Shown here: piece after piece, positions 1 to 64,000 of the stretch
Position numbering within the stretch: the first letter of the stretch is position 1
Layout: every line of letters begins with the position of its first letter
NCBI GenBank assembly: GCA_965217775.1
Contig: CBDCJH010000002.1
Span: 1,440,001-1,504,000, forward strand
Direction of reading: 5' to 3'
Source: Acidobacteriota bacterium
Lineage (GTDB): Bacteria > Acidobacteriota > UBA6911 > RPQK01 > JAJDTT01
DNA length: 64,000 nucleotides
Notes under the pieces: model-generated
Seen by the model: the letters and a program-made list of their open reading frames with translations, nothing else
Database searches by the model: none
Told to the model about the DNA's origin: nothing
Translations under genes and position numbers: made by a program

Positions 1-1
1 T

Positions 2-889
2 CGCCAGTGTCCATTTGTAGGGAATGACCAGGGCGATGAGGGGAATCTCCTGCTGTTCGAGAAGCTTCTTCAACCGGTTCAGAGCCTCTACGGTATCCCC
101 CCAGGATCTCCGCAATGGTGGAGACTGTCGATCTTCGGGGAGAAGGGAAGCCAGAGCTCCGTCCACCGAGAGTCCGGCCTGCCGCGCATGCCGCAGGAAA
201 TAGCGCCGAGTCGAGCCGGGTTCGCCGGGTCTGATCTCCTGGAACCAGAGCGAGGCCCGAACCGCCCGTTCCTCCACCAGGCCGAAGCTCCGGAAACGCC
301 CGCGCAATTCGGCTCTGACGGGATTCAGAAAGACAGGTTGCAGGTCCGGAACGCCGGGGTCCAGATAGGGACGAAACAGGTCCTGCATGCTGCAGGTATG
401 GGCGAGTTCGACGCTGTTGTTGCAGAGATCGTTGAACGGAAAAACCTGGAGGACAACCACGTCCGGCTTCAGTTCCAGCCCCAGCGTCTGTAACGCGATC
501 AATTGCTGGTTGGTGCCCCAGTCTCCGACGGCCAGGTTGATGACCTCCCAGGACTCGCCCTCCCGGCTGAGCCAGTCCGCAAGCAGACCCGGGTACGTCT
601 GTTCGTAGGCCACGTTCATCCCTGCCGAGAACGAATCTCCCAGGTTCACCAGCCGCCGAGTTCCTTCCGGCTTGACCCGGCTCACCTGCGGGTAGCGGAA
701 ACCTCTGGAGTTCAGCCCGCCCACGCGCCGGTGAACCGGGTCCAACGTCCAGCCCAGATCCGGGTCGAAGCGATACCAGGGACTGGTGTTGGGATCATAG
801 TCAGAGACCCGCAATCCCATCTCGACGATCGCCAACACCACCGTTGTGGACGCCAGACCCAACAGGAGCTTGATCAATATGCTCTTCAT
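2..889 (-). CDS. SGNH/GDSL hydrolase family protein, membrane-anchored (3' end outside window)
   Basis: Read manually on the minus strand from ATG at 889: MKSILIKLLLGLASTTVVLAIVEMGLRV... then LGDSFSAG (block I) ... VINLAVGDWGTNQQL ... PDVVVLQVFPFNDL. Absent from the ORF track because it runs off the window edge. Confidence 0.8.
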   Translation of the reverse strand, partial: MKSILIKLLLGLASTTVVLAIVEMGLRVSDYDPNTSPWYRFDPDLGWTLDPVHRRVGGLNSRGFRYPQVSRVKPEGTRRLVNLGDSFSAGMNVAYEQTYPGLLADWLSREGESWEVINLAVGDWGTNQQLIALQTLGLELKPDVVVLQVFPFNDLCNNSVELAHTCSMQDLFRPYLDPGVPDLQPVFLNPVRAELRGRFRSFGLVEERAVRASLWFQEIRPGEPGSTRRYFLRHARQAGLSVDGALASLLPEDRQSPPLRRSWGDTVEALNRLKKLLEQQEIPLIALVIPYKWTLA

Positions 890-918
890 CGGAAAAGGTA
901 TCCTGAGCCGATGCCCGA

Positions 919-3843
919 TCAGGGCTCGCACTCCAGGGTGACCTCAGTCAGGATCGGTGAGTTCCCACCGTCGGGAGAAACCAGCAGCACCCGGTACTGG
1001 AGCCAAGAATGGCTTTCGGGAATCTGCTTCAGGGGATCTCCGGACGTCGAATAGAAAGAGCTGGAACCCTCGGGCCCCCTCCACGGAGAAGTTTCCAGAC
1101 CATCCTGCTGGGCAGCAGTGCGGACCTGGAACTCGAGTCCTGTCCCCAGTGGTGTCTGGCCAGACCAGAACAGGCGCTTGAAACGGGTTCCCGCAGGCGC
1201 CTCGACCGGGACGGAAATGAATTCCCACTTCGGTTCCCGGTCATAGACGTTGCCGGCATCGACCATGGCGTCCAGATGGACCCCCACGGTCGGCAGATGG
1301 GATCGATTGGAAGCGTTGAAGCCCTTTTCCGAACCCCAATAGATGTTGGTCCCTGCTGCATGATCGAAGAAGGTCTGATGGTTGGAAACCACCAGATCCA
1401 CCCATCCGTCCCGGTCCAGATCCAGAGAGTCCACCGCCGATGAGGAGGCGGCCTTTACCAGGGTCCGCCGAGCTCTCGAGTAGTTGCGGCTCCCGTCCCC
1501 CCAATAGACGAATGCGGGAATCTCCCGCGTCGTGGCCGACTTGTAGTTGGTGAGCGCGATATCCAGATGCCCGTCTTCATTGAAATCGGCGACGGAGGCG
1601 TCCAGGCTCGTGAATCCTTCCAGCGGAGTCGGTGGGGCCGAGGTGAGTCCGCCGGGACCTCCCCAGTAGATGAGAGCCGGCCCGTCCATGTCCCGGTACC
1701 GGGGACTGGCGCTGCTGGTGAACAGAACGTCGAGCCATCCGTCCCGGTCCAGGTCGGCGGGCACGGCATGGGCGGCGCCATGGGCGTCCAGCAGGAGATG
1801 GTTCTCCTTTCCGTATCCGCCGGGGCCGCCCCAGACGATCTCCGACTGGTCCCCATAGCTCATGGGAAAGATGAGGTCCAAGTGGCCGTCCCGATTGAGA
1901 TCGGCGATGGCGGAGGCCTCCAGCAAATTGTCGTGAAGGTCCCATTGGGTCGTGCGGGGCGATTCGAACCGGCCCGCGTCACCCCAGACGATGGTGGCCG
2001 CTTCGATGTCCTTGCGGCCGGAGCGGCCGGGGCCGGTAAAGAGGAGGTCCAGGTAACCGTCCCGGTTCAGATCGGCAATGTTGTTGCTGCTGGGACGTTG
2101 GACCTGCAGCCGGGTGCGGCGGTTGGCGTCGTAGCCTTCGGGCCCGCCCCACCAGATGGCCGGCCCCTCGCGATGAACCAGGAGCAGGTCTGGAAAGTCG
2201 TCATCGTCCAGATCGGCGATGCTGTACTCCATCATTCCACCCGGCCTCAAAAGCGTGAGCGAGGAATCCCCGTATTGGCGCCGGGATTCGCCCCAGAAGA
2301 TGGCCGTGGGAAGGATATCGGTGTGACTGCTCAAATGGTTGACCAGCAGGATGTCCGGCCAACCGTTTCCGTCCAGGTCGGCGACCCCTGAACCGGCGAC
2401 GCCGAAACCCAGGAGCTTCGTGCGCCGGTGTTGGGAGAAGCCCTGGCCGCTTCCCCAGTAGACGAAGGAGGGGGCGTCGGCAGTGGATTGGCCCCGGCTG
2501 TTGCCGAACAGGAGATCGGGAAAGCCGTCAAGGTTCAGATCGGCCGCTTGAACCGTAGTCGCGGCCAAAGTGGGGAGGGGCGTGCGTTCCCCGGGGCTGA
2601 ATCCCGCTTCCGTGCCCCAGAAAATCTCCGACGCCGGCGGCGATTCCCGGCGTCCTCCCTGGTTGGCGAAAACCAGATCGATCCTGCCGTCGTCGTTGAG
2701 ATCCACGGCGGCCAGCCCCTGACAAGAATCTGCCGGGAGCCGGATCGAGTTCCGGGTGTCGAGACCACTGGAGGATCCGAAAAACACCACGCCGTTGGAA
2801 CTGCCGGCGGCGACCAGGTCGTCGGTGCCGTCTCCATTCAGATCCGTAGCCAGGAGCGTGCTCATTCCGTCGTGTAGCCGCTTGCCCTCCTTCACTCCTT
2901 CCTCCAGGTAGAGGTCTTCGCGATCGAGGATCTGACGCCGCTCGGGCACGAAGAGTCCCTCACCGTCTCCCCAATAGACAAAACCGTTCCGGACCTGGCT
3001 GTTGTGGTTGGCGAAAGCCAGGTCCGGGGAGCCGTCGCCGTTGAAATCTCCGACGGCTACATCCTGCGCGGTAATGCTGGGAACCGAACTGCGGCGATCC
3101 GGATGGAAGCCAGTGACGCTCCCCCAGTAGATGTACGATTCCAGGTGCATGCGTAGCCCGAGCGATTCTCCGAGTTCATCTCCCCGATTGGCCACGACCA
3201 GGTCAGGGAAACCGTCCCCGTTCAGGTCTCCCGACGCCACACCGCCCGCCCGGTAGGCCGGCAACTGCGTGTGACTCCCGAGACCGTATCCGGACGGTCC
3301 TCCCCAGTAGATGTCCACGTCCTGGTCCGGCCGGTAGTTGTGCATGAAATTGGCGATGACGATGTCGGGGAACCCATCCAGATTCAGGTCCGAAATCAAG
3401 CCGCGGCCACCTCCCTGGGTGGGCAGCCGGCTGAAATGGGAGGCGGCATCGTCCAGATACTTCAAGATGGAGAAGGGGGCTCGGAGCTCCCACAAATCGG
3501 GCATCAGCGACCGGAAGCCCTCGGGTCCTCCCCAGTAGATGAGGGAGTCGGGATTGTAGACGCTGTTGTGGTCCTGCGTGAAGACCAGGTCCAACTCGCC
3601 ATCCCGGTTCAGATCGAGCCGGTTGACGGTCTGGAGTCGCCCCTTACGGGAAATGTAGGTGTTCGCCCCCGCGTCTCCGAGACTCCCCCTGCTCAAGAGT
3701 TCGAAACCTTCGTGGCGGATCCGGTGGATCCCGGACTCGGAATGCAGGTTCAAGGAGAATGCCGCCGTCATAACCAGCGCCAGCCGGAATCCTGAAGCTG
3801 ACGAGAAGTGTTTCCAGCAGTGGCGAAGCGGCCGCAATCCCAT
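919..3843 (-). CDS. FG-GAP/VCBS repeat protein (large secreted beta-propeller)
   Basis: 974-aa ORF with many DLNxDGxxDL motifs alternating with YWG motifs; N-terminal hydrophobic segment. Confidence 0.85.
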   Translation of the reverse strand: MGLRPLRHCWKHFSSASGFRLALVMTAAFSLNLHSESGIHRIRHEGFELLSRGSLGDAGANTYISRKGRLQTVNRLDLNRDGELDLVFTQDHNSVYNPDSLIYWGGPEGFRSLMPDLWELRAPFSILKYLDDAASHFSRLPTQGGGRGLISDLNLDGFPDIVIANFMHNYRPDQDVDIYWGGPSGYGLGSHTQLPAYRAGGVASGDLNGDGFPDLVVANRGDELGESLGLRMHLESYIYWGSVTGFHPDRRSSVPSITAQDVAVGDFNGDGSPDLAFANHNSQVRNGFVYWGDGEGLFVPERRQILDREDLYLEEGVKEGKRLHDGMSTLLATDLNGDGTDDLVAAGSSNGVVFFGSSSGLDTRNSIRLPADSCQGLAAVDLNDDGRIDLVFANQGGRRESPPASEIFWGTEAGFSPGERTPLPTLAATTVQAADLNLDGFPDLLFGNSRGQSTADAPSFVYWGSGQGFSQHRRTKLLGFGVAGSGVADLDGNGWPDILLVNHLSSHTDILPTAIFWGESRRQYGDSSLTLLRPGGMMEYSIADLDDDDFPDLLLVHREGPAIWWGGPEGYDANRRTRLQVQRPSSNNIADLNRDGYLDLLFTGPGRSGRKDIEAATIVWGDAGRFESPRTTQWDLHDNLLEASAIADLNRDGHLDLIFPMSYGDQSEIVWGGPGGYGKENHLLLDAHGAAHAVPADLDRDGWLDVLFTSSASPRYRDMDGPALIYWGGPGGLTSAPPTPLEGFTSLDASVADFNEDGHLDIALTNYKSATTREIPAFVYWGDGSRNYSRARRTLVKAASSSAVDSLDLDRDGWVDLVVSNHQTFFDHAAGTNIYWGSEKGFNASNRSHLPTVGVHLDAMVDAGNVYDREPKWEFISVPVEAPAGTRFKRLFWSGQTPLGTGLEFQVRTAAQQDGLETSPWRGPEGSSSFYSTSGDPLKQIPESHSWLQYRVLLVSPDGGNSPILTEVTLECEP

Positions 3844-3975
3844 TGTCTCTCTCCCCTCCGTCGGGTTCTGCGATAGTTCCGCACTTGTTTAACAGATCCC
3901 GGTTGGCGGGGGAACGAAAACAGCGAATTATCAACAGGAACAGACAGCCGGGTCAGAGAAGAGAGTTGGAAGGAT

Positions 3976-4003
3976 GTAGGGGCCGGTCGGATGACCGGCC
4001 CCT
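3976..4003 (+). repeat. GTAG-footed REP-like hairpin
   Basis: gtAGGGGCCGGTC-ggat-GACCGGCCCCT: 11-bp perfect stem overlapping a 5' GTAG; no U-tract on the minus (gene) strand. Confidence 0.55.
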
Positions 4004-4019
4004 TGGGATGGGATTCGAA

Positions 4020-4274
4020 CTATCTACACCAGCGCATGCAGGAGCTGTATTGCCGGTTGCAAATCCTCTTCTGGAATTCAAGGACAAACTGGCATTGTGC
4101 TTCTTCCCCGAATCGTTTGCACCTTCGATAGGCTTCATGAGCCGCGGATGAACACCACTCGTAGCGGGCCCAGCAGACGACTTTACAGGCCCATGTGCCC
4201 GCATCTGCGGGTAGGGTTGCAACCGATGCTTGTAGAATGAACAACGTGATCATGAGTGTGGCAATGAGTTTCAT
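4020..4274 (-). CDS. Small secreted cysteine-rich peptide (8 Cys, symmetric spacing)
   Basis: AAGGA RBS, signal peptide MKLIATLMITLFILQASVATLPADA, 8 Cys in the ~59-aa mature part; 18 bp downstream of the ankyrin gene. Confidence 0.75.
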   Translation of the reverse strand: MKLIATLMITLFILQASVATLPADAGTWACKVVCWARYEWCSSAAHEAYRRCKRFGEEAQCQFVLEFQKRICNRQYSSCMRWCR

Positions 4275-4292
4275 TGATTTTCCTTCTTTCTG

Positions 4293-5141
4293 TTATTCAG
4301 TTTGTTGCCGGCGGATCTCGGAGGCGAACTCCGGCCCCACGGTCGCCTCTAGCAGTGTCGCTCGAATTTGAGCGTCCATGAGATGGTGCTCCATGAAACT
4401 GTCCAGTAGATCCTTAGCTCGTGGATGAGCAGCCAGATAGTCGTCCACCGAGACACCTAATTCGTTCGCTGCTCGAGCAATGTCGTTATAGGTGTCGAGG
4501 TGGGAGGTGGCTACCGAGGATCGGAGGCGGACATACTTCCAAGGCGGCAGGCCATCTTCAGTTTCTGCTTGGAGGTCGGCTCCGGCTTCCAACAACGTTT
4601 TGACGATCTCCAGGTTCTCGGCAGAGGGCCGGGGAACAATGCTCTGCAGGTGCAATGGCGTGGCGCCATAATCATCCGTGGCATTGACGTCCGCTCCCGC
4701 GTCCAACAGTGCCCGAACCTGATCCGGGGTGTGGGCCATATGCAGAGGCGTCTTGCCTTCACAGCCCCCGAGCCGGCTCGTATCCGGCTTGGGATTGCCG
4801 TCAAGTGCGGCCTTGAACAGCAGGCCGTAACAACCCCCGATCTCACCTGCGACGGAGTAGAGTGCAGTCTTCACCTGTTCGCCGAAGTCTTCGTCTTCCC
4901 CGTCGCGTTTCAGACCCTCCAATCTCGCAAGGTCGGGACAGCCTTCGCATTCCTCGACCGGCAAGGGGAGGGGTCTCCGCTTTGGTTGGGTGGAAGGGGC
5001 GGAACTCTCGGACTGCCCCTTCAGGGGTTGTTGTGGAGGATCACCTACCGGTACTGGCTCGGTGTCCTCCCAACCCCACCAGAGAATCAACAGCAGGGGA
5101 ATGAGCACAATCATTCCCAGTTTCCAATGCTTTGTGGTCAT
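4293..5141 (-). CDS. Membrane-anchored ankyrin repeat protein
   Basis: N-terminal TM helix, Pro-rich linker, CEGC, ankyrin motifs GKTPLH...LLDAGADVNATDDYGATPLH...LLEAGADL; AAGGAG RBS. Confidence 0.85.
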   Translation of the reverse strand: MTTKHWKLGMIVLIPLLLILWWGWEDTEPVPVGDPPQQPLKGQSESSAPSTQPKRRPLPLPVEECEGCPDLARLEGLKRDGEDEDFGEQVKTALYSVAGEIGGCYGLLFKAALDGNPKPDTSRLGGCEGKTPLHMAHTPDQVRALLDAGADVNATDDYGATPLHLQSIVPRPSAENLEIVKTLLEAGADLQAETEDGLPPWKYVRLRSSVATSHLDTYNDIARAANELGVSVDDYLAAHPRAKDLLDSFMEHHLMDAQIRATLLEATVGPEFASEIRRQQTE

Positions 5142-5252
5142 GGATCGGAACTCCTTTCGTTAGGAAGGGCGTCCTGAGCAGATAAGATCGAGGCTGGATA
5201 AGTATAATGTCGCAAGATTAGCTCCTCCTTCTACACAGGACGAGTTGGTTTA

Positions 5253-5286
5253 GAGCCTGTCGAATGTAGCCCCATTCGACAGGCTC
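5253..5286. repeat. Perfect 14-bp inverted repeat (REP-like hairpin)
   Basis: GAGCCTGTCGAATG-tagccc-CATTCGACAGGCTC. Confidence 0.6.
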
Positions 5287-5658
5287 GAATCAGAAGCGGA
5301 AAACCTTAGCAAGGTGAGTAGAGACTCGCGATACTATTGTGAGCCTCATCCGCTTCCTGGAAATTCAACTTAGTGTCTCCAAGCACCCATTTGTCTCCGC
5401 ACGGGAATTCTGTGGAGACACCATATGGCCGGGAAAAATGACAGGGTGACGAGCCGTTTTGATTTGATTTTCATAGTTCCTCCCTTGTAGAACGATGCCT
5501 TCGGCGTACCCCGATGCGAGACTGCCGGGAAACCCGTCGGCGATCGCTCGGGATTTTCCGAGCGTCATATAGGAACTAACGAGCAAGCAGAAAAATGCGT
5601 GAGAGAAGTTTCGACAGTGGCTTTCCAGATACCCGATACCGGAGATGGAATGGTAAGT

Positions 5659-5689
5659 GGGGAATGGGGGACAAGACTGTCCCCCCTCC
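5659..5689 (-). repeat. REP-like palindrome, near-identical copy at 35118
   Basis: Reverse complement ggaggggggacagtcttgtcccccattcccc versus ggaggggggacatccttgtcccccattcccc at 35118. Confidence 0.7.
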
Positions 5690-5773
5690 AGTCGCCCTCT
5701 CCAAAAGACGAGAGAGCACCCACGAGGAGCGCGCCTGCAAATTTCTATGAAATCCGCGGGAGTTTCGGAACGG

Positions 5774-7036
5774 CTATACGGCCACGGCCTCCAGGTTGCC
5801 GTGCCCGTCGAAGGCCATGGCGTCGGGCCCCGAGAGCACTTCCAAATCGGAGCGTTCCTGGACCTCGGGGGTGTACTTTTCGCTGACCAGGACCTCGCCC
5901 AGCTTCAACGTGTTGGCAATCTGGATGATCCCCGAATCGGCCGGGTCGACCAGGCCCACGGTCTCCAGGATGGCGAGCATGGCTTCCTGATCCGTATCGA
6001 AGGCGATGGGAACCGCGGCGGCGGACGGGTGTCCTCCGGTGAGAGCGTTGATCCGGGTCGCCACCAGATTCGCCTGGTCCACGGTCCTCTGGTTGGTCAC
6101 CTCGGCCATGCCGATGCCGCAGGCGTTGCCATGGGTCTCCGGAGTCAGCCCCCGTATGAAGATGCGCTTGCAATTGACCGTATCGTCTTCCGTGGCTCCG
6201 TGGTCGTTGAACTTGCGCCCCACGACGTTGGTGTCCATGCCGGAGCCGGAGATGTTCTTGCCGATCTGGTCGATCACCAGAAGATCCACTTCGGGGAAGG
6301 GAAGACGGGGCATCCACTGCTGGGCCAGCTTGAGAAGCTCCTTTTCCCGTTCGAAGAATCGATCCGGGGCAACCGCCTCGATGAGAGCTGTCTCATCGTA
6401 GGCGTTCTCCACGATGGCCAGTCCAGCAGCGACGCGGCACTTGGCCAGGATGACGTCGGCGACGGCCAGGATGATCTCCAGAAAGCTGAAGTCCTTGATG
6501 GCCCGATGGTAGATCTTGGCGCCCCGGTGTTTGCCCAGGCCGATGAGCATCATCTTGTGAAGCCCCGACTCGATGGGACCCACGAACCCGGTATGGGGCT
6601 TGACCCGGCCGCAGACGATGACGTGGTCGGCCTCGTAGGCATGGCGGTCGAAATGGACGGGAATGCCCTGGGGAGTCGTGTCCACGATGACCGTCTCCAT
6701 GGAGGAGCGGATCGGGGCTCCGGTGTATTCCTCGGTGACACCGTAGCTGTGAAGAATCTCCTGTTGTCCTTCGGCGGTGCCGCCGCCATGACTGCCCATG
6801 GCCGGAACCACGAACGGTTCTGCTCCGATCTCCTTGAGCTGCCGGGTAGCCGCCTTGACGATAGAGGCGATATTGGCGATACCGCGGCTGCCGGCCGTGA
6901 TGGCCACGCTTTCCCCGGGACGAATCTTGTTCCCGAGTTCAAGTGCGGCCAACTGTGAGCAGGTCTCATGCTCCACGTCGGCGAGCTCCGGCCCTTCGAA
7001 CTTCTGACTCAAACGCAACATTCTGGGAAACGACAT
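5774..7036 (-). CDS. Lactate racemase-like (LarA/DUF2088) nickel-pincer-dependent isomerase
   Basis: Motifs AITAGSRGI, PAMGSHGG, RVKPHT, ESGLHKM..IGLGK, GKNISGSGMDTNVVGR. Confidence 0.8.
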   Translation of the reverse strand: MSFPRMLRLSQKFEGPELADVEHETCSQLAALELGNKIRPGESVAITAGSRGIANIASIVKAATRQLKEIGAEPFVVPAMGSHGGGTAEGQQEILHSYGVTEEYTGAPIRSSMETVIVDTTPQGIPVHFDRHAYEADHVIVCGRVKPHTGFVGPIESGLHKMMLIGLGKHRGAKIYHRAIKDFSFLEIILAVADVILAKCRVAAGLAIVENAYDETALIEAVAPDRFFEREKELLKLAQQWMPRLPFPEVDLLVIDQIGKNISGSGMDTNVVGRKFNDHGATEDDTVNCKRIFIRGLTPETHGNACGIGMAEVTNQRTVDQANLVATRINALTGGHPSAAAVPIAFDTDQEAMLAILETVGLVDPADSGIIQIANTLKLGEVLVSEKYTPEVQERSDLEVLSGPDAMAFDGHGNLEAVAV

Positions 7037-7131
7037 CTGGAACTCCCTTCAGGCCGTCCGCGCCGTCCATGGATCGGAAACTGAACTTCCACCTGATATA
7101 TCACTCCCGGGGCCAATTTCAAACCATCAGG

Positions 7132-8706
7132 CTAACGAACGAACTGGAAGGCGTAGAGCTTGGAGTTTCTGAATTTGATGTGCAGCCGGACTTCCCGGCC
7201 GGCCAAGCCCGACACGTCCGTCCGTCCCTTCCACGAAACCGGGAAAGCGACGTCGTTCCCGTTCATGGGGTCGGCGTCCTCCAATGCGAACCCTGGAATT
7301 GGCCGGCCCTGAGGGTCCCGGATCTCCACCAGCGCTTCGCCACCCGCGCTCGTATCCAGGTTCAACTCCAGCTTGCTGCCGCCAAAGCGGATGAGGGGAG
7401 TCGAGAGCCAACCTCCCCGGTAGCCGGCGTCCGCAGAGACGAACCCGTCGAGGCGGAGGATGGCTCGGGAGACGGCCGACCGGTGCCCGCCGGGATCGGG
7501 GTCGACGCGGTCGGCGTGGTCCCAGTTGGTCCCCACGTAGTAGATCCAGATCTCGTTGCCCATGCGGATGGGCCGCGGCATTCCCCACACCCACTTGGAT
7601 CCGAAGCTGCCGGCGTGACCCAGGCGCAGAAACGACTGGCGCTCCCCCAAGCGTTGGAAATTCCGGCCGTCGCGGCTCACCGCCAGTTGGACGTCCGCCG
7701 TTGTGGGATGGAGATGCCGGTAGTGATAGTAGATGGGAATCATGGCGAAGTAGGCATCCTGGGCCTCCGCGTAGCGAAAGACACCCGTCCCGTAAAAGTC
7801 CAACGACAGAGGACCGACGACGGTGTAGCCGGGTCCGAAAACGGTCTCGACCTGCTGGGCCTTCTCGGAGGCGCGCGACTGTTGGCGCCGGGGCAGGAAA
7901 TCGACCAGGGGCGCCAAGTCCCGGGCATCGGGCAAGAGGACGATTTCGAAGTTCTCCCAGTGGGTCATGTCGTCCGACTCGTTGTACCCGATCATCCGGG
8001 GATGGACTTCCCGGCTGTAGCCCCGATAGCGTCCGATGGTGGGGTCCCAAAACCAGGTGGGCTGCGTATCGGCAGCCCGCAGTCCCGTGGGGAGCGTCTC
8101 CTCCAGATGCCATCGAAGCCCGTCCGCCGAGTACCAGAAGGCGTTCCCCCCCTTGCGCGTTCCCGGAATGGTGTAGAGCTTGGACCAGGACCGGTACCGT
8201 TTTTCGGCCGGCGTGCCGGGATTGTCGTCCCTGCCGACCGACCCACCGCCCACGGTCATCACCGAAAGGTCGGTGGGCATGACCAGGTTGTTCTCCCGGG
8301 ATCCGTCCTTCTCCACCAGACCCAACACCGGCTTCCTGAACCGGATGCCGTCGGTCGACTCGGCGTAGCAGAGGGCACGGAAACCCTGGCGGGGCCGGCC
8401 TGCACCCGTATACAGATCGTACCAGAGGCGAATCCGGACGCCCTCCGGCCCTTCTTCCTTCATCACGCTGCAATAGACGTGGATCTTCGCACCCTCTTCC
8501 CACGGCTGGTCCACCACGACCAGAGGTTCACCCGTCTGGTAAGGGGGATTCATGCGGAGGGTGATTCCGTCGCTGGATTCGATGAAGCGATGGTCGACGA
8601 AGAGTTGCTTCTGGTCTCCGACCTCCAACGCCTGACCCGCCAGGGGTGGGACAAGAGATCCGGCCAAGAGGAGCAGGCCGTTGAGAACGGCGATAGGGTT
8701 AGTCAT
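7132..8706 (-). CDS. Secreted glycoside hydrolase-like beta-propeller protein (GH32/43/130-like fold)
   Basis: Signal peptide from MTNPIAV; KQLFVD, YAESTDGIRFRKP, EIWIYY, LRLDGFVS; paralogs at 19151 and 47047. Start placed at 8706 to avoid overlap with the divergent gene. Confidence 0.7.
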   Translation of the reverse strand: MTNPIAVLNGLLLLAGSLVPPLAGQALEVGDQKQLFVDHRFIESSDGITLRMNPPYQTGEPLVVVDQPWEEGAKIHVYCSVMKEEGPEGVRIRLWYDLYTGAGRPRQGFRALCYAESTDGIRFRKPVLGLVEKDGSRENNLVMPTDLSVMTVGGGSVGRDDNPGTPAEKRYRSWSKLYTIPGTRKGGNAFWYSADGLRWHLEETLPTGLRAADTQPTWFWDPTIGRYRGYSREVHPRMIGYNESDDMTHWENFEIVLLPDARDLAPLVDFLPRRQQSRASEKAQQVETVFGPGYTVVGPLSLDFYGTGVFRYAEAQDAYFAMIPIYYHYRHLHPTTADVQLAVSRDGRNFQRLGERQSFLRLGHAGSFGSKWVWGMPRPIRMGNEIWIYYVGTNWDHADRVDPDPGGHRSAVSRAILRLDGFVSADAGYRGGWLSTPLIRFGGSKLELNLDTSAGGEALVEIRDPQGRPIPGFALEDADPMNGNDVAFPVSWKGRTDVSGLAGREVRLHIKFRNSKLYAFQFVR

Positions 8707-8769
8707 AGTACAGCTCTCGGTAGCGGAGAAACGCAGCCTCGACAATAAGGGGAATAAGGAAAACATGGA

Positions 8770-9084
8770 ATGATCGCTCTTCTGGTCACGATCCGGATTC
8801 AGCCTCCCCATCGGGAGGCTTTCATGGAGGCCATGCTAGACGATGCCAGCCACTCGGTCCAGGATGAGCCCGGCTGCCTGAGATTCGACGTGCTGGAGGA
8901 TGTGGACGACCCGAACCGGATCTTTCTCTACGAAGTCTATCGGGACGAGGAGGCACTGGAAGCCCATCGCCAAGCGCCCCATTTCCTGCGCTGGAAACAC
9001 ACGACTCGCAACTGGTTCGACGGTGAGCTGGTAGTGGAACAGGCCACGCCGGTGTATCCGGCTGCCGAGGACTGGGACGGTTGA
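8770..9084 (+). CDS. Putative quinol monooxygenase (ABM/LsrG-like)
   Basis: 104 aa, EPGCLRFDV, IFLYEVY..EEALEAHRQAPHF. Confidence 0.85.
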   Translation: MIALLVTIRIQPPHREAFMEAMLDDASHSVQDEPGCLRFDVLEDVDDPNRIFLYEVYRDEEALEAHRQAPHFLRWKHTTRNWFDGELVVEQATPVYPAAEDWDG

Positions 9085-9125
9085 CCACTACTTGGAGGAC
9101 ATCGTTCCCGAGCGGCCGGCGCGGC

Positions 9126-10328
9126 TCAACCGAGGAACCGTTCCAGCCGGTCCAAGCCCTTCTGAATCACCTCCATGCCGGTGGCGAAGCTGAGCCGCAC
9201 ACAGTTGTCCAGGCCGAAAGCAGCACCGGGTACAACAGCGAGATGGGCTTCCCCCAGAAGCCGCGTGGTCCATTCGACCGAACCCGAAACCCCCAAGCGG
9301 GAGTACGTCGCCGAGACATCGGGAAACACATAGAAAGCACCGGCAGGTTCGGGACAGACCACGCCAGGAATGGCGTTGAGCCGGCCGTGCAGGACCTTGG
9401 CGCGCCGGGCGAACTCGGAACGCATCTCTTCGACGCAGTCCTGACTTCCGGTGAGAGCCGCAGCCATGGCATGCATGGTGAACGTCGCGGCGCCGCTGGT
9501 GGTCTGGGACTGGAGCTTCCCCATGTTGCGGATCACGTCCTGGGGACCTGCCACGTAGCCAATGCGCCATCCGGTCATGGAATAGCTCTTGGACATCGAG
9601 TTGAAGGTCAGGGTCCGTTCATAGGCGTGAGAGGACGTCGCGGCGAAGCTCTTGTAGGTCCGGCCGCCGTATAGAAGCCGATCGTAGATCTCGTCGCTGA
9701 TGATTGCCACGTCATCCCGTTCGGCCAGAACCTCGGCCAACGCGTCTGTCTCCTCGGGAGAGTAGACGGTCCCGCTGGGATTGCTCGGAGAGTTGAAGAT
9801 GAACGCCGCGGTTCGAGGCGTCAGCGCCTCCCGGAGCTGCTGCGGGGTGATCTTGAAATCGGCATCGACGGTCGCGCTCACGAACACGGGCACCCCGCCG
9901 GCGATCTTCACCTGTTCCGGATACGAAACCCAGTAGGGCGCGGGGATGATGACCTCGTCTCCAGGGTCCAGGAGGGTGGCGAAGGCGAGCCAGAGACCCT
10001 CCTTGCCGCCGACGGTGACCAGAATCTGGGAGGGAGAATACTTCAGCGAGTTCTCACGGCGAAGCTTCTCGGCGGCGGCGGCCTTGGCCTCGGGAACTCC
10101 CGACGCGGGTTTGGCGTACTTGGTTTCTCCCGCCTCGATGCAATCCAGAGCATGTTTTCGAATGTGAGCCGGCGTCGGAAAATCGGGTTCTCCCGCCCCC
10201 AGGCTCACCACGTCGACGCCGGCTCGCCGCAACTCGGCCGCCCGGTTGCTGACGGCGATGGTCGCCGACTCCTGAAGCTGCATGAGCCGCTGTGAAATCT
10301 TCAATCCCGTTTGCTCTTGAACACTCAT
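9126..10328 (-). CDS. aspC: PLP-dependent aminotransferase class I/II (aspartate aminotransferase-like)
   Basis: AGEPDF, NSPSNPSG, SDEIY, SKSYSMTGWRIGY. Confidence 0.85.
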   Translation of the reverse strand: MSVQEQTGLKISQRLMQLQESATIAVSNRAAELRRAGVDVVSLGAGEPDFPTPAHIRKHALDCIEAGETKYAKPASGVPEAKAAAAEKLRRENSLKYSPSQILVTVGGKEGLWLAFATLLDPGDEVIIPAPYWVSYPEQVKIAGGVPVFVSATVDADFKITPQQLREALTPRTAAFIFNSPSNPSGTVYSPEETDALAEVLAERDDVAIISDEIYDRLLYGGRTYKSFAATSSHAYERTLTFNSMSKSYSMTGWRIGYVAGPQDVIRNMGKLQSQTTSGAATFTMHAMAAALTGSQDCVEEMRSEFARRAKVLHGRLNAIPGVVCPEPAGAFYVFPDVSATYSRLGVSGSVEWTTRLLGEAHLAVVPGAAFGLDNCVRLSFATGMEVIQKGLDRLERFLG

Positions 10329-10459
10329 GGCCGGGAGTTTAGTCGGGGGGTCAGACACTGTCAATCGGACAGCCTGGACCATAATCGAGTCGGAAGCCGT
10401 TGACCCTCAAGGGGGCTTCTGTAAGGCTTCTAGGAGATGAAGACGACGGGGATTGGTGT

Positions 10460-11809
10460 ATGAAACCGTTGGCGGCGGCGTTGCTTCTGCTGGTGGGCCT
10501 TGCGACCGGTTGGGCCGTCGCCACTTGGGACTCGACGCCTCCCGAAGTTCTATGGATCGATCCGCCCGAGATAGTCGGACCCAAGACCGAGTTCCAGGTG
10601 GAGATCAGAGACAAAGGCCGGGGACTCAAGTCCCTGCGGCTCCTGCTGCGCCAGCAGCGAGGAGAACGGGTGGTGCACGAAGAGAGCTTCGACGAGGCCG
10701 GATTTCTCTGGACGGACGGGACTCTCCAGCGCCGGCTGGAGCTACTACCGTCAGAACTGGCCCCGCCTGACGAACTGGCGGAGGGCCAGTTCACACTGGA
10801 GATACAGGTTCAGGACCACGCGAGTCTGGGACTCTGGTCACGGGAAACAGTCGAGGAGCAGACCTTCCGGCTGGACCGCACCCCTCCTCGAATCGAAGTT
10901 CTCTCCAACCAGCACTATATCCGGCAGGGTGGATCCGCCGCCGTCCGATACAGATTGTCCGAACCGGTCCATTCCAGCGGAATCCAAGTGGGGGACCGGA
11001 TCTACGCGGGGTACCCCGTCCCCTCCAAAGAAGAAGGCGTCTACATCTGTCTTTTCGCCCTGGGACACGATCAGAACAGAGATACCCCCATGACGGTATG
11101 GGCCCAGGACGCAGCCGGTAACCGAGGCCGAGAAAACTTTTGGAAAAAAGTATTTCCGGGACGTTTCCGAACGCGAAACATCAATATACCGGACCGCTTC
11201 ATAGAGCGGGTTCTGCCCCCCATCGTGGAGCGCAGCGACCAGGTCCGCGCAACCTCCGATCCACTGGAGACGTTCCTCGAAGTGAACGGATCCTTGCGCC
11301 GGGTCAACAACCGGCAGATTGCCGAAATGGCGGCCCAGACCGCCGCGACTCCCCTCTGGACCGAGGAGTTTCTGCAGTTGAGCAATTCCCAAGTTGAGTC
11401 CTCCTTCGCCGATTTCCGCACCTACCTTTACCGGGGGAAGAAGGTCGATGAGCAGACCCATCTGGGATTCGACCTCGCTTCACTGGCCCAGGCCCCCGTG
11501 GAGTGTTCCAACGACGGTGTCGTCATCTTTGCCGATTATCTGGGGATCTACGGCAACACCGTGGTCGTGGATCACGGACTTGGCCTCCAGTCGCTGTATG
11601 CTCACCTGAGCCGCTTCGACGTGAAGGTGGGAGAAGAAGTCCGGAAAGGGCAATCACTGGGGCGCACCGGTCAGACCGGCTTGGCAGGTGGAGACCACCT
11701 GCACTTCACCATGGTCCTCCACGGCACCCAGGTCAACCCCATCGAGTGGTGGGACCCCGCCTGGGTCCGAAAACGAGTCCTATCGAGGTTGGAAACTCCG
11801 GGGGAATGA
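10460..11809 (+). CDS. M23 family metallopeptidase
   Basis: HLGFD, YGNTVVVDHG, YAHL, GDHLHF zinc-binding motifs; N-terminal TM/signal. Confidence 0.9.
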   Translation: MKPLAAALLLLVGLATGWAVATWDSTPPEVLWIDPPEIVGPKTEFQVEIRDKGRGLKSLRLLLRQQRGERVVHEESFDEAGFLWTDGTLQRRLELLPSELAPPDELAEGQFTLEIQVQDHASLGLWSRETVEEQTFRLDRTPPRIEVLSNQHYIRQGGSAAVRYRLSEPVHSSGIQVGDRIYAGYPVPSKEEGVYICLFALGHDQNRDTPMTVWAQDAAGNRGRENFWKKVFPGRFRTRNINIPDRFIERVLPPIVERSDQVRATSDPLETFLEVNGSLRRVNNRQIAEMAAQTAATPLWTEEFLQLSNSQVESSFADFRTYLYRGKKVDEQTHLGFDLASLAQAPVECSNDGVVIFADYLGIYGNTVVVDHGLGLQSLYAHLSRFDVKVGEEVRKGQSLGRTGQTGLAGGDHLHFTMVLHGTQVNPIEWWDPAWVRKRVLSRLETPGE

Positions 11810-11813
11810 GACA

Positions 11814-11979
11814 GGAGGGGCGATTTCCAATCGCCCACCGGGAGGGGCGATTTCCAGTCGCCCTGTCTTCCCGGGATCGGTGAATGATAGTTGTCCGCTT
11901 CTTAGTCGGCGGAAGAAAAGCGCAAAGTGGGACTCCGTCCCCCCTTGCCCCCCAATCGGCGATTGGAAATCGCCGCTCC
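11814..11979. repeat. REP/REPIN-like cluster between convergent genes
   Basis: Two direct copies of GGAGGGGCGATTTCCA(A/G)TCGCCC plus an inverted copy GGCGATTGGAAATCGCCGCTCC ~100 bp later. Confidence 0.7.
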
Positions 11980-11985
11980 GCTCTC

Positions 11986-12930
11986 CTACTCGGCGTAAAC
12001 CGGGTGGCTCAGATAGCGTTCGCCCAGGTCGCAGACCATGGTGACGACCCGGGCGCCTTTCCCCAGCCTACGCGCGATCTGGAGCGCGGCCCAGCAGTTG
12101 GACCCGGATGAGATGCCCGCGAAGATGCCTTCTTTCCGAGCCAGATTCCGGGTGACCCGGCGGGCGTCCTCTACCTGGACGTGGACGATCTCGTCGATGA
12201 CGCTGCGATTCAGGACCGATGGGACGAAACCCGCTCCGATCCCCTGAATCTCGTGGGGCCCCGGCTCTCCTCCCGCCAGCACCGGCGACTCGGCTGGTTC
12301 AACGGCAACGATCAGGACGTCTCCCAATTCCTGTTTCAGGATCTCACCCACACCGGTGATGGTGCCCCCCGTTCCTACGCCGGCCACGAACGCATCCAAT
12401 CGTCCGTCCGTTGCCTCCAGGATCTCCAGGGCCGTGGTCTGACGGTGAACCCGGGGATTGGCCGGATTGTTGAACTGCTGCGGCATGTAGGCGTCGGGAA
12501 GCCGATTCACCAGTTCTTCCGCCTTGTCGATGGCGGCGGTCATTCCGCGGATCTCGGGGGTCAGGACCAGTTCCGCGCCCATGGCCTGAAGGACGCGCCT
12601 GCGTTCCATGGACATGGTATCGGGCATGGTCAGGATCAGGCGGTACCCCATGACGGCCGCCGCCATGGCCAGACCGATGCCGGTGTTCCCGCTGGTGGGC
12701 TCGACGATGACCGTCTTTCCCGGGTGGATCCTGCCCTCGTCCTGCGCCTGTTTCAGCATGGCGTAGGCGATCCTGTCCTTGACGCTGAAGGAGGGGTTCA
12801 GGGACTCCAACTTCAGCAGGACCTCGGCCGATCCGGGACGGGTCAGGCGCTGAACCCGGACCAACGGCGTGTTGCCGATCAGCTCCAGGATGTTGTTTGC
12901 CAGTAGAGGGCGATGGTGGGGCATGGGCAA
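11986..12930 (-). CDS. cysK: Cysteine synthase A
   Basis: IGNTPLV, NPSFSVKDR, EPTSGNTGIG, GVGTGGT, HEIQGIGAG, DLGERYLS. Confidence 0.92.
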   Translation of the reverse strand: MPMPHHRPLLANNILELIGNTPLVRVQRLTRPGSAEVLLKLESLNPSFSVKDRIAYAMLKQAQDEGRIHPGKTVIVEPTSGNTGIGLAMAAAVMGYRLILTMPDTMSMERRRVLQAMGAELVLTPEIRGMTAAIDKAEELVNRLPDAYMPQQFNNPANPRVHRQTTALEILEATDGRLDAFVAGVGTGGTITGVGEILKQELGDVLIVAVEPAESPVLAGGEPGPHEIQGIGAGFVPSVLNRSVIDEIVHVQVEDARRVTRNLARKEGIFAGISSGSNCWAALQIARRLGKGARVVTMVCDLGERYLSHPVYAE

Positions 12931-12963
12931 AGTTGGATGACGGCCAACCGGACAGCCCCGACG

Positions 12964-14385
12964 TCAGGCCAGGATTTCGTGGACTACGCGGCCGTGGACG
13001 TCGGTCAGACTCTCGTCGCGGCCCCCGAAACGATAGACCAGGCGCTCATGGTCCAGCCCCAGCAGATGCAGGATGGTGGCGTGCAGGTCGTGGACGGTGG
13101 TCTTGTTCTCCACCACGGTCTTGCCGATCTCGTCGGTCCGGCCGTACAGCGTCCCGCCCTTGACTCCCCCTCCGGCCATCCAGATGGTGAACGCCGTCTC
13201 CAGATGGTCGCGCCCGTCTCCGTTTCCGGTGTCCGGCGTGCGGCCGAACTCGGTGCCCCAGATGACCAGCGTCTCTTCCAGCATTCCTCTGGACTTGAGG
13301 TCCTTGATCAGGGCGGCCACCGCCTGATCCGCCACCAGGGCGTTCCCCTCGTGTCCCTTCTTCAGGATCGTGTGCTGGTCCCAGGTGCCGTTCGTGGCTC
13401 CGAACAGGACGGGTGGAGTCACCTCGACGAATCGGACGCCGGACTCGATCAGGCGCCGCGCCCGCAGGCATTGCAGTGCATAGTTCCGCTGGTCCTTATT
13501 GGACGTGTCCAGCCCGTAGAGCCGCTTGGTGGCTTCGGTCTCGCGAGACAGGTCCAGCACATCGGGGACCAGCGACTGCATCCGGTAGGCCATTTCGTAG
13601 TTGCGGATGGCCGACTCGATGGCGTCGTTTCTTCCGGCTTCGGCCAGAAACTCCCGATCCTGGTCCAGCAGTGCCGACAATTTGGTGTTCTGGATGGCGC
13701 TCTCGTCCGCCGGGACCAGGTTTTCGATCGGCGTCCCCTCCGCCTTCACCGGCAACGCCTGGTGGGTTGCGGGGAGGAAACCATTGGAGAAGTTCTCCAA
13801 TCCTCCCGGCGGGATCGACGTGCTCTCCGGATGGAGCAGGACATACCCGGGCAGGTTCTTGTTCTCGCTTCCCAGGGCGTAGGTGATCCAGGATCCCAGG
13901 CTGGGGTAACCCCCGACGTTGCGGCCCGTGTGGAACAAAATGTTGCCGCGCGGGTGCAGTGGGAAGTTGGAGACCATGGAACGAACGATCGCAAGGTCGT
14001 CCACGCAGGTGGCGATGTGCGGGAAGAGCTCACTGACCGCGAAACCCGCCTGGCCGTATTTCTTGAAGGTCCAGGGACAGCCCTGATAGGTGCGGATCCC
14101 GTCTCCCGAGAGCTGGCCGTGCAACTCGTTGAGCTTGGGTTTGGGATCGAAGGTGTCCATGTGGGAGACGCCGCCCGGCATGAAGCAGAGGATGACGTTC
14201 TTGACCTTGGGTCGAAAATGCGTGGGTGGCGTCGGAACCAGGCCCGCGTAGGCGTCTTCAGCCATGAGGGCGGACAGGGCGGTCAGTCCAAACCCGTTGG
14301 CGCTCAGCGAAAGCATCTGGCGTCGACTGAGCGGAGCGCCGATGCAACCCGGACACCCGTCTTGTTCCTTGATTCGCTGGGTCAT
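12964..14385 (-). CDS. DUF1501 domain protein (Tat signal)
   Basis: [40 protein letters not shown]. Confidence 0.9.
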   Translation of the reverse strand: MTQRIKEQDGCPGCIGAPLSRRQMLSLSANGFGLTALSALMAEDAYAGLVPTPPTHFRPKVKNVILCFMPGGVSHMDTFDPKPKLNELHGQLSGDGIRTYQGCPWTFKKYGQAGFAVSELFPHIATCVDDLAIVRSMVSNFPLHPRGNILFHTGRNVGGYPSLGSWITYALGSENKNLPGYVLLHPESTSIPPGGLENFSNGFLPATHQALPVKAEGTPIENLVPADESAIQNTKLSALLDQDREFLAEAGRNDAIESAIRNYEMAYRMQSLVPDVLDLSRETEATKRLYGLDTSNKDQRNYALQCLRARRLIESGVRFVEVTPPVLFGATNGTWDQHTILKKGHEGNALVADQAVAALIKDLKSRGMLEETLVIWGTEFGRTPDTGNGDGRDHLETAFTIWMAGGGVKGGTLYGRTDEIGKTVVENKTTVHDLHATILHLLGLDHERLVYRFGGRDESLTDVHGRVVHEILA

Positions 14386-14389
14386 GACA

Positions 14390-17300
14390 TCACCTCAGAT
14401 AGATGAATTCCTTGGTGTTGAAGAGACTGTGGGCCACGTCCTTCCAGATCTCTTTGCTGGCCAGGATATGCTCTTGCGGGACTTGATACAAGCGTCCCAG
14501 CTTCCGGGTCAGGTCGCCAAACCGGGCCACCTCGTCGGGGCTCGGGGGCCGAGCGAACGCCCGGTTGAACATACGCCCCAAGCGCTCCCGGAGCGTCTCC
14601 CCCTCCCGTTCCAGCAGCCGGTCCGCCCAGTAGTCCGCCTGTTGGATCACGAAGGGGTCGTTGAGCATGGCCAGTGCTTGGGAGGGGACGTTGGTCACGT
14701 CCCGGCGCCCTCGGGAAACGGAGGGGACGGGGAAATCGAAAAGCTCCAGGAAACGGGCGCCCTCCATGCGGGTCACGCGCAGGTAGACACTCCGGCGCCC
14801 GTGGCCGTCCAATGGACCCGCGTGAAGCTTCCGGTATTCCTTGGTCTTCAGCCGATAGGGTTCGACGCTGGGACCGTAACGCAACGGATCGAGACGGCCC
14901 GAAGTGGCCAGGATCGAGTCGCGGATGGCTTCGGCCTCCAGCCGCCGGACCGGGTAGTGGTGCAGAAGCCGGTTCTCCGGGTCGATCCGGGAGGCTTCCT
15001 CGGTGGTTCGGCTCGACTGCTGGAAGGCTCGAGTGAGAACCAGCCGCCGGACCAGCCGCTTCAGGGACCAGCCGTCGGCGATGAACTGCCGGGCCAGATG
15101 GTCCAGAAGCAGGCCGTGGGAGGGTCTCTCGCCGAAGTTGCCGAAGTCGTTGATGGTGCCCACCAGACCTCGGCCGAAGAGGTAGTTCCAGACCCGGTTC
15201 ACCATGACCCGGGCGGTGAGGGGGTTTCGGGGGGAGGCAATGAGCTCCGCCAACTCCTGCCGGCCGCTGCCGTTGGTCTCCAGGGGCTGGCCGCCGGTGA
15301 GCACGGTCAGGTAGCGGCGAGGCACGGGATCGCCCGGCTTCTTGGCGTCTCCGTTCTGCAGCAGCGAATAGTCCCGTCCCGTCCCCATGTCCAGCAACGA
15401 GTTGATGGTCTGGGGCCGCGAGAGCCCGGATTCGATGGCTCTGTACTCGGAAATCAGTGCCGACAGCTTGGGAGTGAGATCGATGGAATTGTCCACGAGA
15501 TGGTTGGTGACGAGCCAGTGGACCCAGCGGACGTCGTTCTCGGTGGGCCTTCCCTGGGACCAGGCCTCCATGGCCTGACGGCTCCGCTCGGCATAACGCC
15601 GGGAGGCTTCCCGGGGATTTTGGGGCGCCGGGTCCCGAAACAAGGGCAACAAATGGGAAAGGTCGTTGTGAGGAGGATCATCCACGTCGTGGAGCATCGC
15701 CCGGGCGATGCCGAAATAGGATCCGGGCGCTTCCATCTTCTCCTCGGTGAAGCCCTTGATTCTCTTGGGCCGATCCGGGAGCCGTGGGTTGTTGGTCTTG
15801 GTGACCAACTCGACGTAGACGGCGTATCGCTCTTTGTCCTGAAGAGTCGAAACCTTCTGCCAGTTGAGATCGGAGCTGTCGAAGACTTCGATGCCCTCGC
15901 CCAGCATGCAGTTGTCCACGACCGCCCGGCGCCCTCCCAGCATTCCTCCCATGACCTGAAGGCTGAGAAACTTCTTTTCCTTGGTCAGGTAGGGGGAGCG
16001 GAGAGCCCCGTTGAGCCGTTCCGAAAGGGCGTGGGTGTAGATTCCCGCGGGATAGACACCGTTGACCGCCACCGGCCCCTCACGAGCCAGAGTGAATTCT
16101 CCGGACTGCGACCGGCCTTCGAGCAGTCCCACACCTTCGGGGTACCAGTCGCTCAGTGGAAGTGAAGTGAAGTTCTCCTGGTTGTATGCCTGGCGTTCCC
16201 GGATCTCTTTCAAGTGTTCCGGCGCCGCTTGCTCCCACAGTTCCCGGAATCGTTCCGGCCCCAGACCCACCTCGCAGGTGACCGTCGACCAGGGATAGAG
16301 GAAGCTCTCGGGGTCGACGCTCTCCTTCTGGAGCGCCTGGACCCACCGTTCCAAGCGTTGGGACCGGAGGCTTGGGCCGGCATCCGCCGCCCTTGGATCG
16401 ACCGGGGCCTGTGCGGCCAGGAGATAAGCCGGAATCTCTTCAACCTGTGTCAACCAGGCGGCGGCCAGTTCCGAACGAATCTGCGGCTTGAGGGCCCGCA
16501 ATCGCTGCATCAGGGGAGACTGGGATCCACCCGTGTCCAGGGTGCCGGTGACCGGCCGGGCACTGTTCAGAATTCCGTACAGGGCATAGTAGTCCTCGAT
16601 GGGAATAGGATCCAGCTTGTGATCGTGGCAGCGGGCGCAGGCGACGGAAAGCCCCTGGAAGGCCCGGGTGAGGGTGTCGATCTGGTCGTCCACCACATCG
16701 GTGCGAATTTCGCGGAACTCGATGCAGTCGTCGTGCCCCATCTCGCCCATGAGAAGGAATGCGGAACCGGTGGCCGACTCGTTGATGCCCAGCGGGACGT
16801 TGACTCGGGGACTCTCCAGCAGGTCGCCGGCGATATGTTCCCGGATCAGGTGATCGTAGGGAACGTCCTGGTTGAAGGCGCGGATCAGATAGTCCCGGTA
16901 GCGCCAGGCTCCCTTGACGATGTAGTTCCACTCGTAACCGTAGGTCTCGGCGAAACGCACCACGTCCATCCAGTGACGGGCCCAGTGTTCACCGAAATGG
17001 GGAGAATCCAGGAGGCGGTCCACGAAGTTGGCGTAGGCCTGCCCGGACGGATCCCGGAGCAACTCGTCCACACTGGCCGGATCCGGCGGCAGTCCCACAA
17101 CCGAAAAACTGAGGCGCCGGGCCAGGGTGCGGACATCGGTCCGCTCCGCCGGCTCCAACCCCTCCCTGCGGAGCGCCGCGAGGAGGAAGCGATCGACCGG
17201 GGTTCGAGACCAACTCTCATGATTCACCTGGGGTGGATCGGGATCGGCAACCGGCTGGAAGGCCCAGTGCTCCCGGGTCAGACGGGCGTAAAAATCGGGC

Positions 17301-17815
17301 TCTTCCGTGAGGTCCGGGCCTGCGGGCCACGGAGCCCCCATTTGGACCCAGCTCTCCAGATGATCGATCTCGGTGTCGGCCAGCATGCGGCCCAGAGGCA
17401 TCTTCAGATCCTGGTGCCGGACGGCCTGGATGATCAGGCTTTGGTCCGGGTCGCCGGGAACCAGTGCGGACCCTCGAAGGCCGCCTTTCAGGAGGGCCTC
17501 ACGAGAATCGACTCTGAGGGAGGAGAGCTGCTGCTCGGCGCCATGGCAGGAGTAACAGTTTTCGACCAACAGTGGGCGAACCTTCGTTTCGAAGAAGTCC
17601 ATGGCCTCGCGGTCGACTTTGGCGGCGGGTGGCGCCGAGAGAAGGAGCCGGCCACCGGAAAGGACCAGGAAGGGCAATAGAAGGAGACCAGCCGACAGGC
17701 TGCGCCTGACGTTCGGAGTCGCGATGGTACAGCGAAAAAGCACGTTCCTACCCGTGCCCAAACGATAGCATATCTTCCTGTCTTTGATGCACTTTTCTGA
17801 CGTTGGGTCAGTCAC
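14390..17815 (-). CDS. PSD1/planctomycete cytochrome c, DUF1549/DUF1553 protein
   Basis: CYSCH, FGEHWARHWMD, CARCHDHK, NPLTARVMVNRVW, RRLEAEAIRD; start codon uncertain. Confidence 0.9.
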   Translation of the reverse strand: MTDPTSEKCIKDRKICYRLGTGRNVLFRCTIATPNVRRSLSAGLLLLPFLVLSGGRLLLSAPPAAKVDREAMDFFETKVRPLLVENCYSCHGAEQQLSSLRVDSREALLKGGLRGSALVPGDPDQSLIIQAVRHQDLKMPLGRMLADTEIDHLESWVQMGAPWPAGPDLTEEPDFYARLTREHWAFQPVADPDPPQVNHESWSRTPVDRFLLAALRREGLEPAERTDVRTLARRLSFSVVGLPPDPASVDELLRDPSGQAYANFVDRLLDSPHFGEHWARHWMDVVRFAETYGYEWNYIVKGAWRYRDYLIRAFNQDVPYDHLIREHIAGDLLESPRVNVPLGINESATGSAFLLMGEMGHDDCIEFREIRTDVVDDQIDTLTRAFQGLSVACARCHDHKLDPIPIEDYYALYGILNSARPVTGTLDTGGSQSPLMQRLRALKPQIRSELAAAWLTQVEEIPAYLLAAQAPVDPRAADAGPSLRSQRLERWVQALQKESVDPESFLYPWSTVTCEVGLGPERFRELWEQAAPEHLKEIRERQAYNQENFTSLPLSDWYPEGVGLLEGRSQSGEFTLAREGPVAVNGVYPAGIYTHALSERLNGALRSPYLTKEKKFLSLQVMGGMLGGRRAVVDNCMLGEGIEVFDSSDLNWQKVSTLQDKERYAVYVELVTKTNNPRLPDRPKRIKGFTEEKMEAPGSYFGIARAMLHDVDDPPHNDLSHLLPLFRDPAPQNPREASRRYAERSRQAMEAWSQGRPTENDVRWVHWLVTNHLVDNSIDLTPKLSALISEYRAIESGLSRPQTINSLLDMGTGRDYSLLQNGDAKKPGDPVPRRYLTVLTGGQPLETNGSGRQELAELIASPRNPLTARVMVNRVWNYLFGRGLVGTINDFGNFGERPSHGLLLDHLARQFIADGWSLKRLVRRLVLTRAFQQSSRTTEEASRIDPENRLLHHYPVRRLEAEAIRDSILATSGRLDPLRYGPSVEPYRLKTKEYRKLHAGPLDGHGRRSVYLRVTRMEGARFLELFDFPVPSVSRGRRDVTNVPSQALAMLNDPFVIQQADYWADRLLEREGETLRERLGRMFNRAFARPPSPDEVARFGDLTRKLGRLYQVPQEHILASKEIWKDVAHSLFNTKEFIYLR

Positions 17816-17934
17816 TTACACGGGATCTCGGCACTACTGATTTGCGCTGTCGCTGGTGTTCGGTTAGGGTCTCGATACTGTCTGGCCGAACCATTTGGGA
17901 AGGGATTTTGTCGGGGACTTGCGGGGAGGGAAGT

Positions 17935-19137
17935 ATGAATGCCATCAAGGGCGGATGTTGCTCAGTGATCGCACGTGTATTCTTTCTGGCGGTCCTTGCC
18001 GGGACCCTTTCCTGCGGCCCCCCGACGGATGGATCGAAGGAAAACATGGAGTCTGAAAAACTCTTCTCCCCCAACCTATCTTCTGCAGACTTCGGAACCA
18101 CACCTGAAGGCGAGACCGTCCGGATCCATACCCTGACGAATTCTGCCGGCCTCGAGGTCCGAGTCATCACCTACGGCGGCATCATCGTCTCGCTCCGGAC
18201 CCCGGACCGGGACGGCAATTTCGACGACATCGTCCTGGGATTCGACTCATTGGAAGGCTATCTCGCCAAGCATCCCTATTTCGGCACCCTGGTGGGACGC
18301 TATGCCAACCGCATTTCCAACGGCCGTTTCACACTGGACGGGGTCGAGTACAAATTGGCCCGGAACAACGGCGACAACCACATCCACGGAGGGATCAAGG
18401 GATTCGACAAGGTGGTCTGGCGGGACCGGCCGTTGGAGGACGATAACGGAGTCGGCATCGTCCTCGAGTACACGAGCGCGGACGGAGAGGAAGGGTACCC
18501 CGGCAAGCTGGACGTCCAGGTGACCTACACCCTGAACGGAAACAACGAACTGGTCTGCGACTATCGCGCCACCACGGATCGAGCCACGCCCATCAACCTG
18601 ACCCAACATTCGTACTTCAACCTGGCGGGGCAGGGGACGGGAAACGTTCTGAGGCATATCCTGGAGTTGAACGCTGCGGCATTCACTCCCAACGACGCCG
18701 AACTCATCCCTACGGGCGAGATCCGGCCGGTGGAAGGGACGCCTTTCGACTTCAGGACGGAGATGCCCATCGGAGCGCGAATCAATTCCCAAGATGAACA
18801 AATCCAACTGGGCGGCGGGTACGACCACAATTTCGTCGTGAACCAAACGGGCGAAGGTCCGTCTCTGGCGGCGAGAGTTCGAGAACCGATGTCGGGACGC
18901 GTCATGGAAGTGCACACGACGGAGCCCGGAGTCCAGCTCTATACCGGCAACTTCCTGGACGGGACTCTGACCGGCAAGGGTGGACGCGTCTACCAGCACC
19001 GCTTCGGCTTCTGCCTGGAAACCCAGCACTACCCGGATTCACCCAACCGGCCCGAGTTCCCCTCGACGATCCTGAGGCCGAGTGAGACCTACGAATCCCG
19101 GACCGTATTCAAATTCCCCGACGTCCGGGGAACCTGA
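17935..19137 (+). CDS. galM: Aldose 1-epimerase (galactose mutarotase), probable lipoprotein
   Basis: GRYANRI, HGG.KGFD, NLTQHSYFNL, GYDHNF, FCLETQHYPD; N-terminal LAGTLSC. Confidence 0.9.
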   Translation: MNAIKGGCCSVIARVFFLAVLAGTLSCGPPTDGSKENMESEKLFSPNLSSADFGTTPEGETVRIHTLTNSAGLEVRVITYGGIIVSLRTPDRDGNFDDIVLGFDSLEGYLAKHPYFGTLVGRYANRISNGRFTLDGVEYKLARNNGDNHIHGGIKGFDKVVWRDRPLEDDNGVGIVLEYTSADGEEGYPGKLDVQVTYTLNGNNELVCDYRATTDRATPINLTQHSYFNLAGQGTGNVLRHILELNAAAFTPNDAELIPTGEIRPVEGTPFDFRTEMPIGARINSQDEQIQLGGGYDHNFVVNQTGEGPSLAARVREPMSGRVMEVHTTEPGVQLYTGNFLDGTLTGKGGRVYQHRFGFCLETQHYPDSPNRPEFPSTILRPSETYESRTVFKFPDVRGT

Positions 19138-19150
19138 TTCGTCGCCGCTC

Positions 19151-20827
19151 TTACCGGGCCTTCCGACCGCCGACCGAACCGCCGGTGGCGTCCGTCACAA
19201 GAAACTCAAACGAATAGAGGCTGGCCTCTTCGAGGTAAAAACGCAGCCGGATCGGCTTTCCGGCCAGGGAGGTGACGGCGGAGCGCCCATTCCAGGTCAC
19301 GGTCTGGCGGAGAGCGTCTTGCCGAAGGGGATCACAATCCTCCCGGGTGTAGCCGTGAACGGGGTCCCCCCCTTGGTCCAGAACCTCCACCAAGAAACGA
19401 CCGTCCTCGGCATCGGCGTTGACGACCAGTTCATCTCCGGTGAAGGTGAAGCTCCTGGTGGTCAGGCTTCCACCCGGCTTGCCCGCTTGGACCGATACGA
19501 AGCCATCCAACCGCAGCTTCGCCAATCCGATGCCGTTGGGGAATCCGTCGACCCCGGGAGGACGGGTGTGATTGTGATCGACACCCACAGCAGAGTAGTA
19601 GATCCGGATTTCGTCGCCGTGGACCAAGGGGCCCTGCAAGGGATGGATGGCGCCCCAGTCGAAATCGCCGGGCTGAGTGGAAAGCGGAATGAAGACGTTC
19701 CGGTTCCCAGCGCGGTCCCAAGTCCGTCCGTCCCGGCTGGAAGTCAACTGCACCGCGCCTCGGCAATAGTCGGGGTCGTAGCTGAAGACCGTGACGAGGC
19801 CGATGCGAAGGCCCTCATAGGTCATGACCTCCATGTTGTAGAACTGGTCCCGATTGAAAGGATCTTCCGCGTCCGGCCCCACGATGACCCGATAATCATT
19901 CCAGTGAACGAAATCGCGGCTTATGATCTGGCTGACCCGCCGGATGCTGTGGTTCTCGGGAGCGCGGTTCCTCTGCGGGTCCCAGTGCCGCCGCCAACCC
20001 GCCCGAGCCTCAGGGTCGCTCACCAGGCGCGGCCGCACCTGGGAGATCCTGCCGGTGCGATCCCGGATGATCCCGACGTAAAGGCCGAGGGCTTCGTCCC
20101 AGTAGGCGACCATCTGGCTGTCGTGGCCGGGAGGTTCGAAAAAGACGGCCTTGCCGTCGTTGTACGGAGTCCAGTCCAGGCCGTCCGCCGAATGGGAGGC
20201 GTAGATCTTGTAGTCTCCCCGCATGTGCAGCATCTTGAAACGCTGGGACGAGTCCGCCTCGTGGAGGTCCAGGAAGACGCCGCTGGCCAAGCCGCCGTGA
20301 GGCACGACGATGTTGTTTTCCATCGTTCCCCGGTACCGGAACTTTCCCAGCCTGGGCTTGTCCCAACGGATGCCGTCGCTGCTCTTGGCGAAGCAGAGGA
20401 CCGCCTCTTCGTCCCCTCCGCTGCCGGCGTGCAGGCTGTACCAGAGCTTGAAGAGTCCGTCCGCTGGATCATGGAGAACGCTTGAAAACGCGATGGGCAT
20501 GCCCGCCTCCCACGCCTCCTCTCCTTCGGGAACTCTGGACAGGACCGGGTTGCCCTCGTACTTCCGCGGCTGGTTCAACCTCCGCTCCACACCTTCCGAT
20601 TCGGAGATGAGGAAGTCGTCGACGAAGAGCTGCCGGTGGCTCTCCAGAGCGATCGGCGCCTCCTCGGATCGTGCCGAAACCGGAGCCGTAGCCCTCAGAA
20701 CGGAGATTAAGGCCTCCGGGAGGTACGGCAACTCGATCCGGGCCAGGGGACCCGTTCCGCCCGTGGCCAGGACCAACTCCGCGGTCATTTGAATCGTTAC
20801 CAAGACGACCGTCCATGTTTTCGTCAT
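19151..20827 (-). CDS. Glycoside hydrolase-like beta-propeller protein
   Basis: RQLFVDD, SSDGIRWDKP, EIRIYY, LRLDGFVS; start placed at MTKTW. Confidence 0.7.
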   Translation of the reverse strand: MTKTWTVVLVTIQMTAELVLATGGTGPLARIELPYLPEALISVLRATAPVSARSEEAPIALESHRQLFVDDFLISESEGVERRLNQPRKYEGNPVLSRVPEGEEAWEAGMPIAFSSVLHDPADGLFKLWYSLHAGSGGDEEAVLCFAKSSDGIRWDKPRLGKFRYRGTMENNIVVPHGGLASGVFLDLHEADSSQRFKMLHMRGDYKIYASHSADGLDWTPYNDGKAVFFEPPGHDSQMVAYWDEALGLYVGIIRDRTGRISQVRPRLVSDPEARAGWRRHWDPQRNRAPENHSIRRVSQIISRDFVHWNDYRVIVGPDAEDPFNRDQFYNMEVMTYEGLRIGLVTVFSYDPDYCRGAVQLTSSRDGRTWDRAGNRNVFIPLSTQPGDFDWGAIHPLQGPLVHGDEIRIYYSAVGVDHNHTRPPGVDGFPNGIGLAKLRLDGFVSVQAGKPGGSLTTRSFTFTGDELVVNADAEDGRFLVEVLDQGGDPVHGYTREDCDPLRQDALRQTVTWNGRSAVTSLAGKPIRLRFYLEEASLYSFEFLVTDATGGSVGGRKAR

Positions 20828-21086
20828 CGCAGACTCCTGGTTGGACCGGGGAAGTGGCGACATTATATCAACCGAATGACAGGAAATAAGAAGCAAGCCA
20901 CCTGGAGAGAGGACTCGAAGCCGAGGATAGGAGAACTCTTCGTCCGCTTCGACCGGGTTTTTTGCCTGACACCCCGCACCGTGGTCGGCAATCGACTGAT
21001 CCTGCTCGCCCACTCCGCCGGCATCCGTCATTTCGACGGTCAGACGAAGTTGGCCCGCCTTACGCTGCGGCAGTACTATTGACGGA

Positions 21087-23963
21087 GTGGAATTTTTCCA
21101 AGAGTTGTTCGGGACCTTTCTAATCGCCCTTGCGGTCTTTTTCATGGCTGGGGTGATCCTGACTCTTGTTACTGCCGTCCTTGGTTGGTCGCTCTATAAA
21201 GCTCGGCGACGGATAGACCAGCTTGTCACTCGCGCCACCAGCCTGGCGACCACGCTTGCCTTCAAGACGCCCTCGTCTCCGGAGGACGAGTCCGCTTGGG
21301 AGCCCGGTCCTGCCGGGTCCGAACGGACCGAATCACGACGCCCCTTTCGCTTCCGTGACCACCCCATCCTGACCATCGCTCTAGTTGCCGGTGTGTTCAT
21401 GATCTTCTTCGGAGGGTTACTGATCCCCTTTCTGCTTCTGGCCGCCTTTCCCGTGGTTCCAGTCGTCCTTGGAGTGTTGCGGTATAGAGCTCAACGGCGG
21501 ATACGGGCACTGACCGCTCGAATCAACGCCTTGGAAGAGAAGTTGGCCGCCGGATCGCCCTCGTCCCCGCCGTCCGCTGTCGCAGAACCGAGCTCGCCAG
21601 CAGCAGCGGCGGCAAAGAGGCCGGTGGAAGCAACGGAGGGGGTGGCCAATCCCGATCGGGAGCCGGATCCTGCGAAGCCGGCGTGGACCGATGCGCTGCA
21701 CTCGTTTCTCTTCGGCGGCAACACCCTCACGCGGGTCGGCGTCATCCTCCTATTCTTCGGCTTCGCTTTCTTTCTGAGCTACGCGGCCGAACAGGGCTGG
21801 TTCTCGATCCAGTTCCGCCTGGGTGTCGCCGCGGCCGCCGGCGTTGCCCTGTTGACGCTTGGATGGCTCCTGCGGGACTTGCGCCGAGAATATGCGCTTG
21901 CGCTGCAAGGCGGCGGCGCAGGCATCGCGTACCTCACCGCCTTTGCGGCCGTCAATTTCTACGACGTGATCGGTCCCGCGGCCGGGTTGTCAGCCATGAT
22001 CCTGCTGGTCGCGGTCACCGGGGCTCTGGCATTGAGGCAGGACGCGCCGAGTCTGGCTTTATTGTCTTCCCTGGGAGGATTCCTGGGTCCGGTCCTGGTC
22101 ACCCGCGACGCCAGCCACGTGGCTCTCTTTTCCTACTATGCCGTTCTCGACGTCGGAATCGTGGCCGTGGCATGGTTCCGGGCCTGGCGCCTTCTGAGCC
22201 TGCTGGGGTTCGTGTTCACGTTCCTGGTCGGCGCCTTATGGGGTGCTGCGTATTATCAACCTCAGCATTTCTCCACGACTCAACCGTTCCTGGCGCTGTT
22301 TCTGGCAATTTTCGTCGCGGTTCCAATACTGCATGCGTGGCGCCAGCCGCCGCGGCTTGTGGGGTTCATCGATGGCACCCTCGTCTTTGGAGTGCCGCTC
22401 GCGGCTTTCATCCTGCAGTATCGGCTCGCAAGCGGATTCGAATACGGTCCCGCCTTCAGTGCTCTCGCCTTTTGCGTTTTCTACGCCGTCGCGGCCGGCC
22501 TGGTCAGCGGACGCGGTCGAGATTCATTGCGGCCGCTGGTGGAATCGTTCGTCGCCCTGTCGGTCGTCTTCGGGATACTCGCAATCCCTCTCGCGGGTGA
22601 CGCGCACTGGGTCTCCATCGCGCTGGCTCTTGCGGGCGCGGCGATCGTCCGGATCAGTACGCGCCAAAATCGCCGTTTACTCCAGTTGTCGGGACTGGGA
22701 ATTCAGTTCCTGGCGGGCCTTATTGCAATCAGCGGGCATTCATCGAGTGCACCAGCGGTATTGGACATGGGGCACCTGACGGTGACGTTGGCCGGCATGT
22801 TTTCGGCCTGGTGCCTCCGTCGACGCCGGGTGGAGGGCGCGGATTCTCGTCTCGTGTCGGTTGTGGCGCTAGCTTGGGGATCGCTCTGGTGGTTTGGAAC
22901 CGGCGTCAACGAAATCTCACGGCATCTGTCTTCGCTCGACCAGGATTGTGCAAATCTTGGGTTTGTCGCCATCAGCGCCGCAGTATTCGCCCTGCTCCGG
23001 ACCCGGCTCGACTGGAAGGACTTGGCGTACCCGCCATTGCTCCTGCTGCCCGCGATGGTCCTCCTGACCATCGACTGGATCTTCACGACCTCCCATCCGC
23101 TCGTCGGCTGGGGCGCCCTCGCCTGGCCGGCCGCGTTCCTGATTCAGTATTGGCTGCTGTGGCGTTGCGAGACCGACTGGTCAAGAGCGACGCCCTGGGT
23201 CCACTGCGGCACGCTGTGGCTCGGCGTGTTTCTGGTTTGGCGGGAAGCCGTGTGGATCAGCGGGCAGATCGCCTCTGACGATCCAAGGTGGCCGTTCGTG
23301 ATGTGGGCCCTGGTTCCAGCTGTTTTCCTCTGTTCGCTTATGACGTTTCGGACTTTTCTTTCCTGGCCGATCGAACGCTTTCGGCAGATCTATCTCGACG
23401 TCGGGCAACTCCCCCTGGTGATCACCGTCTCGGTCTGGATGCTGGTTGCCAGCTTCCATGCGGGGGCTTCCCATCCGCAGAGCTATATTCCGCTCCTGAA
23501 TCCTGTCGAGTTCGTACAGTTGTTCTCCCTGGGTGTGCTGTTCCAGTGGTCCAGGGTGGACGCCGGCAGGAGGATAAGCGCGATACGGTGGCCGACTCTT
23601 GGATTCATTTCGTTCGTGGCGCTGAACGGGGCTCTCGCCCGCACGGCCTGCCGCTTCCTCGAGTTGCCGTTCGAGGCCCGCGCGCTCCTTTCCTCCGGGG
23701 TGTTTCAGGTCATCCTGTCTGTCGTCTGGACGACCGTTGCCCTGGTCATCATGCTCCTTGCAACCCGGGTGAGGCGGCGTCCCGCCTGGCAAGTCGGCGC
23801 CGCCCTGCTCGTGGTGACCGTGATCAAGCTGCTCTTGTTCGACCTCGCCGATACCGGCACGCTGACGCGGATCGTGTCCTTCATTGTCGTGGGCGGTCTC
23901 ATCCTCGTCGTCGGCTACTTCTCACCGTTGCCGCCCAAAGACGCGGAATCGAAAAATGACTAG
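21087..23963 (+). CDS. DUF2339 multi-pass membrane protein
   Basis: FGGNTLTRVGVILLFFG, YALALQGGG, KLLLFDLADTGTLTRIVSFI..G....VGYFSPLPP; many TM segments. Confidence 0.85.
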   Translation: MEFFQELFGTFLIALAVFFMAGVILTLVTAVLGWSLYKARRRIDQLVTRATSLATTLAFKTPSSPEDESAWEPGPAGSERTESRRPFRFRDHPILTIALVAGVFMIFFGGLLIPFLLLAAFPVVPVVLGVLRYRAQRRIRALTARINALEEKLAAGSPSSPPSAVAEPSSPAAAAAKRPVEATEGVANPDREPDPAKPAWTDALHSFLFGGNTLTRVGVILLFFGFAFFLSYAAEQGWFSIQFRLGVAAAAGVALLTLGWLLRDLRREYALALQGGGAGIAYLTAFAAVNFYDVIGPAAGLSAMILLVAVTGALALRQDAPSLALLSSLGGFLGPVLVTRDASHVALFSYYAVLDVGIVAVAWFRAWRLLSLLGFVFTFLVGALWGAAYYQPQHFSTTQPFLALFLAIFVAVPILHAWRQPPRLVGFIDGTLVFGVPLAAFILQYRLASGFEYGPAFSALAFCVFYAVAAGLVSGRGRDSLRPLVESFVALSVVFGILAIPLAGDAHWVSIALALAGAAIVRISTRQNRRLLQLSGLGIQFLAGLIAISGHSSSAPAVLDMGHLTVTLAGMFSAWCLRRRRVEGADSRLVSVVALAWGSLWWFGTGVNEISRHLSSLDQDCANLGFVAISAAVFALLRTRLDWKDLAYPPLLLLPAMVLLTIDWIFTTSHPLVGWGALAWPAAFLIQYWLLWRCETDWSRATPWVHCGTLWLGVFLVWREAVWISGQIASDDPRWPFVMWALVPAVFLCSLMTFRTFLSWPIERFRQIYLDVGQLPLVITVSVWMLVASFHAGASHPQSYIPLLNPVEFVQLFSLGVLFQWSRVDAGRRISAIRWPTLGFISFVALNGALARTACRFLELPFEARALLSSGVFQVILSVVWTTVALVIMLLATRVRRRPAWQVGAALLVVTVIKLLLFDLADTGTLTRIVSFIVVGGLILVVGYFSPLPPKDAESKND

Positions 23964-24122
23964 AGATCTGACAGTCCTGGACGGACATGGAGGCGAAAGA
24001 ATACGCGCCGAAGAGATGGGACCTGCCGTATCGAAACCCGACGGGGATCTATGGCCTGCCGGACGATGCTTTCGATTGACCGTCAGGAAATCCCGACCTG
24101 ACCGAGAGATTCAGGCGCTGTA

Positions 24123-24794
24123 TCACTTGCGCCCGACCAGCACCGAAATCGGAGTTTGGCTCCAAATGCGCATGGCGTCGAAGCCCGCCCGGGTCATCGC
24201 CTCCAGCTCCCGTTCCAGTGGGAAATACGTGTCTTCATCCGACCATTCGTCGAAGTGCCGGTAGGCGCGCTCTTCAGGGATCCCGCGCGAGACCATGTGC
24301 GCCGCCCAAGCCGCGAAGTCCGCAGCTTTGCGAGAGACATCGTCCGGCATGGTCGCGTCGCCGTTGACGAACACGCCTCCCGGGGTCAGCACCTTGTGGA
24401 CCCGTTGATAGAGTTGGGCTTTGGAGTTCAGATCCGGTACGTGATGCATCGCCAAAGAGGCGGCAACGGCGTCGCAACGGGGAAGGGCGTCATGGAATGA
24501 TTGCCTTCTCAGGCCTACTCGCTCGCCGAACCGGTGCAGTCGCATTTGGGCGCAGACCAACATTTCGTCGTCGACGTCGATCAACTCGACGACGCACTGG
24601 CCGCACTTCTCCAGGATCGCCTCGGAAAGAGCCCCAGTTCCGGCGCCCAAGTCGAGCACCTTCTTGGGCTGGCTGAAGGCGACCGCCCGGGCAACCTGCT
24701 CCAGCATTCGATCGTAGCCGGGAATGAACTGCCGGATGATCTCGTCGTATTCATCGATGTCGAGATGCAGGTGCCGGCGAACGGAGTGGCTCAT
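24123..24794 (-). CDS. Class I SAM-dependent methyltransferase (CmoA-like)
   Basis: VLDLGAGTG, SLAMHHV, LTPGGVFVNGD. Confidence 0.85.
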   Translation of the reverse strand: MSHSVRRHLHLDIDEYDEIIRQFIPGYDRMLEQVARAVAFSQPKKVLDLGAGTGALSEAILEKCGQCVVELIDVDDEMLVCAQMRLHRFGERVGLRRQSFHDALPRCDAVAASLAMHHVPDLNSKAQLYQRVHKVLTPGGVFVNGDATMPDDVSRKAADFAAWAAHMVSRGIPEERAYRHFDEWSDEDTYFPLERELEAMTRAGFDAMRIWSQTPISVLVGRK

Positions 24795-24889
24795 GAGACC
24801 AAGTAACCATCGACAGGCCGGGCGGGCGAAGGCGGAGCTACGATCGCAACTTTTCTTTCAATCTCGTGACGGCTCTCACCACGAAACGT

Positions 24890-25228
24890 TCAGCCTTCGC
24901 GCCGGAGTTCGTGGAGCATGATGCCGCGCCCCGCCAGTCTGGCTTCAAGCCACCGCTTGAGGGATGCCTGACTCTCTCGGGACCGGCGACCGGCGAGCAG
25001 ACCCTCCACGCTGATGTCCTCGTCGAGGTCCTCCCAATGAATGTGCTGGCTGCCGGCGTACAGCTCCCAGTTATTTCGTTCGTCCTCAGTCGCATGGGCA
25101 AGCCTTGGATACCAAGCCAGTGGAACCGAAATTATTCGTCCGTCAGCCAGCTCGGCCGTCAGCAGATCATCTGTCACTGTGATCCTCGTGGCTCCCGGCA
25201 CTTCCAATTCAACCGTCGAAGTAGTCAA
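24890..25228 (-). CDS. DUF2442 protein (putative antitoxin)
   Basis: LADGRIISVPLAWYPRL..AT...R, IHWEDLDEDISVEGLL; TTG start overlapping the upstream gene. Confidence 0.85.
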   Translation of the reverse strand: MTTSTVELEVPGATRITVTDDLLTAELADGRIISVPLAWYPRLAHATEDERNNWELYAGSQHIHWEDLDEDISVEGLLAGRRSRESQASLKRWLEARLAGRGIMLHELRREG

Positions 25229-25445
25229 GCCAAGCCTCCACGAATGCTTTGCTGTTTTGTTTGACAATTCTCTCAATCCGGCGAAGTTCGGTCCGACCAA
25301 TGCGACCACTTCTCTGCAGTACTACCGGGTCGAGCCAGAACTTGGCAAATCCACCATTGGTCCGGACATGTATATGCGGTGGCTCATCTCGATCACTTGA
25401 GACAAAGTAGAAACGATACGGGCCATCGCGAAGCACCGTCGGCAT
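25209..25445 (-). CDS. DUF4160 protein (putative toxin)
   Basis: MPTVLRDGPYRFYFVSSDRDEPPHIHV...AKFWLDP. Confidence 0.85.
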   Translation of the reverse strand: MPTVLRDGPYRFYFVSSDRDEPPHIHVRTNGGFAKFWLDPVVLQRSGRIGRTELRRIERIVKQNSKAFVEAWLDYFDG

Positions 25446-25788
25446 GTTATCACCTTCGTATCCGATATCCGGAAACCCAACCACGCCGGCAGGCAGCGAA
25501 TGGGGAGCACCTTCTCACCGATGTTGCCGATCTCACTTTGGCCTCGGGACACGTGGGGCGTAGGTGTCCCCATTCGGACTTCTGAGCGCGTCACTTTTCC
25601 AAACGGCTTGGCAACGATAGACGCGATAATTCTTCCAGCTTCTCGGAAGGTTCGGTTAGAAACCACGCAACGTGCTCACTTCGGGGTCGGCCCAATCTTC
25701 AGGCAGACTCTAGCCAGAAGTCACGCCTCGTAATCGGGCTTCGGGTTTCGGATATAATGGCGGCTCTTACAGCGAGGACAGACTCGAT

Positions 25789-28593
25789 TTGAAGCAAAAT
25801 TCACGACAGAAAACGGTTCAGGACATTTCCTCGACTTTTGGGCGAGGGGGATGGATCGCCACTGTTCTTCTGGTGAGTCTTCTCTTTTCTCCCCATGCCG
25901 CAGGGGAAACCGAGTTGGACAAAGTTGAGCTGAACCAGATCGAGGAGCGCTCCGAATCCCTGGCCAACTCCCTTCTGGAATTCTCGGTGACGGTCCGGGA
26001 GCGGGACATGGTTCGGATCAGCAAGTTCTTCGTGTCGCCGGCCAGGGTGACGCCGTGGCCGTCTCTCTCCGGCGCACCGGCTACGGAGTTCAAGTGGATC
26101 TCGACGGCCGCGCCCCGAATTGCACGGAAGCGTCCGAAGAAGATGCCCCGGACTGAACTGATGAAGAGCTGGGACAAGCTTCTGGGAACCTTCTCCTCCG
26201 TGGAGGATGCCCGATTCCAGGTCAAGGGGGCCCGCTTCAGCCAACGGAAGGGGAGAGTCGAGGGCAAGGGGGATCTCAAATTCTTCCTGATCGGACGTGA
26301 CGGCAAGAACCATCGATTCTGGGTGAAGGGAACGGGACGGCTGGTCGCGGTCCAGACGGGAGAGGAAAGCTGGCGGATCTCCGAATTCCGGGTGGACGAG
26401 GTCAGGACCATGCGGGCGGCTATGGACCTCTTCTCCGAGATCTGCATTCCGGCGGGCGTCTCTAATTCGCTGCCCCGATACGGAGAGCCGGGGAACGACG
26501 ATTTCGTCTATCACGGCGCCGCTGCGGGAGACCTGGACGGGGACGGGCTACAGGATCTGGTGGTTACGGGCATCAATCGAAACTACCTGTACCTGAACCA
26601 GGGTGGCCGGTTTCAAGACGTGGCCGACAGGGCGGGAATCTCGATAACGCCTCCTGGAACGGCCCCTCTCCTCCTCGACTACGACAACGATGGAGACCTG
26701 GACGTCTTCATGGCCTCGGTGGGAGAGCAGATGCTGTTCGAGAACCGTCTGGTCCCCTCCGGAAAGCTGCTCTTCTTCGACATCTCGCAAGAAGTCGGCA
26801 TAGCGGTGAACGCCATCGGTTTCAGCGCCACCGCCGGTGACGTGAACAAGGACGGATGGACTGACGTCTACGTCGCCTCCTACAACCGCTATGGCCGAGT
26901 CATGCCCGACTCCTGGCGCCGCGCCTCCAACGGGACTCCGAACCTGCTCTTTCTGAATCAAGGCGATGGGAGCTTCCGCGAAGCGGGGGCCGATTGGGGC
27001 GTCCGCGACCAGCGCTGGAGCTACGCCGCCCAGTTTGCCGACATCAACGGAGATGGACGGCTGGACCTCTACGTGGCCAACGACTTCGGCGAGAACGGCT
27101 ACTACGTCAACCTGGGGGACCGGTTCGAGGACCGGGCCACCAGCCTGGGGCTTCTGGACCCCGGCAACGGCATGGGCGTCTCCTTCGGGGACTTCAACAA
27201 CGACGGGCGGATCGACCTCTACGTCACCAACATGTCCTCCACCGCCGGGAACCGGATCCTGGACCGGTTGTTTCCGCAGGGAAGGGGAGACCGTAGTGGA
27301 CTCAAGAAGCTGGCGGCGGGAAACACTCTGTTCGAAGGCGTGGACGAGGGTGGTTTCCGCGACGTGAGCGCGAAGTTCGGACCCTTCGTCGCCGGATGGG
27401 CCTGGGGAGGAGTCTTCGTGGACTTCGACAACGACGGTTGGGAGGACCTCTACTCTCCCAACGGGTTCATCAGCGGCAAGTCCATGAAAGACACATGAAG
27501 CTTCTTCTGGCGCCACGTCGTGGCGTCCACGGTCGGCGACGAGAAGGCCGGCAACCAGGACTACCAGAAGAACCACATGGCTCTGCTCTTCGAGCAGGGA
27601 CTGTCCTTCAGCGGATTCGAACGGGACGCCCTTTTCCTGAATCGGGAGGGAAGACGGTTCCAGGATATCTCAGGGGTCTCGGGCATCGACTCCATCTCCG
27701 ACGGACGTTCGGCCGTCACCGTCGACCTGGACAATGACGGCGATCTGGACATCTTTCTCACCACCATCCAGGGAGAAGGACATCTCCTGTTCCGGAACAA
27801 CGTGGGCCAGGACAAGGGCTTCATCCGGGTCGAGCTGGAGGGCACGAAGAGCGGCAAGGATGCCTTCGGCGCCCAGGTCCGCGTCAAGACTCCCTTCGGC
27901 GTCCAGACCCGGATCCTCTCGGGAGGCAGCGGTTTCATGGCTCAGCCCGACCGGCGGCTCCTGTTCGGTCTGGGGGAATCCCGGGAGGCCGAATGGATGG
28001 AGGTCACCTGGCCCTCCGGTGTCCGCCAGCGGCTCGGTCCCATTCCCGCCGGCGTCTCCTTGAAGCTGGTGGAGGAACAACCCGACTACCAGACCCTGTC
28101 TCTGCCGTCGGCCGCTCTACCCGATCCCCTGGAGGAGGAACAGGTCCTCTGGAGCAAGCTGCAGATCAAACGGGGCCTACCCATGCCTGAATTGGCGCTG
28201 AAGACGCTTCCGGACGGGGAGGAGATCTCGCTTCCGCTGGAAAAGGGAACGTCCTATCTGGTGAATCTCTGGGCCACCTGGTGCGGGCCCTGCCGGAGGG
28301 AGATGCCTGAATTGGAAGCCGCCCAGGCCAAATTGGAAGAGAACGGGATCCGGGTGATCGGTCTCAGTCTGGACCAGGGGGTTCCCCTCGCCGACGTGGA
28401 ATCGTATGCCCGGGGCCTGGGGGTGTCGTATCCGATCTACCTGCTGGAGCAGGAGGATCTGAAGAAGATCTTCGCCGGAGACGAAAGGTTCGTCCCCTTC
28501 TCGATCCTGGTGGACGAGGAAGGCCGGGTCGCCGACAGCCATGCCGGTTGGGGCGAAAAGGCCAAGCGGAAGCTGGATCGCCTTTGCCGGTAG
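25789..28593 (+). CDS. Putative selenoprotein: FG-GAP/CRTAC1 + ASPIC/UnbV + TlpA-like thioredoxin (Sec at codon 570)
   Basis: Two track ORFs lie in the same frame, separated only by TGA 27496-27498; read-through gives ...KSMKDT-U-SFFWRHVVAST...; domain order is continuous; C-terminal NLWATWCGPC. Confidence 0.75.
27508..27529 (+). promoter_or_regulatory. Bacterial SECIS-like stem-loop
   Basis: TGG-CGCCAC-GTC-GTGGCG-t-CCA; the apical loop starts with GU after an 18-nt spacer from the UGA. Confidence 0.65.
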
Positions 28594-28707
28594 GGAATGG
28601 GCGACCTGGGAGGGGACATTCCCCTCTGCCTCCCATCAGATGCGGCCTGATCTAGTCCGTAATTCCTCTCAGGGGTATCAGAAATCGGGACCGGGAGCAG
28701 GAATAGG

Positions 28708-30039
28708 ATGGAATTCTCCAGACGTAGTTTCTTTCGAACGGCAGGACACCTGCATCTCCTGCTGCCGCTCCTGTGTTGCATCCATCAGAGCGCTCAGGCG
28801 GAGCAATCGCTCTTCCGGAGCTCCGACATGACCCTGGTGCAGATGAATGGTGTGCGGCTCCGGTTGGGCAAGCCGGTCCAGGTCACGGAGAGCCACGGTT
28901 ACGCCTATGTGCCCACCCTGGCAAGGTTTCCCGGGGGTGAGCTTCTGGTCACCTATTCGCTGGTTCCCGACACCAACGAGAACCCGTCCAACGTGGGAGC
29001 GTTCCAGATCTCCCGGGATGGAGGAAGGACCTGGGGCCACCGATACGAGGTGCTGCCCGAGCACCACCCCCTGATCTATGTGCCCCAGGAGGACGGCTCC
29101 CTGGTGGCCATACCGTCCCACCTGTTTCCCGTTTCCCCTGGAGACAGGCACAATTTCCGGGCTGCCTATCTCCGCTTCGAGCCGGGCGCGCGCCGCATGA
29201 TCCTGGAGCCGGATGGGGTAAGGGTCGTGGACTGGCCCTGGCCCGTGAACGTGGTGCCCCGTCCCGTGCCGAAGTCGAACTGGTACGTGAGAATGGCCTT
29301 CGACGGAATCGCCCTGAAGCTGGAGGACAGATGGCTGGCCACCGCCTACTCCCGGAGGGGAGATGAGCCAATGCAGCTCAACGTCGTCCTTGTCTCCCGG
29401 GACCAGGGACGAACCTGGCGCTACCTCTCCACTATCGCGGACGCGGCGATTTTGCCCACTCCACCCCGAAAGTGGGCCGGCGGCCCCAGCGAGACGGCCC
29501 TGGTCCGACTCGCCGACGGGGAGTTGATGGCGGTCTTTCGGGTGGGAAACGGACGGGACTGGAACCTGCGCCGGGCCTACAGCAAGGATGGTGGGACGAC
29601 CTGGTCCCAAGCCGACGTGATCCCGGCCTACAGCGTGGCGCCCAGCATGGTTCGCACCCGAGGCGGCACCATCGTCCTCTCCACGGGCCGGCCAGGAATA
29701 TCGCTCTGGTTCTCTACCGACGGGAGGGGACGCCGGTGGCAGGAGGTGGACGTGGTGAAACACCACAACCTCCACGTCCCAGATGAAACCTACCGCATCC
29801 TGCCCTATCCGTTTGACAATCCCCGGGAGATGAACACCTGGTCCTACACGGAGCTGGTGGAAGTCGCCCCCAACCGCCTCCTCCTGGTGTACGACAGAGT
29901 GCCGCCCGACCCCAGAATCGTTGCCTATGGAACCGATCCCCGTAGCACCGCGGCGGAGCGCCTGAGCTGGAGGCCCAGTCTCGACTCCGGAGAGCGGTTC
30001 CGCATCTTCCTGCTGCCCATCGAGGTCGAGGGGAACTGA
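28708..30039 (+). CDS. Sialidase-family/BNR (Asp-box) repeat protein
   Basis: Asp boxes SRDGGRTW, SRDQGRTW, SKDGGTTW, STDGRGRRW; SRRSFF twin-arginine-like N-terminus. Confidence 0.8.
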   Translation: MEFSRRSFFRTAGHLHLLLPLLCCIHQSAQAEQSLFRSSDMTLVQMNGVRLRLGKPVQVTESHGYAYVPTLARFPGGELLVTYSLVPDTNENPSNVGAFQISRDGGRTWGHRYEVLPEHHPLIYVPQEDGSLVAIPSHLFPVSPGDRHNFRAAYLRFEPGARRMILEPDGVRVVDWPWPVNVVPRPVPKSNWYVRMAFDGIALKLEDRWLATAYSRRGDEPMQLNVVLVSRDQGRTWRYLSTIADAAILPTPPRKWAGGPSETALVRLADGELMAVFRVGNGRDWNLRRAYSKDGGTTWSQADVIPAYSVAPSMVRTRGGTIVLSTGRPGISLWFSTDGRGRRWQEVDVVKHHNLHVPDETYRILPYPFDNPREMNTWSYTELVEVAPNRLLLVYDRVPPDPRIVAYGTDPRSTAAERLSWRPSLDSGERFRIFLLPIEVEGN

Positions 30040-30457
30040 TCTCCACTGGATTGATCGTGCTCACGAGAAACGGCTCCCCTACACCTGCCTGACCCGGAAG
30101 ATCGCCCGACCGGTACCCCTTGGTTCCGGGCAGCGAGCAGGACAACGGCGTGCCCGGCAAGATCATGGCCGACTGAACGGAGGATCTTTTCCGATCTGGC
30201 CACTCAGGCCTGGACCACCCGTCGGGCCGCCGCCTCCGGAAACATCCGGAACTCCTCCAGGGAAACCAGACTGTCCAGGTTCTGGCATTCGATCCGGCAG
30301 GGTAGGGTGTTGCGGTGGGTGAAATATAAGCGGAGACACTGGCGCCACAGCCGGGCAGAGCGGTGGTAGGGGGCCACGATGCCTTCGACATCGTCGTTCC
30401 AGTCGCCCGCAGACTTCTTGGTATCCGCGCACGTGGGAGTTCGGGGGTTGAAAACCC

Positions 30458-31909
30458 CTATGCGAGCAACTTGTCCACCACGTGTCCGCCCACGTCCGTG
30501 AGGCGGAATTGCCTTCCCTGGAACTTGTAGACCAGCCTCGTGTGGTCCAGGCCCAGCAGATGCAGGATGGTGGCGTGCATATCGTGCATGTGGATGGGGT
30601 CTTCCACGATGTCGTAGCCCAGTTCGTCCGTCTTCCCGATGGTGATTCCCGGCTTGGTGCCGCCGCCGGCCAGCCACATGGTGAAGGCGTACGGATGGTG
30701 GTCCCGCCCCGGATACTTTCCAGGATGCTCGTTCATGGGAGTCCGGCCGAACTCGCCGCCCCAGATCACCAGTGTGTCCTCCAGCAGGCCCCGGTCCTTC
30801 AAGTCCTTGATCAGAGCGGCCGAGGCCTGGTCGGTTTCCCGGCAGCGGGTCTGCAAGCCCTCTTTGTGAATGATGGACCCTTGCGCGATCAGTCCGTGGT
30901 GGTCCCACCCGTGGTGATAGAGCTGGACGAAACGGACACCCCGTTCCACCAAGCGCCGGGCCAGGAGGCAGTTGTTGGCGAAGGACTCCTTTCCGGGCTC
31001 GGTCCCGTAGAGACGGTGGATGTGCTCGGGCTCATCGCTGATATCCATCAGTTCGGGGACGCTGGTCTGCATCCGGTAGGCCAACTCGTAGGACGCGATG
31101 CGGGTCAGGATCTCCGGATCGCCCACCGCCTGGTATTGCCGCTGGTTGAGCTTTTTCAAAGCGTCCAGCGACCGGCGGCGCGCCTTTCGGTTCATCCATT
31201 CGGGGTCGGACAGGAACAGAACCGGATCGCCCTGGGACCGGAACTGCACGCCCTGATAGACGGTGGGCAGGAAGGCGGGACCCCAGCACGAATTGCCGGC
31301 GAAGACCTGCACCGGGCCCGATTGCAGGACCACGAAGCCGGGCAGGTCGCGGTTCTCGCTGCCCAGTCCGTAGGTCAGCCACGAGCCCATGCTGGGCCGT
31401 CCGATGAGATGGTGGCCCGTGTTCATGAACAGTTGGGCCGGTGCGTGGTTGAACTGCTCGGCGTGGACGGATTTGACGATGGTGATGTCGTCCACGACGT
31501 TGGCGAGGTGGGGCAGCAGCTTCGAGAGCTCGGCCCCAGACTCACCGTATCGATCATAGGAGTAGGGAGAGGCCAAAGCCTGAGGCGTCCCTCGCAGAAA
31601 GGCGAACCGTTTGCCGTCCAGCGTGCCTTCCGGGACGTTCTGTCCATCCAAGGCCGTGAGCCGCGGCTTGTTCTCGAACATATCGAGCTGAGACGGACCG
31701 CCCGACATGAACAGGAAGATGATGTTCTTGGCCTTGGGTTCGAAGTGCCCCGCCTTGGGCGCCATGGGATGCCGGGCGTCGAGAGCGGGAGCCGCAAAGA
31801 GCCGGTCGTCCATCAGCCCGGCCAGAGCGACGGACCCGATGCTCATCCCTCCCCGGAAGAAGAAATGACGGCGGGTGATGGCTTTCAGCATCTCCTGTTG
31901 GATTTTCAT
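30458..31909 (-). CDS. DUF1501 domain protein (Tat signal)
   Basis: [33 protein letters not shown]. Confidence 0.9.
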
Positions 31910-31927
31910 GAGTGCTCTTCCTCGCGC

Positions 31928-34900
31928 TCAGGGTCGAGAGATGGTTTCGTCCAGATTCAGGAGCACCTGGGCCACGCTGGTCCAAGCCATGAAGTCCTTG
32001 GATGCCGATCCTCCGGACGAAGGCCGGCTTCGCGCCGCATCCGACCCGGAGCCAGGCAGGTTCTCCAATTGGTCCCGGTACAGGGCCGTGAGGTCCTGGA
32101 GCTCCTCCTGCGAGGGCCGGCGGCCCAGGCAGAGACGGAATCCGTGAGAGATCCGGTCGGCGATTGCCGGGCCCGTCTCCGATACCATGCGGTCGGCCAG
32201 TCCTCGCGCGGCTTCCAGGAAGGTGCGGTCGTTCATCAAGTTCAGGGCCTGCAACGGCGTATTGGAGCGGCTGCGGACGACACAGGTGGTCTCGCGGCTC
32301 GGGGCATCGAAATTGGCATAGAAGGGATAGGGACGAATCCGCTTCAAAAAGGTGTAGAGACCCCGCCGGTAGCGGTCGTCTCCCCGTCCCGTGATCCAGG
32401 TGTCGGCCACGTAAAGGTTGTCCCAGAGTCCCGCGGGCTGGGGCGGGAAGACGCTGGGACCGTGCGGTCTCAGACTGAGGAGGCCCGCGGCGCTCAACGC
32501 GCTGTCCCGGATCATTTCAGCATCCATCCGAAAGCGGGGCCCTCGGGCGTAGAGCTGGTTGGAGGGGTCGTTTTCCCGCAAGGTCTCTTCCATCCGGGGG
32601 TCCTGCCGGTAGGTTGCCGAAGTGACCATCAAGCGGTGCATGGCTTTCATGGACCATTTCTGCTCCACGAACTCGGTGGCGAGCCAATCCAGAAGCTCCG
32701 GATGGGTCGGACGTTCGCCCTGGATCCCCAGGTTTTCGGGCGTCTTCACCAAGGCCCTCCCGAAATGATCGGACCAGAGCCGATTCATGGTGACCCTTCC
32801 CACCAGCGGGTTCTCGGGAGAGACCAGCCAGCGGGCCAGGGTGAGGCGGTTGGGCGGCGTCTCGCTCTCGGGCAGGGGATGGAGCACCGAGGGGACGCCC
32901 GGCTGGACCTCCTGGCCCGGGTTCAGAAAGCTTCCCTTGACGAAGACATGGCTGGTCCGGGGCTTGTCCAGCTCCTTCATGACCAGGCTGTTGGGTGAGG
33001 TCAACTGTTTCCAGAAGGCCAGAAGCTCAGAGAGCCGCTGCTTCTTCGGCGTCAACATCGGGGCGGTCCCGCGATAGTAATCGTCCAGGACCTTCCGTTG
33101 GTTCTCGGTCCGCCGGCTGGCGGGAACGGCCAGGACACGTTCCACCCGGGTCGGGAGCTTGACGTTTCGGGCCGCATCCTGTTCCCGGGTGACGGAAAAA
33201 CGAAAACGTCCGATGGTCTTGCCCGGCGTCTCTCCCTCATGCCTCAACCGGATGGTGAACCGGGTTCCACGCGGAAAGCCCAAGGGAGACTCCGGCGTGA
33301 AAATGGCTTGGCGTTCGACCCGGTTCTGGTGACTGGTTCCGCTGTTGGACCAACCGGTGGTGGGGTCGCCGTCCAGGGCGCGGCGAATGCCGAAGGTAAC
33401 CGGATCGATCTCGGCCGCGGCACCGCTGAACGCCACGGGCGAGGAGGACCCCGGCGCCGTCATCGGCTCAGCCCGGACTTCGAATCCGGTCAGCAGGAAA
33501 TCCCCCTCGGAATTCCGGCTCGAACCGCCGTGAGGCAGGCTGGGATCGGTCAAGGTTTCCAGACGGATGGCCGTGATCCCCTCGACCTGGGTCTCGGTCA
33601 CGACCACGTACGTTTCGCGGCCCGGTTTCGGTCCCGAAGCCAGCAGGGAACCATCCTCCTGGCGGGTCAGTTCCGCTCCCCCCAGGGAAAAGTAGGTGAC
33701 CGGGTCCAGGAAGCTCCAGGAGACCATGTCCCCGGCGGTCTTCGTTTCCCATTCCTTCTGCACCGCCTCCAACTCCGGCGTGGAACGTTTCAGCGCAGCT
33801 TTCAGATCCACGATCTCCCGCTCGATATCGGAGCGGTATGTGGACAGATAGTCGGCTGGAGGCAGGGTGATGCTGGCGCTATGCGGCCGTATCTTGGTCT
33901 TCGGATTGTTCTCCTCCATCGTGTTGTTGAAGAAGGCGAAGATCCGGAAGTACTCCTCCTGAGAGATGGGATCGTACTTGTGATCGTGGCACTGGGCGCA
34001 GGCGATCGTGCTCCCGAGCCAGACGGTTCCGGTGGTCTCGACCCGGTCCAGGATAGCCGCCACCCGGTACTCCTCCGCGTCGGTCCCACCCTCGGTGTTG
34101 ATCATGGTGTTGCGGTGGAATCCGGTGGCGATCTTCTGCTCGGGAGTGGCGTCGGGAAGCAGGTCTCCTGCTACCTGCTCGATGGTGAATTGATCGAAGG
34201 GCAGGTCCGAGTTGATGGCCTTGATCACCCAGTCGCGATAGAGCCACATGTTGCGCCGCCGGTCGTGGATGTAGCCGTTGGTGTCGGCATAGCGGGCCAG
34301 GTCCAGCCAGGGCCGGGCCCAGCGCTCTCCATAGCGGGGCGACGAAAGGAGGCGGTCGACCAGACGCTCGTAGGCCAGCGGTCGCCGGTCCTCGACGAAG
34401 GCGTCCACTTCCTCGGGGGTCGGCGGAAGACCTATGAGATCCAGGGTGACACGGCGGACCAGGGTTTCCCGAGAGGCTTCCGCGGACGGTTCCAGACCTT
34501 CCTGTTCCAACCGCTCCAGGACGAAGCGGTCGATGGTATTACGGACCCAGGCCGCATCCCTGACCTGGGGCAAAGGGGGACGGACCGGCTTGACGTAGGC
34601 CCAATGTTTCTCGCTGGAGGCACCCGTCCCATCGATGGACTCGGTCCAGGGGGCCCCCTGATCCAGCCAGACTCGGATCATCTCGACCTGGTCCGGCGGC
34701 AGCTTGCCCGTGAGAGGCATGGGAGACCCCGGAGCATCACCGACGATCTTCCGGTAGAGCAGACTCGAGGAACCGTCACCGGGCAGGATGGCCGGTCCCG
34801 ACTGCCCGCCCTTCAGGGCCGCCTCCCGGCTGTCCAGACGTAGACCGTTCATGCTCTGGTCGACGCCGTGGCACTGGTTGCAACTGGCTTCCAGGATGGG

Positions 34901-35041
34901 CCGGATGTCCCGGGCGAAGTCGAGGTCCCGGTCTGCGGACGAGGGAGACCCCGATCCGCTCATAAGAACAACGGTGTTCAAGCCGCTTAGAAAGACGAGG
35001 AATATCCAGTTTTGGAATCGCAAGACTCGCGCCCACCGCAT
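31928..35041 (-). CDS. PSD1/planctomycete cytochrome c, DUF1549/DUF1553 protein
   Basis: CNQCH, YGERWARPWLD, CAQCHDHKYDP, RSNTPLQAL. Confidence 0.9.
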   Translation of the reverse strand: MRWARVLRFQNWIFLVFLSGLNTVVLMSGSGSPSSADRDLDFARDIRPILEASCNQCHGVDQSMNGLRLDSREAALKGGQSGPAILPGDGSSSLLYRKIVGDAPGSPMPLTGKLPPDQVEMIRVWLDQGAPWTESIDGTGASSEKHWAYVKPVRPPLPQVRDAAWVRNTIDRFVLERLEQEGLEPSAEASRETLVRRVTLDLIGLPPTPEEVDAFVEDRRPLAYERLVDRLLSSPRYGERWARPWLDLARYADTNGYIHDRRRNMWLYRDWVIKAINSDLPFDQFTIEQVAGDLLPDATPEQKIATGFHRNTMINTEGGTDAEEYRVAAILDRVETTGTVWLGSTIACAQCHDHKYDPISQEEYFRIFAFFNNTMEENNPKTKIRPHSASITLPPADYLSTYRSDIEREIVDLKAALKRSTPELEAVQKEWETKTAGDMVSWSFLDPVTYFSLGGAELTRQEDGSLLASGPKPGRETYVVVTETQVEGITAIRLETLTDPSLPHGGSSRNSEGDFLLTGFEVRAEPMTAPGSSSPVAFSGAAAEIDPVTFGIRRALDGDPTTGWSNSGTSHQNRVERQAIFTPESPLGFPRGTRFTIRLRHEGETPGKTIGRFRFSVTREQDAARNVKLPTRVERVLAVPASRRTENQRKVLDDYYRGTAPMLTPKKQRLSELLAFWKQLTSPNSLVMKELDKPRTSHVFVKGSFLNPGQEVQPGVPSVLHPLPESETPPNRLTLARWLVSPENPLVGRVTMNRLWSDHFGRALVKTPENLGIQGERPTHPELLDWLATEFVEQKWSMKAMHRLMVTSATYRQDPRMEETLRENDPSNQLYARGPRFRMDAEMIRDSALSAAGLLSLRPHGPSVFPPQPAGLWDNLYVADTWITGRGDDRYRRGLYTFLKRIRPYPFYANFDAPSRETTCVVRSRSNTPLQALNLMNDRTFLEAARGLADRMVSETGPAIADRISHGFRLCLGRRPSQEELQDLTALYRDQLENLPGSGSDAARSRPSSGGSASKDFMAWTSVAQVLLNLDETISRP

Positions 35042-35117
35042 GCCGTCAACCTCGATTCGGGGTGTCGCGCCAGTATATCAGTCCAGGGCGAAAATCGTCG
35101 CGTTGGACGCATCCCCA

Positions 35118-35214
35118 GGAGGGGGGACATCCTTGTCCCCCATTCCCCGATCGCTCGTTCCGTTATCAACTCTACCTACGCCGGAAGAGAGGGGGTTAAA
35201 AACCCCCACTCCCA
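35118..35214. repeat. REP-like palindrome pair in a divergent intergenic region
   Basis: GGAGGGGGGACATCCTTGTCCCCC followed by GGGGGTTAAAAACCCCCACTCC. Confidence 0.6.
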
Positions 35215-35292
35215 TTAGGCGACCAGGAGTCGCCGCTCCTCTCGGCGCCCTGTACACTGGGAGCCTAAGACAACCGCAAGAGGGAATCGATC

Positions 35293-36567
35293 ATGGCCGT
35301 CGGATTGAGACGTATCGGCCCCGCCTTCATCGTAGGGGCCTGCATCATCGGACCGGGCAGCGTCACCCTGATGTCGCGCACCGGCGCCGTCTACGGCTAT
35401 TCCATGCTCTGGCTGGCCATTCTCGCCGGCGCCCTTATGGCCGGGTTTCTCGCCCTCTTCCTTCGCTTCGGACTCTACTCCCAAGAGACTTTCCTGGGCG
35501 TGACCTCCCGCAAGCTGGGACCCTGGTTCGCCGTGGTCTGCGGCCTCTCCCTGGCATCGGTGAACGCCACCTTCCAGTTCGGAAACAATCTGGGCGTCAC
35601 CGCCGCCATGACCACGCTCTGGGGTGACGTCCCCAAGCTGGTCTGGCCCGTGGGCTTCACCCTGCTTTCCATCGTCTTCCTCTTGGGCTTCCGGAACATC
35701 TACCTTCTGCTGGAACGGTTGATGACCTTCTTCCTGGTCTTCATGGTCCTGGCTTTCGTGGTCAATCTGCTGTGGGCCGGACCGGACTGGCCAGCCGCTC
35801 TGAAGGGGGCGTTCATCCCGCGGGTTCCGGAAGGCGCCGACTGGCTCACGTTGGGCGGCCTGGTAGCGACCACCTTCGTGATGGTGGCGGCCTTCTTTCA
35901 AGCCTATCTGGTCCGGGCCAAGGGCTGGAAGGAGGAGGACCTTTCCAGTGGGGTCACCGACACGGTACTGGCATCCGTCCTCTACACGGCCATCGGTTGC
36001 GTGATCATGATGACGGCCGCCGCCGTGTTGTACCCGGGCGGTTCGGTCGACAGCGCCGCCGGCATGGCGATGCAGTTGGAGGGCGTTTTCGGATCCCATG
36101 CCCGAATCATCTTCTGCGTGGGCTTTGGTACGGCCGCCTTCTCAAGCTTCGTGACCAACGCCCTGATCGGCGGGGTCCTGGTCAGCGACGGACTGGGGCT
36201 GGGAGGAAAGGTGAACTCTCCTTCGACCAAGCTCATCGCCGCGATCATCCTGCTTATCGGCATGGCCACCGCCGTCGCCATCCTCCAATCCGAGGCGCCG
36301 ACGGGTGCAGCGGCAGCGGGTTCCGCCGCCAAGAGCCAGTTGGAGATCCGGGCTCTCGCCCTGGCCCAGGCCCTGACTCTGCTGGCGGTGCCTTTGGGCG
36401 TGCTGGCGACCTTGCTGGCCTTCTTCGACCGGGACGCCATGGCAAAACGTCCGTTGTCGCTGCCGGAACGGGCCTTCGTCGTTGTGGGCGTGGCGGTGCT
36501 GCTGGGAATCGCCGGCATGACGGCCCTCAGGGTCGTTCCGCTGGTATCGGATCTGATGCGGGGATAG
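35293..36567 (+). CDS. NRAMP-family divalent metal transporter
   Basis: IGPAFIVGACIIGPGSVT..SRTGAVYGYSMLW, FQFGNNLG; about 11 TM segments. Confidence 0.8.
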   Translation: MAVGLRRIGPAFIVGACIIGPGSVTLMSRTGAVYGYSMLWLAILAGALMAGFLALFLRFGLYSQETFLGVTSRKLGPWFAVVCGLSLASVNATFQFGNNLGVTAAMTTLWGDVPKLVWPVGFTLLSIVFLLGFRNIYLLLERLMTFFLVFMVLAFVVNLLWAGPDWPAALKGAFIPRVPEGADWLTLGGLVATTFVMVAAFFQAYLVRAKGWKEEDLSSGVTDTVLASVLYTAIGCVIMMTAAAVLYPGGSVDSAAGMAMQLEGVFGSHARIIFCVGFGTAAFSSFVTNALIGGVLVSDGLGLGGKVNSPSTKLIAAIILLIGMATAVAILQSEAPTGAAAAGSAAKSQLEIRALALAQALTLLAVPLGVLATLLAFFDRDAMAKRPLSLPERAFVVVGVAVLLGIAGMTALRVVPLVSDLMRG

Positions 36568-36726
36568 CGGCGGGAACGGCGGCGTGGAGCGGCGGCTTTC
36601 AGCCGCCGACCTCCCAAGGTGACATCGGGGCAAGAATGTGAGGTCGACTACAAACCGCTCCTAACAAAAAGAGTTCCAACAGTTTCCTTCGCTCCATCCA
36701 ATCCCCAATAAACCAGCTTTTTCGGA

Positions 36727-36795
36727 TCAGAACTTAGGAAGTGATTCGACAACTCGCCGAATTTCATGCAGATATTTCTTGACCTCAAGTCTCAT
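36727..36795 (-). pseudogene. Truncated HepT/DUF86 (HEPN) toxin remnant
   Basis: ATG overlaps the end of the MNT gene; MRLEVKKYLHEIRRVVESLPKF* resembles a DUF86 N-terminus but stops after 22 aa. Confidence 0.6.
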
Positions 36796-37093
36796 AGATC
36801 GGTGTCTTGGTCTCCTCGACGGATTGCCGGAAGTATGGGTTTCGGATGGCTGAGCCGACCACGAGGTCCACGGGTCGTCCGAAGAGACCGTTCAGGGCTT
36901 CCAGCAGGCTGAAATAGGTGTCGGCATAGGCGCCGGCAGGCAGCGGCTGGAATTCAACCAGGAAATCGAGGTCGCTATTCTCCGTTTGATCGCGGAACGT
37001 CGCGGCCGAACCAAACAACTCAAGCCTCCGTACACGGTAACGAAGGCAAAGCTCCTCCAGTTCGCCAGTGTGCTTTTCGATGATCCGAATCAT
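36785..37093 (-). CDS. Minimal nucleotidyltransferase (MntA-like antitoxin)
   Basis: LELFGSAA...SDLDFLVEF, LFGRPVDLV, IRNPYF. Confidence 0.85.
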   Translation of the reverse strand: MIRIIEKHTGELEELCLRYRVRRLELFGSAATFRDQTENSDLDFLVEFQPLPAGAYADTYFSLLEALNGLFGRPVDLVVGSAIRNPYFRQSVEETKTPIYET

Positions 37094-37321
37094 TGCCTGT
37101 TCTCCCTCCCGACATGATAACCGCAATCGAGCTAAATTCGCCCTCATCACCAACCTCAAAGAGAATTCCAACCATCTTTCTCGCATACTCACTCGAACGC
37201 TTCACTATTCCGGAGCCACAATAGGTCGAAGCAAATTGCGACGCTCTGTAGACTAAGTGCGGTACTGACGGGGTCAGTGATCCTGCAAGCACAGTCGCGC
37301 AAGAGGGTTAGGGAATCAGGT

Positions 37322-38701
37322 ATGGAGACGGATATTCGGATCCTGGAGATTCAGCAGTATTTCACCCGGGAGCAATCCCGGACGCCCCTGAAGTTTGGTG
37401 GGGTGGTCATGGACTCGGCTTGGCTCTGTCATGTTCGGGTCCTGGTGGAGAACCGGCGGGGACAGAAAGGAGAAGGCTGGGGAGCCATCTTTCTGTCCGA
37501 CGTCTGGGGCTGGCCCTCGAGCCGCGTGGACCATCCACAGCGGGAGAATCTGATGGTCCAACTGGTGACGTCCTGGTGCCGGCGTCTCGGCGAAGTCCGG
37601 GAATTCGCCCACCCCATTGACCTCTTCTGGGAACTGGAGCCGGAGTTGGAGTCCCTGACACACGACATTTGTCGGGACGCGGGCGCCGCCGAGGAGATGC
37701 CCCGGCTCAACGCCCTCATCTGCGCCTCTGCCGCCGATGCCGCCGTCCACGACGCCTTTGGAAACGCGGCAGGCATCGACACCTACCTGGGCTACGGCCC
37801 CGAGCACATGGATCACGACCTCTCCCGCTGGTTGGGGCCTTCCTACGCGGAACGCTACGTGGCGGATTTTCTCCATCCTTTGCCGGAACAGGTGGATGCC
37901 TTCCACCTGGTGGGGGGCATGGACAAGCTCTCGGAAACCGAAGTCACGGCAGAAGATCCCGACGACGGCCTGCCCGTTTCCCTGGACCAATGGATCCGTT
38001 ACGAGGCGCTCCGCTGCCTGAAGGTCAAGCTTGTCGGTACCGACCTGGAGTGGGATCTCAACAGGCTGCTGGAAGTCTACCGCTTGGCCCGGACCGAGCA
38101 ACGACACCTGGATATCGATGAACTGTGGCTCACGGCGGACACGAACGAGATGTGCGACACGCCCCAGTACATGGTGGAGCTTCTGGTCCGGTTTAGGGAG
38201 GAAAATCGGTCCGCGTTCGACTCTCTGCTCTACGTCGAACAACCGTGCGAGCGGGACCTGCGAAAACGAATGCTGGACATGACGAAACTGCGGCAGATCA
38301 AGCCGGTCATCGTGGACGAGGCCCTGAGCTCGCTGGAGGACCTGGAGCTGGCGCTGGAACTCGGCTACAGCGGTCTGGCCCTGAAGACCTGCAAGTGCCA
38401 GTCGGCCGAGCTGGTACTGGCGTCCCGAGCCGCCGCGGCCGGCGTTCCATTCGCGGTGCAGGATTTGACGAACCCGGGCATCGCACTGCTCCAGTCGGCT
38501 GGCTTGGCGGGCCGGCTGCAGACCATTCGCGGTGTCGAGTCCAACAGCCGGCAGTTCTTTCCCGCCAGCAGCGAGCCGGAGCGGGCAGTCCACCCCGGTT
38601 TCTTCAAACTGGAGCAGGGAAGGATCCGAACATCGACGCTCCGGGGGACGGGGCTCGGCTACCAGTGGCACCGGATCGACCGCCGATTTCAAACAACCTG
38701 A
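37322..38701 (+). CDS. Mandelate racemase/muconate lactonizing (enolase superfamily) protein
   Basis: LKVKL (KxK), ADTNE, YVEQP, VDE, ALKTCKCQS. Confidence 0.8.
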   Translation: METDIRILEIQQYFTREQSRTPLKFGGVVMDSAWLCHVRVLVENRRGQKGEGWGAIFLSDVWGWPSSRVDHPQRENLMVQLVTSWCRRLGEVREFAHPIDLFWELEPELESLTHDICRDAGAAEEMPRLNALICASAADAAVHDAFGNAAGIDTYLGYGPEHMDHDLSRWLGPSYAERYVADFLHPLPEQVDAFHLVGGMDKLSETEVTAEDPDDGLPVSLDQWIRYEALRCLKVKLVGTDLEWDLNRLLEVYRLARTEQRHLDIDELWLTADTNEMCDTPQYMVELLVRFREENRSAFDSLLYVEQPCERDLRKRMLDMTKLRQIKPVIVDEALSSLEDLELALELGYSGLALKTCKCQSAELVLASRAAAAGVPFAVQDLTNPGIALLQSAGLAGRLQTIRGVESNSRQFFPASSEPERAVHPGFFKLEQGRIRTSTLRGTGLGYQWHRIDRRFQTT

Positions 38702-38891
38702 CGTCGTGGTAACCTGATTCTAAAGGAGCGGCGACTGGGAGCGGCGGCTTTCTTGTCGCCGAACTCCCAAATTATCAAGGTGGCACGAGGGAACGGGCGG
38801 GCGAGTGAAAGGGCGACAGGAAGGTCCCCCTCATAGACGCCCAAAAGGAATACCCGAAAATATTTCTTCAACAGATCAAGGAGGATCAGCC

Positions 38892-39674
38892 ATGGCGACG
38901 ATACAGACGTCCGTAGTCTCCGAGATTCCTCGGGAAATAGATGCTGTCGAACGGGACCTCCGAGTCCAGCTCGCGGCGTGCTACCGGATCGTGGACTACT
39001 TCGGCTGGTGCGAGCTGATCTACGGGCATCTCTCGCTACGCGTGCCCGGTCCCGATCACCACTTTCTGATCAACCCCTACGGCCTGCGTTACGACGAGAT
39101 CACGGCTTCCAGCCTGGTGAAGATCGACCTGGACGGGAATCTCGTCGAGCCCTCCGACTATCCCTTCAACCCGGCCGGGTTCGTCATCCACAGCGCGATC
39201 CACGAACACCGGGAGGATGCCCACTGCGTGATCCATACCCATACGCGGGCCGGAATGGCCGTGGCGGCGCTGGAATGCGGACTCCTGAACATCAGCATGA
39301 ACGCCACCAGCTTCTACAACAACGTCGGCTACCACGACTATGAGGGCTCTCAGCTCTTTCTGGAGGAGCGCAAGAAGCTCGCCCAGGACCTGGGAACGGC
39401 GAACGGCATGATCCTGCGCAACCATGGTCTGCTGAGCGTGGGAAGGACCGTCGCCGAGGCGTTCCTGCACATCTACCGTTTGGAGCGGGCCTGCCAGGTC
39501 CAACTCGACGCCATGGCCTGCCGGCAGAACCTGTTGATCCCGTCCGAGTCGGTCGTCAAGCGGTCGGCGGATCAGATGGATGATTTCGCCCAGTGCGCCG
39601 CTGACCTGGGCAAACTGGAGTTTGACGCCCTGATTCGGCTCATGGACCAGAGGGACCCCTCGTTCCGCAACTGA
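38892..39674 (+). CDS. Class II aldolase/adducin family protein
   Basis: GFVIHSAIH, CVIHTH, LRNHGLL, LERACQVQ. Confidence 0.9.
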   Translation: MATIQTSVVSEIPREIDAVERDLRVQLAACYRIVDYFGWCELIYGHLSLRVPGPDHHFLINPYGLRYDEITASSLVKIDLDGNLVEPSDYPFNPAGFVIHSAIHEHREDAHCVIHTHTRAGMAVAALECGLLNISMNATSFYNNVGYHDYEGSQLFLEERKKLAQDLGTANGMILRNHGLLSVGRTVAEAFLHIYRLERACQVQLDAMACRQNLLIPSESVVKRSADQMDDFAQCAADLGKLEFDALIRLMDQRDPSFRN

Positions 39675-39737
39675 GCCCGGCTTCTCTGAATCGATTCGAG
39701 CGTACCGGTCCGAAGGCTCCCGTAAGGCAACCAAGCG

Positions 39738-40091
39738 ATGAGATTCCTGCGGCTCATCGGTGCCGTAGCCCTGTCAGTCCTCCTGTACGGAAGATTGGCG
39801 TCCCTGGATCAGTACGTGGGTCCCCCACTGTACCGGCCACTGCACTTCCTGGGCTTTCTGGTCACCGGAGTGGTCATCTACCTCGTCCTTCTCCCCAAGA
39901 AAAAGCGGGTCTGGACCCGGCGGGACTCGACCTTTGTCACAGCCAGCGCGTTCACCGCGGCTGCCGTTTGGGTCTACGAGTTCCTGTTCTCCTACCAAGT
40001 GAGCCATCTGGGGGGAATCATGATCTACATGATCCCGTTGGCAGTCTTCATCCTTGGCCGGTGGATAACGATGTCGAAAGGTGACGCGTGA
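39738..40091 (+). CDS. Small hypothetical membrane protein (about 4 TM)
   Basis: 117 aa, four hydrophobic segments, basic loop KKKR. Confidence 0.6.
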   Translation: MRFLRLIGAVALSVLLYGRLASLDQYVGPPLYRPLHFLGFLVTGVVIYLVLLPKKKRVWTRRDSTFVTASAFTAAAVWVYEFLFSYQVSHLGGIMIYMIPLAVFILGRWITMSKGDA

Positions 40092-40326
40092 CGCGTTCGT
40101 CACGGACCGGCGTTCGCCGGGTGCTGATCCAGCCGCCCGGAGACGTCCGTGAGGCGGAAGTCACGACCGCTATCGTCAAATCGAAAATCGACTGGCACTA
40201 TCCGAGCGGACCATCGAGATTCGCACTCGGCACACAGTGGGTTCTGAAAACCAGGGCACAGCATCCTCCCTACCGATCCGGAACACACGTAGGCCATCTT
40301 GTAGCAACAACAAATTGTCTGACGCC

Positions 40327-42402
40327 TTAACCTCTGGGCTTCACGACGCGGATCCGGTTGTTGTTCTGGTCGCTGACCAGCAGGCAGCCCCCCTCGACAA
40401 TTGCCAGTCCGCTGGGCTGGTTGAACTGACACTCTGGGGCGGGGCCCCCGTCACCGTCGTCTCCCGGTTCGCCGTTTCCCGCCACCACTTCCAGAGTCCC
40501 GTCCGGACGCACGGCCACAATACGATGGTTTCCGGTGTCCGAGATGTAGACGGTCCCCGCCTCATCAACCGCAACTCCCTGGGGGCCGCGTAGCGGGGCC
40601 TGACCGTCCTTGACTCCGGAATTGGCCCGGCCGGGACGGCCGGTGCCGGCCAGAGTAGTGATCCTTCCGGTGGGTTCCACCCGGCGCACGCAGTGATTGG
40701 CACTGTCGGTGAAGTAGAGATTGCCTTTATCGTCGAAGGTGAGTGACGAAGGCTCCGTGATCCTGGCCTGAGTGGCTGAAAACCCATCTCCTGTATATCC
40801 CCACAAACCAATTCCAACTACGGTAGTTACGGTCCCGGTAGCATGCCGGACCCGGCGTATCCTTCCGATCCCGTCCCCGACGAAAAGATCCCCGTCGGGA
40901 GAGATTGCCAATGAGACCGGCGACGTGATGGGGCAGGATGCGGCGCTCCCCCCGTCCCCACCGTCCCAGGGAAAGCCGTTGCCCAGGTACGAGCGGATTA
41001 CCCCCAGGCGATCCACGCGGCGGACGTGAGCTCTCCTCTGATCGGCGATGTAGATGTTCCCGCTCTCGTCGACCGCCACGTCGTTGGGATTCGCCAGGTG
41101 CGCGTCGATGGCCCGACCTCCATCTCCCCCGTAGTAACGGGCGCCCGTTCCCGCCACCGTCCGGATGGTCCACGTCTCGGGGTCGATGGCCCGAATTCTG
41201 TGGTGCCAGAGGTCACTCACGTAAATCGTCCCATCCTTGGCCACAGCCAGGCCACGGGGAGCGGTCAGGGCGGCTTCCGTGGCCGGACCACCATCTCCCA
41301 CATGGGTTCCTCCCAGCACGGTCTTAACGATTCGGGTTCGGCCGTCCACTCGCCGGATCCGACCACTGCAGTCTGCCCACAATACCGATCCGTCGTCGTC
41401 CACCCAGAGCCCCGACTCGCAAGAGTTGATCCGGGTCTCCTCCCCGACCCGTCCATCCTCTCCGTAGGCCGGTAGTCCTGTCCCCACCACGGTTGACACC
41501 AGTCCCGTCCGGCCATCAACGCGTCGCACCCGAAAACCGTACTTTTCTCCCACGTAGATGTGATCGTGACGATCGATGAAGAGAGAATCGGGCATCAGGA
41601 CCGAGGCCTCTGCGGCGGGGAGGCCATCGCCAGCCGAGGACCGGGACAACTGGCCGTCCACCTGGACCAGACGGGGGTTTCCGAAGACCGTGGAAATGAT
41701 CCCGTCCCGGTCGACCCTTCGGATTCGGTCGTTGCTGTTATCGCAAATATAGAGGTTGTCTCGCGAGTCGAAGGCCAGATGCTCCGGATGGTGCAAGGCC
41801 GCCTCACTGGCCGGAATCCCATCTCCGTTGTAGCCAGGAATCCGAATTCCGGCAAAGCGCGTGATGATTCCCCGAGTGTCCACGCGCCGGACAGTATTGT
41901 CGTACTCGTCGGCCGTATAGAGGTTTCCGGCCAAATCGGTGGCCACCCCGGAGGCAACGTTCAACTGGGCCTCGACGGCTGGTCCACCGTCCCCTTCACT
42001 TCCCTGGATGCCACAGCCGGCTACGGTGGTAATGATTCCTGAGGAGCCGTCGATGCGGCGGATCCGGTAGTTGCTCAAGTCGCTGAAATAGAGATTTCCG
42101 TGAGGGTCCTGCCACAGGTCATGAGGACCGTTCAGGAGGGCTCTCGAGGCGGGACCGCCGTCACCCCCGAATCCGGCGACTCCGGTGCCCGCGAAGGTGT
42201 GCAGGATTCCATCTCGATCGATTCTCCAGATGCGGTGGCCCTGGTAGTCTGCTACCAGTAACTCCCCGGAGCCGGTTCGGACGACCCCCATGGGCCAACC
42301 GGCCGGTGAAGCAGCAGCATTGCCTCCCGTCTTCCATCCAACCCCCGCCACCGTGGCCACGGTTCCCGGTTCGAGGCGACGCAGAAAAGTGCTGAGAGTC
42401 AT
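40327..42402 (-). CDS. NHL-repeat (teneurin-like) beta-propeller protein
   Basis: Repeated AGxG..G..GDGGPA..A.L..P.G.AVD..GN.YI.D..N.RIR units. Confidence 0.85.
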   Translation of the reverse strand: MTLSTFLRRLEPGTVATVAGVGWKTGGNAAASPAGWPMGVVRTGSGELLVADYQGHRIWRIDRDGILHTFAGTGVAGFGGDGGPASRALLNGPHDLWQDPHGNLYFSDLSNYRIRRIDGSSGIITTVAGCGIQGSEGDGGPAVEAQLNVASGVATDLAGNLYTADEYDNTVRRVDTRGIITRFAGIRIPGYNGDGIPASEAALHHPEHLAFDSRDNLYICDNSNDRIRRVDRDGIISTVFGNPRLVQVDGQLSRSSAGDGLPAAEASVLMPDSLFIDRHDHIYVGEKYGFRVRRVDGRTGLVSTVVGTGLPAYGEDGRVGEETRINSCESGLWVDDDGSVLWADCSGRIRRVDGRTRIVKTVLGGTHVGDGGPATEAALTAPRGLAVAKDGTIYVSDLWHHRIRAIDPETWTIRTVAGTGARYYGGDGGRAIDAHLANPNDVAVDESGNIYIADQRRAHVRRVDRLGVIRSYLGNGFPWDGGDGGSAASCPITSPVSLAISPDGDLFVGDGIGRIRRVRHATGTVTTVVGIGLWGYTGDGFSATQARITEPSSLTFDDKGNLYFTDSANHCVRRVEPTGRITTLAGTGRPGRANSGVKDGQAPLRGPQGVAVDEAGTVYISDTGNHRIVAVRPDGTLEVVAGNGEPGDDGDGGPAPECQFNQPSGLAIVEGGCLLVSDQNNNRIRVVKPRG

Positions 42403-42581
42403 TGGTCCGCCCTCTCGCTAAAACCTGACTGTCCCTGCGAAAACCTGCATCCCCTACGATCAGGGAACCTGCGGTCAGGTGCAATAAATCTCGCCGCTCC
42501 ATCGACCGCCTCGCCTCAACGACCTGTCCGCGGCTGATCAGTCATTTTTTTGACAAAGGGATGATTCTCTATGGAATTTCC

Positions 42582-42621
42582 TTGACAGAATCTCATGAGT
42601 CATTGTGTAATCACATGTAAT
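42582..42621 (+). promoter_or_regulatory. Sigma70-type promoter with candidate operator for the GntR locus
   Basis: TTGACA(42582)-18 bp-TGTAAT(42606); overlapping TGTG-taat-CACA inverted repeat and a second TGTAAT; AT-rich divergent intergenic region. Confidence 0.55.
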
Positions 42622-42625
42622 TTCC

Positions 42626-43351
42626 TTGCAATCACACGCCAAAGTTCGAGTCGAGAAGAAGTCGAGGCTCCGGGATCGAGTGTATGCGGAGCTGAAACGC
42701 AAGATCGTGAGCCGGGAACTTCCCACCGGCTCGCGCCTCGTGTTGCGTCGGCTGGCGAAGCGGCTCGGAGTGAGCGTGACGCCCGTTGTGGGGGCCATTC
42801 AGCGTCTGGAGCGGGACGGGCTGATCGTGATGGTGCCCGAGCTGGGTGCCTTCGTCAAGCAGTGGACTCGGGGGGAGATCCTGGAAGCGTACTACATTCG
42901 AAGGGCTCTCGAGAAGGAAGCGGCCCGCTTGTTTGTGGAGAGGGCGAGTCCGGAGGACAAGCGCAAGCTCATCGAACTCAACGATCTCTTCGATGGTTGC
43001 GCCTCCAAGGACCCGCTCAAGTGTGATGAGGCGGATATCAACCTGCACCTGCACATCGTTCGTTCCACGGGTCTACCAAGACTGTACGAACTGACCGCGA
43101 ATTCAAAGATCGGAACCACACTTCTCCATGGACTGACCATGTCCCGCTCGGAGTCACCCGAGGAAGTGGCTCTCAGTTTTCAGAGTAATCTGGGCTGTCA
43201 CAAGCCCCTGATTGAAGTTCTCCTGGGTGACGATCCCGAAGCGGCAGAGCGGGAGATGGCGAGACATATCGATAACATTCTCGAGGTGATTCTTGGTATC
43301 AAAGAAGAACCGAATAGTCCCAGTATTCAAGTTGTTTTAGAGGTCCCTTAG
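42626..43351 (+). CDS. GntR family transcriptional regulator (FCD domain)
   Basis: LRDRVYAELKRKI...G.RL....LAKRLGVSVTPV..AIQRLE.DGL; C-terminal H..LI..L..DPEAAEREMARHI. Confidence 0.9.
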   Translation: MQSHAKVRVEKKSRLRDRVYAELKRKIVSRELPTGSRLVLRRLAKRLGVSVTPVVGAIQRLERDGLIVMVPELGAFVKQWTRGEILEAYYIRRALEKEAARLFVERASPEDKRKLIELNDLFDGCASKDPLKCDEADINLHLHIVRSTGLPRLYELTANSKIGTTLLHGLTMSRSESPEEVALSFQSNLGCHKPLIEVLLGDDPEAAEREMARHIDNILEVILGIKEEPNSPSIQVVLEVP

Positions 43352-43380
43352 GTCCCTGAGCCATATAAGGAGGGGAAGCA

Positions 43381-46300
43381 ATGACCCGACTCGCAAGATT
43401 GACGATTATCATATTGGCGGCAACTTTCTATCCTGCGTCAACCTACGGCCAGTCCACCACCTACGCCCGAATTCTGGGAACGGTGTCGGACCCGTCGATG
43501 GCCGTGGTCCCCGGAGTCGATGTTCAGGTCCTCAATCAGGCCACCAACGTGTCGCGCACCACCTTCACCAACGATTCAGGCGACTACCTGGTGGACAAGC
43601 TCATTCCCGGTACTTATGACGTGTCTGCCGTGCTGCCTGGATTCAAGAGGCAGGTCCTGACCGGCATTGTGCTCACCGCTGAGCAGAAGGCGCGAATCGA
43701 TATCGTCATCACCCCCGGCGAGATTGACGAAAGCGTCACGGTTCAGGCGGAAGCGCCTGTCATCGACACGGACACGGCGGAGTTGAGTGCCCTGGTGGGC
43801 CAGCAGACGATCCTGAATTTCCCGCTGGCCGGACGCAAGCTCAACAAACTCACCTACCTGACGACGGGAGCGGTCCAGCAGGGTCTGTCGACGGACAGCG
43901 ACCTCTACGGCGGGGGGATGCCGGCGTTCAACGGGATGACCTCGACGGCCAACAATCTCATGATGGACGGTGCCAACAACACGAGCATTTGCCTGGCGAC
44001 TCCAGTGGTATCCCCAACTCCGGAGACGATCCGGGAATTCAAGGTCATCACCAACAACTACTCGGCGGAATACGGCCGGGTGGGTGGAGCGGTCATCAGC
44101 ATGGTCAGCAATAGCGGCTCCAACGAATTCCACGGCCATGTCTGGGAGTACCTGCGGGACGAGAAATTCGATGCCAACCAGTTCTTCAACAATCGAATCG
44201 GAGGAGAACGGCCGCCGCTGAAACTCCACACGTTCGGAGGAGCAGTTGGAGGCCCCATCTTCAAAGACAAGACTTTTTTCTATGGCAGCTACGAACGGTT
44301 CATAGACGACGCCTCATCTCCCGGCTTCCTGACCGTCCCGACCTCGGCCGAACGGCAAGGAGACTTCAGCAATGGGGATGGACCTTTCGGCTTTGCGCCC
44401 ATCTACGACCCGTTTGACGTCGTCGACGGACAGCGCTCCGCGTTCCCCGACAACCGGATCCCTCAGAGCCGGTGGAACCCCGTCTCTCGAAAGGTCCTGG
44501 AACTGATCCCCTACCCGGAGCCGAATCAGGCAACCTTTCCCAACTATGCCTATCAGCACACCAGAAGTCTCAGAAGGAACAAGTATTCCTTCCGGGTCGA
44601 TCATCACTTCGCCGGAGAGGACACTATCTTCGTACGGTACAACTTTCAGGACTCTCCCGAGACCTCCCACACGCCGGCCGTGGGTGTCCCCGGAATGCTT
44701 CACGGAGTCTACCAGGGCACGAACGACCTGGAGCACGGCTGGGCGACCGCGGCAGGCTGGGTCAAGCCGATCGGCTCCAGGCTGATCAATGAGCTCAATT
44801 TCAGCTTCTGGTCCTTGAAGCGCTTCCGGGCGAGCATCGACCAGACAAACTGGGTCGAGGACGTGGGCTACGACATCGCCGACAAGGTGCTGCTGGAGGC
44901 TCCGGATGGAGGGCGTGGGCCGGGGGGGCTTCCCTCCATCCGCGTTTCCGGTTATGCCTCCTACTCGGGCTACGGGGCCGAGGAGCTCGGAGACTGGGGC
45001 CTCAACTTCAAGGACACAATCTCCTGGAACCGCGGAAACCACTACCTGAAGCTAGGTTTCGAGCACATGCGCAGCCTGGACATCCGGAATCGATGGGTCC
45101 CGCAGGGGAGCGCCAGCACCAGTTTCGACGGCTTCTCCAGCGGTGAGATCACCCCGACGGGGGTCAATTTCGGGCAGCCCTTCGCTGACTTCCTGCTGGG
45201 AACGGCAGCATCCGTGAGCGCCAATGTGCTCGGTGGAGGCGGCTTCGGAATCGGGGGGATCGGTCAGCTGAACATCGCCCAGTACAGCGCCTTCATCAAC
45301 GATGACTGGAAGGTCTCCCCCGACCTGACTCTGAACCTGGGCCTTCGGTGGGAACTTCCCTTGCCGCCCGTGTACCTCTTCAACCGATACAACTGCTGGG
45401 TTGAGCTGCAACCGGACCGCTTCAATCCCGTCCAGGTGGTACCCAAGGGATTTCCCTTCCAGTCGGACCTGGTCACCGGAGGAGACCTCTCGAGCCTCGC
45501 GATTCCCTTCCAGGAGAGGGATACGGAGCGCTGCCAGCCGGTGCGCTACAAATACTTTGCGCCTAGATTCGGCTTGGCTTGGAGGCTTTTTGGAAGCAAC
45601 CGGACCGTGCTGCGAGTAGGAGCCGGTCTCTCCTACGACCAGGATGTGGGAAATCTGAAGGCGGCGCCCGGCTATATCGGTCCTTTCTCGGGCAGGGTCG
45701 GCGAAACCCAGGAGCGAGGGGAGGCGCCCCGTATCTTACACGGGATCTTCCGGACCTTGCCCTTGGCGGCGGCCAGCGCCGAACACATCACCGACTACTT
45801 CTACGACCCGGATTGGCAGGAAGGGCAGATCTACAGCTACAACCTTTCCCTGCAGCACGAAATCTTCGGGGGCACGAAGCTGGAGGTGGCCTACGTGGGT
45901 CACCAGACTCGCCACCTGCGTAACGGGCGCCCTTGGAACGTCTCCATGCCCGAGGGCTTTACCGTAACCGTGCCCTATACGGAGCAACGGGTCGTGGTCT
46001 CAGGAGATCAGAGGGCACGCCGGCCCATCCCCAACGTGAGGCCCAATATCATGACCCACAGCGACGGGGCGACCGATTACAACTCGCTTCAAGCCAAGTT
46101 GGAGCGGCGATTTCGGGACGGGATCTCCCTGTCTACGGGTTACACCTGGTCCCGAACGATGGCTCACAACTTCCACGGGACTTGGTTCGAAGGTGCAACC
46201 TGGAACGAGTTCGACCGTAGGAACATGAAGACCAGAACCCATTGGGACCGGAACCACACTTACTACGGCGCATTTCTGTGGGCGCTGCCCATCTTCAAGA

Positions 46301-46773
46301 ACGCTACCGGGCTGACCCGGAGCCTGCTGGGTGGTTGGGAGGTGACCGGCCTCGTGTCGCTAGCCTCGGGCGAGCCTGTCGGTGTCGCCATATCGAGAGA
46401 CCTCTGGAACCAGGGACCGCGCCGCCGCGTGCTCCCGGACCGGGTGGGTCACGGCCAGCTCGCGGAAAGTCAGAGGACCCTGGATCGGTACTTCGACACC
46501 GGCGCCTTTGTGGAACCGACCAACTTCAGTCTCGGTAACTCGGCCTACCTGGCGCTGGAGTCGGATGGACTGGTCCTGGTGGACATGAGCTTCCACAAGA
46601 GGTTCTCCCTGGGAGAGACCAGGCACTTCGATTTCCGTGTCGATATGTTCAACGCCTCGAACCACACTAATTTTTCCAAACCCAACGGGACGGTCGACTC
46701 CGCAAGCTTCGGCACCGTTCGGGGAGCGGGTACCGCTCGCCAGATCCAGTTGGGCTTCCGTTTCTACTTCTGA
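43381..46773 (+). CDS. TonB-dependent receptor (Oar-like, carboxypeptidase-regulatory-like N-domain)
   Basis: GTVSDPS.AVVPG, NNYSAEYGR, SGSNEFHG, DDWKVSPDLTLNLGLRW, C-terminal RQIQLGFRFYF; AAGGAGG RBS. Confidence 0.92.
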   Translation: MTRLARLTIIILAATFYPASTYGQSTTYARILGTVSDPSMAVVPGVDVQVLNQATNVSRTTFTNDSGDYLVDKLIPGTYDVSAVLPGFKRQVLTGIVLTAEQKARIDIVITPGEIDESVTVQAEAPVIDTDTAELSALVGQQTILNFPLAGRKLNKLTYLTTGAVQQGLSTDSDLYGGGMPAFNGMTSTANNLMMDGANNTSICLATPVVSPTPETIREFKVITNNYSAEYGRVGGAVISMVSNSGSNEFHGHVWEYLRDEKFDANQFFNNRIGGERPPLKLHTFGGAVGGPIFKDKTFFYGSYERFIDDASSPGFLTVPTSAERQGDFSNGDGPFGFAPIYDPFDVVDGQRSAFPDNRIPQSRWNPVSRKVLELIPYPEPNQATFPNYAYQHTRSLRRNKYSFRVDHHFAGEDTIFVRYNFQDSPETSHTPAVGVPGMLHGVYQGTNDLEHGWATAAGWVKPIGSRLINELNFSFWSLKRFRASIDQTNWVEDVGYDIADKVLLEAPDGGRGPGGLPSIRVSGYASYSGYGAEELGDWGLNFKDTISWNRGNHYLKLGFEHMRSLDIRNRWVPQGSASTSFDGFSSGEITPTGVNFGQPFADFLLGTAASVSANVLGGGGFGIGGIGQLNIAQYSAFINDDWKVSPDLTLNLGLRWELPLPPVYLFNRYNCWVELQPDRFNPVQVVPKGFPFQSDLVTGGDLSSLAIPFQERDTERCQPVRYKYFAPRFGLAWRLFGSNRTVLRVGAGLSYDQDVGNLKAAPGYIGPFSGRVGETQERGEAPRILHGIFRTLPLAAASAEHITDYFYDPDWQEGQIYSYNLSLQHEIFGGTKLEVAYVGHQTRHLRNGRPWNVSMPEGFTVTVPYTEQRVVVSGDQRARRPIPNVRPNIMTHSDGATDYNSLQAKLERRFRDGISLSTGYTWSRTMAHNFHGTWFEGATWNEFDRRNMKTRTHWDRNHTYYGAFLWALPIFKNATGLTRSLLGGWEVTGLVSLASGEPVGVAISRDLWNQGPRRRVLPDRVGHGQLAESQRTLDRYFDTGAFVEPTNFSLGNSAYLALESDGLVLVDMSFHKRFSLGETRHFDFRVDMFNASNHTNFSKPNGTVDSASFGTVRGAGTARQIQLGFRFYF

Positions 46774-46783
46774 TCCGGGCCCA

Positions 46784-46818
46784 CGACGGGAGTTCGGTCA
46801 GCGACCGGGCTCCCGTCG
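46784..46818 (+). terminator. GC-rich stem-loop after the TonB receptor (terminator or mRNA-stabilising hairpin)
   Basis: CGACGGGAGTTCGGTC-agc-GACCGGGCTCCCGTCG; weak U-tract. Confidence 0.45.
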
Positions 46819-47046
46819 GGTTTCCGAACCCGGAGCATCCGTCCGAATCAACCCAAGCAGCGGCCGATGCCATTTCCCGTCGCGCAAACCGTAGCCGTTG
46901 CCCCCCTTGGAGTTCCGGAGGATCCCTTCCCTTGAGCGGGTTCCCTATCGGCGGCCGGGCCGCTTCGTCGAGTTTTCGGCGGAGCCATTCGACGCTCTGG
47001 CCAGGTTCCGCTTGAAGTACGTCTGGCCTGGACGATGGGAGGTGAG

Positions 47047-48699
47047 ATGAAACGGAGACGCTTCTTGAGCCTGTTCGGAGCGGGAGCCGCCGGCTCAGCA
47101 CAGGTTCCCAGCCGGGCTGCCACCCAGGGAGCCTGGCAGCCGAAGCCTGGTTCTCCCGAGCCCGGTACCGCAGAGGAGACGCTGTCCCGGCTCCGGCCGC
47201 TGGGAGGAGAGAGTCCCTTCGAAGTGGCCGATCGGGCCCAGTTGTTCGTGGACAGGCTGCTGGTCTGGGAAAGCCGGGACGTCTCCTTTACCCTCCATCC
47301 GGCCCAGAAACACCCGAGCAACCCGATCCTGAAGGCGGATCGTCCGTGGGAGGGGTGGAGGCTGGTGCTCTTTGGCAACGCCTTCTTCGACCAGGACGAG
47401 GGGCTCTTCAAGATGTGGTACGGCGGCGAGAGTGGACGGAAGTCCCGGCTCCCCTACTTCCCCCAGACCGAGTACAACCAGAGCCTCTACGCAGTCAGCC
47501 GGGACGGCATCGTCTGGGAGAAGCCTCTCGTGGGAACCGTGGCCGCAGCCCGGGGGGAGCCGTACCACCACAACTGCATCGCTCCGGTGGAGATTCCGAA
47601 TGTCTTCAAGGATCGCCAGGATCCGGATCCGCAGAGGCGCTACAAGATGGTCACCTTCATCGGAGATCCCCGAGAAGGCAGGGGCTACTACTCCATGGTC
47701 TCGCGCGACGGTCTCGAGTGGAACCAGTACAGTGCATCTCAGATCGCCCCGTCCCGGGACTGGATCACCGGATTCTACGATGAGCGCCGAAAGCTGTATG
47801 TCGCCTATCCCAAGATAGGCACGCTCCTGGATGGCCATGTCCGGCGTGTCTACTATGTCATGACCAGCACCGACTTCCGGCGCTGGAGCACCCCTGTCCT
47901 GGCCTTCGCGCCCGATCACCGGGATGACGCCGGTTCCCATCGCCGCATCCAGGAGATCCGCCGCCTGCTGGATCTGGATGTACCTGACGACCCGGCGCTG
48001 ATGAGGACCGAGTTCTATGGACTCGGTTTCTACCTGGCCGAAGACTGCACCCTGGGGTTTCCTTGGATGTTGACCATCAACAACGATGATCGCTACGGCA
48101 ACCAGGAAGGGATCTCCGAGATCCAGCTCGCCGTCTCGAGGGACCTGGTCCACTGGGAACGGCCCTTTCGGGTCCCGTGCATTCCCCGGGGAGAATCGGG
48201 AGAGTGGGATACGGGATTCTTCACCACCCAGTCCCAGGCGTTCAGGGTGGGTGACGAGATCTGGCTCTACTACGCCGGTTCCAACTACTCCCACGGCTGT
48301 CCCTGCTTTTACGAGACGGAAGGGGCAGGGCAGGGAACCCGGTACACGGGCAGCATCGGCCTGGCTCGGTGGAAGCTGGATCGGTTCGTATCCGCCGATG
48401 GTCCCCCGGGAGGAGGGACCCTGACCACCATTCCCGTCGTCTTCACGGGACAGCGTCTGGAGATCAATGGACGGACCCGGGCCCGTGGAGAGATTCGAGT
48501 CAGGATCCTGGACGAAGTGGGTAAGCCGCTGGAGGGAGTCAACCCCTCCCAGCCCTTTCGGGGCGATGAACTGCGACACACATTGCGCTGGCAGGGGGAA
48601 GACCCCGTCCCTGGGCTGCAGGGTCGACCGGTGACGCTGACCTTCGACCTCCGGGATGCCGAACTGTACTCCTTCGCATTCCGCAAGATCCCAGCATGA
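47047..48699 (+). CDS. Tat-exported glycoside hydrolase-like beta-propeller protein
   Basis: MKRRRFLSL Tat motif; QLFVD, SRDGIVWEKP, EIWLYY, KLDRFVS. Confidence 0.75.
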   Translation: MKRRRFLSLFGAGAAGSAQVPSRAATQGAWQPKPGSPEPGTAEETLSRLRPLGGESPFEVADRAQLFVDRLLVWESRDVSFTLHPAQKHPSNPILKADRPWEGWRLVLFGNAFFDQDEGLFKMWYGGESGRKSRLPYFPQTEYNQSLYAVSRDGIVWEKPLVGTVAAARGEPYHHNCIAPVEIPNVFKDRQDPDPQRRYKMVTFIGDPREGRGYYSMVSRDGLEWNQYSASQIAPSRDWITGFYDERRKLYVAYPKIGTLLDGHVRRVYYVMTSTDFRRWSTPVLAFAPDHRDDAGSHRRIQEIRRLLDLDVPDDPALMRTEFYGLGFYLAEDCTLGFPWMLTINNDDRYGNQEGISEIQLAVSRDLVHWERPFRVPCIPRGESGEWDTGFFTTQSQAFRVGDEIWLYYAGSNYSHGCPCFYETEGAGQGTRYTGSIGLARWKLDRFVSADGPPGGGTLTTIPVVFTGQRLEINGRTRARGEIRVRILDEVGKPLEGVNPSQPFRGDELRHTLRWQGEDPVPGLQGRPVTLTFDLRDAELYSFAFRKIPA

Positions 48700-48771
48700 G
48701 GAGTCGCCGTCACTTTGACGGCAAGACCCGTGGTCCGCGTGGTTGCATGGAGTTTGGGAATTTTGAAAGAA

Positions 48772-50592
48772 ATGAATAAGAAGGACCGAACCAGAAATGG
48801 TCTCCTGGGGATTCTCAGCCTGTCCCTTATCCTCGGCTGGGGATGTGGAACCGCGGAAGGACCCCAGATCCAGGATGAGCACTCCCCAACCGTTGCCACC
48901 GGCAAGGCATCGTCCTTGGGAACCCGGGCTTTCTCTCCCAATGGGACCATTCACCCGAGAGGGCAACCAACCACCTACTTCTTCGAATACGGGACCGGCA
49001 AGGAGTACGGCCGTCGCACTGAAGAGCGTCCCCTTCCTCCGCGGTTGGCCGCCTACTACAGGGAGACCTGGGATGAAGGTCTGGGTGGATGGTGGAGCTG
49101 GCTCGAGGCCAAACACGTCCCTTCAGGGGGAATAGCTGAAGGGTACGTCAGCTACTCCGAGCCCAGCCAACATGATCACAATCACGACGATGGAATCGGG
49201 ACCCTGCACCTGATCCAGTCCCTTGTGTGCGGCAAACACTGGACGGTGGGCGACTGCGATCCATCCCAGGGGCCTTGCCTGGCTGCCGGAGATCCGGACC
49301 TGCGGGATGCCCACGTAACCATATCGGTTCGGGGACATGACTGGGAACCCAACGGCTCGGAAGTTCTCTGGTGGAGCGTGTCCTATGTCAACATCGAGAT
49401 GATAGACGATCCCGGGTGGAGGGGTGCCAACTGGGCCTACACGGGATTCCTCCTTACCGACTACCTGATGGATGGACTGTGGCACACGGTGAAGTATCGC
49501 CTTTGGAATGACACGTCTTACTGGTCTTTCGGAGGGAACAATCCTACCCAACAGGGGGGTGTGGCCCGACGCTATGACTACACCTCCGTCGACTCGACCC
49601 AGGGGCACGTGAATTGGGACTTCTTCCACCTGGCGGCGTTCATCGACATCGAGAATCCTCCCTCCGGGACCGTCGAATTCGACGAGTTCCAGTTGGTCTA
49701 TCGCAATGAGTCGCTGCTCTTTCCGAGCAATGGTGGCCGGCTGGTGAAGTCGCCCCCGGACTCGTCTTCCGATGCAGCCACTCTGACCGACGGCTGGCGC
49801 CACGGTGAAGGACACCAGTGGAGGAGCGCGGAGAACCCCTCTGAGCCTCAGGAGTTTGTCTACTCCTTCCAGCGGCCCGTTACCATCGACGCCGTCCAAC
49901 TTCACCAGAATCCCTCCTGGCCGGTGCGTCAGGTTGAGGTGCTGGTTTCACCGGACGGCGATGAGTACACCCCGCTGTTCAGGCGGGAACTACCGCAAAA
50001 GGGAGAAGCAGGCCCCAACTCGGCCTACACGTTGGATAGAGGGCTGGGCGCCCGGGCGGGATTCCTGAAGCTGCGCCTCATCTCCGGATATCAGGATCGG
50101 TATTGGGGATTGGGAGAGATCGAGATCTTCGGCACCGGCGCCGTGATGCTTCCCGACGACGATCTCTACCATGTGAACACCGACATCACCGGCTTGACCC
50201 CGGGGACGACCTACCACTACCGGTTGGTGGCGAGGAGCGCATCCGGCATCACCTGGGGAGAGGACCGGCAGTTTACTGTGCCCGCCACGAATCAGCCGCT
50301 CGCCACGACGGGTAAGGCCACCCGCATCAGCTCGAACTCCGCCAAGGTGGAGGGTCGCCTGAATCCCATGGGAGTCCGCACCAACTTTCACTTCGAGTAC
50401 GGAACGGAGTCGTCCTATGGTCTTCAAACCGATCCCAGCTACGGCGGGTTCCAGATCACGCCCCGGACGGGTTTTGCCGAACTGAAGAATTTACAACCGT
50501 CCGCCAGCTATCACTACCGGATTGTCGCCGTCAGTGAGAAGGGAACCGCCTACGGTGAAGATGCCACCTTCAAGACGCAAGACGCACCATGA
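48772..50592 (+). CDS. Probable lipoprotein with FN3 domains and a discoidin (F5/8-type)-like domain
   Basis: LILGWGC lipobox-like motif; FEYGT...YG and L.PGTTYHYRLVA FN3 motifs; LTDG...W...IDAVQL...VEVLVSPDG...GLGEIEIFG. Confidence 0.75.
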   Translation: MNKKDRTRNGLLGILSLSLILGWGCGTAEGPQIQDEHSPTVATGKASSLGTRAFSPNGTIHPRGQPTTYFFEYGTGKEYGRRTEERPLPPRLAAYYRETWDEGLGGWWSWLEAKHVPSGGIAEGYVSYSEPSQHDHNHDDGIGTLHLIQSLVCGKHWTVGDCDPSQGPCLAAGDPDLRDAHVTISVRGHDWEPNGSEVLWWSVSYVNIEMIDDPGWRGANWAYTGFLLTDYLMDGLWHTVKYRLWNDTSYWSFGGNNPTQQGGVARRYDYTSVDSTQGHVNWDFFHLAAFIDIENPPSGTVEFDEFQLVYRNESLLFPSNGGRLVKSPPDSSSDAATLTDGWRHGEGHQWRSAENPSEPQEFVYSFQRPVTIDAVQLHQNPSWPVRQVEVLVSPDGDEYTPLFRRELPQKGEAGPNSAYTLDRGLGARAGFLKLRLISGYQDRYWGLGEIEIFGTGAVMLPDDDLYHVNTDITGLTPGTTYHYRLVARSASGITWGEDRQFTVPATNQPLATTGKATRISSNSAKVEGRLNPMGVRTNFHFEYGTESSYGLQTDPSYGGFQITPRTGFAELKNLQPSASYHYRIVAVSEKGTAYGEDATFKTQDAP

Positions 50593-50778
50593 GAGGATGC
50601 CCGCGGTCGGAGTTGTCCATGCTCGAGTGGCCCGGCTCCGTGACCAACCGCCGGTTTCGATTCCAGTTCGGCGCCGGGGAATCCGTCGAAATAGCCACTG
50701 TGTAACTCTGGGGAAACGCTGCCTATCGAAAAAGCCGCCTGGAAGCGCGGCCGGATGACCGTATCAAAGGAGGAATTC

Positions 50779-51921
50779 ATGATTCAGGAGAGAATTACCA
50801 GACGCCGGATCCTGGGAGGGCTGGCTACCCTCGCCGTTACTTCCCGGAAGGTAAGACCTGTCTGGTCTCTACCGGCGGAGGGATCCCTCAGCGCCGGCGT
50901 TCTCAGCGAAGCTGGCAGCCACGCCGAACACTACCTGAAGGGCTTCGCGCAGGCCCGGGGAGTGGGTCGAGTGGCCCTTTCCGACCCCACGGGGAAGACC
51001 TTCGAGCAGGCGAAAAAACTGCTGGGTGGGCGTCTGGAAGGAACCTACCGGAGCCATCGGGAGATGCTGGAGAAAGTTCACCCCAAGCTGGTGGTCGTAA
51101 CTCTGGAAGGACATCATGCGCCTCCCGCCATCCGATTGGCCTTGGAGGCGAACTGCCATGTGATGACGGAGAAGCCGGGCTGTGCTCGCCTGGAAGACTT
51201 CGAGCCCCTGGTCGAGCTGGCGGAGTCGCGCGGCCTGGACCTGATGTTGGCCATGGCGACCCGAGTGAGTCTGGCCGTCAAGAAGGCACGAGACCTGATC
51301 CAGTCCGGCTATCTGGGGAAGCCCTACTCGGCCACCATGGACTGGATCAGCGATCAGACGCGCCTGACCCGCCCCGAATATCAACGCTCCTGGCTCTCCT
51401 TCAAAGACAAGGCTGGAGGCGGAAAGCTCATCTTCCATGGAATCCACTATTTGGACCTGATCCAGTTCCTCACGGGAGATCGAATTGACCGGATCACATC
51501 CCTCTGCGAGAACGTGGGAGGACAGCCCATCGAGGTAGAGGATGCGGCAGTCGTCTCCTTTCGCCTCAGCAAGGGCTTGGTGGGAACCCTCAACACCGGA
51601 TACTACCTGGATGAGGACTACCAGAACCAGGTCCGGGTCTGGGGTTCGAAGGGTTGGTTTCATCTGGACCTGCCCTATGGGGAGACCGTGAAATGGTATT
51701 CCACCCATCCCGAGGCACCCCGGGGTGTCCAGTTCTTCCAATATCAGGACGATCCCAACCCACCCTACCTGTACGGTCCGCTGGTGCAGGAGGCAGTTGA
51801 CGCCGCCTTGGGGCTCTCCCAGCCTCCCATGACAGCACAGGAGTGTCTCCACCTCATGAGGGTGATTTTCGCTGCCTACCGGGCGGCGGAAACGGGTAGA
51901 ACGCAGGAGGTGACGTCGTAA
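50779..51921 (+). CDS. Gfo/Idh/MocA oxidoreductase with Tat-like signal
   Basis: TRRRIL, HVMTEKPG, GGGKLIFHGIHYLD, EVED.A. Confidence 0.85.
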   Translation: MIQERITRRRILGGLATLAVTSRKVRPVWSLPAEGSLSAGVLSEAGSHAEHYLKGFAQARGVGRVALSDPTGKTFEQAKKLLGGRLEGTYRSHREMLEKVHPKLVVVTLEGHHAPPAIRLALEANCHVMTEKPGCARLEDFEPLVELAESRGLDLMLAMATRVSLAVKKARDLIQSGYLGKPYSATMDWISDQTRLTRPEYQRSWLSFKDKAGGGKLIFHGIHYLDLIQFLTGDRIDRITSLCENVGGQPIEVEDAAVVSFRLSKGLVGTLNTGYYLDEDYQNQVRVWGSKGWFHLDLPYGETVKWYSTHPEAPRGVQFFQYQDDPNPPYLYGPLVQEAVDAALGLSQPPMTAQECLHLMRVIFAAYRAAETGRTQEVTS

Positions 51922-52202
51922 AGGAGCGAATCCGGACCGTCGAATAGCACATCCGAAGCAAGAGCCTCCATGATCCGGAGACCATTATGAGGACCGTTGG
52001 CCAATCTCCAAATTTGATCTCGGGAGCCTTGGTAAGATCAATGTATTGGCGGCGGCGAGCAAAAGGTCGTGCCCCTCCCATGAAGGCGGGGCCGGTGGCA
52101 AATCCCAGGTTGCGCATGGCGATTTGGGAAGTGACGAGTGCGGCGAATTGGCTCACCAGGAAGAAGCGTGTTGACGATCCTCTAAGTTTATAGACGATTC
52201 CA

Positions 52203-53909
52203 GTGCAGCAAACTTCCGGCAGGCGCGAAGCAAGAGTCCGACCAGCGGGAGCATTGCTGGTTGGAGTCTGCCTCATCGCTGTCCTTTCGCTGAATGGTCA
52301 GGTTTTCTCCTCGATCGACCACGCTGTTGCTCCCGTGTTCATAGAGGTGAGCCAAGAGGCGAAGCTGTTGTTTTTCCATGTGAATGGAGCCTCTCCTCAA
52401 AAATATATTGTCGAGACGGTAGGCTCGGGCGCGGGGTTTTTCGACTATGACAATGACGGCTGGATGGACGTGTACTTTGTGAACGGGGGCCCTACGCCGG
52501 CAACCGTCCCCGCCGTCGCGACCGCGAATCAGCTATTTCGCAACAACCGGGATGGAACCTTCACCGAGGTGACGGAAAAAGCCGGGGTCGGAGACACTTC
52601 CTACGGCGTCGGATGCGCTTTCGCCGACTACGACAATGACGGTCACGTGGACATTTATGTGACCAACCTGGGTCCCAATCTCCTATATCACAACAACGGC
52701 GACGGGACCTTTACCGAGATCGCGTCCAAGGCCGGCGTTGCAGATCGACTCTGGGGCACCAGCGCGGCCTTTGCAGACTACGATCAGGACGGCAATCTCG
52801 ATCTTTATGTGTGCAACTATCTGCAATTTTCCTTCGCCGGTCATCGGCGCTGCTATGTCGGGGAGGTGCCGATCTACTGCTACCCGCACAGTTATGAAGG
52901 CGCTCCCAATGCGCTCTATCGCAACAACGGAGACGGTACCTTCGCGGAAGTCACGGCAATAGCGGGAGTGAGGGAAGACCCTCAGTACAGCAAAAGCCTG
53001 GGGGTCATCTGGCTCGACATGGACGGCGATGGCGACGTGGACCTCTATGTAGCCAACGACACCACCGCCAATTACCTGTTTGAAAACAAAGGCAACGCGA
53101 CCTTCGAGGACCTCTCTCTGGTTTCGGGAACTGCCTTCAGCGGTGCGGGGGTTCCCCAGGCAGGCATGGGGATCGATGCGGCGGATCTGGACGGAAACGG
53201 CAGCTTCGACATCTTCGTCACCAATTTTTCGCTGCAGCACAATGCCCTCTATTGGAACGACGGTTCCGGTATCTTCAGCGATCGCATCCTGGAGTCCAAC
53301 CTGGCCGGTCCCGGTTTCCTGCCTCTGGCTTTCGGGACCAATTTCCTGGATTACGACAACGACGGGCTCGTCGATCTCTTTGTGGCGAATGGACATGTCT
53401 TTGACAACGCCGAATTGATCAATCCCAGTCTCCAGCATGCCCAGGCGAACCAGTTGTTTCGCCACCTGGGACAGGGACGCTTTCTGGAGATCTCGTCACA
53501 GGCGGGAGCCTATTTCTCCCGCAAGAATGTTTCCCGTGGTTCGGCCGCCGGAGACTTCAATAACGACGGCAAGCTGGATCTGCTGGTGACGAACAAAAAC
53601 GACCGGGCCGACCTGCTGGAGAACCGGACCGCCAGCCCCCACCAGTGGCTCAAATTCAAGTTGGAAGGAGCCGACTGCAACCGGGACGCGGTCGGTGCAA
53701 AAATAACCTTGACGGCCGGAGCGTATCGCCTGACTCAAGAAGTCCGGGCAGGCAGCAGCTATTTGAGCCAGAGCGACCAGCGACTCCACTTTGGACTGGG
53801 GGATCGAACCCGTGTCGATACCATTCAAGTCTCATGGCCCTGCGGAAAAACGCAGAATATTGTGCCCCCCCAAGAGTTCAATCGGATCATCCATCTGCAA
53901 GAAGAATAG
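52203..53909 (+). CDS. CRTAC1 family protein (FG-GAP + ASPIC/UnbV)
   Basis: ETVGSG.GFFDYDNDG, NRDAVGAK, SSYLSQSD.RLHFGLG, VSWPCG. Confidence 0.9.
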   Translation: MQQTSGRREARVRPAGALLVGVCLIAVLSLNGQVFSSIDHAVAPVFIEVSQEAKLLFFHVNGASPQKYIVETVGSGAGFFDYDNDGWMDVYFVNGGPTPATVPAVATANQLFRNNRDGTFTEVTEKAGVGDTSYGVGCAFADYDNDGHVDIYVTNLGPNLLYHNNGDGTFTEIASKAGVADRLWGTSAAFADYDQDGNLDLYVCNYLQFSFAGHRRCYVGEVPIYCYPHSYEGAPNALYRNNGDGTFAEVTAIAGVREDPQYSKSLGVIWLDMDGDGDVDLYVANDTTANYLFENKGNATFEDLSLVSGTAFSGAGVPQAGMGIDAADLDGNGSFDIFVTNFSLQHNALYWNDGSGIFSDRILESNLAGPGFLPLAFGTNFLDYDNDGLVDLFVANGHVFDNAELINPSLQHAQANQLFRHLGQGRFLEISSQAGAYFSRKNVSRGSAAGDFNNDGKLDLLVTNKNDRADLLENRTASPHQWLKFKLEGADCNRDAVGAKITLTAGAYRLTQEVRAGSSYLSQSDQRLHFGLGDRTRVDTIQVSWPCGKTQNIVPPQEFNRIIHLQEE

Positions 53910-53917
53910 ACTTGGTG

Positions 53918-55159
53918 ATGAAGACCGGATTCCTGATCGTTGCTCTCTGTTTTGTTGGACTGGCGCCGGGAGAATCTGATCTGCTCCTTGATCAGGCCAT
54001 GGTCAAATTGGAGAAAAAGGACTACGTAGGTGCCTTGGCCGACCTGCGGAGAATTCTGAAAGAGCCAGAGCCAAACCCGATTGTCCACTACCAAATCGGT
54101 GTCTGCCAGACGCTGCTGGGCAAGTATCCCGAAGCCCTGGACAGTTTTCACAGGGCTCGGGCCGCGGGTATCGACGGTTGGGAACTGTGGTCAGGTCTGG
54201 GAATGGCCTATTTCAATCTGGGAGAAAATTCGCGATCTCGTGAATATTTCGATCGGGTCTTGAAGTCAAACCCTGACCATGGGACGGCGCATTTCTATAT
54301 TGGCCGGATCGAACTCAAGGAAGGATTCTACGCCCAAGCGGAACAAAGGTTTCGCAAAGTTCTGACCGTAGATCCGAGCCATGACGGCGCGTTCTTCAGC
54401 CTGGGCAGAAGTCTGGTGCTGCAAGGCCGGATAGCCGAAGGAAAGCGGGTGTCGGAACAACACCGCAACAGGCAGCATCTGCGTGACCGTCTGCAGACCC
54501 TGCAGGAGATGGCCTCCTCACCTCGAGCCCCAGCCGAGACTTTCGTTGAGTTGGGCAATGTCTATGTGGAGTTGGGTGACCGCAAGAATGCCATCCTGGC
54601 ACTCGAGAGAGCAGAAAGGTTGAAGCCGGGCACGCTCCTCACCAGCCTGGCCCGGGGGAAGATCAACTACTTCGAGGGGAAGTTTGCCGCCGCCGAGAAG
54701 TATTTGAGCCAATACTTGAAGTTGCGAGGAGAGGCCTGCGATGCCCACATGTTCCTGGGCCTGTCCCAAAAGGCGCAACGAAAAGTGGATCCGGCACGAG
54801 AAAGCCTCCGCAAGGCGCTGGAATTCTGTCCCCGCCGTACATTGCTGCTTTCCAATCTCGCTGAACTTGAGATCCAGGGGAAAAATCTCAAGGAGGCCCG
54901 GGCTCTGGCCGACGAAATCTTGCTCCTGGATCCGGCTTCACCAACGGGTCCCTTTCTGGTGGCGGTATGCAGAGTGTACAGGAAGGATCCGGTAGGAGCC
55001 GAAAAATGGGCACTTCAAGCCTTACAGCTCAACCCGAACGATCCGGAGCATCATCGTCTTTTGCGGCACATCTACTCGGCAAAGGGAGAACCGGAGAGAG
55101 CCAAGGAACACGCGAAGCAAATGCAACGGCTATTGCAAAAAAGGACGTCAAATCCCTAA
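53918..55159 (+). CDS. Secreted tetratricopeptide repeat protein
   Basis: Signal peptide MKTGFLIVALCFVGLA; repeated TPR helices (e.g. AHFYIGRIELKEG.Y.QA...F.KVL.VDP.H). Confidence 0.85.
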   Translation: MKTGFLIVALCFVGLAPGESDLLLDQAMVKLEKKDYVGALADLRRILKEPEPNPIVHYQIGVCQTLLGKYPEALDSFHRARAAGIDGWELWSGLGMAYFNLGENSRSREYFDRVLKSNPDHGTAHFYIGRIELKEGFYAQAEQRFRKVLTVDPSHDGAFFSLGRSLVLQGRIAEGKRVSEQHRNRQHLRDRLQTLQEMASSPRAPAETFVELGNVYVELGDRKNAILALERAERLKPGTLLTSLARGKINYFEGKFAAAEKYLSQYLKLRGEACDAHMFLGLSQKAQRKVDPARESLRKALEFCPRRTLLLSNLAELEIQGKNLKEARALADEILLLDPASPTGPFLVAVCRVYRKDPVGAEKWALQALQLNPNDPEHHRLLRHIYSAKGEPERAKEHAKQMQRLLQKRTSNP

Positions 55160-55216
55160 CTGGCCTGGTTCAATTCCAGCGGAACCGGCCATTCAGGCAA
55201 CTGCACGAGGATAGCT

Positions 55217-56899
55217 GTGTATTCCTCAGCCAAATGCAAGGCGCAACGTAGCTGTTCAGGGCCCCTGAGGGTCAGCTTGCTGTGTCTTTTCTGCCTGGTC
55301 TCCTCCTGGCCGCACACCTTGGCGCTTTCCGATTCGGCTGTCCCTCCCTCGTTTGTCAATGTGAGCAGGGAGGCACAGTTGTCCTACAGGCACGTCAGCG
55401 GAACCCTGCCGATTCGGCATATTGCCGAGACGATGGGGTCGGGCGGAGGATTTCTGGACTATGACAATGACGGCTGGCAAGACATCTACCTGGTCAACGG
55501 AGGAGCCCGGCCGGGCATCAGGGTGGCGATTTCCGCCAAGAACCGGCTATTTCGCAACCACCGGGACGGGACCTTCACCGACGTCACAACCGCCGTCGGG
55601 GTGGGCGATCCTTCGTACGGCATGGGATGCGCTTTCGCCGACTACGACAATGATGGGTTCGTGGATATTTACGTGACCAACCTGGGTCCCAACGTCATGT
55701 ACCACAATAACGGCGACGGCACGTTCACGGATGTTACACAAGAAGCGGCTGTGGGAGATCCGCTCTGGAGCACCAGCGCGGCTTTCGGCGACTATGACGG
55801 GGACGGATATCTGGATCTTTATGTGTGCAACTATCTGAAGGTTCCCTTTGCGGCTTCCAGCGCCATCACTTGTCCGTACAATTATAACGGCGTTCCCAAT
55901 ACCCTTTATCGCAACCGGGGCGATGGCACTTTTGAGGAGGCTACCGCACAAGCCCGAGTCAGAGAAGATTCTTCGTACAGCAAGAGCCTGGGGGTCATCT
56001 GGCTCGACGCGGACAACGATGGGGATTTGGACCTCTACGTAGCCAACGATACCACCGCCAATTTCCTGTTTGAGAATCGCGGCGATGGAACGTTCGAGGA
56101 CATTTCACTGGTCTCGGGAACCGCTTTTGGTGAATCGGGAGCTCCCCAGGCTGGAATGGGAGTGGATGCGGCGGACCTCAACGGAAACGGTCTCTTCAAC
56201 ATCTTTGTCACCAATTATTCCTTGCAGCACAATGCTCTTTATTGGAACGAAGGTTCCGGTATCTTCAGCGACCGCGTCGTGGATTCGCGCCTGGCCGGAC
56301 CCAGTTTCTTGCCATTGGGCTTCGGGGCCAATTTCTTCGACTATGACAACGATGGGTTCGTCGATCTCTTTGTGGGCAACGGGCATGTCCTGGAAAACAC
56401 CAAAGAGGTCAGCCCCAGCACGGAATACCGCCAACTGAACCAGTTGTTTCGCCATCTGGGCCAGGGACGCTTTGTGGAAGTTTCCTCCCAAGCGGGCGCT
56501 TATTTCTCACGCAAGAACGTCAGACGCGGCTCGGCGACGGGAGATTTCAACAACGATGGGAAGGTGGATCTTCTGGTCACCAACAACAATGACGGCGCCG
56601 ACCTGCTGGAGAACCGGACCGCTGGCCCCAACCATTGGCTGAAACTCAAGTTGGAGGGAACCCACTGCAACCGAGACGCGGTTGGGGCAAAGGTCACATT
56701 GACGGCCGGAGATTATCGGCGGACTCAGGAAGTACGGGCCGGCAACAGCTACTTGAGCCAGAGCGACCTGCGGCTCCACTTCGGGGTAGGGAATCGAACC
56801 TACATTGATTCTCTACAGGTCTCCTGGCCCTGCGGAAAAAAGCAGCGTCTTGCTTTGATCGAGAAATTGGATCAGATCATCCACATTCAGGAAAAGTAG
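55217..56899 (+). CDS. CRTAC1 family protein (paralog of 52203)
   Basis: Same motif series, with long stretches near-identical to 52203..53909; start codon uncertain. Confidence 0.9.
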   Translation: MYSSAKCKAQRSCSGPLRVSLLCLFCLVSSWPHTLALSDSAVPPSFVNVSREAQLSYRHVSGTLPIRHIAETMGSGGGFLDYDNDGWQDIYLVNGGARPGIRVAISAKNRLFRNHRDGTFTDVTTAVGVGDPSYGMGCAFADYDNDGFVDIYVTNLGPNVMYHNNGDGTFTDVTQEAAVGDPLWSTSAAFGDYDGDGYLDLYVCNYLKVPFAASSAITCPYNYNGVPNTLYRNRGDGTFEEATAQARVREDSSYSKSLGVIWLDADNDGDLDLYVANDTTANFLFENRGDGTFEDISLVSGTAFGESGAPQAGMGVDAADLNGNGLFNIFVTNYSLQHNALYWNEGSGIFSDRVVDSRLAGPSFLPLGFGANFFDYDNDGFVDLFVGNGHVLENTKEVSPSTEYRQLNQLFRHLGQGRFVEVSSQAGAYFSRKNVRRGSATGDFNNDGKVDLLVTNNNDGADLLENRTAGPNHWLKLKLEGTHCNRDAVGAKVTLTAGDYRRTQEVRAGNSYLSQSDLRLHFGVGNRTYIDSLQVSWPCGKKQRLALIEKLDQIIHIQEK

Positions 56900-57027
56900 G
56901 AAGTTGTGTACGACTGAACAGGCAAAGGAGCGTCTGGAGGAAGAGGGTTGGGAACTGTTGCCGAGGCGCCGGTATTTGATTCCACCCTCCAGCGCGTGCC
57001 ACTTGGAGTGGTTGGTGACCCGTACGG

Positions 57028-58638
57028 CTAAAGCGAGTTGAGAAACGCCAGCAGTGCATCCAGCTCAAGCTTGGACAGATTCTCCACGTACAGGCGTGAC
57101 TGTTCGGCTTCTCCGCCGTGCCACATGATCGCTTCGAGCAGGTCTCTGGCACGGCCGTCGTGCAGGAACGAGGTGTGACCATTCACGACTTTGGTCAGGC
57201 CGATGCCCCACAAGGGAGGCGTTCTCCATTCGCTGCCCGTCGCCAGGAAATCCGGCCGGGAATCGGCCAGGCCCGGCCCCATGTCATGCAACAACATGTC
57301 CGTGTAAGGGCGGATCACCTGGTCGGCCAGCTCGGCGACGGGAAAGTCGCCGGTTTTCAGTACCGGAACGTGGCAACCGTGACAATTGGCCCGGGCAAAG
57401 ACCATCTGTCCCCGTTGGACTTCCGGGGACGCGACATTGCGCCTCGCTGGAACGCCCAACGTCTGGATGTAGAAGGTCGCGTCCTGAAGAGTTTCCTCGT
57501 CGATTTCCGGATCGTCCTCCAACAGGTCGTCCTGGACCTGGCCGGTGGAGCTCTCTTCGACGAACACCGGGGAGGTGACGCCGATATCGTTATGGTACGC
57601 TGCAGCAGCTTGCAATCTCAGACTTGGGCTGTTCGCCTTCAGTCCGAAACGCCCGGGCACGGTCTGCTCGTGCTCCAGGTCCCAAACATAGTTGACGCGT
57701 CCTGAAATCCCGTCGCCGTCCGCATCCTCCTCGTCGGCCATCGCGAGGATCGTATGTGCCGGTACCGCCTCGAGCAGACCCCGGCCGAAAACAGGTGGTC
57801 CGACCCGCGGGGAAAACAACGTATCCCCCGGCAAATCGCTGACAGGTTCTACGCTATGGGAGGGTGTCCGCAAATTCACCTCCACACCGCTGCCACCCAA
57901 TGAGATCGTCTCTTCCTCGTAAGTGACGGTCACCGTCGCTTCCGGCTCCGTTCCAAAAATGGCCTTCGTGAACAGTTGCGTCCCGAATCCCGGAACTGGG
58001 ACCGGCCCGCCCGTTCGAGGATCGGTCCCGGGCAGGCTCAGACGGAGAAACATGGTGTCCATTTCCTCGCCGTGTCCCGGCGCGGCGTCTCGCCCATCCT
58101 TGGGGTGACAGGACTCACAGGAATTGTGATTGAAGACGGGACCCAACCCGGAATTGACCGGCGCCGGGGCTGTCACGAAGACGGCCCCGAAATCCTTGTC
58201 ACCCTCCCGGTGACGCGTCGCTCCCTCAGGCGACAGGTTCGGAGCCGGCGTAGAGAAAGCATTACTGGTAGCTGTGAAGACGGTCGTATTGCCGCCCGAG
58301 AGGGCAGGGTCCAATTCCGCCACAACGAAATTCGAGACTTTACCGGTTGCGTCCGCCCGATAAGGAACAACGGCGATCGCATAGCTGTCCAGCTCTCCCA
58401 AGCGAATCGAGAAGTTGCGCCCCGGACCCAGACCGAGAACTCTCGTGGGCTGAAGTTCCGGATACGGTGAGTAGAGGAGGAGGTAACCATCGGCCCCGTC
58501 GACGGCCGTCCATTCCGCCATGATGACAGACCCGTCCTGGGAAACGGTGAGGACAGGCGCGTCGGTCATGGTGAACCCGACAGCGGAGCTCACCATGACG
58601 CCAATCGAGACGATCGCTATGCAGACACTGAATCTCAT
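57028..58638 (-). CDS. Di-heme oxidoreductase family protein (DUF1111/DHOR)
   Basis: GLGPVFN..SCESCH, G.GLLEAVP, DADGDGISGR, CHGCH, YTDMLLHDMG, EWRTPPLWG, LHDGRAR.L.EAIMWHGGEA. Confidence 0.92.
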   Translation of the reverse strand: MRFSVCIAIVSIGVMVSSAVGFTMTDAPVLTVSQDGSVIMAEWTAVDGADGYLLLYSPYPELQPTRVLGLGPGRNFSIRLGELDSYAIAVVPYRADATGKVSNFVVAELDPALSGGNTTVFTATSNAFSTPAPNLSPEGATRHREGDKDFGAVFVTAPAPVNSGLGPVFNHNSCESCHPKDGRDAAPGHGEEMDTMFLRLSLPGTDPRTGGPVPVPGFGTQLFTKAIFGTEPEATVTVTYEEETISLGGSGVEVNLRTPSHSVEPVSDLPGDTLFSPRVGPPVFGRGLLEAVPAHTILAMADEEDADGDGISGRVNYVWDLEHEQTVPGRFGLKANSPSLRLQAAAAYHNDIGVTSPVFVEESSTGQVQDDLLEDDPEIDEETLQDATFYIQTLGVPARRNVASPEVQRGQMVFARANCHGCHVPVLKTGDFPVAELADQVIRPYTDMLLHDMGPGLADSRPDFLATGSEWRTPPLWGIGLTKVVNGHTSFLHDGRARDLLEAIMWHGGEAEQSRLYVENLSKLELDALLAFLNSL

Positions 58639-58673
58639 CGTCGGTCATCGAAACGCGCCTGTTCCCGGCGGAC

Positions 58674-59996
58674 CTACTCACCCAGCACGTGGCCGAGCAG
58701 CTCGCCTTCGATCAGGAGTTGCAAGTCGATCACGGCTTCCTGAGCGATTTCGATCTGGGCGCGTCCCTCGTCTGTCGATATCGCGCTCCTGAAGGGGTAC
58801 GGAATCTTCTCAATCTCGCTGATGGCCGTCGATATCTTATCGCGCATGTTCTGATCCAACTCGGTGTTGGTCCGTCTCACGAGATCGTTCAGTCCAGGAC
58901 CGTCATTATGCAGGTAACGGCCGATGTAGACGTTTTCGATGCCCCGAATATTGTCGGAAAAGTCCATTATCGAGTTGTAGCTGAACTGGGACTCCACGAG
59001 TTCGGTGTTCCTCTCGTCAAAGGGATCCGCAATCTTGCCGTTGCCGACTTCATCGGCAATGATGCCCATCCCTTCAACCAGTTCCTGAAGAGCCGAGGTT
59101 GTGCTGGTGTAGATCGTGCTGGTGGTTCCGGCATTGACGAACTCGGCAAGATAGCTTTCTTCTCCGGGACGCCAGCCATCGGCCAGAGTCCTGGTGGCCG
59201 TCGCCAGGTTGAGGCATACCGCCACCAGGTATTCTTTCTGCCTCGCGGTCGGCTCCGACGGGGCCTTGGCACTGCCGACACCGAACAGCAGGTATTCGAT
59301 GGTGTGGAATCCCTTCAGCGTGTCTTCCAGATTCGCCACGAAATCCTCGGTGAGAACGTTGTCGCTTCTCAACACTGCATCCAAATCGATACGGTTCACC
59401 GGCCAACTGTCGATGGCCGGATCGAGCCCCGCAGTGTCGACCGGGCCGAACAGGTACGCCTCGGTCTGCTCCCAGGCCCGCCGCGCGTTGCGCCAAGCCT
59501 GTTGAGCCGCCAATAGATTCTCGTCGGAGGTGTCGAAGCTGACGGCGTACACCGCATTGAGCAGAACCGCGGCACGTCTTTCCAATTGGGCGTAGTCGGC
59601 TGCGATGACCATGTGGGCCACGTTGGCGATGATTTCAGCTTCGGTGGCGTTTGCATCAGCGGGATCCACCGACGTCGCGTGGAAAATTTCGATGTTCGAC
59701 CAGCCGCTTTCCTCCTCGCCGCTTTTCGCCGAGACGGCGGTATAGTAATGGGCGCCCTCTTCCTGGTTGGTCGGAACACTGGTGACATCCGCACCGAAGT
59801 CCACGTAACCGACCGGGTTGGCATCCGGATACGGAGCGTAGTACACGCGGTATCCGTCTGCCCCGACGACGTCGTCCCAGTACAGCGTCACGCTCGTGCC
59901 CTCCACGGTCAGCGACAGAACCGGAGGCCGGAGCTGAGCCTGGGACCATGAACTGAAGAACATGACCAAGCTGGCTACCACAATTGATTGTCTCAT
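58674..59996 (-). CDS. Imelysin family iron-regulated protein (IrpA/LruB-like)
   Basis: AW..AR..WEQTEAYLFGP, IDSWP, KGFHTIEYLLFG (GxHxxE), VESQFSYNS..DF.DNI. Confidence 0.88.
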   Translation of the reverse strand: MRQSIVVASLVMFFSSWSQAQLRPPVLSLTVEGTSVTLYWDDVVGADGYRVYYAPYPDANPVGYVDFGADVTSVPTNQEEGAHYYTAVSAKSGEEESGWSNIEIFHATSVDPADANATEAEIIANVAHMVIAADYAQLERRAAVLLNAVYAVSFDTSDENLLAAQQAWRNARRAWEQTEAYLFGPVDTAGLDPAIDSWPVNRIDLDAVLRSDNVLTEDFVANLEDTLKGFHTIEYLLFGVGSAKAPSEPTARQKEYLVAVCLNLATATRTLADGWRPGEESYLAEFVNAGTTSTIYTSTTSALQELVEGMGIIADEVGNGKIADPFDERNTELVESQFSYNSIMDFSDNIRGIENVYIGRYLHNDGPGLNDLVRRTNTELDQNMRDKISTAISEIEKIPYPFRSAISTDEGRAQIEIAQEAVIDLQLLIEGELLGHVLGE

Positions 59997-60025
59997 TTCT
60001 CTTTTCTCCTTCTCGATTCGATCGA

Positions 60026-61531
60026 TTAGTACTCGTAGGCAACGCCCGCTGAGAGCGTGTTTTCCCGGTTCTGCGTCGCGGCGCCCAACGTCCTCCAACT
60101 GTGTCCAAATTTCCCGACGAATCCAGGCAAGAACCGGTAGTTGAAGCCAAGCGTCCAGCTTTCCCGGTCCCACCGGGGGTTCTTGAATACCAGCGGCTCC
60201 ACCTCGTCCATGCTGTCGACCTGGTCGTAGCGAACGAACAGGTCGAGCGGGCCCGGATTGACGCGAAAACCGCGCTTGAGCCAGTCGGATATGTCGTAGC
60301 CGAACTCGACATAGACCGACTCGGCAGCCCGGGCCACGGGCGAGCGGACGACTCCCAGGTTGTTGGACAGTCGTCTGTTGGACCGCGTCAGCAGGTCGGA
60401 ATTTTCCAGCGTTCCACGGATAAATTCCCCCCTTAGAGTGATCGCGCCGACTTCCCAGGTTCCAAACACCGAGCCGATGTTCACGTGCACGTCGTAGTCC
60501 ACGTCATCCTTCGGACGATTGTCGGCCGTGTTGCCGCGATAGAACGAGACGCCAACCATGCTGCTGGCGGTCGGGTGGTAATTCAGATTGAAGACGTAGG
60601 CCGGATTCTCGGCCACTTTGTATTCGAATTTCTCTTGAAAACCGCCCCGGACCCAGTTCGCCGAACTGAATCCCGTCGAATCCAAGCCATTGACGATCTG
60701 AGCCTCGTACTCGAGATAGCTGTCGCCGAAGAGCCCCAGTTCGCCAAAAACGCCGGCGCCGTTTTCGTGCCAGGTGACGGGTATTAGGGGGCTGGCCGTC
60801 GCATCGCGAGCGGCGGTGAAGAATTGGGACGGTTTGTGGCGTTGGTTCAGCAACCCCACAGGTAGGATCACGTGCCCGAATTTCAGGCTCAGAGGACGGG
60901 AAAACAGGATCTCGGCATGTGCCTTCTCGAGTTCGATCTCGCCACCTTTTTCGATTTCTTGTTCGAATTCTCCGAACTCTTCGAATACGTCAAACTCCGT
61001 GGCGGCGCCGACACCCCCATGCTCCAAGGCCACTTCCACCTCCACCTTGAATTTGTCGATGGGCTGGTACTCGGCTTCGAATATGATCCTTTCGACATCG
61101 GTTCTTGCCCGGCGGTCGGCGTGAGTCTCCCAGTCGTAGTTTTCGAAAAAAATCGTCCCGTAGCCTGAGAACTCCCAGTTGGAATCGTCGTCCGGCTTGG
61201 CGGCGGGATCAGGCACTTTCGCGGCCAATGGACTCTCGGGCGTAGGCGGAACGGGTATTTCCGGTCTCGGACGATCGACCAGTCCCTCCACCTGCTTCCG
61301 GAGTTCATCCAGCGACTGTTGCAGAACTCGGATCTGCTCTTGTTGCGCTTCGATGATCCGGAGCAATTCTTCAGGATCGGTGATCTGACGCCTGACCGCC
61401 CCTTCTTTTGAGACCGGTGTGCCTTTGTTCTCCTCCGTTGGGGCGGCAGCATGAAGCGTTACCAGGAGCAGCAGAAAACTAGCCGTAGCTATTACACTCT
61501 TCCTCGCCAGTAACGACCTGTTCCCACCCAT
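60026..61531 (-). CDS. Outer-membrane porin associated with the imelysin/DHOR locus
   Basis: Coiled-coil N-terminus, EVALEHGG.G...E, EKGGEIELEK, LIPVTWHE.G, NGLDSTGFSS; C-terminal aromatic residue (AYEY). Confidence 0.8.
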   Translation of the reverse strand: MGGNRSLLARKSVIATASFLLLLVTLHAAAPTEENKGTPVSKEGAVRRQITDPEELLRIIEAQQEQIRVLQQSLDELRKQVEGLVDRPRPEIPVPPTPESPLAAKVPDPAAKPDDDSNWEFSGYGTIFFENYDWETHADRRARTDVERIIFEAEYQPIDKFKVEVEVALEHGGVGAATEFDVFEEFGEFEQEIEKGGEIELEKAHAEILFSRPLSLKFGHVILPVGLLNQRHKPSQFFTAARDATASPLIPVTWHENGAGVFGELGLFGDSYLEYEAQIVNGLDSTGFSSANWVRGGFQEKFEYKVAENPAYVFNLNYHPTASSMVGVSFYRGNTADNRPKDDVDYDVHVNIGSVFGTWEVGAITLRGEFIRGTLENSDLLTRSNRRLSNNLGVVRSPVARAAESVYVEFGYDISDWLKRGFRVNPGPLDLFVRYDQVDSMDEVEPLVFKNPRWDRESWTLGFNYRFLPGFVGKFGHSWRTLGAATQNRENTLSAGVAYEY

Positions 61532-61850
61532 GCCTCTATCTCTTTGGACCATTGCCGACCCTGTGCGTCCATTCATATTCGACCGACCAACTCGTGGCGG
61601 CCCCAGCAGGGCTGTATTTATCGGCGTTCAACCATCGACGCTGCGGGCCGGTCCCATGCCGTTCGTCCTGCTCCGGGCCAGCCACGCCAATTCCTGCAAA
61701 CTCCCGCTGCATTGGTAAAAACATCCTGTTGGACAAGCGACGCCATGCGCAGAAGATCGGCTAGGGCAGTGCGCTCCGGACCCCTCCCATTCATCCTCCG
61801 ATTATCAAAAGGGTTCCCATGGAAGAGGTCTATTCGGCTCCACTCTTATT

Positions 61851-61869
61851 GAAAATGAACATCATTATC
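61851..61869. promoter_or_regulatory. Fur box-like site
   Basis: GAAAATGAACATCATTATC matches GATAATGATAATCATTATC at 16/19; lies upstream of the iron locus. Confidence 0.8.
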
Positions 61870-61910
61870 GGCAAGGAGGCTCTATCGTAGGGGTGTTTTT
61901 AAGTGAGATC

Positions 61911-61943
61911 AAGTGAAAATGAAAATCAATTTCATTTTCACTT
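61911..61943. promoter_or_regulatory. Second Fur box-like site inside a 14-bp-arm palindrome
   Basis: AAGTGAAAATGAAA-atcaa-TTTCATTTTCACTT; 61915-61933 matches the Fur consensus at 15/19. Confidence 0.75.
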
Positions 61944-62117
61944 GTGGGCTATCGAAACAACCGGTGGCGTTAACGGCGGGACTTTTCAAGCCTGGCACGA
62001 ACGACTCAGACTTTCGGCAGGGAGATTTTCTGTTGAAGGGCTCCAGTCGGCACGAACCGCTAGTCCACCGGGCGCTGATCCAACCGCCCGACCCTCAAAA
62101 CTCGCCGATGCCTGTCG

Positions 62118-63545
62118 TTACGCCAGGATCTCTTTCACCACCCGCCCGTAGACGTCCGTGAGGCGGAAGTCGCGGCCGCTGTAGCGATAGGTCAACCTCT
62201 CATGGTCGAGGCCCAATAGATGGAGGATGGTGGCGTGCAAGTCATGGATATGCACCTTCTCGTCGACGGCCCGCAATCCGTACTCGTCGGTGACTCCGTG
62301 GACCATGCCTCCCCGCACACCCGCTCCGGCCATCCAGGTGCAGAACCCCTCGGGGTTGTGGCCCCGGCCGTATTGGGATTTGTCTCCAAAGGAAAAATCC
62401 TCGAAGTGGGGCGTTCGCCCGAACTCACCCGACCAGACCAGGAGCGTGTCGTCGAACAGTCCCCTGGCTTTGAGGTCCGTAATCAGGCCGGCTGTGGGCT
62501 TGTCTATGTTGGCGCACTTCTTGGGAAGACCCCTGCCAATGGCTTCGTGATGGTCCCAGCCACTTGAGGTGACCTGAATGAAGCGCACGCCGGCTTCGGC
62601 AAAGCGGCGGGCCAGCAGGCACTGGCGTCCGAACTCGTCGGTCTCTTTCTCGCCGATGCCATAGAGATCGAGCGTGGCCTTTGACTCGGAAGACAGGTCG
62701 ATGAGATCCGGAGCCTCCGACTGCATTCGAAACGCCAGCTCAAAGGATTGGATGAGGCCCTCCATCTGGCGGTCGGCCCGAACCTGATGCAGATGCGCCC
62801 GGTTCATCTGCTGAATGAAATCCACCTGATCGCGTTGCAACTCGGCCGGCAGGCTCGGATCCTCGAGATAGTGAAACACTGCCTTTTTGGCGCCCGTGGA
62901 ACGGCTGCCCAGGGCCGTTCCCTGGTAGATGGCGGGGAGGAACGAATTCCCGAAAAACTGGACGCTGCCGGTGTCGTGAAAAATGAGCGGACAGATGGTG
63001 ACGAAGCTGGGCAGGTTCCGGTTCTCGGTTCCCAGTCCGTACCCGATCCACGATCCCATTGACGGACGAACCAGGCGGGGATCACCGGTGTGGAGTTGCC
63101 TTGCCGCGGGAGCATGGGCTTCGCTGTCCGCCTGCATGGCACGGAGCAGACACAGCTCATCGGCGTGCTTCGCCATGTGGGGCAGCCAATCGGTCATCAT
63201 CAGCCCGGACTGTCCCTGAGGCCGCATCGGGGAGATCGGTCCCAACAGGCGGCTCAAATCCATCCCAACCCCATCAGGAATCTCGTAGGGAATGGCCTCT
63301 CCACTCTCTTTCGCCAGCCGCGGCTTGTAGTCGAACATGTCGAGCTGGGATGGGCCGCCCGCCATCCACATGAAAATCACGCGCTTAACGCGGGCAGGGA
63401 AGTGGGGAACCTTCGGCGACAGGGGTCCGGAGGCGGCCGCAGCCTGCTCGGTGCACATGGCCGCCAGCGCTACGGAGCCGAAGCCGCAAGCGGAGGATCG
63501 AAGAAAACGGCGGCGCGTCAAGTCTTGGTGAGGTGGGAGGGTCAT
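62118..63545 (-). CDS. DUF1501 domain protein (Tat signal)
   Basis: [34 protein letters not shown]. Confidence 0.9.
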   Translation of the reverse strand: MTLPPHQDLTRRRFLRSSACGFGSVALAAMCTEQAAAASGPLSPKVPHFPARVKRVIFMWMAGGPSQLDMFDYKPRLAKESGEAIPYEIPDGVGMDLSRLLGPISPMRPQGQSGLMMTDWLPHMAKHADELCLLRAMQADSEAHAPAARQLHTGDPRLVRPSMGSWIGYGLGTENRNLPSFVTICPLIFHDTGSVQFFGNSFLPAIYQGTALGSRSTGAKKAVFHYLEDPSLPAELQRDQVDFIQQMNRAHLHQVRADRQMEGLIQSFELAFRMQSEAPDLIDLSSESKATLDLYGIGEKETDEFGRQCLLARRFAEAGVRFIQVTSSGWDHHEAIGRGLPKKCANIDKPTAGLITDLKARGLFDDTLLVWSGEFGRTPHFEDFSFGDKSQYGRGHNPEGFCTWMAGAGVRGGMVHGVTDEYGLRAVDEKVHIHDLHATILHLLGLDHERLTYRYSGRDFRLTDVYGRVVKEILA

Positions 63546-63551
63546 GGGGAA

Positions 63552-64000
63552 TTATCCTCGGAAAAGGAATTCGTTTGACGCAAACACGGAATGACAATAG
63601 CGAGCCCAGGCTTTCAGGCGCAGATTATCAGATGCCTCGGGCAGACGGCCCAGCTTCTCTTCGAAACTCGCGATGAAATCCAGCGCCCGGTTCACTTCCT
63701 GCTTCGTGGCGGGCCGGTTCAAGGCTTGCAGGAAAAAACCGGAGACACGCTTTTCGTCGTCCGGTCCCCCTTCCTCCAGAAGAGTGCGGGCCGTGAGAAG
63801 CGCCTGCTCGCGCAGGAAAGGAGAATTCATGAGATAGAGGCTCTGGGTGGGGACCGTGGTGACCGACCGGGATCCGATAGTCTGGTCGGGATCGGGGAAA
63901 TCGAAGAGATTCAGCATATCGAGCTGCGGGAGCTGATTCTTTCGCAGGGAGGGCAGGTAAATCGTTCGTCGATACAGGAACTGTTCGTTCACTTTGGCGT
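63552..64000 (-). CDS. DUF1553-containing (PSD1) protein, C-terminal part
   Basis: RRTIYLP, LFDFPDP, TTVPTQSLYLMNSPF, SNEFLF; 5' end outside window. Confidence 0.85.
   Translation of the reverse strand, partial: AKVNEQFLYRRTIYLPSLRKNQLPQLDMLNLFDFPDPDQTIGSRSVTTVPTQSLYLMNSPFLREQALLTARTLLEEGGPDDEKRVSGFFLQALNRPATKQEVNRALDFIASFEEKLGRLPEASDNLRLKAWARYCHSVFASNEFLFRG

Follow-up and report, generated by a model that had tools for sequence, protein, structure and literature searches.

The window analyzed here is a stretch of 64,000 nucleotides from an Acidobacteriota bacterium (assembly GCA_965217775.1, contig CBDCJH010000002.1, positions 1,440,001 to 1,504,000 of the forward strand), in which two open reading frames (ORFs) follow each other at 25789..27498 (569 aa, TTG start) and 27520..28593 (357 aa, GTG start). 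Both lie in the same frame; the upstream ORF ends at TGA 27496-27498, and the seven codons between the two (27499-27519) are free of stops, in agreement with an earlier sequence-only reading of this DNA that had described them as separated by the TGA alone. Translation across this codon gives ...NGFISGKSMKDT-U-SFFWRHVVAST..., reproducing the peptide claimed there, with U as residue 570 of 934. The apparent pair of adjacent genes very probably encodes one 934-residue protein, predicted to be exported, in which the in-frame TGA is read as selenocysteine (Sec). The features of the locus are collected in Table 1. The neighboring genes in the window code for a methyltransferase, a DUF2442/DUF4160 pair, a BNR-repeat protein, a DUF1501 protein and PSCyt/PSD proteins, a neighborhood that points to no pathway within the window.

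Table 1. Features of the read-through gene, with positions in the window
Feature	Position	Strand	Basis
Whole gene with the TGA read through	25789..28593	+	934 residues and TAG stop 28591-28593; a single TGA interrupts an otherwise open frame
Predicted signal or anchor segment, residues 1-38	25789..25902	+	Translation: basic stretch, hydrophobic WIATVLLVSLLFS, then HAAG
Alpha+beta N-terminal domain, residues 45-217	25921..26439	+	AF2 secondary structure, pLDDT mostly >85
FG-GAP/VCBS beta-propeller blades ahead of the Sec codon, residues 240-569	26506..27495	+	Pfam FG-GAP_3 and FG-GAP; match to murine CRTAC1 9etn_A
In-frame TGA, proposed selenocysteine codon, residue 570	27496..27498	+	Same aligned codon in homologous loci
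Two-helix insert starting with Sec, helices 570-581 and 590-602	27496..27594	+	AF2, pLDDT 84-91 in these blocks
Putative bacterial SECIS hairpin with loop GUC 27517-27519; stem of 9 bp and a single bulged U, alternatively of 8 bp including a G-U pair	27508..27529	+	Fold, conservation, covariation, contrast with Sec-less homologs, published constraints
Last FG-GAP blade, after the insert, residues 614-670	27628..27798	+	AF2 strands; DxDxDG motif D646-D654 invariant in A2
UnbV_ASPIC domain, residues 692-756	27862..28056	+	Pfam PF07593, E = 1.3e-15
TlpA/ResA-like thioredoxin-fold domain, residues 796-921	28174..28551	+	Pfam Redoxin and AhpC-TSA; NCBIfam ResA/TlpA below cut-off; PDB ResA/TlpA chains by sequence and fold
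CGPC active-site motif, C832 and C835	28282..28293	+	WATWCGPC confirmed; both Cys in 48/48 Sec forms

The multidomain character claimed for a product of about 934 residues was borne out by Pfam matches of the read-through protein, all above their cut-offs. FG-GAP_3 (PF13517, 139.7 bits) matches in six stretches and is accompanied by FG-GAP (PF01839, 79.7 bits), with the UnbV_ASPIC domain (57.5 bits) following the FG-GAP/VCBS repeats as in CRTAC1/ASPIC-UnbV proteins. The C-terminal part is matched by Redoxin (PF08534, 49.1 bits) and AhpC-TSA (PF00578, 47.7 bits), and by its fold matches and its WCxxC motif it is a thioredoxin-fold domain of the TlpA/ResA kind. The N-terminal alpha+beta domain is covered by no family in the Pfam scan. 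In the AF2 model (pLDDT 90.3, pTM 0.89), residues 1-40 have low pLDDT with a helix at 22-31. The sequence-only reading had placed the stop inside the CRTAC1 fold, which the model supports, as the TGA precedes the last blade and the ASPIC domain and the break would fall at a helix start within the fold; the two intact FG-GAP and ASPIC genes that it had used for comparison were located at 52203..53909 and 55217..56899. Its placement of Sec in a beta-propeller loop held only in part: the residue does lie between propeller blades, but it opens an alpha-helix of the insert rather than sitting in a plain loop.

As that reading had expected, standard annotation splits the gene. Public records carry a truncated “VCBS/FG-GAP repeat protein” and a separate thioredoxin-like piece, and about 92 of the best 120 database matches are N-terminal pieces of about 569 aa. 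Taken at face value, these records, together with the GTG at 27520 that could start a second ORF, would make the TGA a true stop, arising from a split gene, a pseudogene, two genes or a sequencing error. We regard this as the least probable of the readings considered, given the position of the break inside the fold, the fact that homologs without the TGA are single ORFs, and the conservation of the codon. Among relatives, one TGA is present in 38 of 42 match rows, and in a sample of the phylum the TGA form occupies 74 of 103 rows and occurs in 59 of 401 genomes. When 90 loci were aligned, all 68 TGA-bearing loci had the TGA at the same codon, and a species scan (one genome per species, 80 best loci, overlapping the set of 90) placed it there in 78 of 80 loci; by the titles of the assemblies, Pyrinomonadaceae, Blastocatellia and Chloracidobacterium are among the likely carriers. 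A paralog in the same genome, 41% identical, also has the TGA. The occurrence of the same TGA across many assemblies excludes a sequencing error or a recent pseudogene. In addition, the seven codons from the TGA to the GTG encode a conserved SFFWRHV with synonymous changes: the codon 3' of the TGA specifies Ser through AGC, AGT or TCG, and the motif [FLQ]FWR[HQ]VV then follows, which indicates that the region after the TGA is translated. An in-frame UGA at a conserved codon, with coding continuing beyond it, is thus found here as in bacterial selenoproteins, and the homologs that the sequence-only reading had named as its support do exist. A selenoprotein combining a CRTAC1-like propeller with a thioredoxin domain is very probably frequent among Acidobacteriota and overlooked by standard annotation.

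How the TGA is decoded is a separate matter. The codon is the ordinary stop of 8 of the 15 Pfam-supported ORFs in the window and is therefore not generally reassigned, so that reassignment throughout the genome was ruled out. Near-cognate or suppressor decoding as a standard amino acid (Trp, Cys, Gly or Arg) would suit the many residues accepted at this site in homologs. It is nevertheless very improbable, because it fits poorly with these ordinary TGA stops and with the hairpin and machinery described below, and because it is hard to explain why a leaky stop would be kept at one codon from 100% to less than 40% protein identity where a sense codon would suffice.

The hairpin, UGGCGCCAC-GUC-GUGGCG(U)CCA, starts 10 nt downstream of the TGA, from which its loop is separated by 18 nt. 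It is the local minimum-energy fold of 27507-27531 (-13.2 kcal/mol, z = -2.5, equaled by 2 of 200 shuffles); the 71-nt stretch after the TGA, folded whole, is unremarkable against shuffles (z = -0.52), and an Rfam scan of 25000-29500 with E up to 1 returned zero matches. The constraints published for bacterial SECIS elements are a loop of 3-9 nt with G within its first two positions, a stem of 4-16 bp, a spacing of 16-37 nt and an energy of -7.5 or lower (PMC13188914, section 5). Compared value by value, the GUC loop, the stem of 8-9 bp, the spacing and the energy all fall within them, in line with the geometry first noted, a hairpin with a GU-starting loop after an 18-nt spacer.

Conservation of the hairpin points in the same direction. 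Its four core pairs are formed in 95-98% of 57 distinct TGA sequences, one stem pair varies (C-G 42, G-U 6, U-A 5, G-C 1), and the covariation score is 0.131 versus 0.063 in shuffles, a value reached by 0 of 500 shuffles, so that the covarying hairpin predicted for homologs was recovered. In one divergent member (L140) the sequence is unrelated and the hairpin still forms at the same place. By contrast, these pairs form in only 42-79% of 19 Sec-less homologs, of which one has the complete six-pair core (versus 40 of 57 TGA sequences), and the mean energy is -6.9 versus -12.4 kcal/mol, which indicates that the SECIS geometry is conserved in the TGA forms only and argues against decoding as a standard amino acid. 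One Sec-less homolog (L107) is able to form the hairpin too, and the GU of the loop is the start of a Val codon found in all forms; the hairpin is in part a consequence of a conserved peptide, W-R-[HQ]-V-V-A, being encoded by a genome rich in G+C.

The genome also has the machinery for Sec insertion that the sequence-only reading called for, with every component above its curated cut-off: the tRNA-Sec, product of selC (69 bits versus a cut-off of 47; called SeC with anticodon tca by ARAGORN), selA (545 bits), selB (311 bits) and selD (298 bits). Among the 59 carriers of the TGA form in the phylum sample, 55 have selA and the other four have a tRNA-Sec above the cut-off with no selA match, a further point against a standard amino acid. 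As selA occurs in 300 of the 401 sampled genomes, finding it in carriers is no surprise and carries little weight. Other selenoproteins of the genome were sought by a crude scan for TGA codons with open, GC3-rich flanks and a perfect-stem SECIS-like hairpin, which gave 48 candidates; none of the 20 tested by Pfam has a domain spanning the TGA, and the scan recovered the gene of this window but missed its known paralog, so it is no census. The best FdhA-like match in the genome is below the cut-off and has no in-frame stop, and the selD match has no in-frame stop either. Since no Sec-type formate dehydrogenase or Sec-type SelD was seen in the genome, the propeller-thioredoxin selenoprotein could, more tentatively, be a main reason why many Acidobacteriota keep their Sec machinery. 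On these comparative data, it is highly likely that TGA 27496-27498 encodes selenocysteine, and the gene appears to represent a real and new selenoprotein family.

With regard to the role of the residue, the homologs that lack Sec give a mixed picture. Only 4 of 42 Sec-less homologs have Cys at the Sec site (P0007, P0028, P0037 and P0086); the others have mostly Ser, Glu, Asn or Asp, and also Arg, Leu and others. The expectation that homologs would show either TGA or Cys here was thus upheld for the TGA but hardly for Cys, which is unusual for a catalytic Sec. The thioredoxin CxxC, on the other hand, follows the Sec. It is intact in 48 of 48 Sec forms, whereas 38 forms have a residue other than Sec or Cys at the site, and of these 5 retain the motif, 10 retain the fold with the first Cys lost (SxxC, AxxC, AxxS) and 23 are without an aligned CxxC motif. 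Two Cys forms are without the thioredoxin domain, which, together with the five forms that retain CxxC, means that the coupling is not strict. Across 21 Sec forms, the only conserved Cys/Sec columns are U570, C832 and C835, and the positions conserved in Sec forms only belong nearly all to the thioredoxin active site (C832, P834, C835, E838, P840 and Y881). In seven independent pairs on a tree, CxxC changed in the same way as Sec in 4.7 on average and in the opposite way never (sign test, median p 0.06, short of significance, with rows that were hand-chosen, not sampled). This co-occurrence is what supports the idea of the sequence-only reading that the WCGPC domain could recycle Sec, and it suggests a redox relay linking Sec570 to the fused CxxC, for which we consider the chances about even.

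We propose that this is one gene whose UGA is decoded as Sec570, a reactive centre working with C832/C835, and we assign this reading a probability of roughly 0.75. SelB and tRNA-Sec would decode the UGA under the direction of the downstream hairpin, and the product, comprising a signal peptide, the alpha+beta domain, the CRTAC1-like FG-GAP propeller with ASPIC/UnbV and the TlpA/ResA-like thioredoxin domain, would be exported. Sec570, at the N-terminal end of its helix, would act as reactive centre in a redox site outside the cytoplasm and work with the two cysteines of the fused domain: Sec may react with an oxidized substrate, the CxxC may then reduce Sec, and a membrane protein of the CcdA/DsbD type may re-reduce the CxxC. 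A gene of the DsbD_TM type exists in the genome. More tentatively, the inter-domain selenol-dithiol centre on a propeller may be a new type of extracytoplasmic selenoenzyme that is ancestral and was lost several times by decay of Sec and CxxC and not by a Sec-to-Cys swap; losses of this kind would imply that Cys is no adequate substitute.

Two other accounts accept that Sec is inserted or the TGA recoded. In the first, Sec570 is a ligand, with or without C832/C835, for a soft metal or metalloid (Cu, Hg or As, for example), or is structural, instead of being a redox centre recycled by thioredoxin, and the thioredoxin domain acts on other substrates. This would accommodate the variable and mostly non-Cys Sec site of Sec-less homologs, as well as the propeller and insert, where besides the Sec site just four Sec-form-only differences occur (Y412, N436, F560 and S608), all conservative. 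One selenol and two thiols as the sole conserved Cys/Sec positions would suit a three-ligand metal site, and several metal-binding selenoproteins have been catalogued (PMC13188914). However, the Sec forms keep the TlpA/ResA signature (WCxPC, Glu three residues on and the YP of the cis-Pro loop), which fits electron transfer better, and no metal-related gene adjoins the selenoprotein gene in the window; a metal-binding or structural role thus seems unlikely. In the second, the TGA is mainly a selenium-sensing switch, giving a 569-aa incomplete propeller at low selenium and the full protein when selenium is available, with this choice as its function. Sec decoding competes with termination in bacteria, and a recoding efficiency of 30-40% is reported (PMC4513850), which would favor such a switch, as would the tolerance of many residues at the Sec site. 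As the stop removes the last blade and the ASPIC domain, however, the 569-aa product is unlikely to fold, and a switch alone leaves the co-occurrence with an intact CxxC unexplained. A switch as the main function is thus improbable, although it can exist alongside the reactive centre proposed above.

The family would add a large and taxonomically wide member to the list of bacterial selenoproteins and correct a systematic annotation error in public records. Its Sec is carried on a propeller scaffold and belongs to no thioredoxin-fold or CxxU motif; as this Sec is also seldom replaced by Cys, the family offers a useful case for what Sec does that Cys cannot. In addition, it may offer the first lead to the function of the CRTAC1/ASPIC proteins of bacteria. 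Such proteins abound in these genomes, and the source genome alone has 138 matching stretches.

Compared with known systems, the protein shares with CRTAC1/ASPIC-UnbV proteins the FG-GAP/VCBS blades with DxDxDG motifs followed by an ASPIC/UnbV domain, and murine CRTAC1 (9etn_A) tops the PDB matches in both the sequence-profile search (E = 5.7e-52) and the fold comparison (E = 1.2e-26, TM 0.74 on target). Unlike CRTAC1, the protein carries a further domain at its N terminus, a thioredoxin fusion and a Sec codon, and the Sec-bearing stretch (profile positions ~506-631) is unaligned to CRTAC1. Residues 781-921 match chains of the extracytoplasmic oxidoreductases ResA and TlpA (E = 1e-19 to 1e-22; fold TM 0.6-0.8), including the WCxPC motif. 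The NCBIfam cut-offs for ResA (NF002854, 64.3 bits versus 170) and TlpA (NF047696, 57.4 bits versus 230) are not reached, and on this sequence evidence the domain is related to ResA/TlpA at the level of domain and fold and is an equivalog of neither. Whereas the known TlpA/ResA/DsbE proteins are small and membrane-anchored, the domain here would be the C-terminal part of a 934-aa protein.

Among selenoproteins, the families with Sec in a thioredoxin motif (UGC-containing TlpA; WAxxUGC, NF041054; UxxC/CxxU) are likewise exported, TlpA-like in fold and selenium-dependent (PMC13188914, Table 1). In these families Sec replaces a Cys of CxxC, whereas here WCGPC has both of its Cys, and a different domain holds the Sec, 262 residues upstream; the score for NF041054 is 35 bits versus a cut-off of 300, and the NCBIfam scan gave no selenoprotein model above its cut-off. 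The sequence-only reading had not recognized a classical family, and the 2026 catalogue of 119 prokaryotic selenoprotein families indeed has no entry for FG-GAP, VCBS, CRTAC1 or ASPIC (PMC13188914, Table 1). These terms are also absent from the selenoprotein papers examined, and our literature search found no paper linking selenocysteine with FG-GAP, ASPIC, UnbV, VCBS or CRTAC1 in a bacterial protein.

The closest parallels in mechanism may lie elsewhere. PilB thioredoxin-domain chains (2h30, 2jzr and 2fy6) are among the weaker PDB sequence matches, and the Msr domains of PilB and the flavin domain of thioredoxin reductase have no counterpart here by Pfam. In Neisseria PilB (Trx-MsrA-MsrB), a thioredoxin-like domain regenerates the adjacent catalytic domain, and thioredoxin reductase operates a Sec relay. 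The selenoprotein described here would resemble both in that electrons may pass within one protein from a CxxC to another reactive Cys or Sec, the one in contact with the substrate.

The two ORFs that make up the window gene lie in one frame, with zero stops in the seven codons separating them, and translation across the TGA yields 934 residues reading ...NGFISGKSMKDT-U-SFFWRHVVAST..., with U at residue 570. ORF calls, translation and Pfam searches upheld every detail of the sequence-only reading on this point, namely ORFs of one frame split solely by a TGA and the succession of domains (Table); Cys 832 and Cys 835 of the C-terminal domain were located by the motif WATWCGPC. It had also been expected that annotation would split such a gene; of the 120 top database matches, about 92 are pieces of approximately 569 aa stopping at the site, showing how annotation cuts the gene in two. 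Our computations support a single predicted exported protein that carries Sec as residue 570, and we consider it very likely (probability about 0.9) that the TGA encodes Sec; the interpretation made from the sequence was largely right and the finding real. FG-GAP/ASPIC proteins are strongly expanded in this organism, with 138 matching stretches in its genome (G000) and three genes in the window.

Table. Locations of the features discussed (positions in the window unless a genome, locus or residue is named)
Feature	Location	Strand	Remarks
Upstream ORF	25789..27498	+	569 aa, TTG start, ends at TGA 27496-27498
Downstream ORF	27520..28593	+	357 aa, frame shared with the 569-aa ORF
FG-GAP_3	six stretches of the 934-aa protein		Pfam
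UnbV_ASPIC	residues 692-756		Pfam
Redoxin/AhpC-TSA	residues 796-921		Pfam
FG-GAP/ASPIC genes, single-ORF	52203..53909, 55217..56899		comparison genes of the sequence-only reading
FG-GAP/ASPIC gene	919-3843		
DUF2442 and DUF4160 ORFs	24890..25309 and 25209..25484	-	overlapping, directly upstream of the window gene
PSCyt1/PSCyt2/PSD1 (DUF1549/DUF1553) genes	14390-17815, 30458-35041	-	two genes; one adjoins a DUF1501 gene
Own-genome paralog	G000:C2:5610566-5611675 (L054:2974..7182)		TGA at the codon equivalent to that of the window gene
selB to DsbD_TM-type gene	G000:C2:3514179-3522505		selB 3514179-3516083; DsbD_TM-type gene 3521870-3522505
Repeated ORF, six copies	G000:C2, at 99926, 1423402, 2605420, 3221817, 3831990, 5671854		
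TGA-form gene with selA	G060:C1:1154850-1158321	+	selA 1156960-1158321

A six-frame search with stops read through, using a 369-aa piece around the site as query, found exactly one TGA in 38 of 42 match rows from 40 relatives and the own genome. In the own genome, the second-best match is a paralog, 4.1 Mb distant and 41% identical, whose one TGA has the same position (...NGFITNEDTKDL-U-SFLWRQVV...); it shares the architecture of the window gene, with C-terminal TPR repeats in addition, and its thioredoxin motif is WCPPC. Among 401 genomes sampled from the phylum, 84 had a match at E <= 1e-50 and 59 carried the TGA form, with one TGA in 74 of 103 rows, none in 29, and a TGA in 45 of the 46 best rows (at least 52% identity). 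As the sequence-only reading would require, the in-frame TGA is conserved at the equivalent codon: its position was identical in all 68 TGA-bearing loci among 90 fetched and aligned at the site, and a scan with a single genome for each prokaryotic species gave TGA in 78 and Ser in 2 of the best 80 of 287 relatives, a set overlapping the preceding ones. The 22 loci without TGA, three of them poorly aligned (L079, L080 and L122), carry Glu (6), Asn (4), Ser (3), Asp (2), Gly (2) and Val, Pro, Leu, Ala or Tyr (one each). The codon following the TGA is Ser, written AGC, AGT or TCG, and the downstream peptide is conserved; therefore, translation runs on past the TGA. According to record titles, most loci of the species scan belong to Acidobacteriota (Pyrinomonadaceae, Blastocatellia, Chloracidobacterium and Thermoanaerobaculia). 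Four TGA-form loci (L155, L160, L161 and L201) come from MAGs titled Planctomycetota, Latescibacterota and Gemmatimonadaceae, so that either the family has spread past Acidobacteriota or these bins are mislabelled. Unpublished genomes contributed one TGA row (G016, locus L078), one non-TGA row (G182) and one selA row (G063), and no claim depends on them.

The organism is able to make selenoproteins. The Sec machinery presupposed by a selenoprotein reading was recovered above curated cut-offs from the own genome (6.43 Mb, 2 contigs, 97.9% complete), comprising tRNA-Sec (69 bits against a cut-off of 47, called SeC with anticodon tca by ARAGORN), selA (545 bits), selB (311 bits) and selD (298 bits). 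Reassignment of TGA to a sense codon was ruled out, as TGA is the stop of 8 of the 15 Pfam-supported ORFs in the window. Across the phylum sample, selA was found in 300 of 401 genomes and in 55 of the 59 with the TGA form; it was not found in the other four (G009, G341, G117 and G279), each of which has a tRNA-Sec of 68-76 bits. Non-TGA forms were observed in genomes both with and without selA. In one genome (G060), the TGA-form gene is followed at about 0.5 kb by selA in the same orientation; about 4 kb separate the two in G203, a genome sharing the genus code. In the own genome, the best formate-dehydrogenase-like match is below cut-off and, like the selD match, lacks an in-frame stop. A DsbD_TM-type gene is positioned about 6 kb from selB. 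In addition, an ORF repeated in six copies, one of them 17 kb before the window, has a TGA and, 37 nt after it, a perfect hairpin whose arms are 25 bp long (-58.7 kcal/mol), and looks like a repeated mobile element.

A hairpin follows the TGA of the window gene. With the U of UGA numbered 1, positions 14-21 pair with 25-32 around the loop G22 U23 C24, and when U31 is bulged the stem lengthens to U13-A34, as originally drawn; the local fold has an energy of -13.2 kcal/mol, a stability equalled by 2 of 200 shuffles. The published bacterial SECIS model (PMC13188914) comprises a loop of 3-9 nt, a stem of 4-16 bp, an energy <= -7.5 kcal/mol, a G among the first two loop nucleotides, with G or U as the usual next base, and a UGA-to-loop spacing of 16-37 nt. 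The hairpin satisfies these constraints, with a spacing of 18 nt, confirming the match proposed earlier. In a gap-free alignment of 57 distinct sequences (58 distinct among the 68, less L102, which contains N), the four core pairs are formed in 95-98%, and pair 18-28 is C-G in 42, G-U in 6, U-A in 5, G-C in 1 and unpaired in 3. The covariation called for as support was found, its score being 0.131 versus 0.063 in shuffles and reached by 0 of 500; shifted registers pair much less, except for a slide of -3 (75%). Divergent members (e.g., L140, L141, L100 and L138) place a hairpin at the equivalent position despite different letters, and their loops all open with G, then G or U. As a control for protein constraint, 19 non-TGA homologs (the poorly aligned three left out) form the hairpin pairs in 42-79%; 40 of 57 TGA forms possess the full six-pair core versus 1 of 19 non-TGA homologs, and mean energies are -12.4 versus -6.9 kcal/mol. 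The weaknesses of this evidence are that the loop GU begins a Val codon found in all forms, TGA and non-TGA, that one Sec-less homolog (L107) can also fold the hairpin, that the 71-nt fold after the TGA is unremarkable, and that an Rfam search gave no match.

Full-length database homologs (46-63% identity over the searched part) carry Cys at the site in four cases (P0007, P0028, P0037 and P0086), Ser in many, and otherwise Val, Leu, Ala, Gln, Glu, Arg, Thr, Ile or Asp. Among 90 full-length rows, hand-picked from the matches rather than random (48 Sec, 4 Cys and 38 others), the CxxC of the thioredoxin domain is intact in 48 of 48 Sec forms, 246-273 residues after Sec in the seven measured (262 in the window gene). 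It is kept in 5 of the 38 forms with neither Sec nor Cys; ten retain the thioredoxin fold with the first Cys gone (SxxC, AxxC or AxxS; Pfam AhpC-TSA/Redoxin matched in 4 of 4 scanned), and 23 are without an aligned motif. Of the four Cys forms, two carry the CxxC and two lack the domain. Nearly all positions that reach 90% conservation or more in Sec forms and 40% or less in the others belong to the thioredoxin active site (N826, W828, C832, P834, C835, E838, P840, Y881 and P882); the remainder are the Sec site and four conservative differences. In an unrooted FastTree tree with long branches, built from propeller-ASPIC columns after removal of the Sec column, Sec forms occur in every major branch, the deepest included, and the Sec and CxxC labels each need a minimum of 6 changes. 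Across seven independent pairs differing at the site, CxxC shifted in parallel in a mean of 4.7, in the opposite direction in 0 and not at all in 2.3 (median p 0.06).

An AlphaFold2 model (41-row alignment; pLDDT 90.3, pTM 0.89) positions Sec570 as the first residue of helix 570-581, with a second helix (590-602) before the last blade. A reactive selenol at this helix N-terminus may act jointly with the CxxC that the fused TlpA-like domain carries; a CcdA/DsbD-type protein, for which a candidate gene is present in the own genome, would re-reduce this domain. We give such a redox relay an even chance. Residues 570, 832 and 835 are the only conserved Cys/Sec columns among 21 Sec forms, and the main rival explanation is that Sec and the two Cys form a metal-binding site. 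The TGA could also serve as a switch by which selenium decides whether the short or the long product is made, and this is compatible with either the redox or the metal reading.

The sequence-only reading placed the protein outside the classical bacterial selenoprotein families, and indeed FG-GAP, VCBS, CRTAC1 and ASPIC domains are absent from the 119 prokaryotic selenoprotein families and subfamilies in Table 1 of a 2026 review (PMC13188914). FG-GAP, CRTAC1, ASPIC, VCBS and propeller are likewise absent from the main texts of that review, deep-Sep (PMC12013277) and BSepDB (PMC13326102), and these terms and UnbV from the examined supplements of the latter two. Full-text searches joining selenoprotein or selenocysteine with FG-GAP, CRTAC1, ASPIC, UnbV or VCBS returned unrelated papers only, and mention elsewhere is possible. 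Among relatives of solved structure, murine CRTAC1 (9etn) matches best, although the Sec-bearing profile stretch does not align to it; the C-terminal domain matches both ResA and TlpA, yet scores below the NCBIfam cut-offs for both. The window gene and its homologs are a new family within a known type of system, unusual in that Sec lies outside any thioredoxin-type motif, Cys counterparts are rare and the partner CxxC is in a separate domain.
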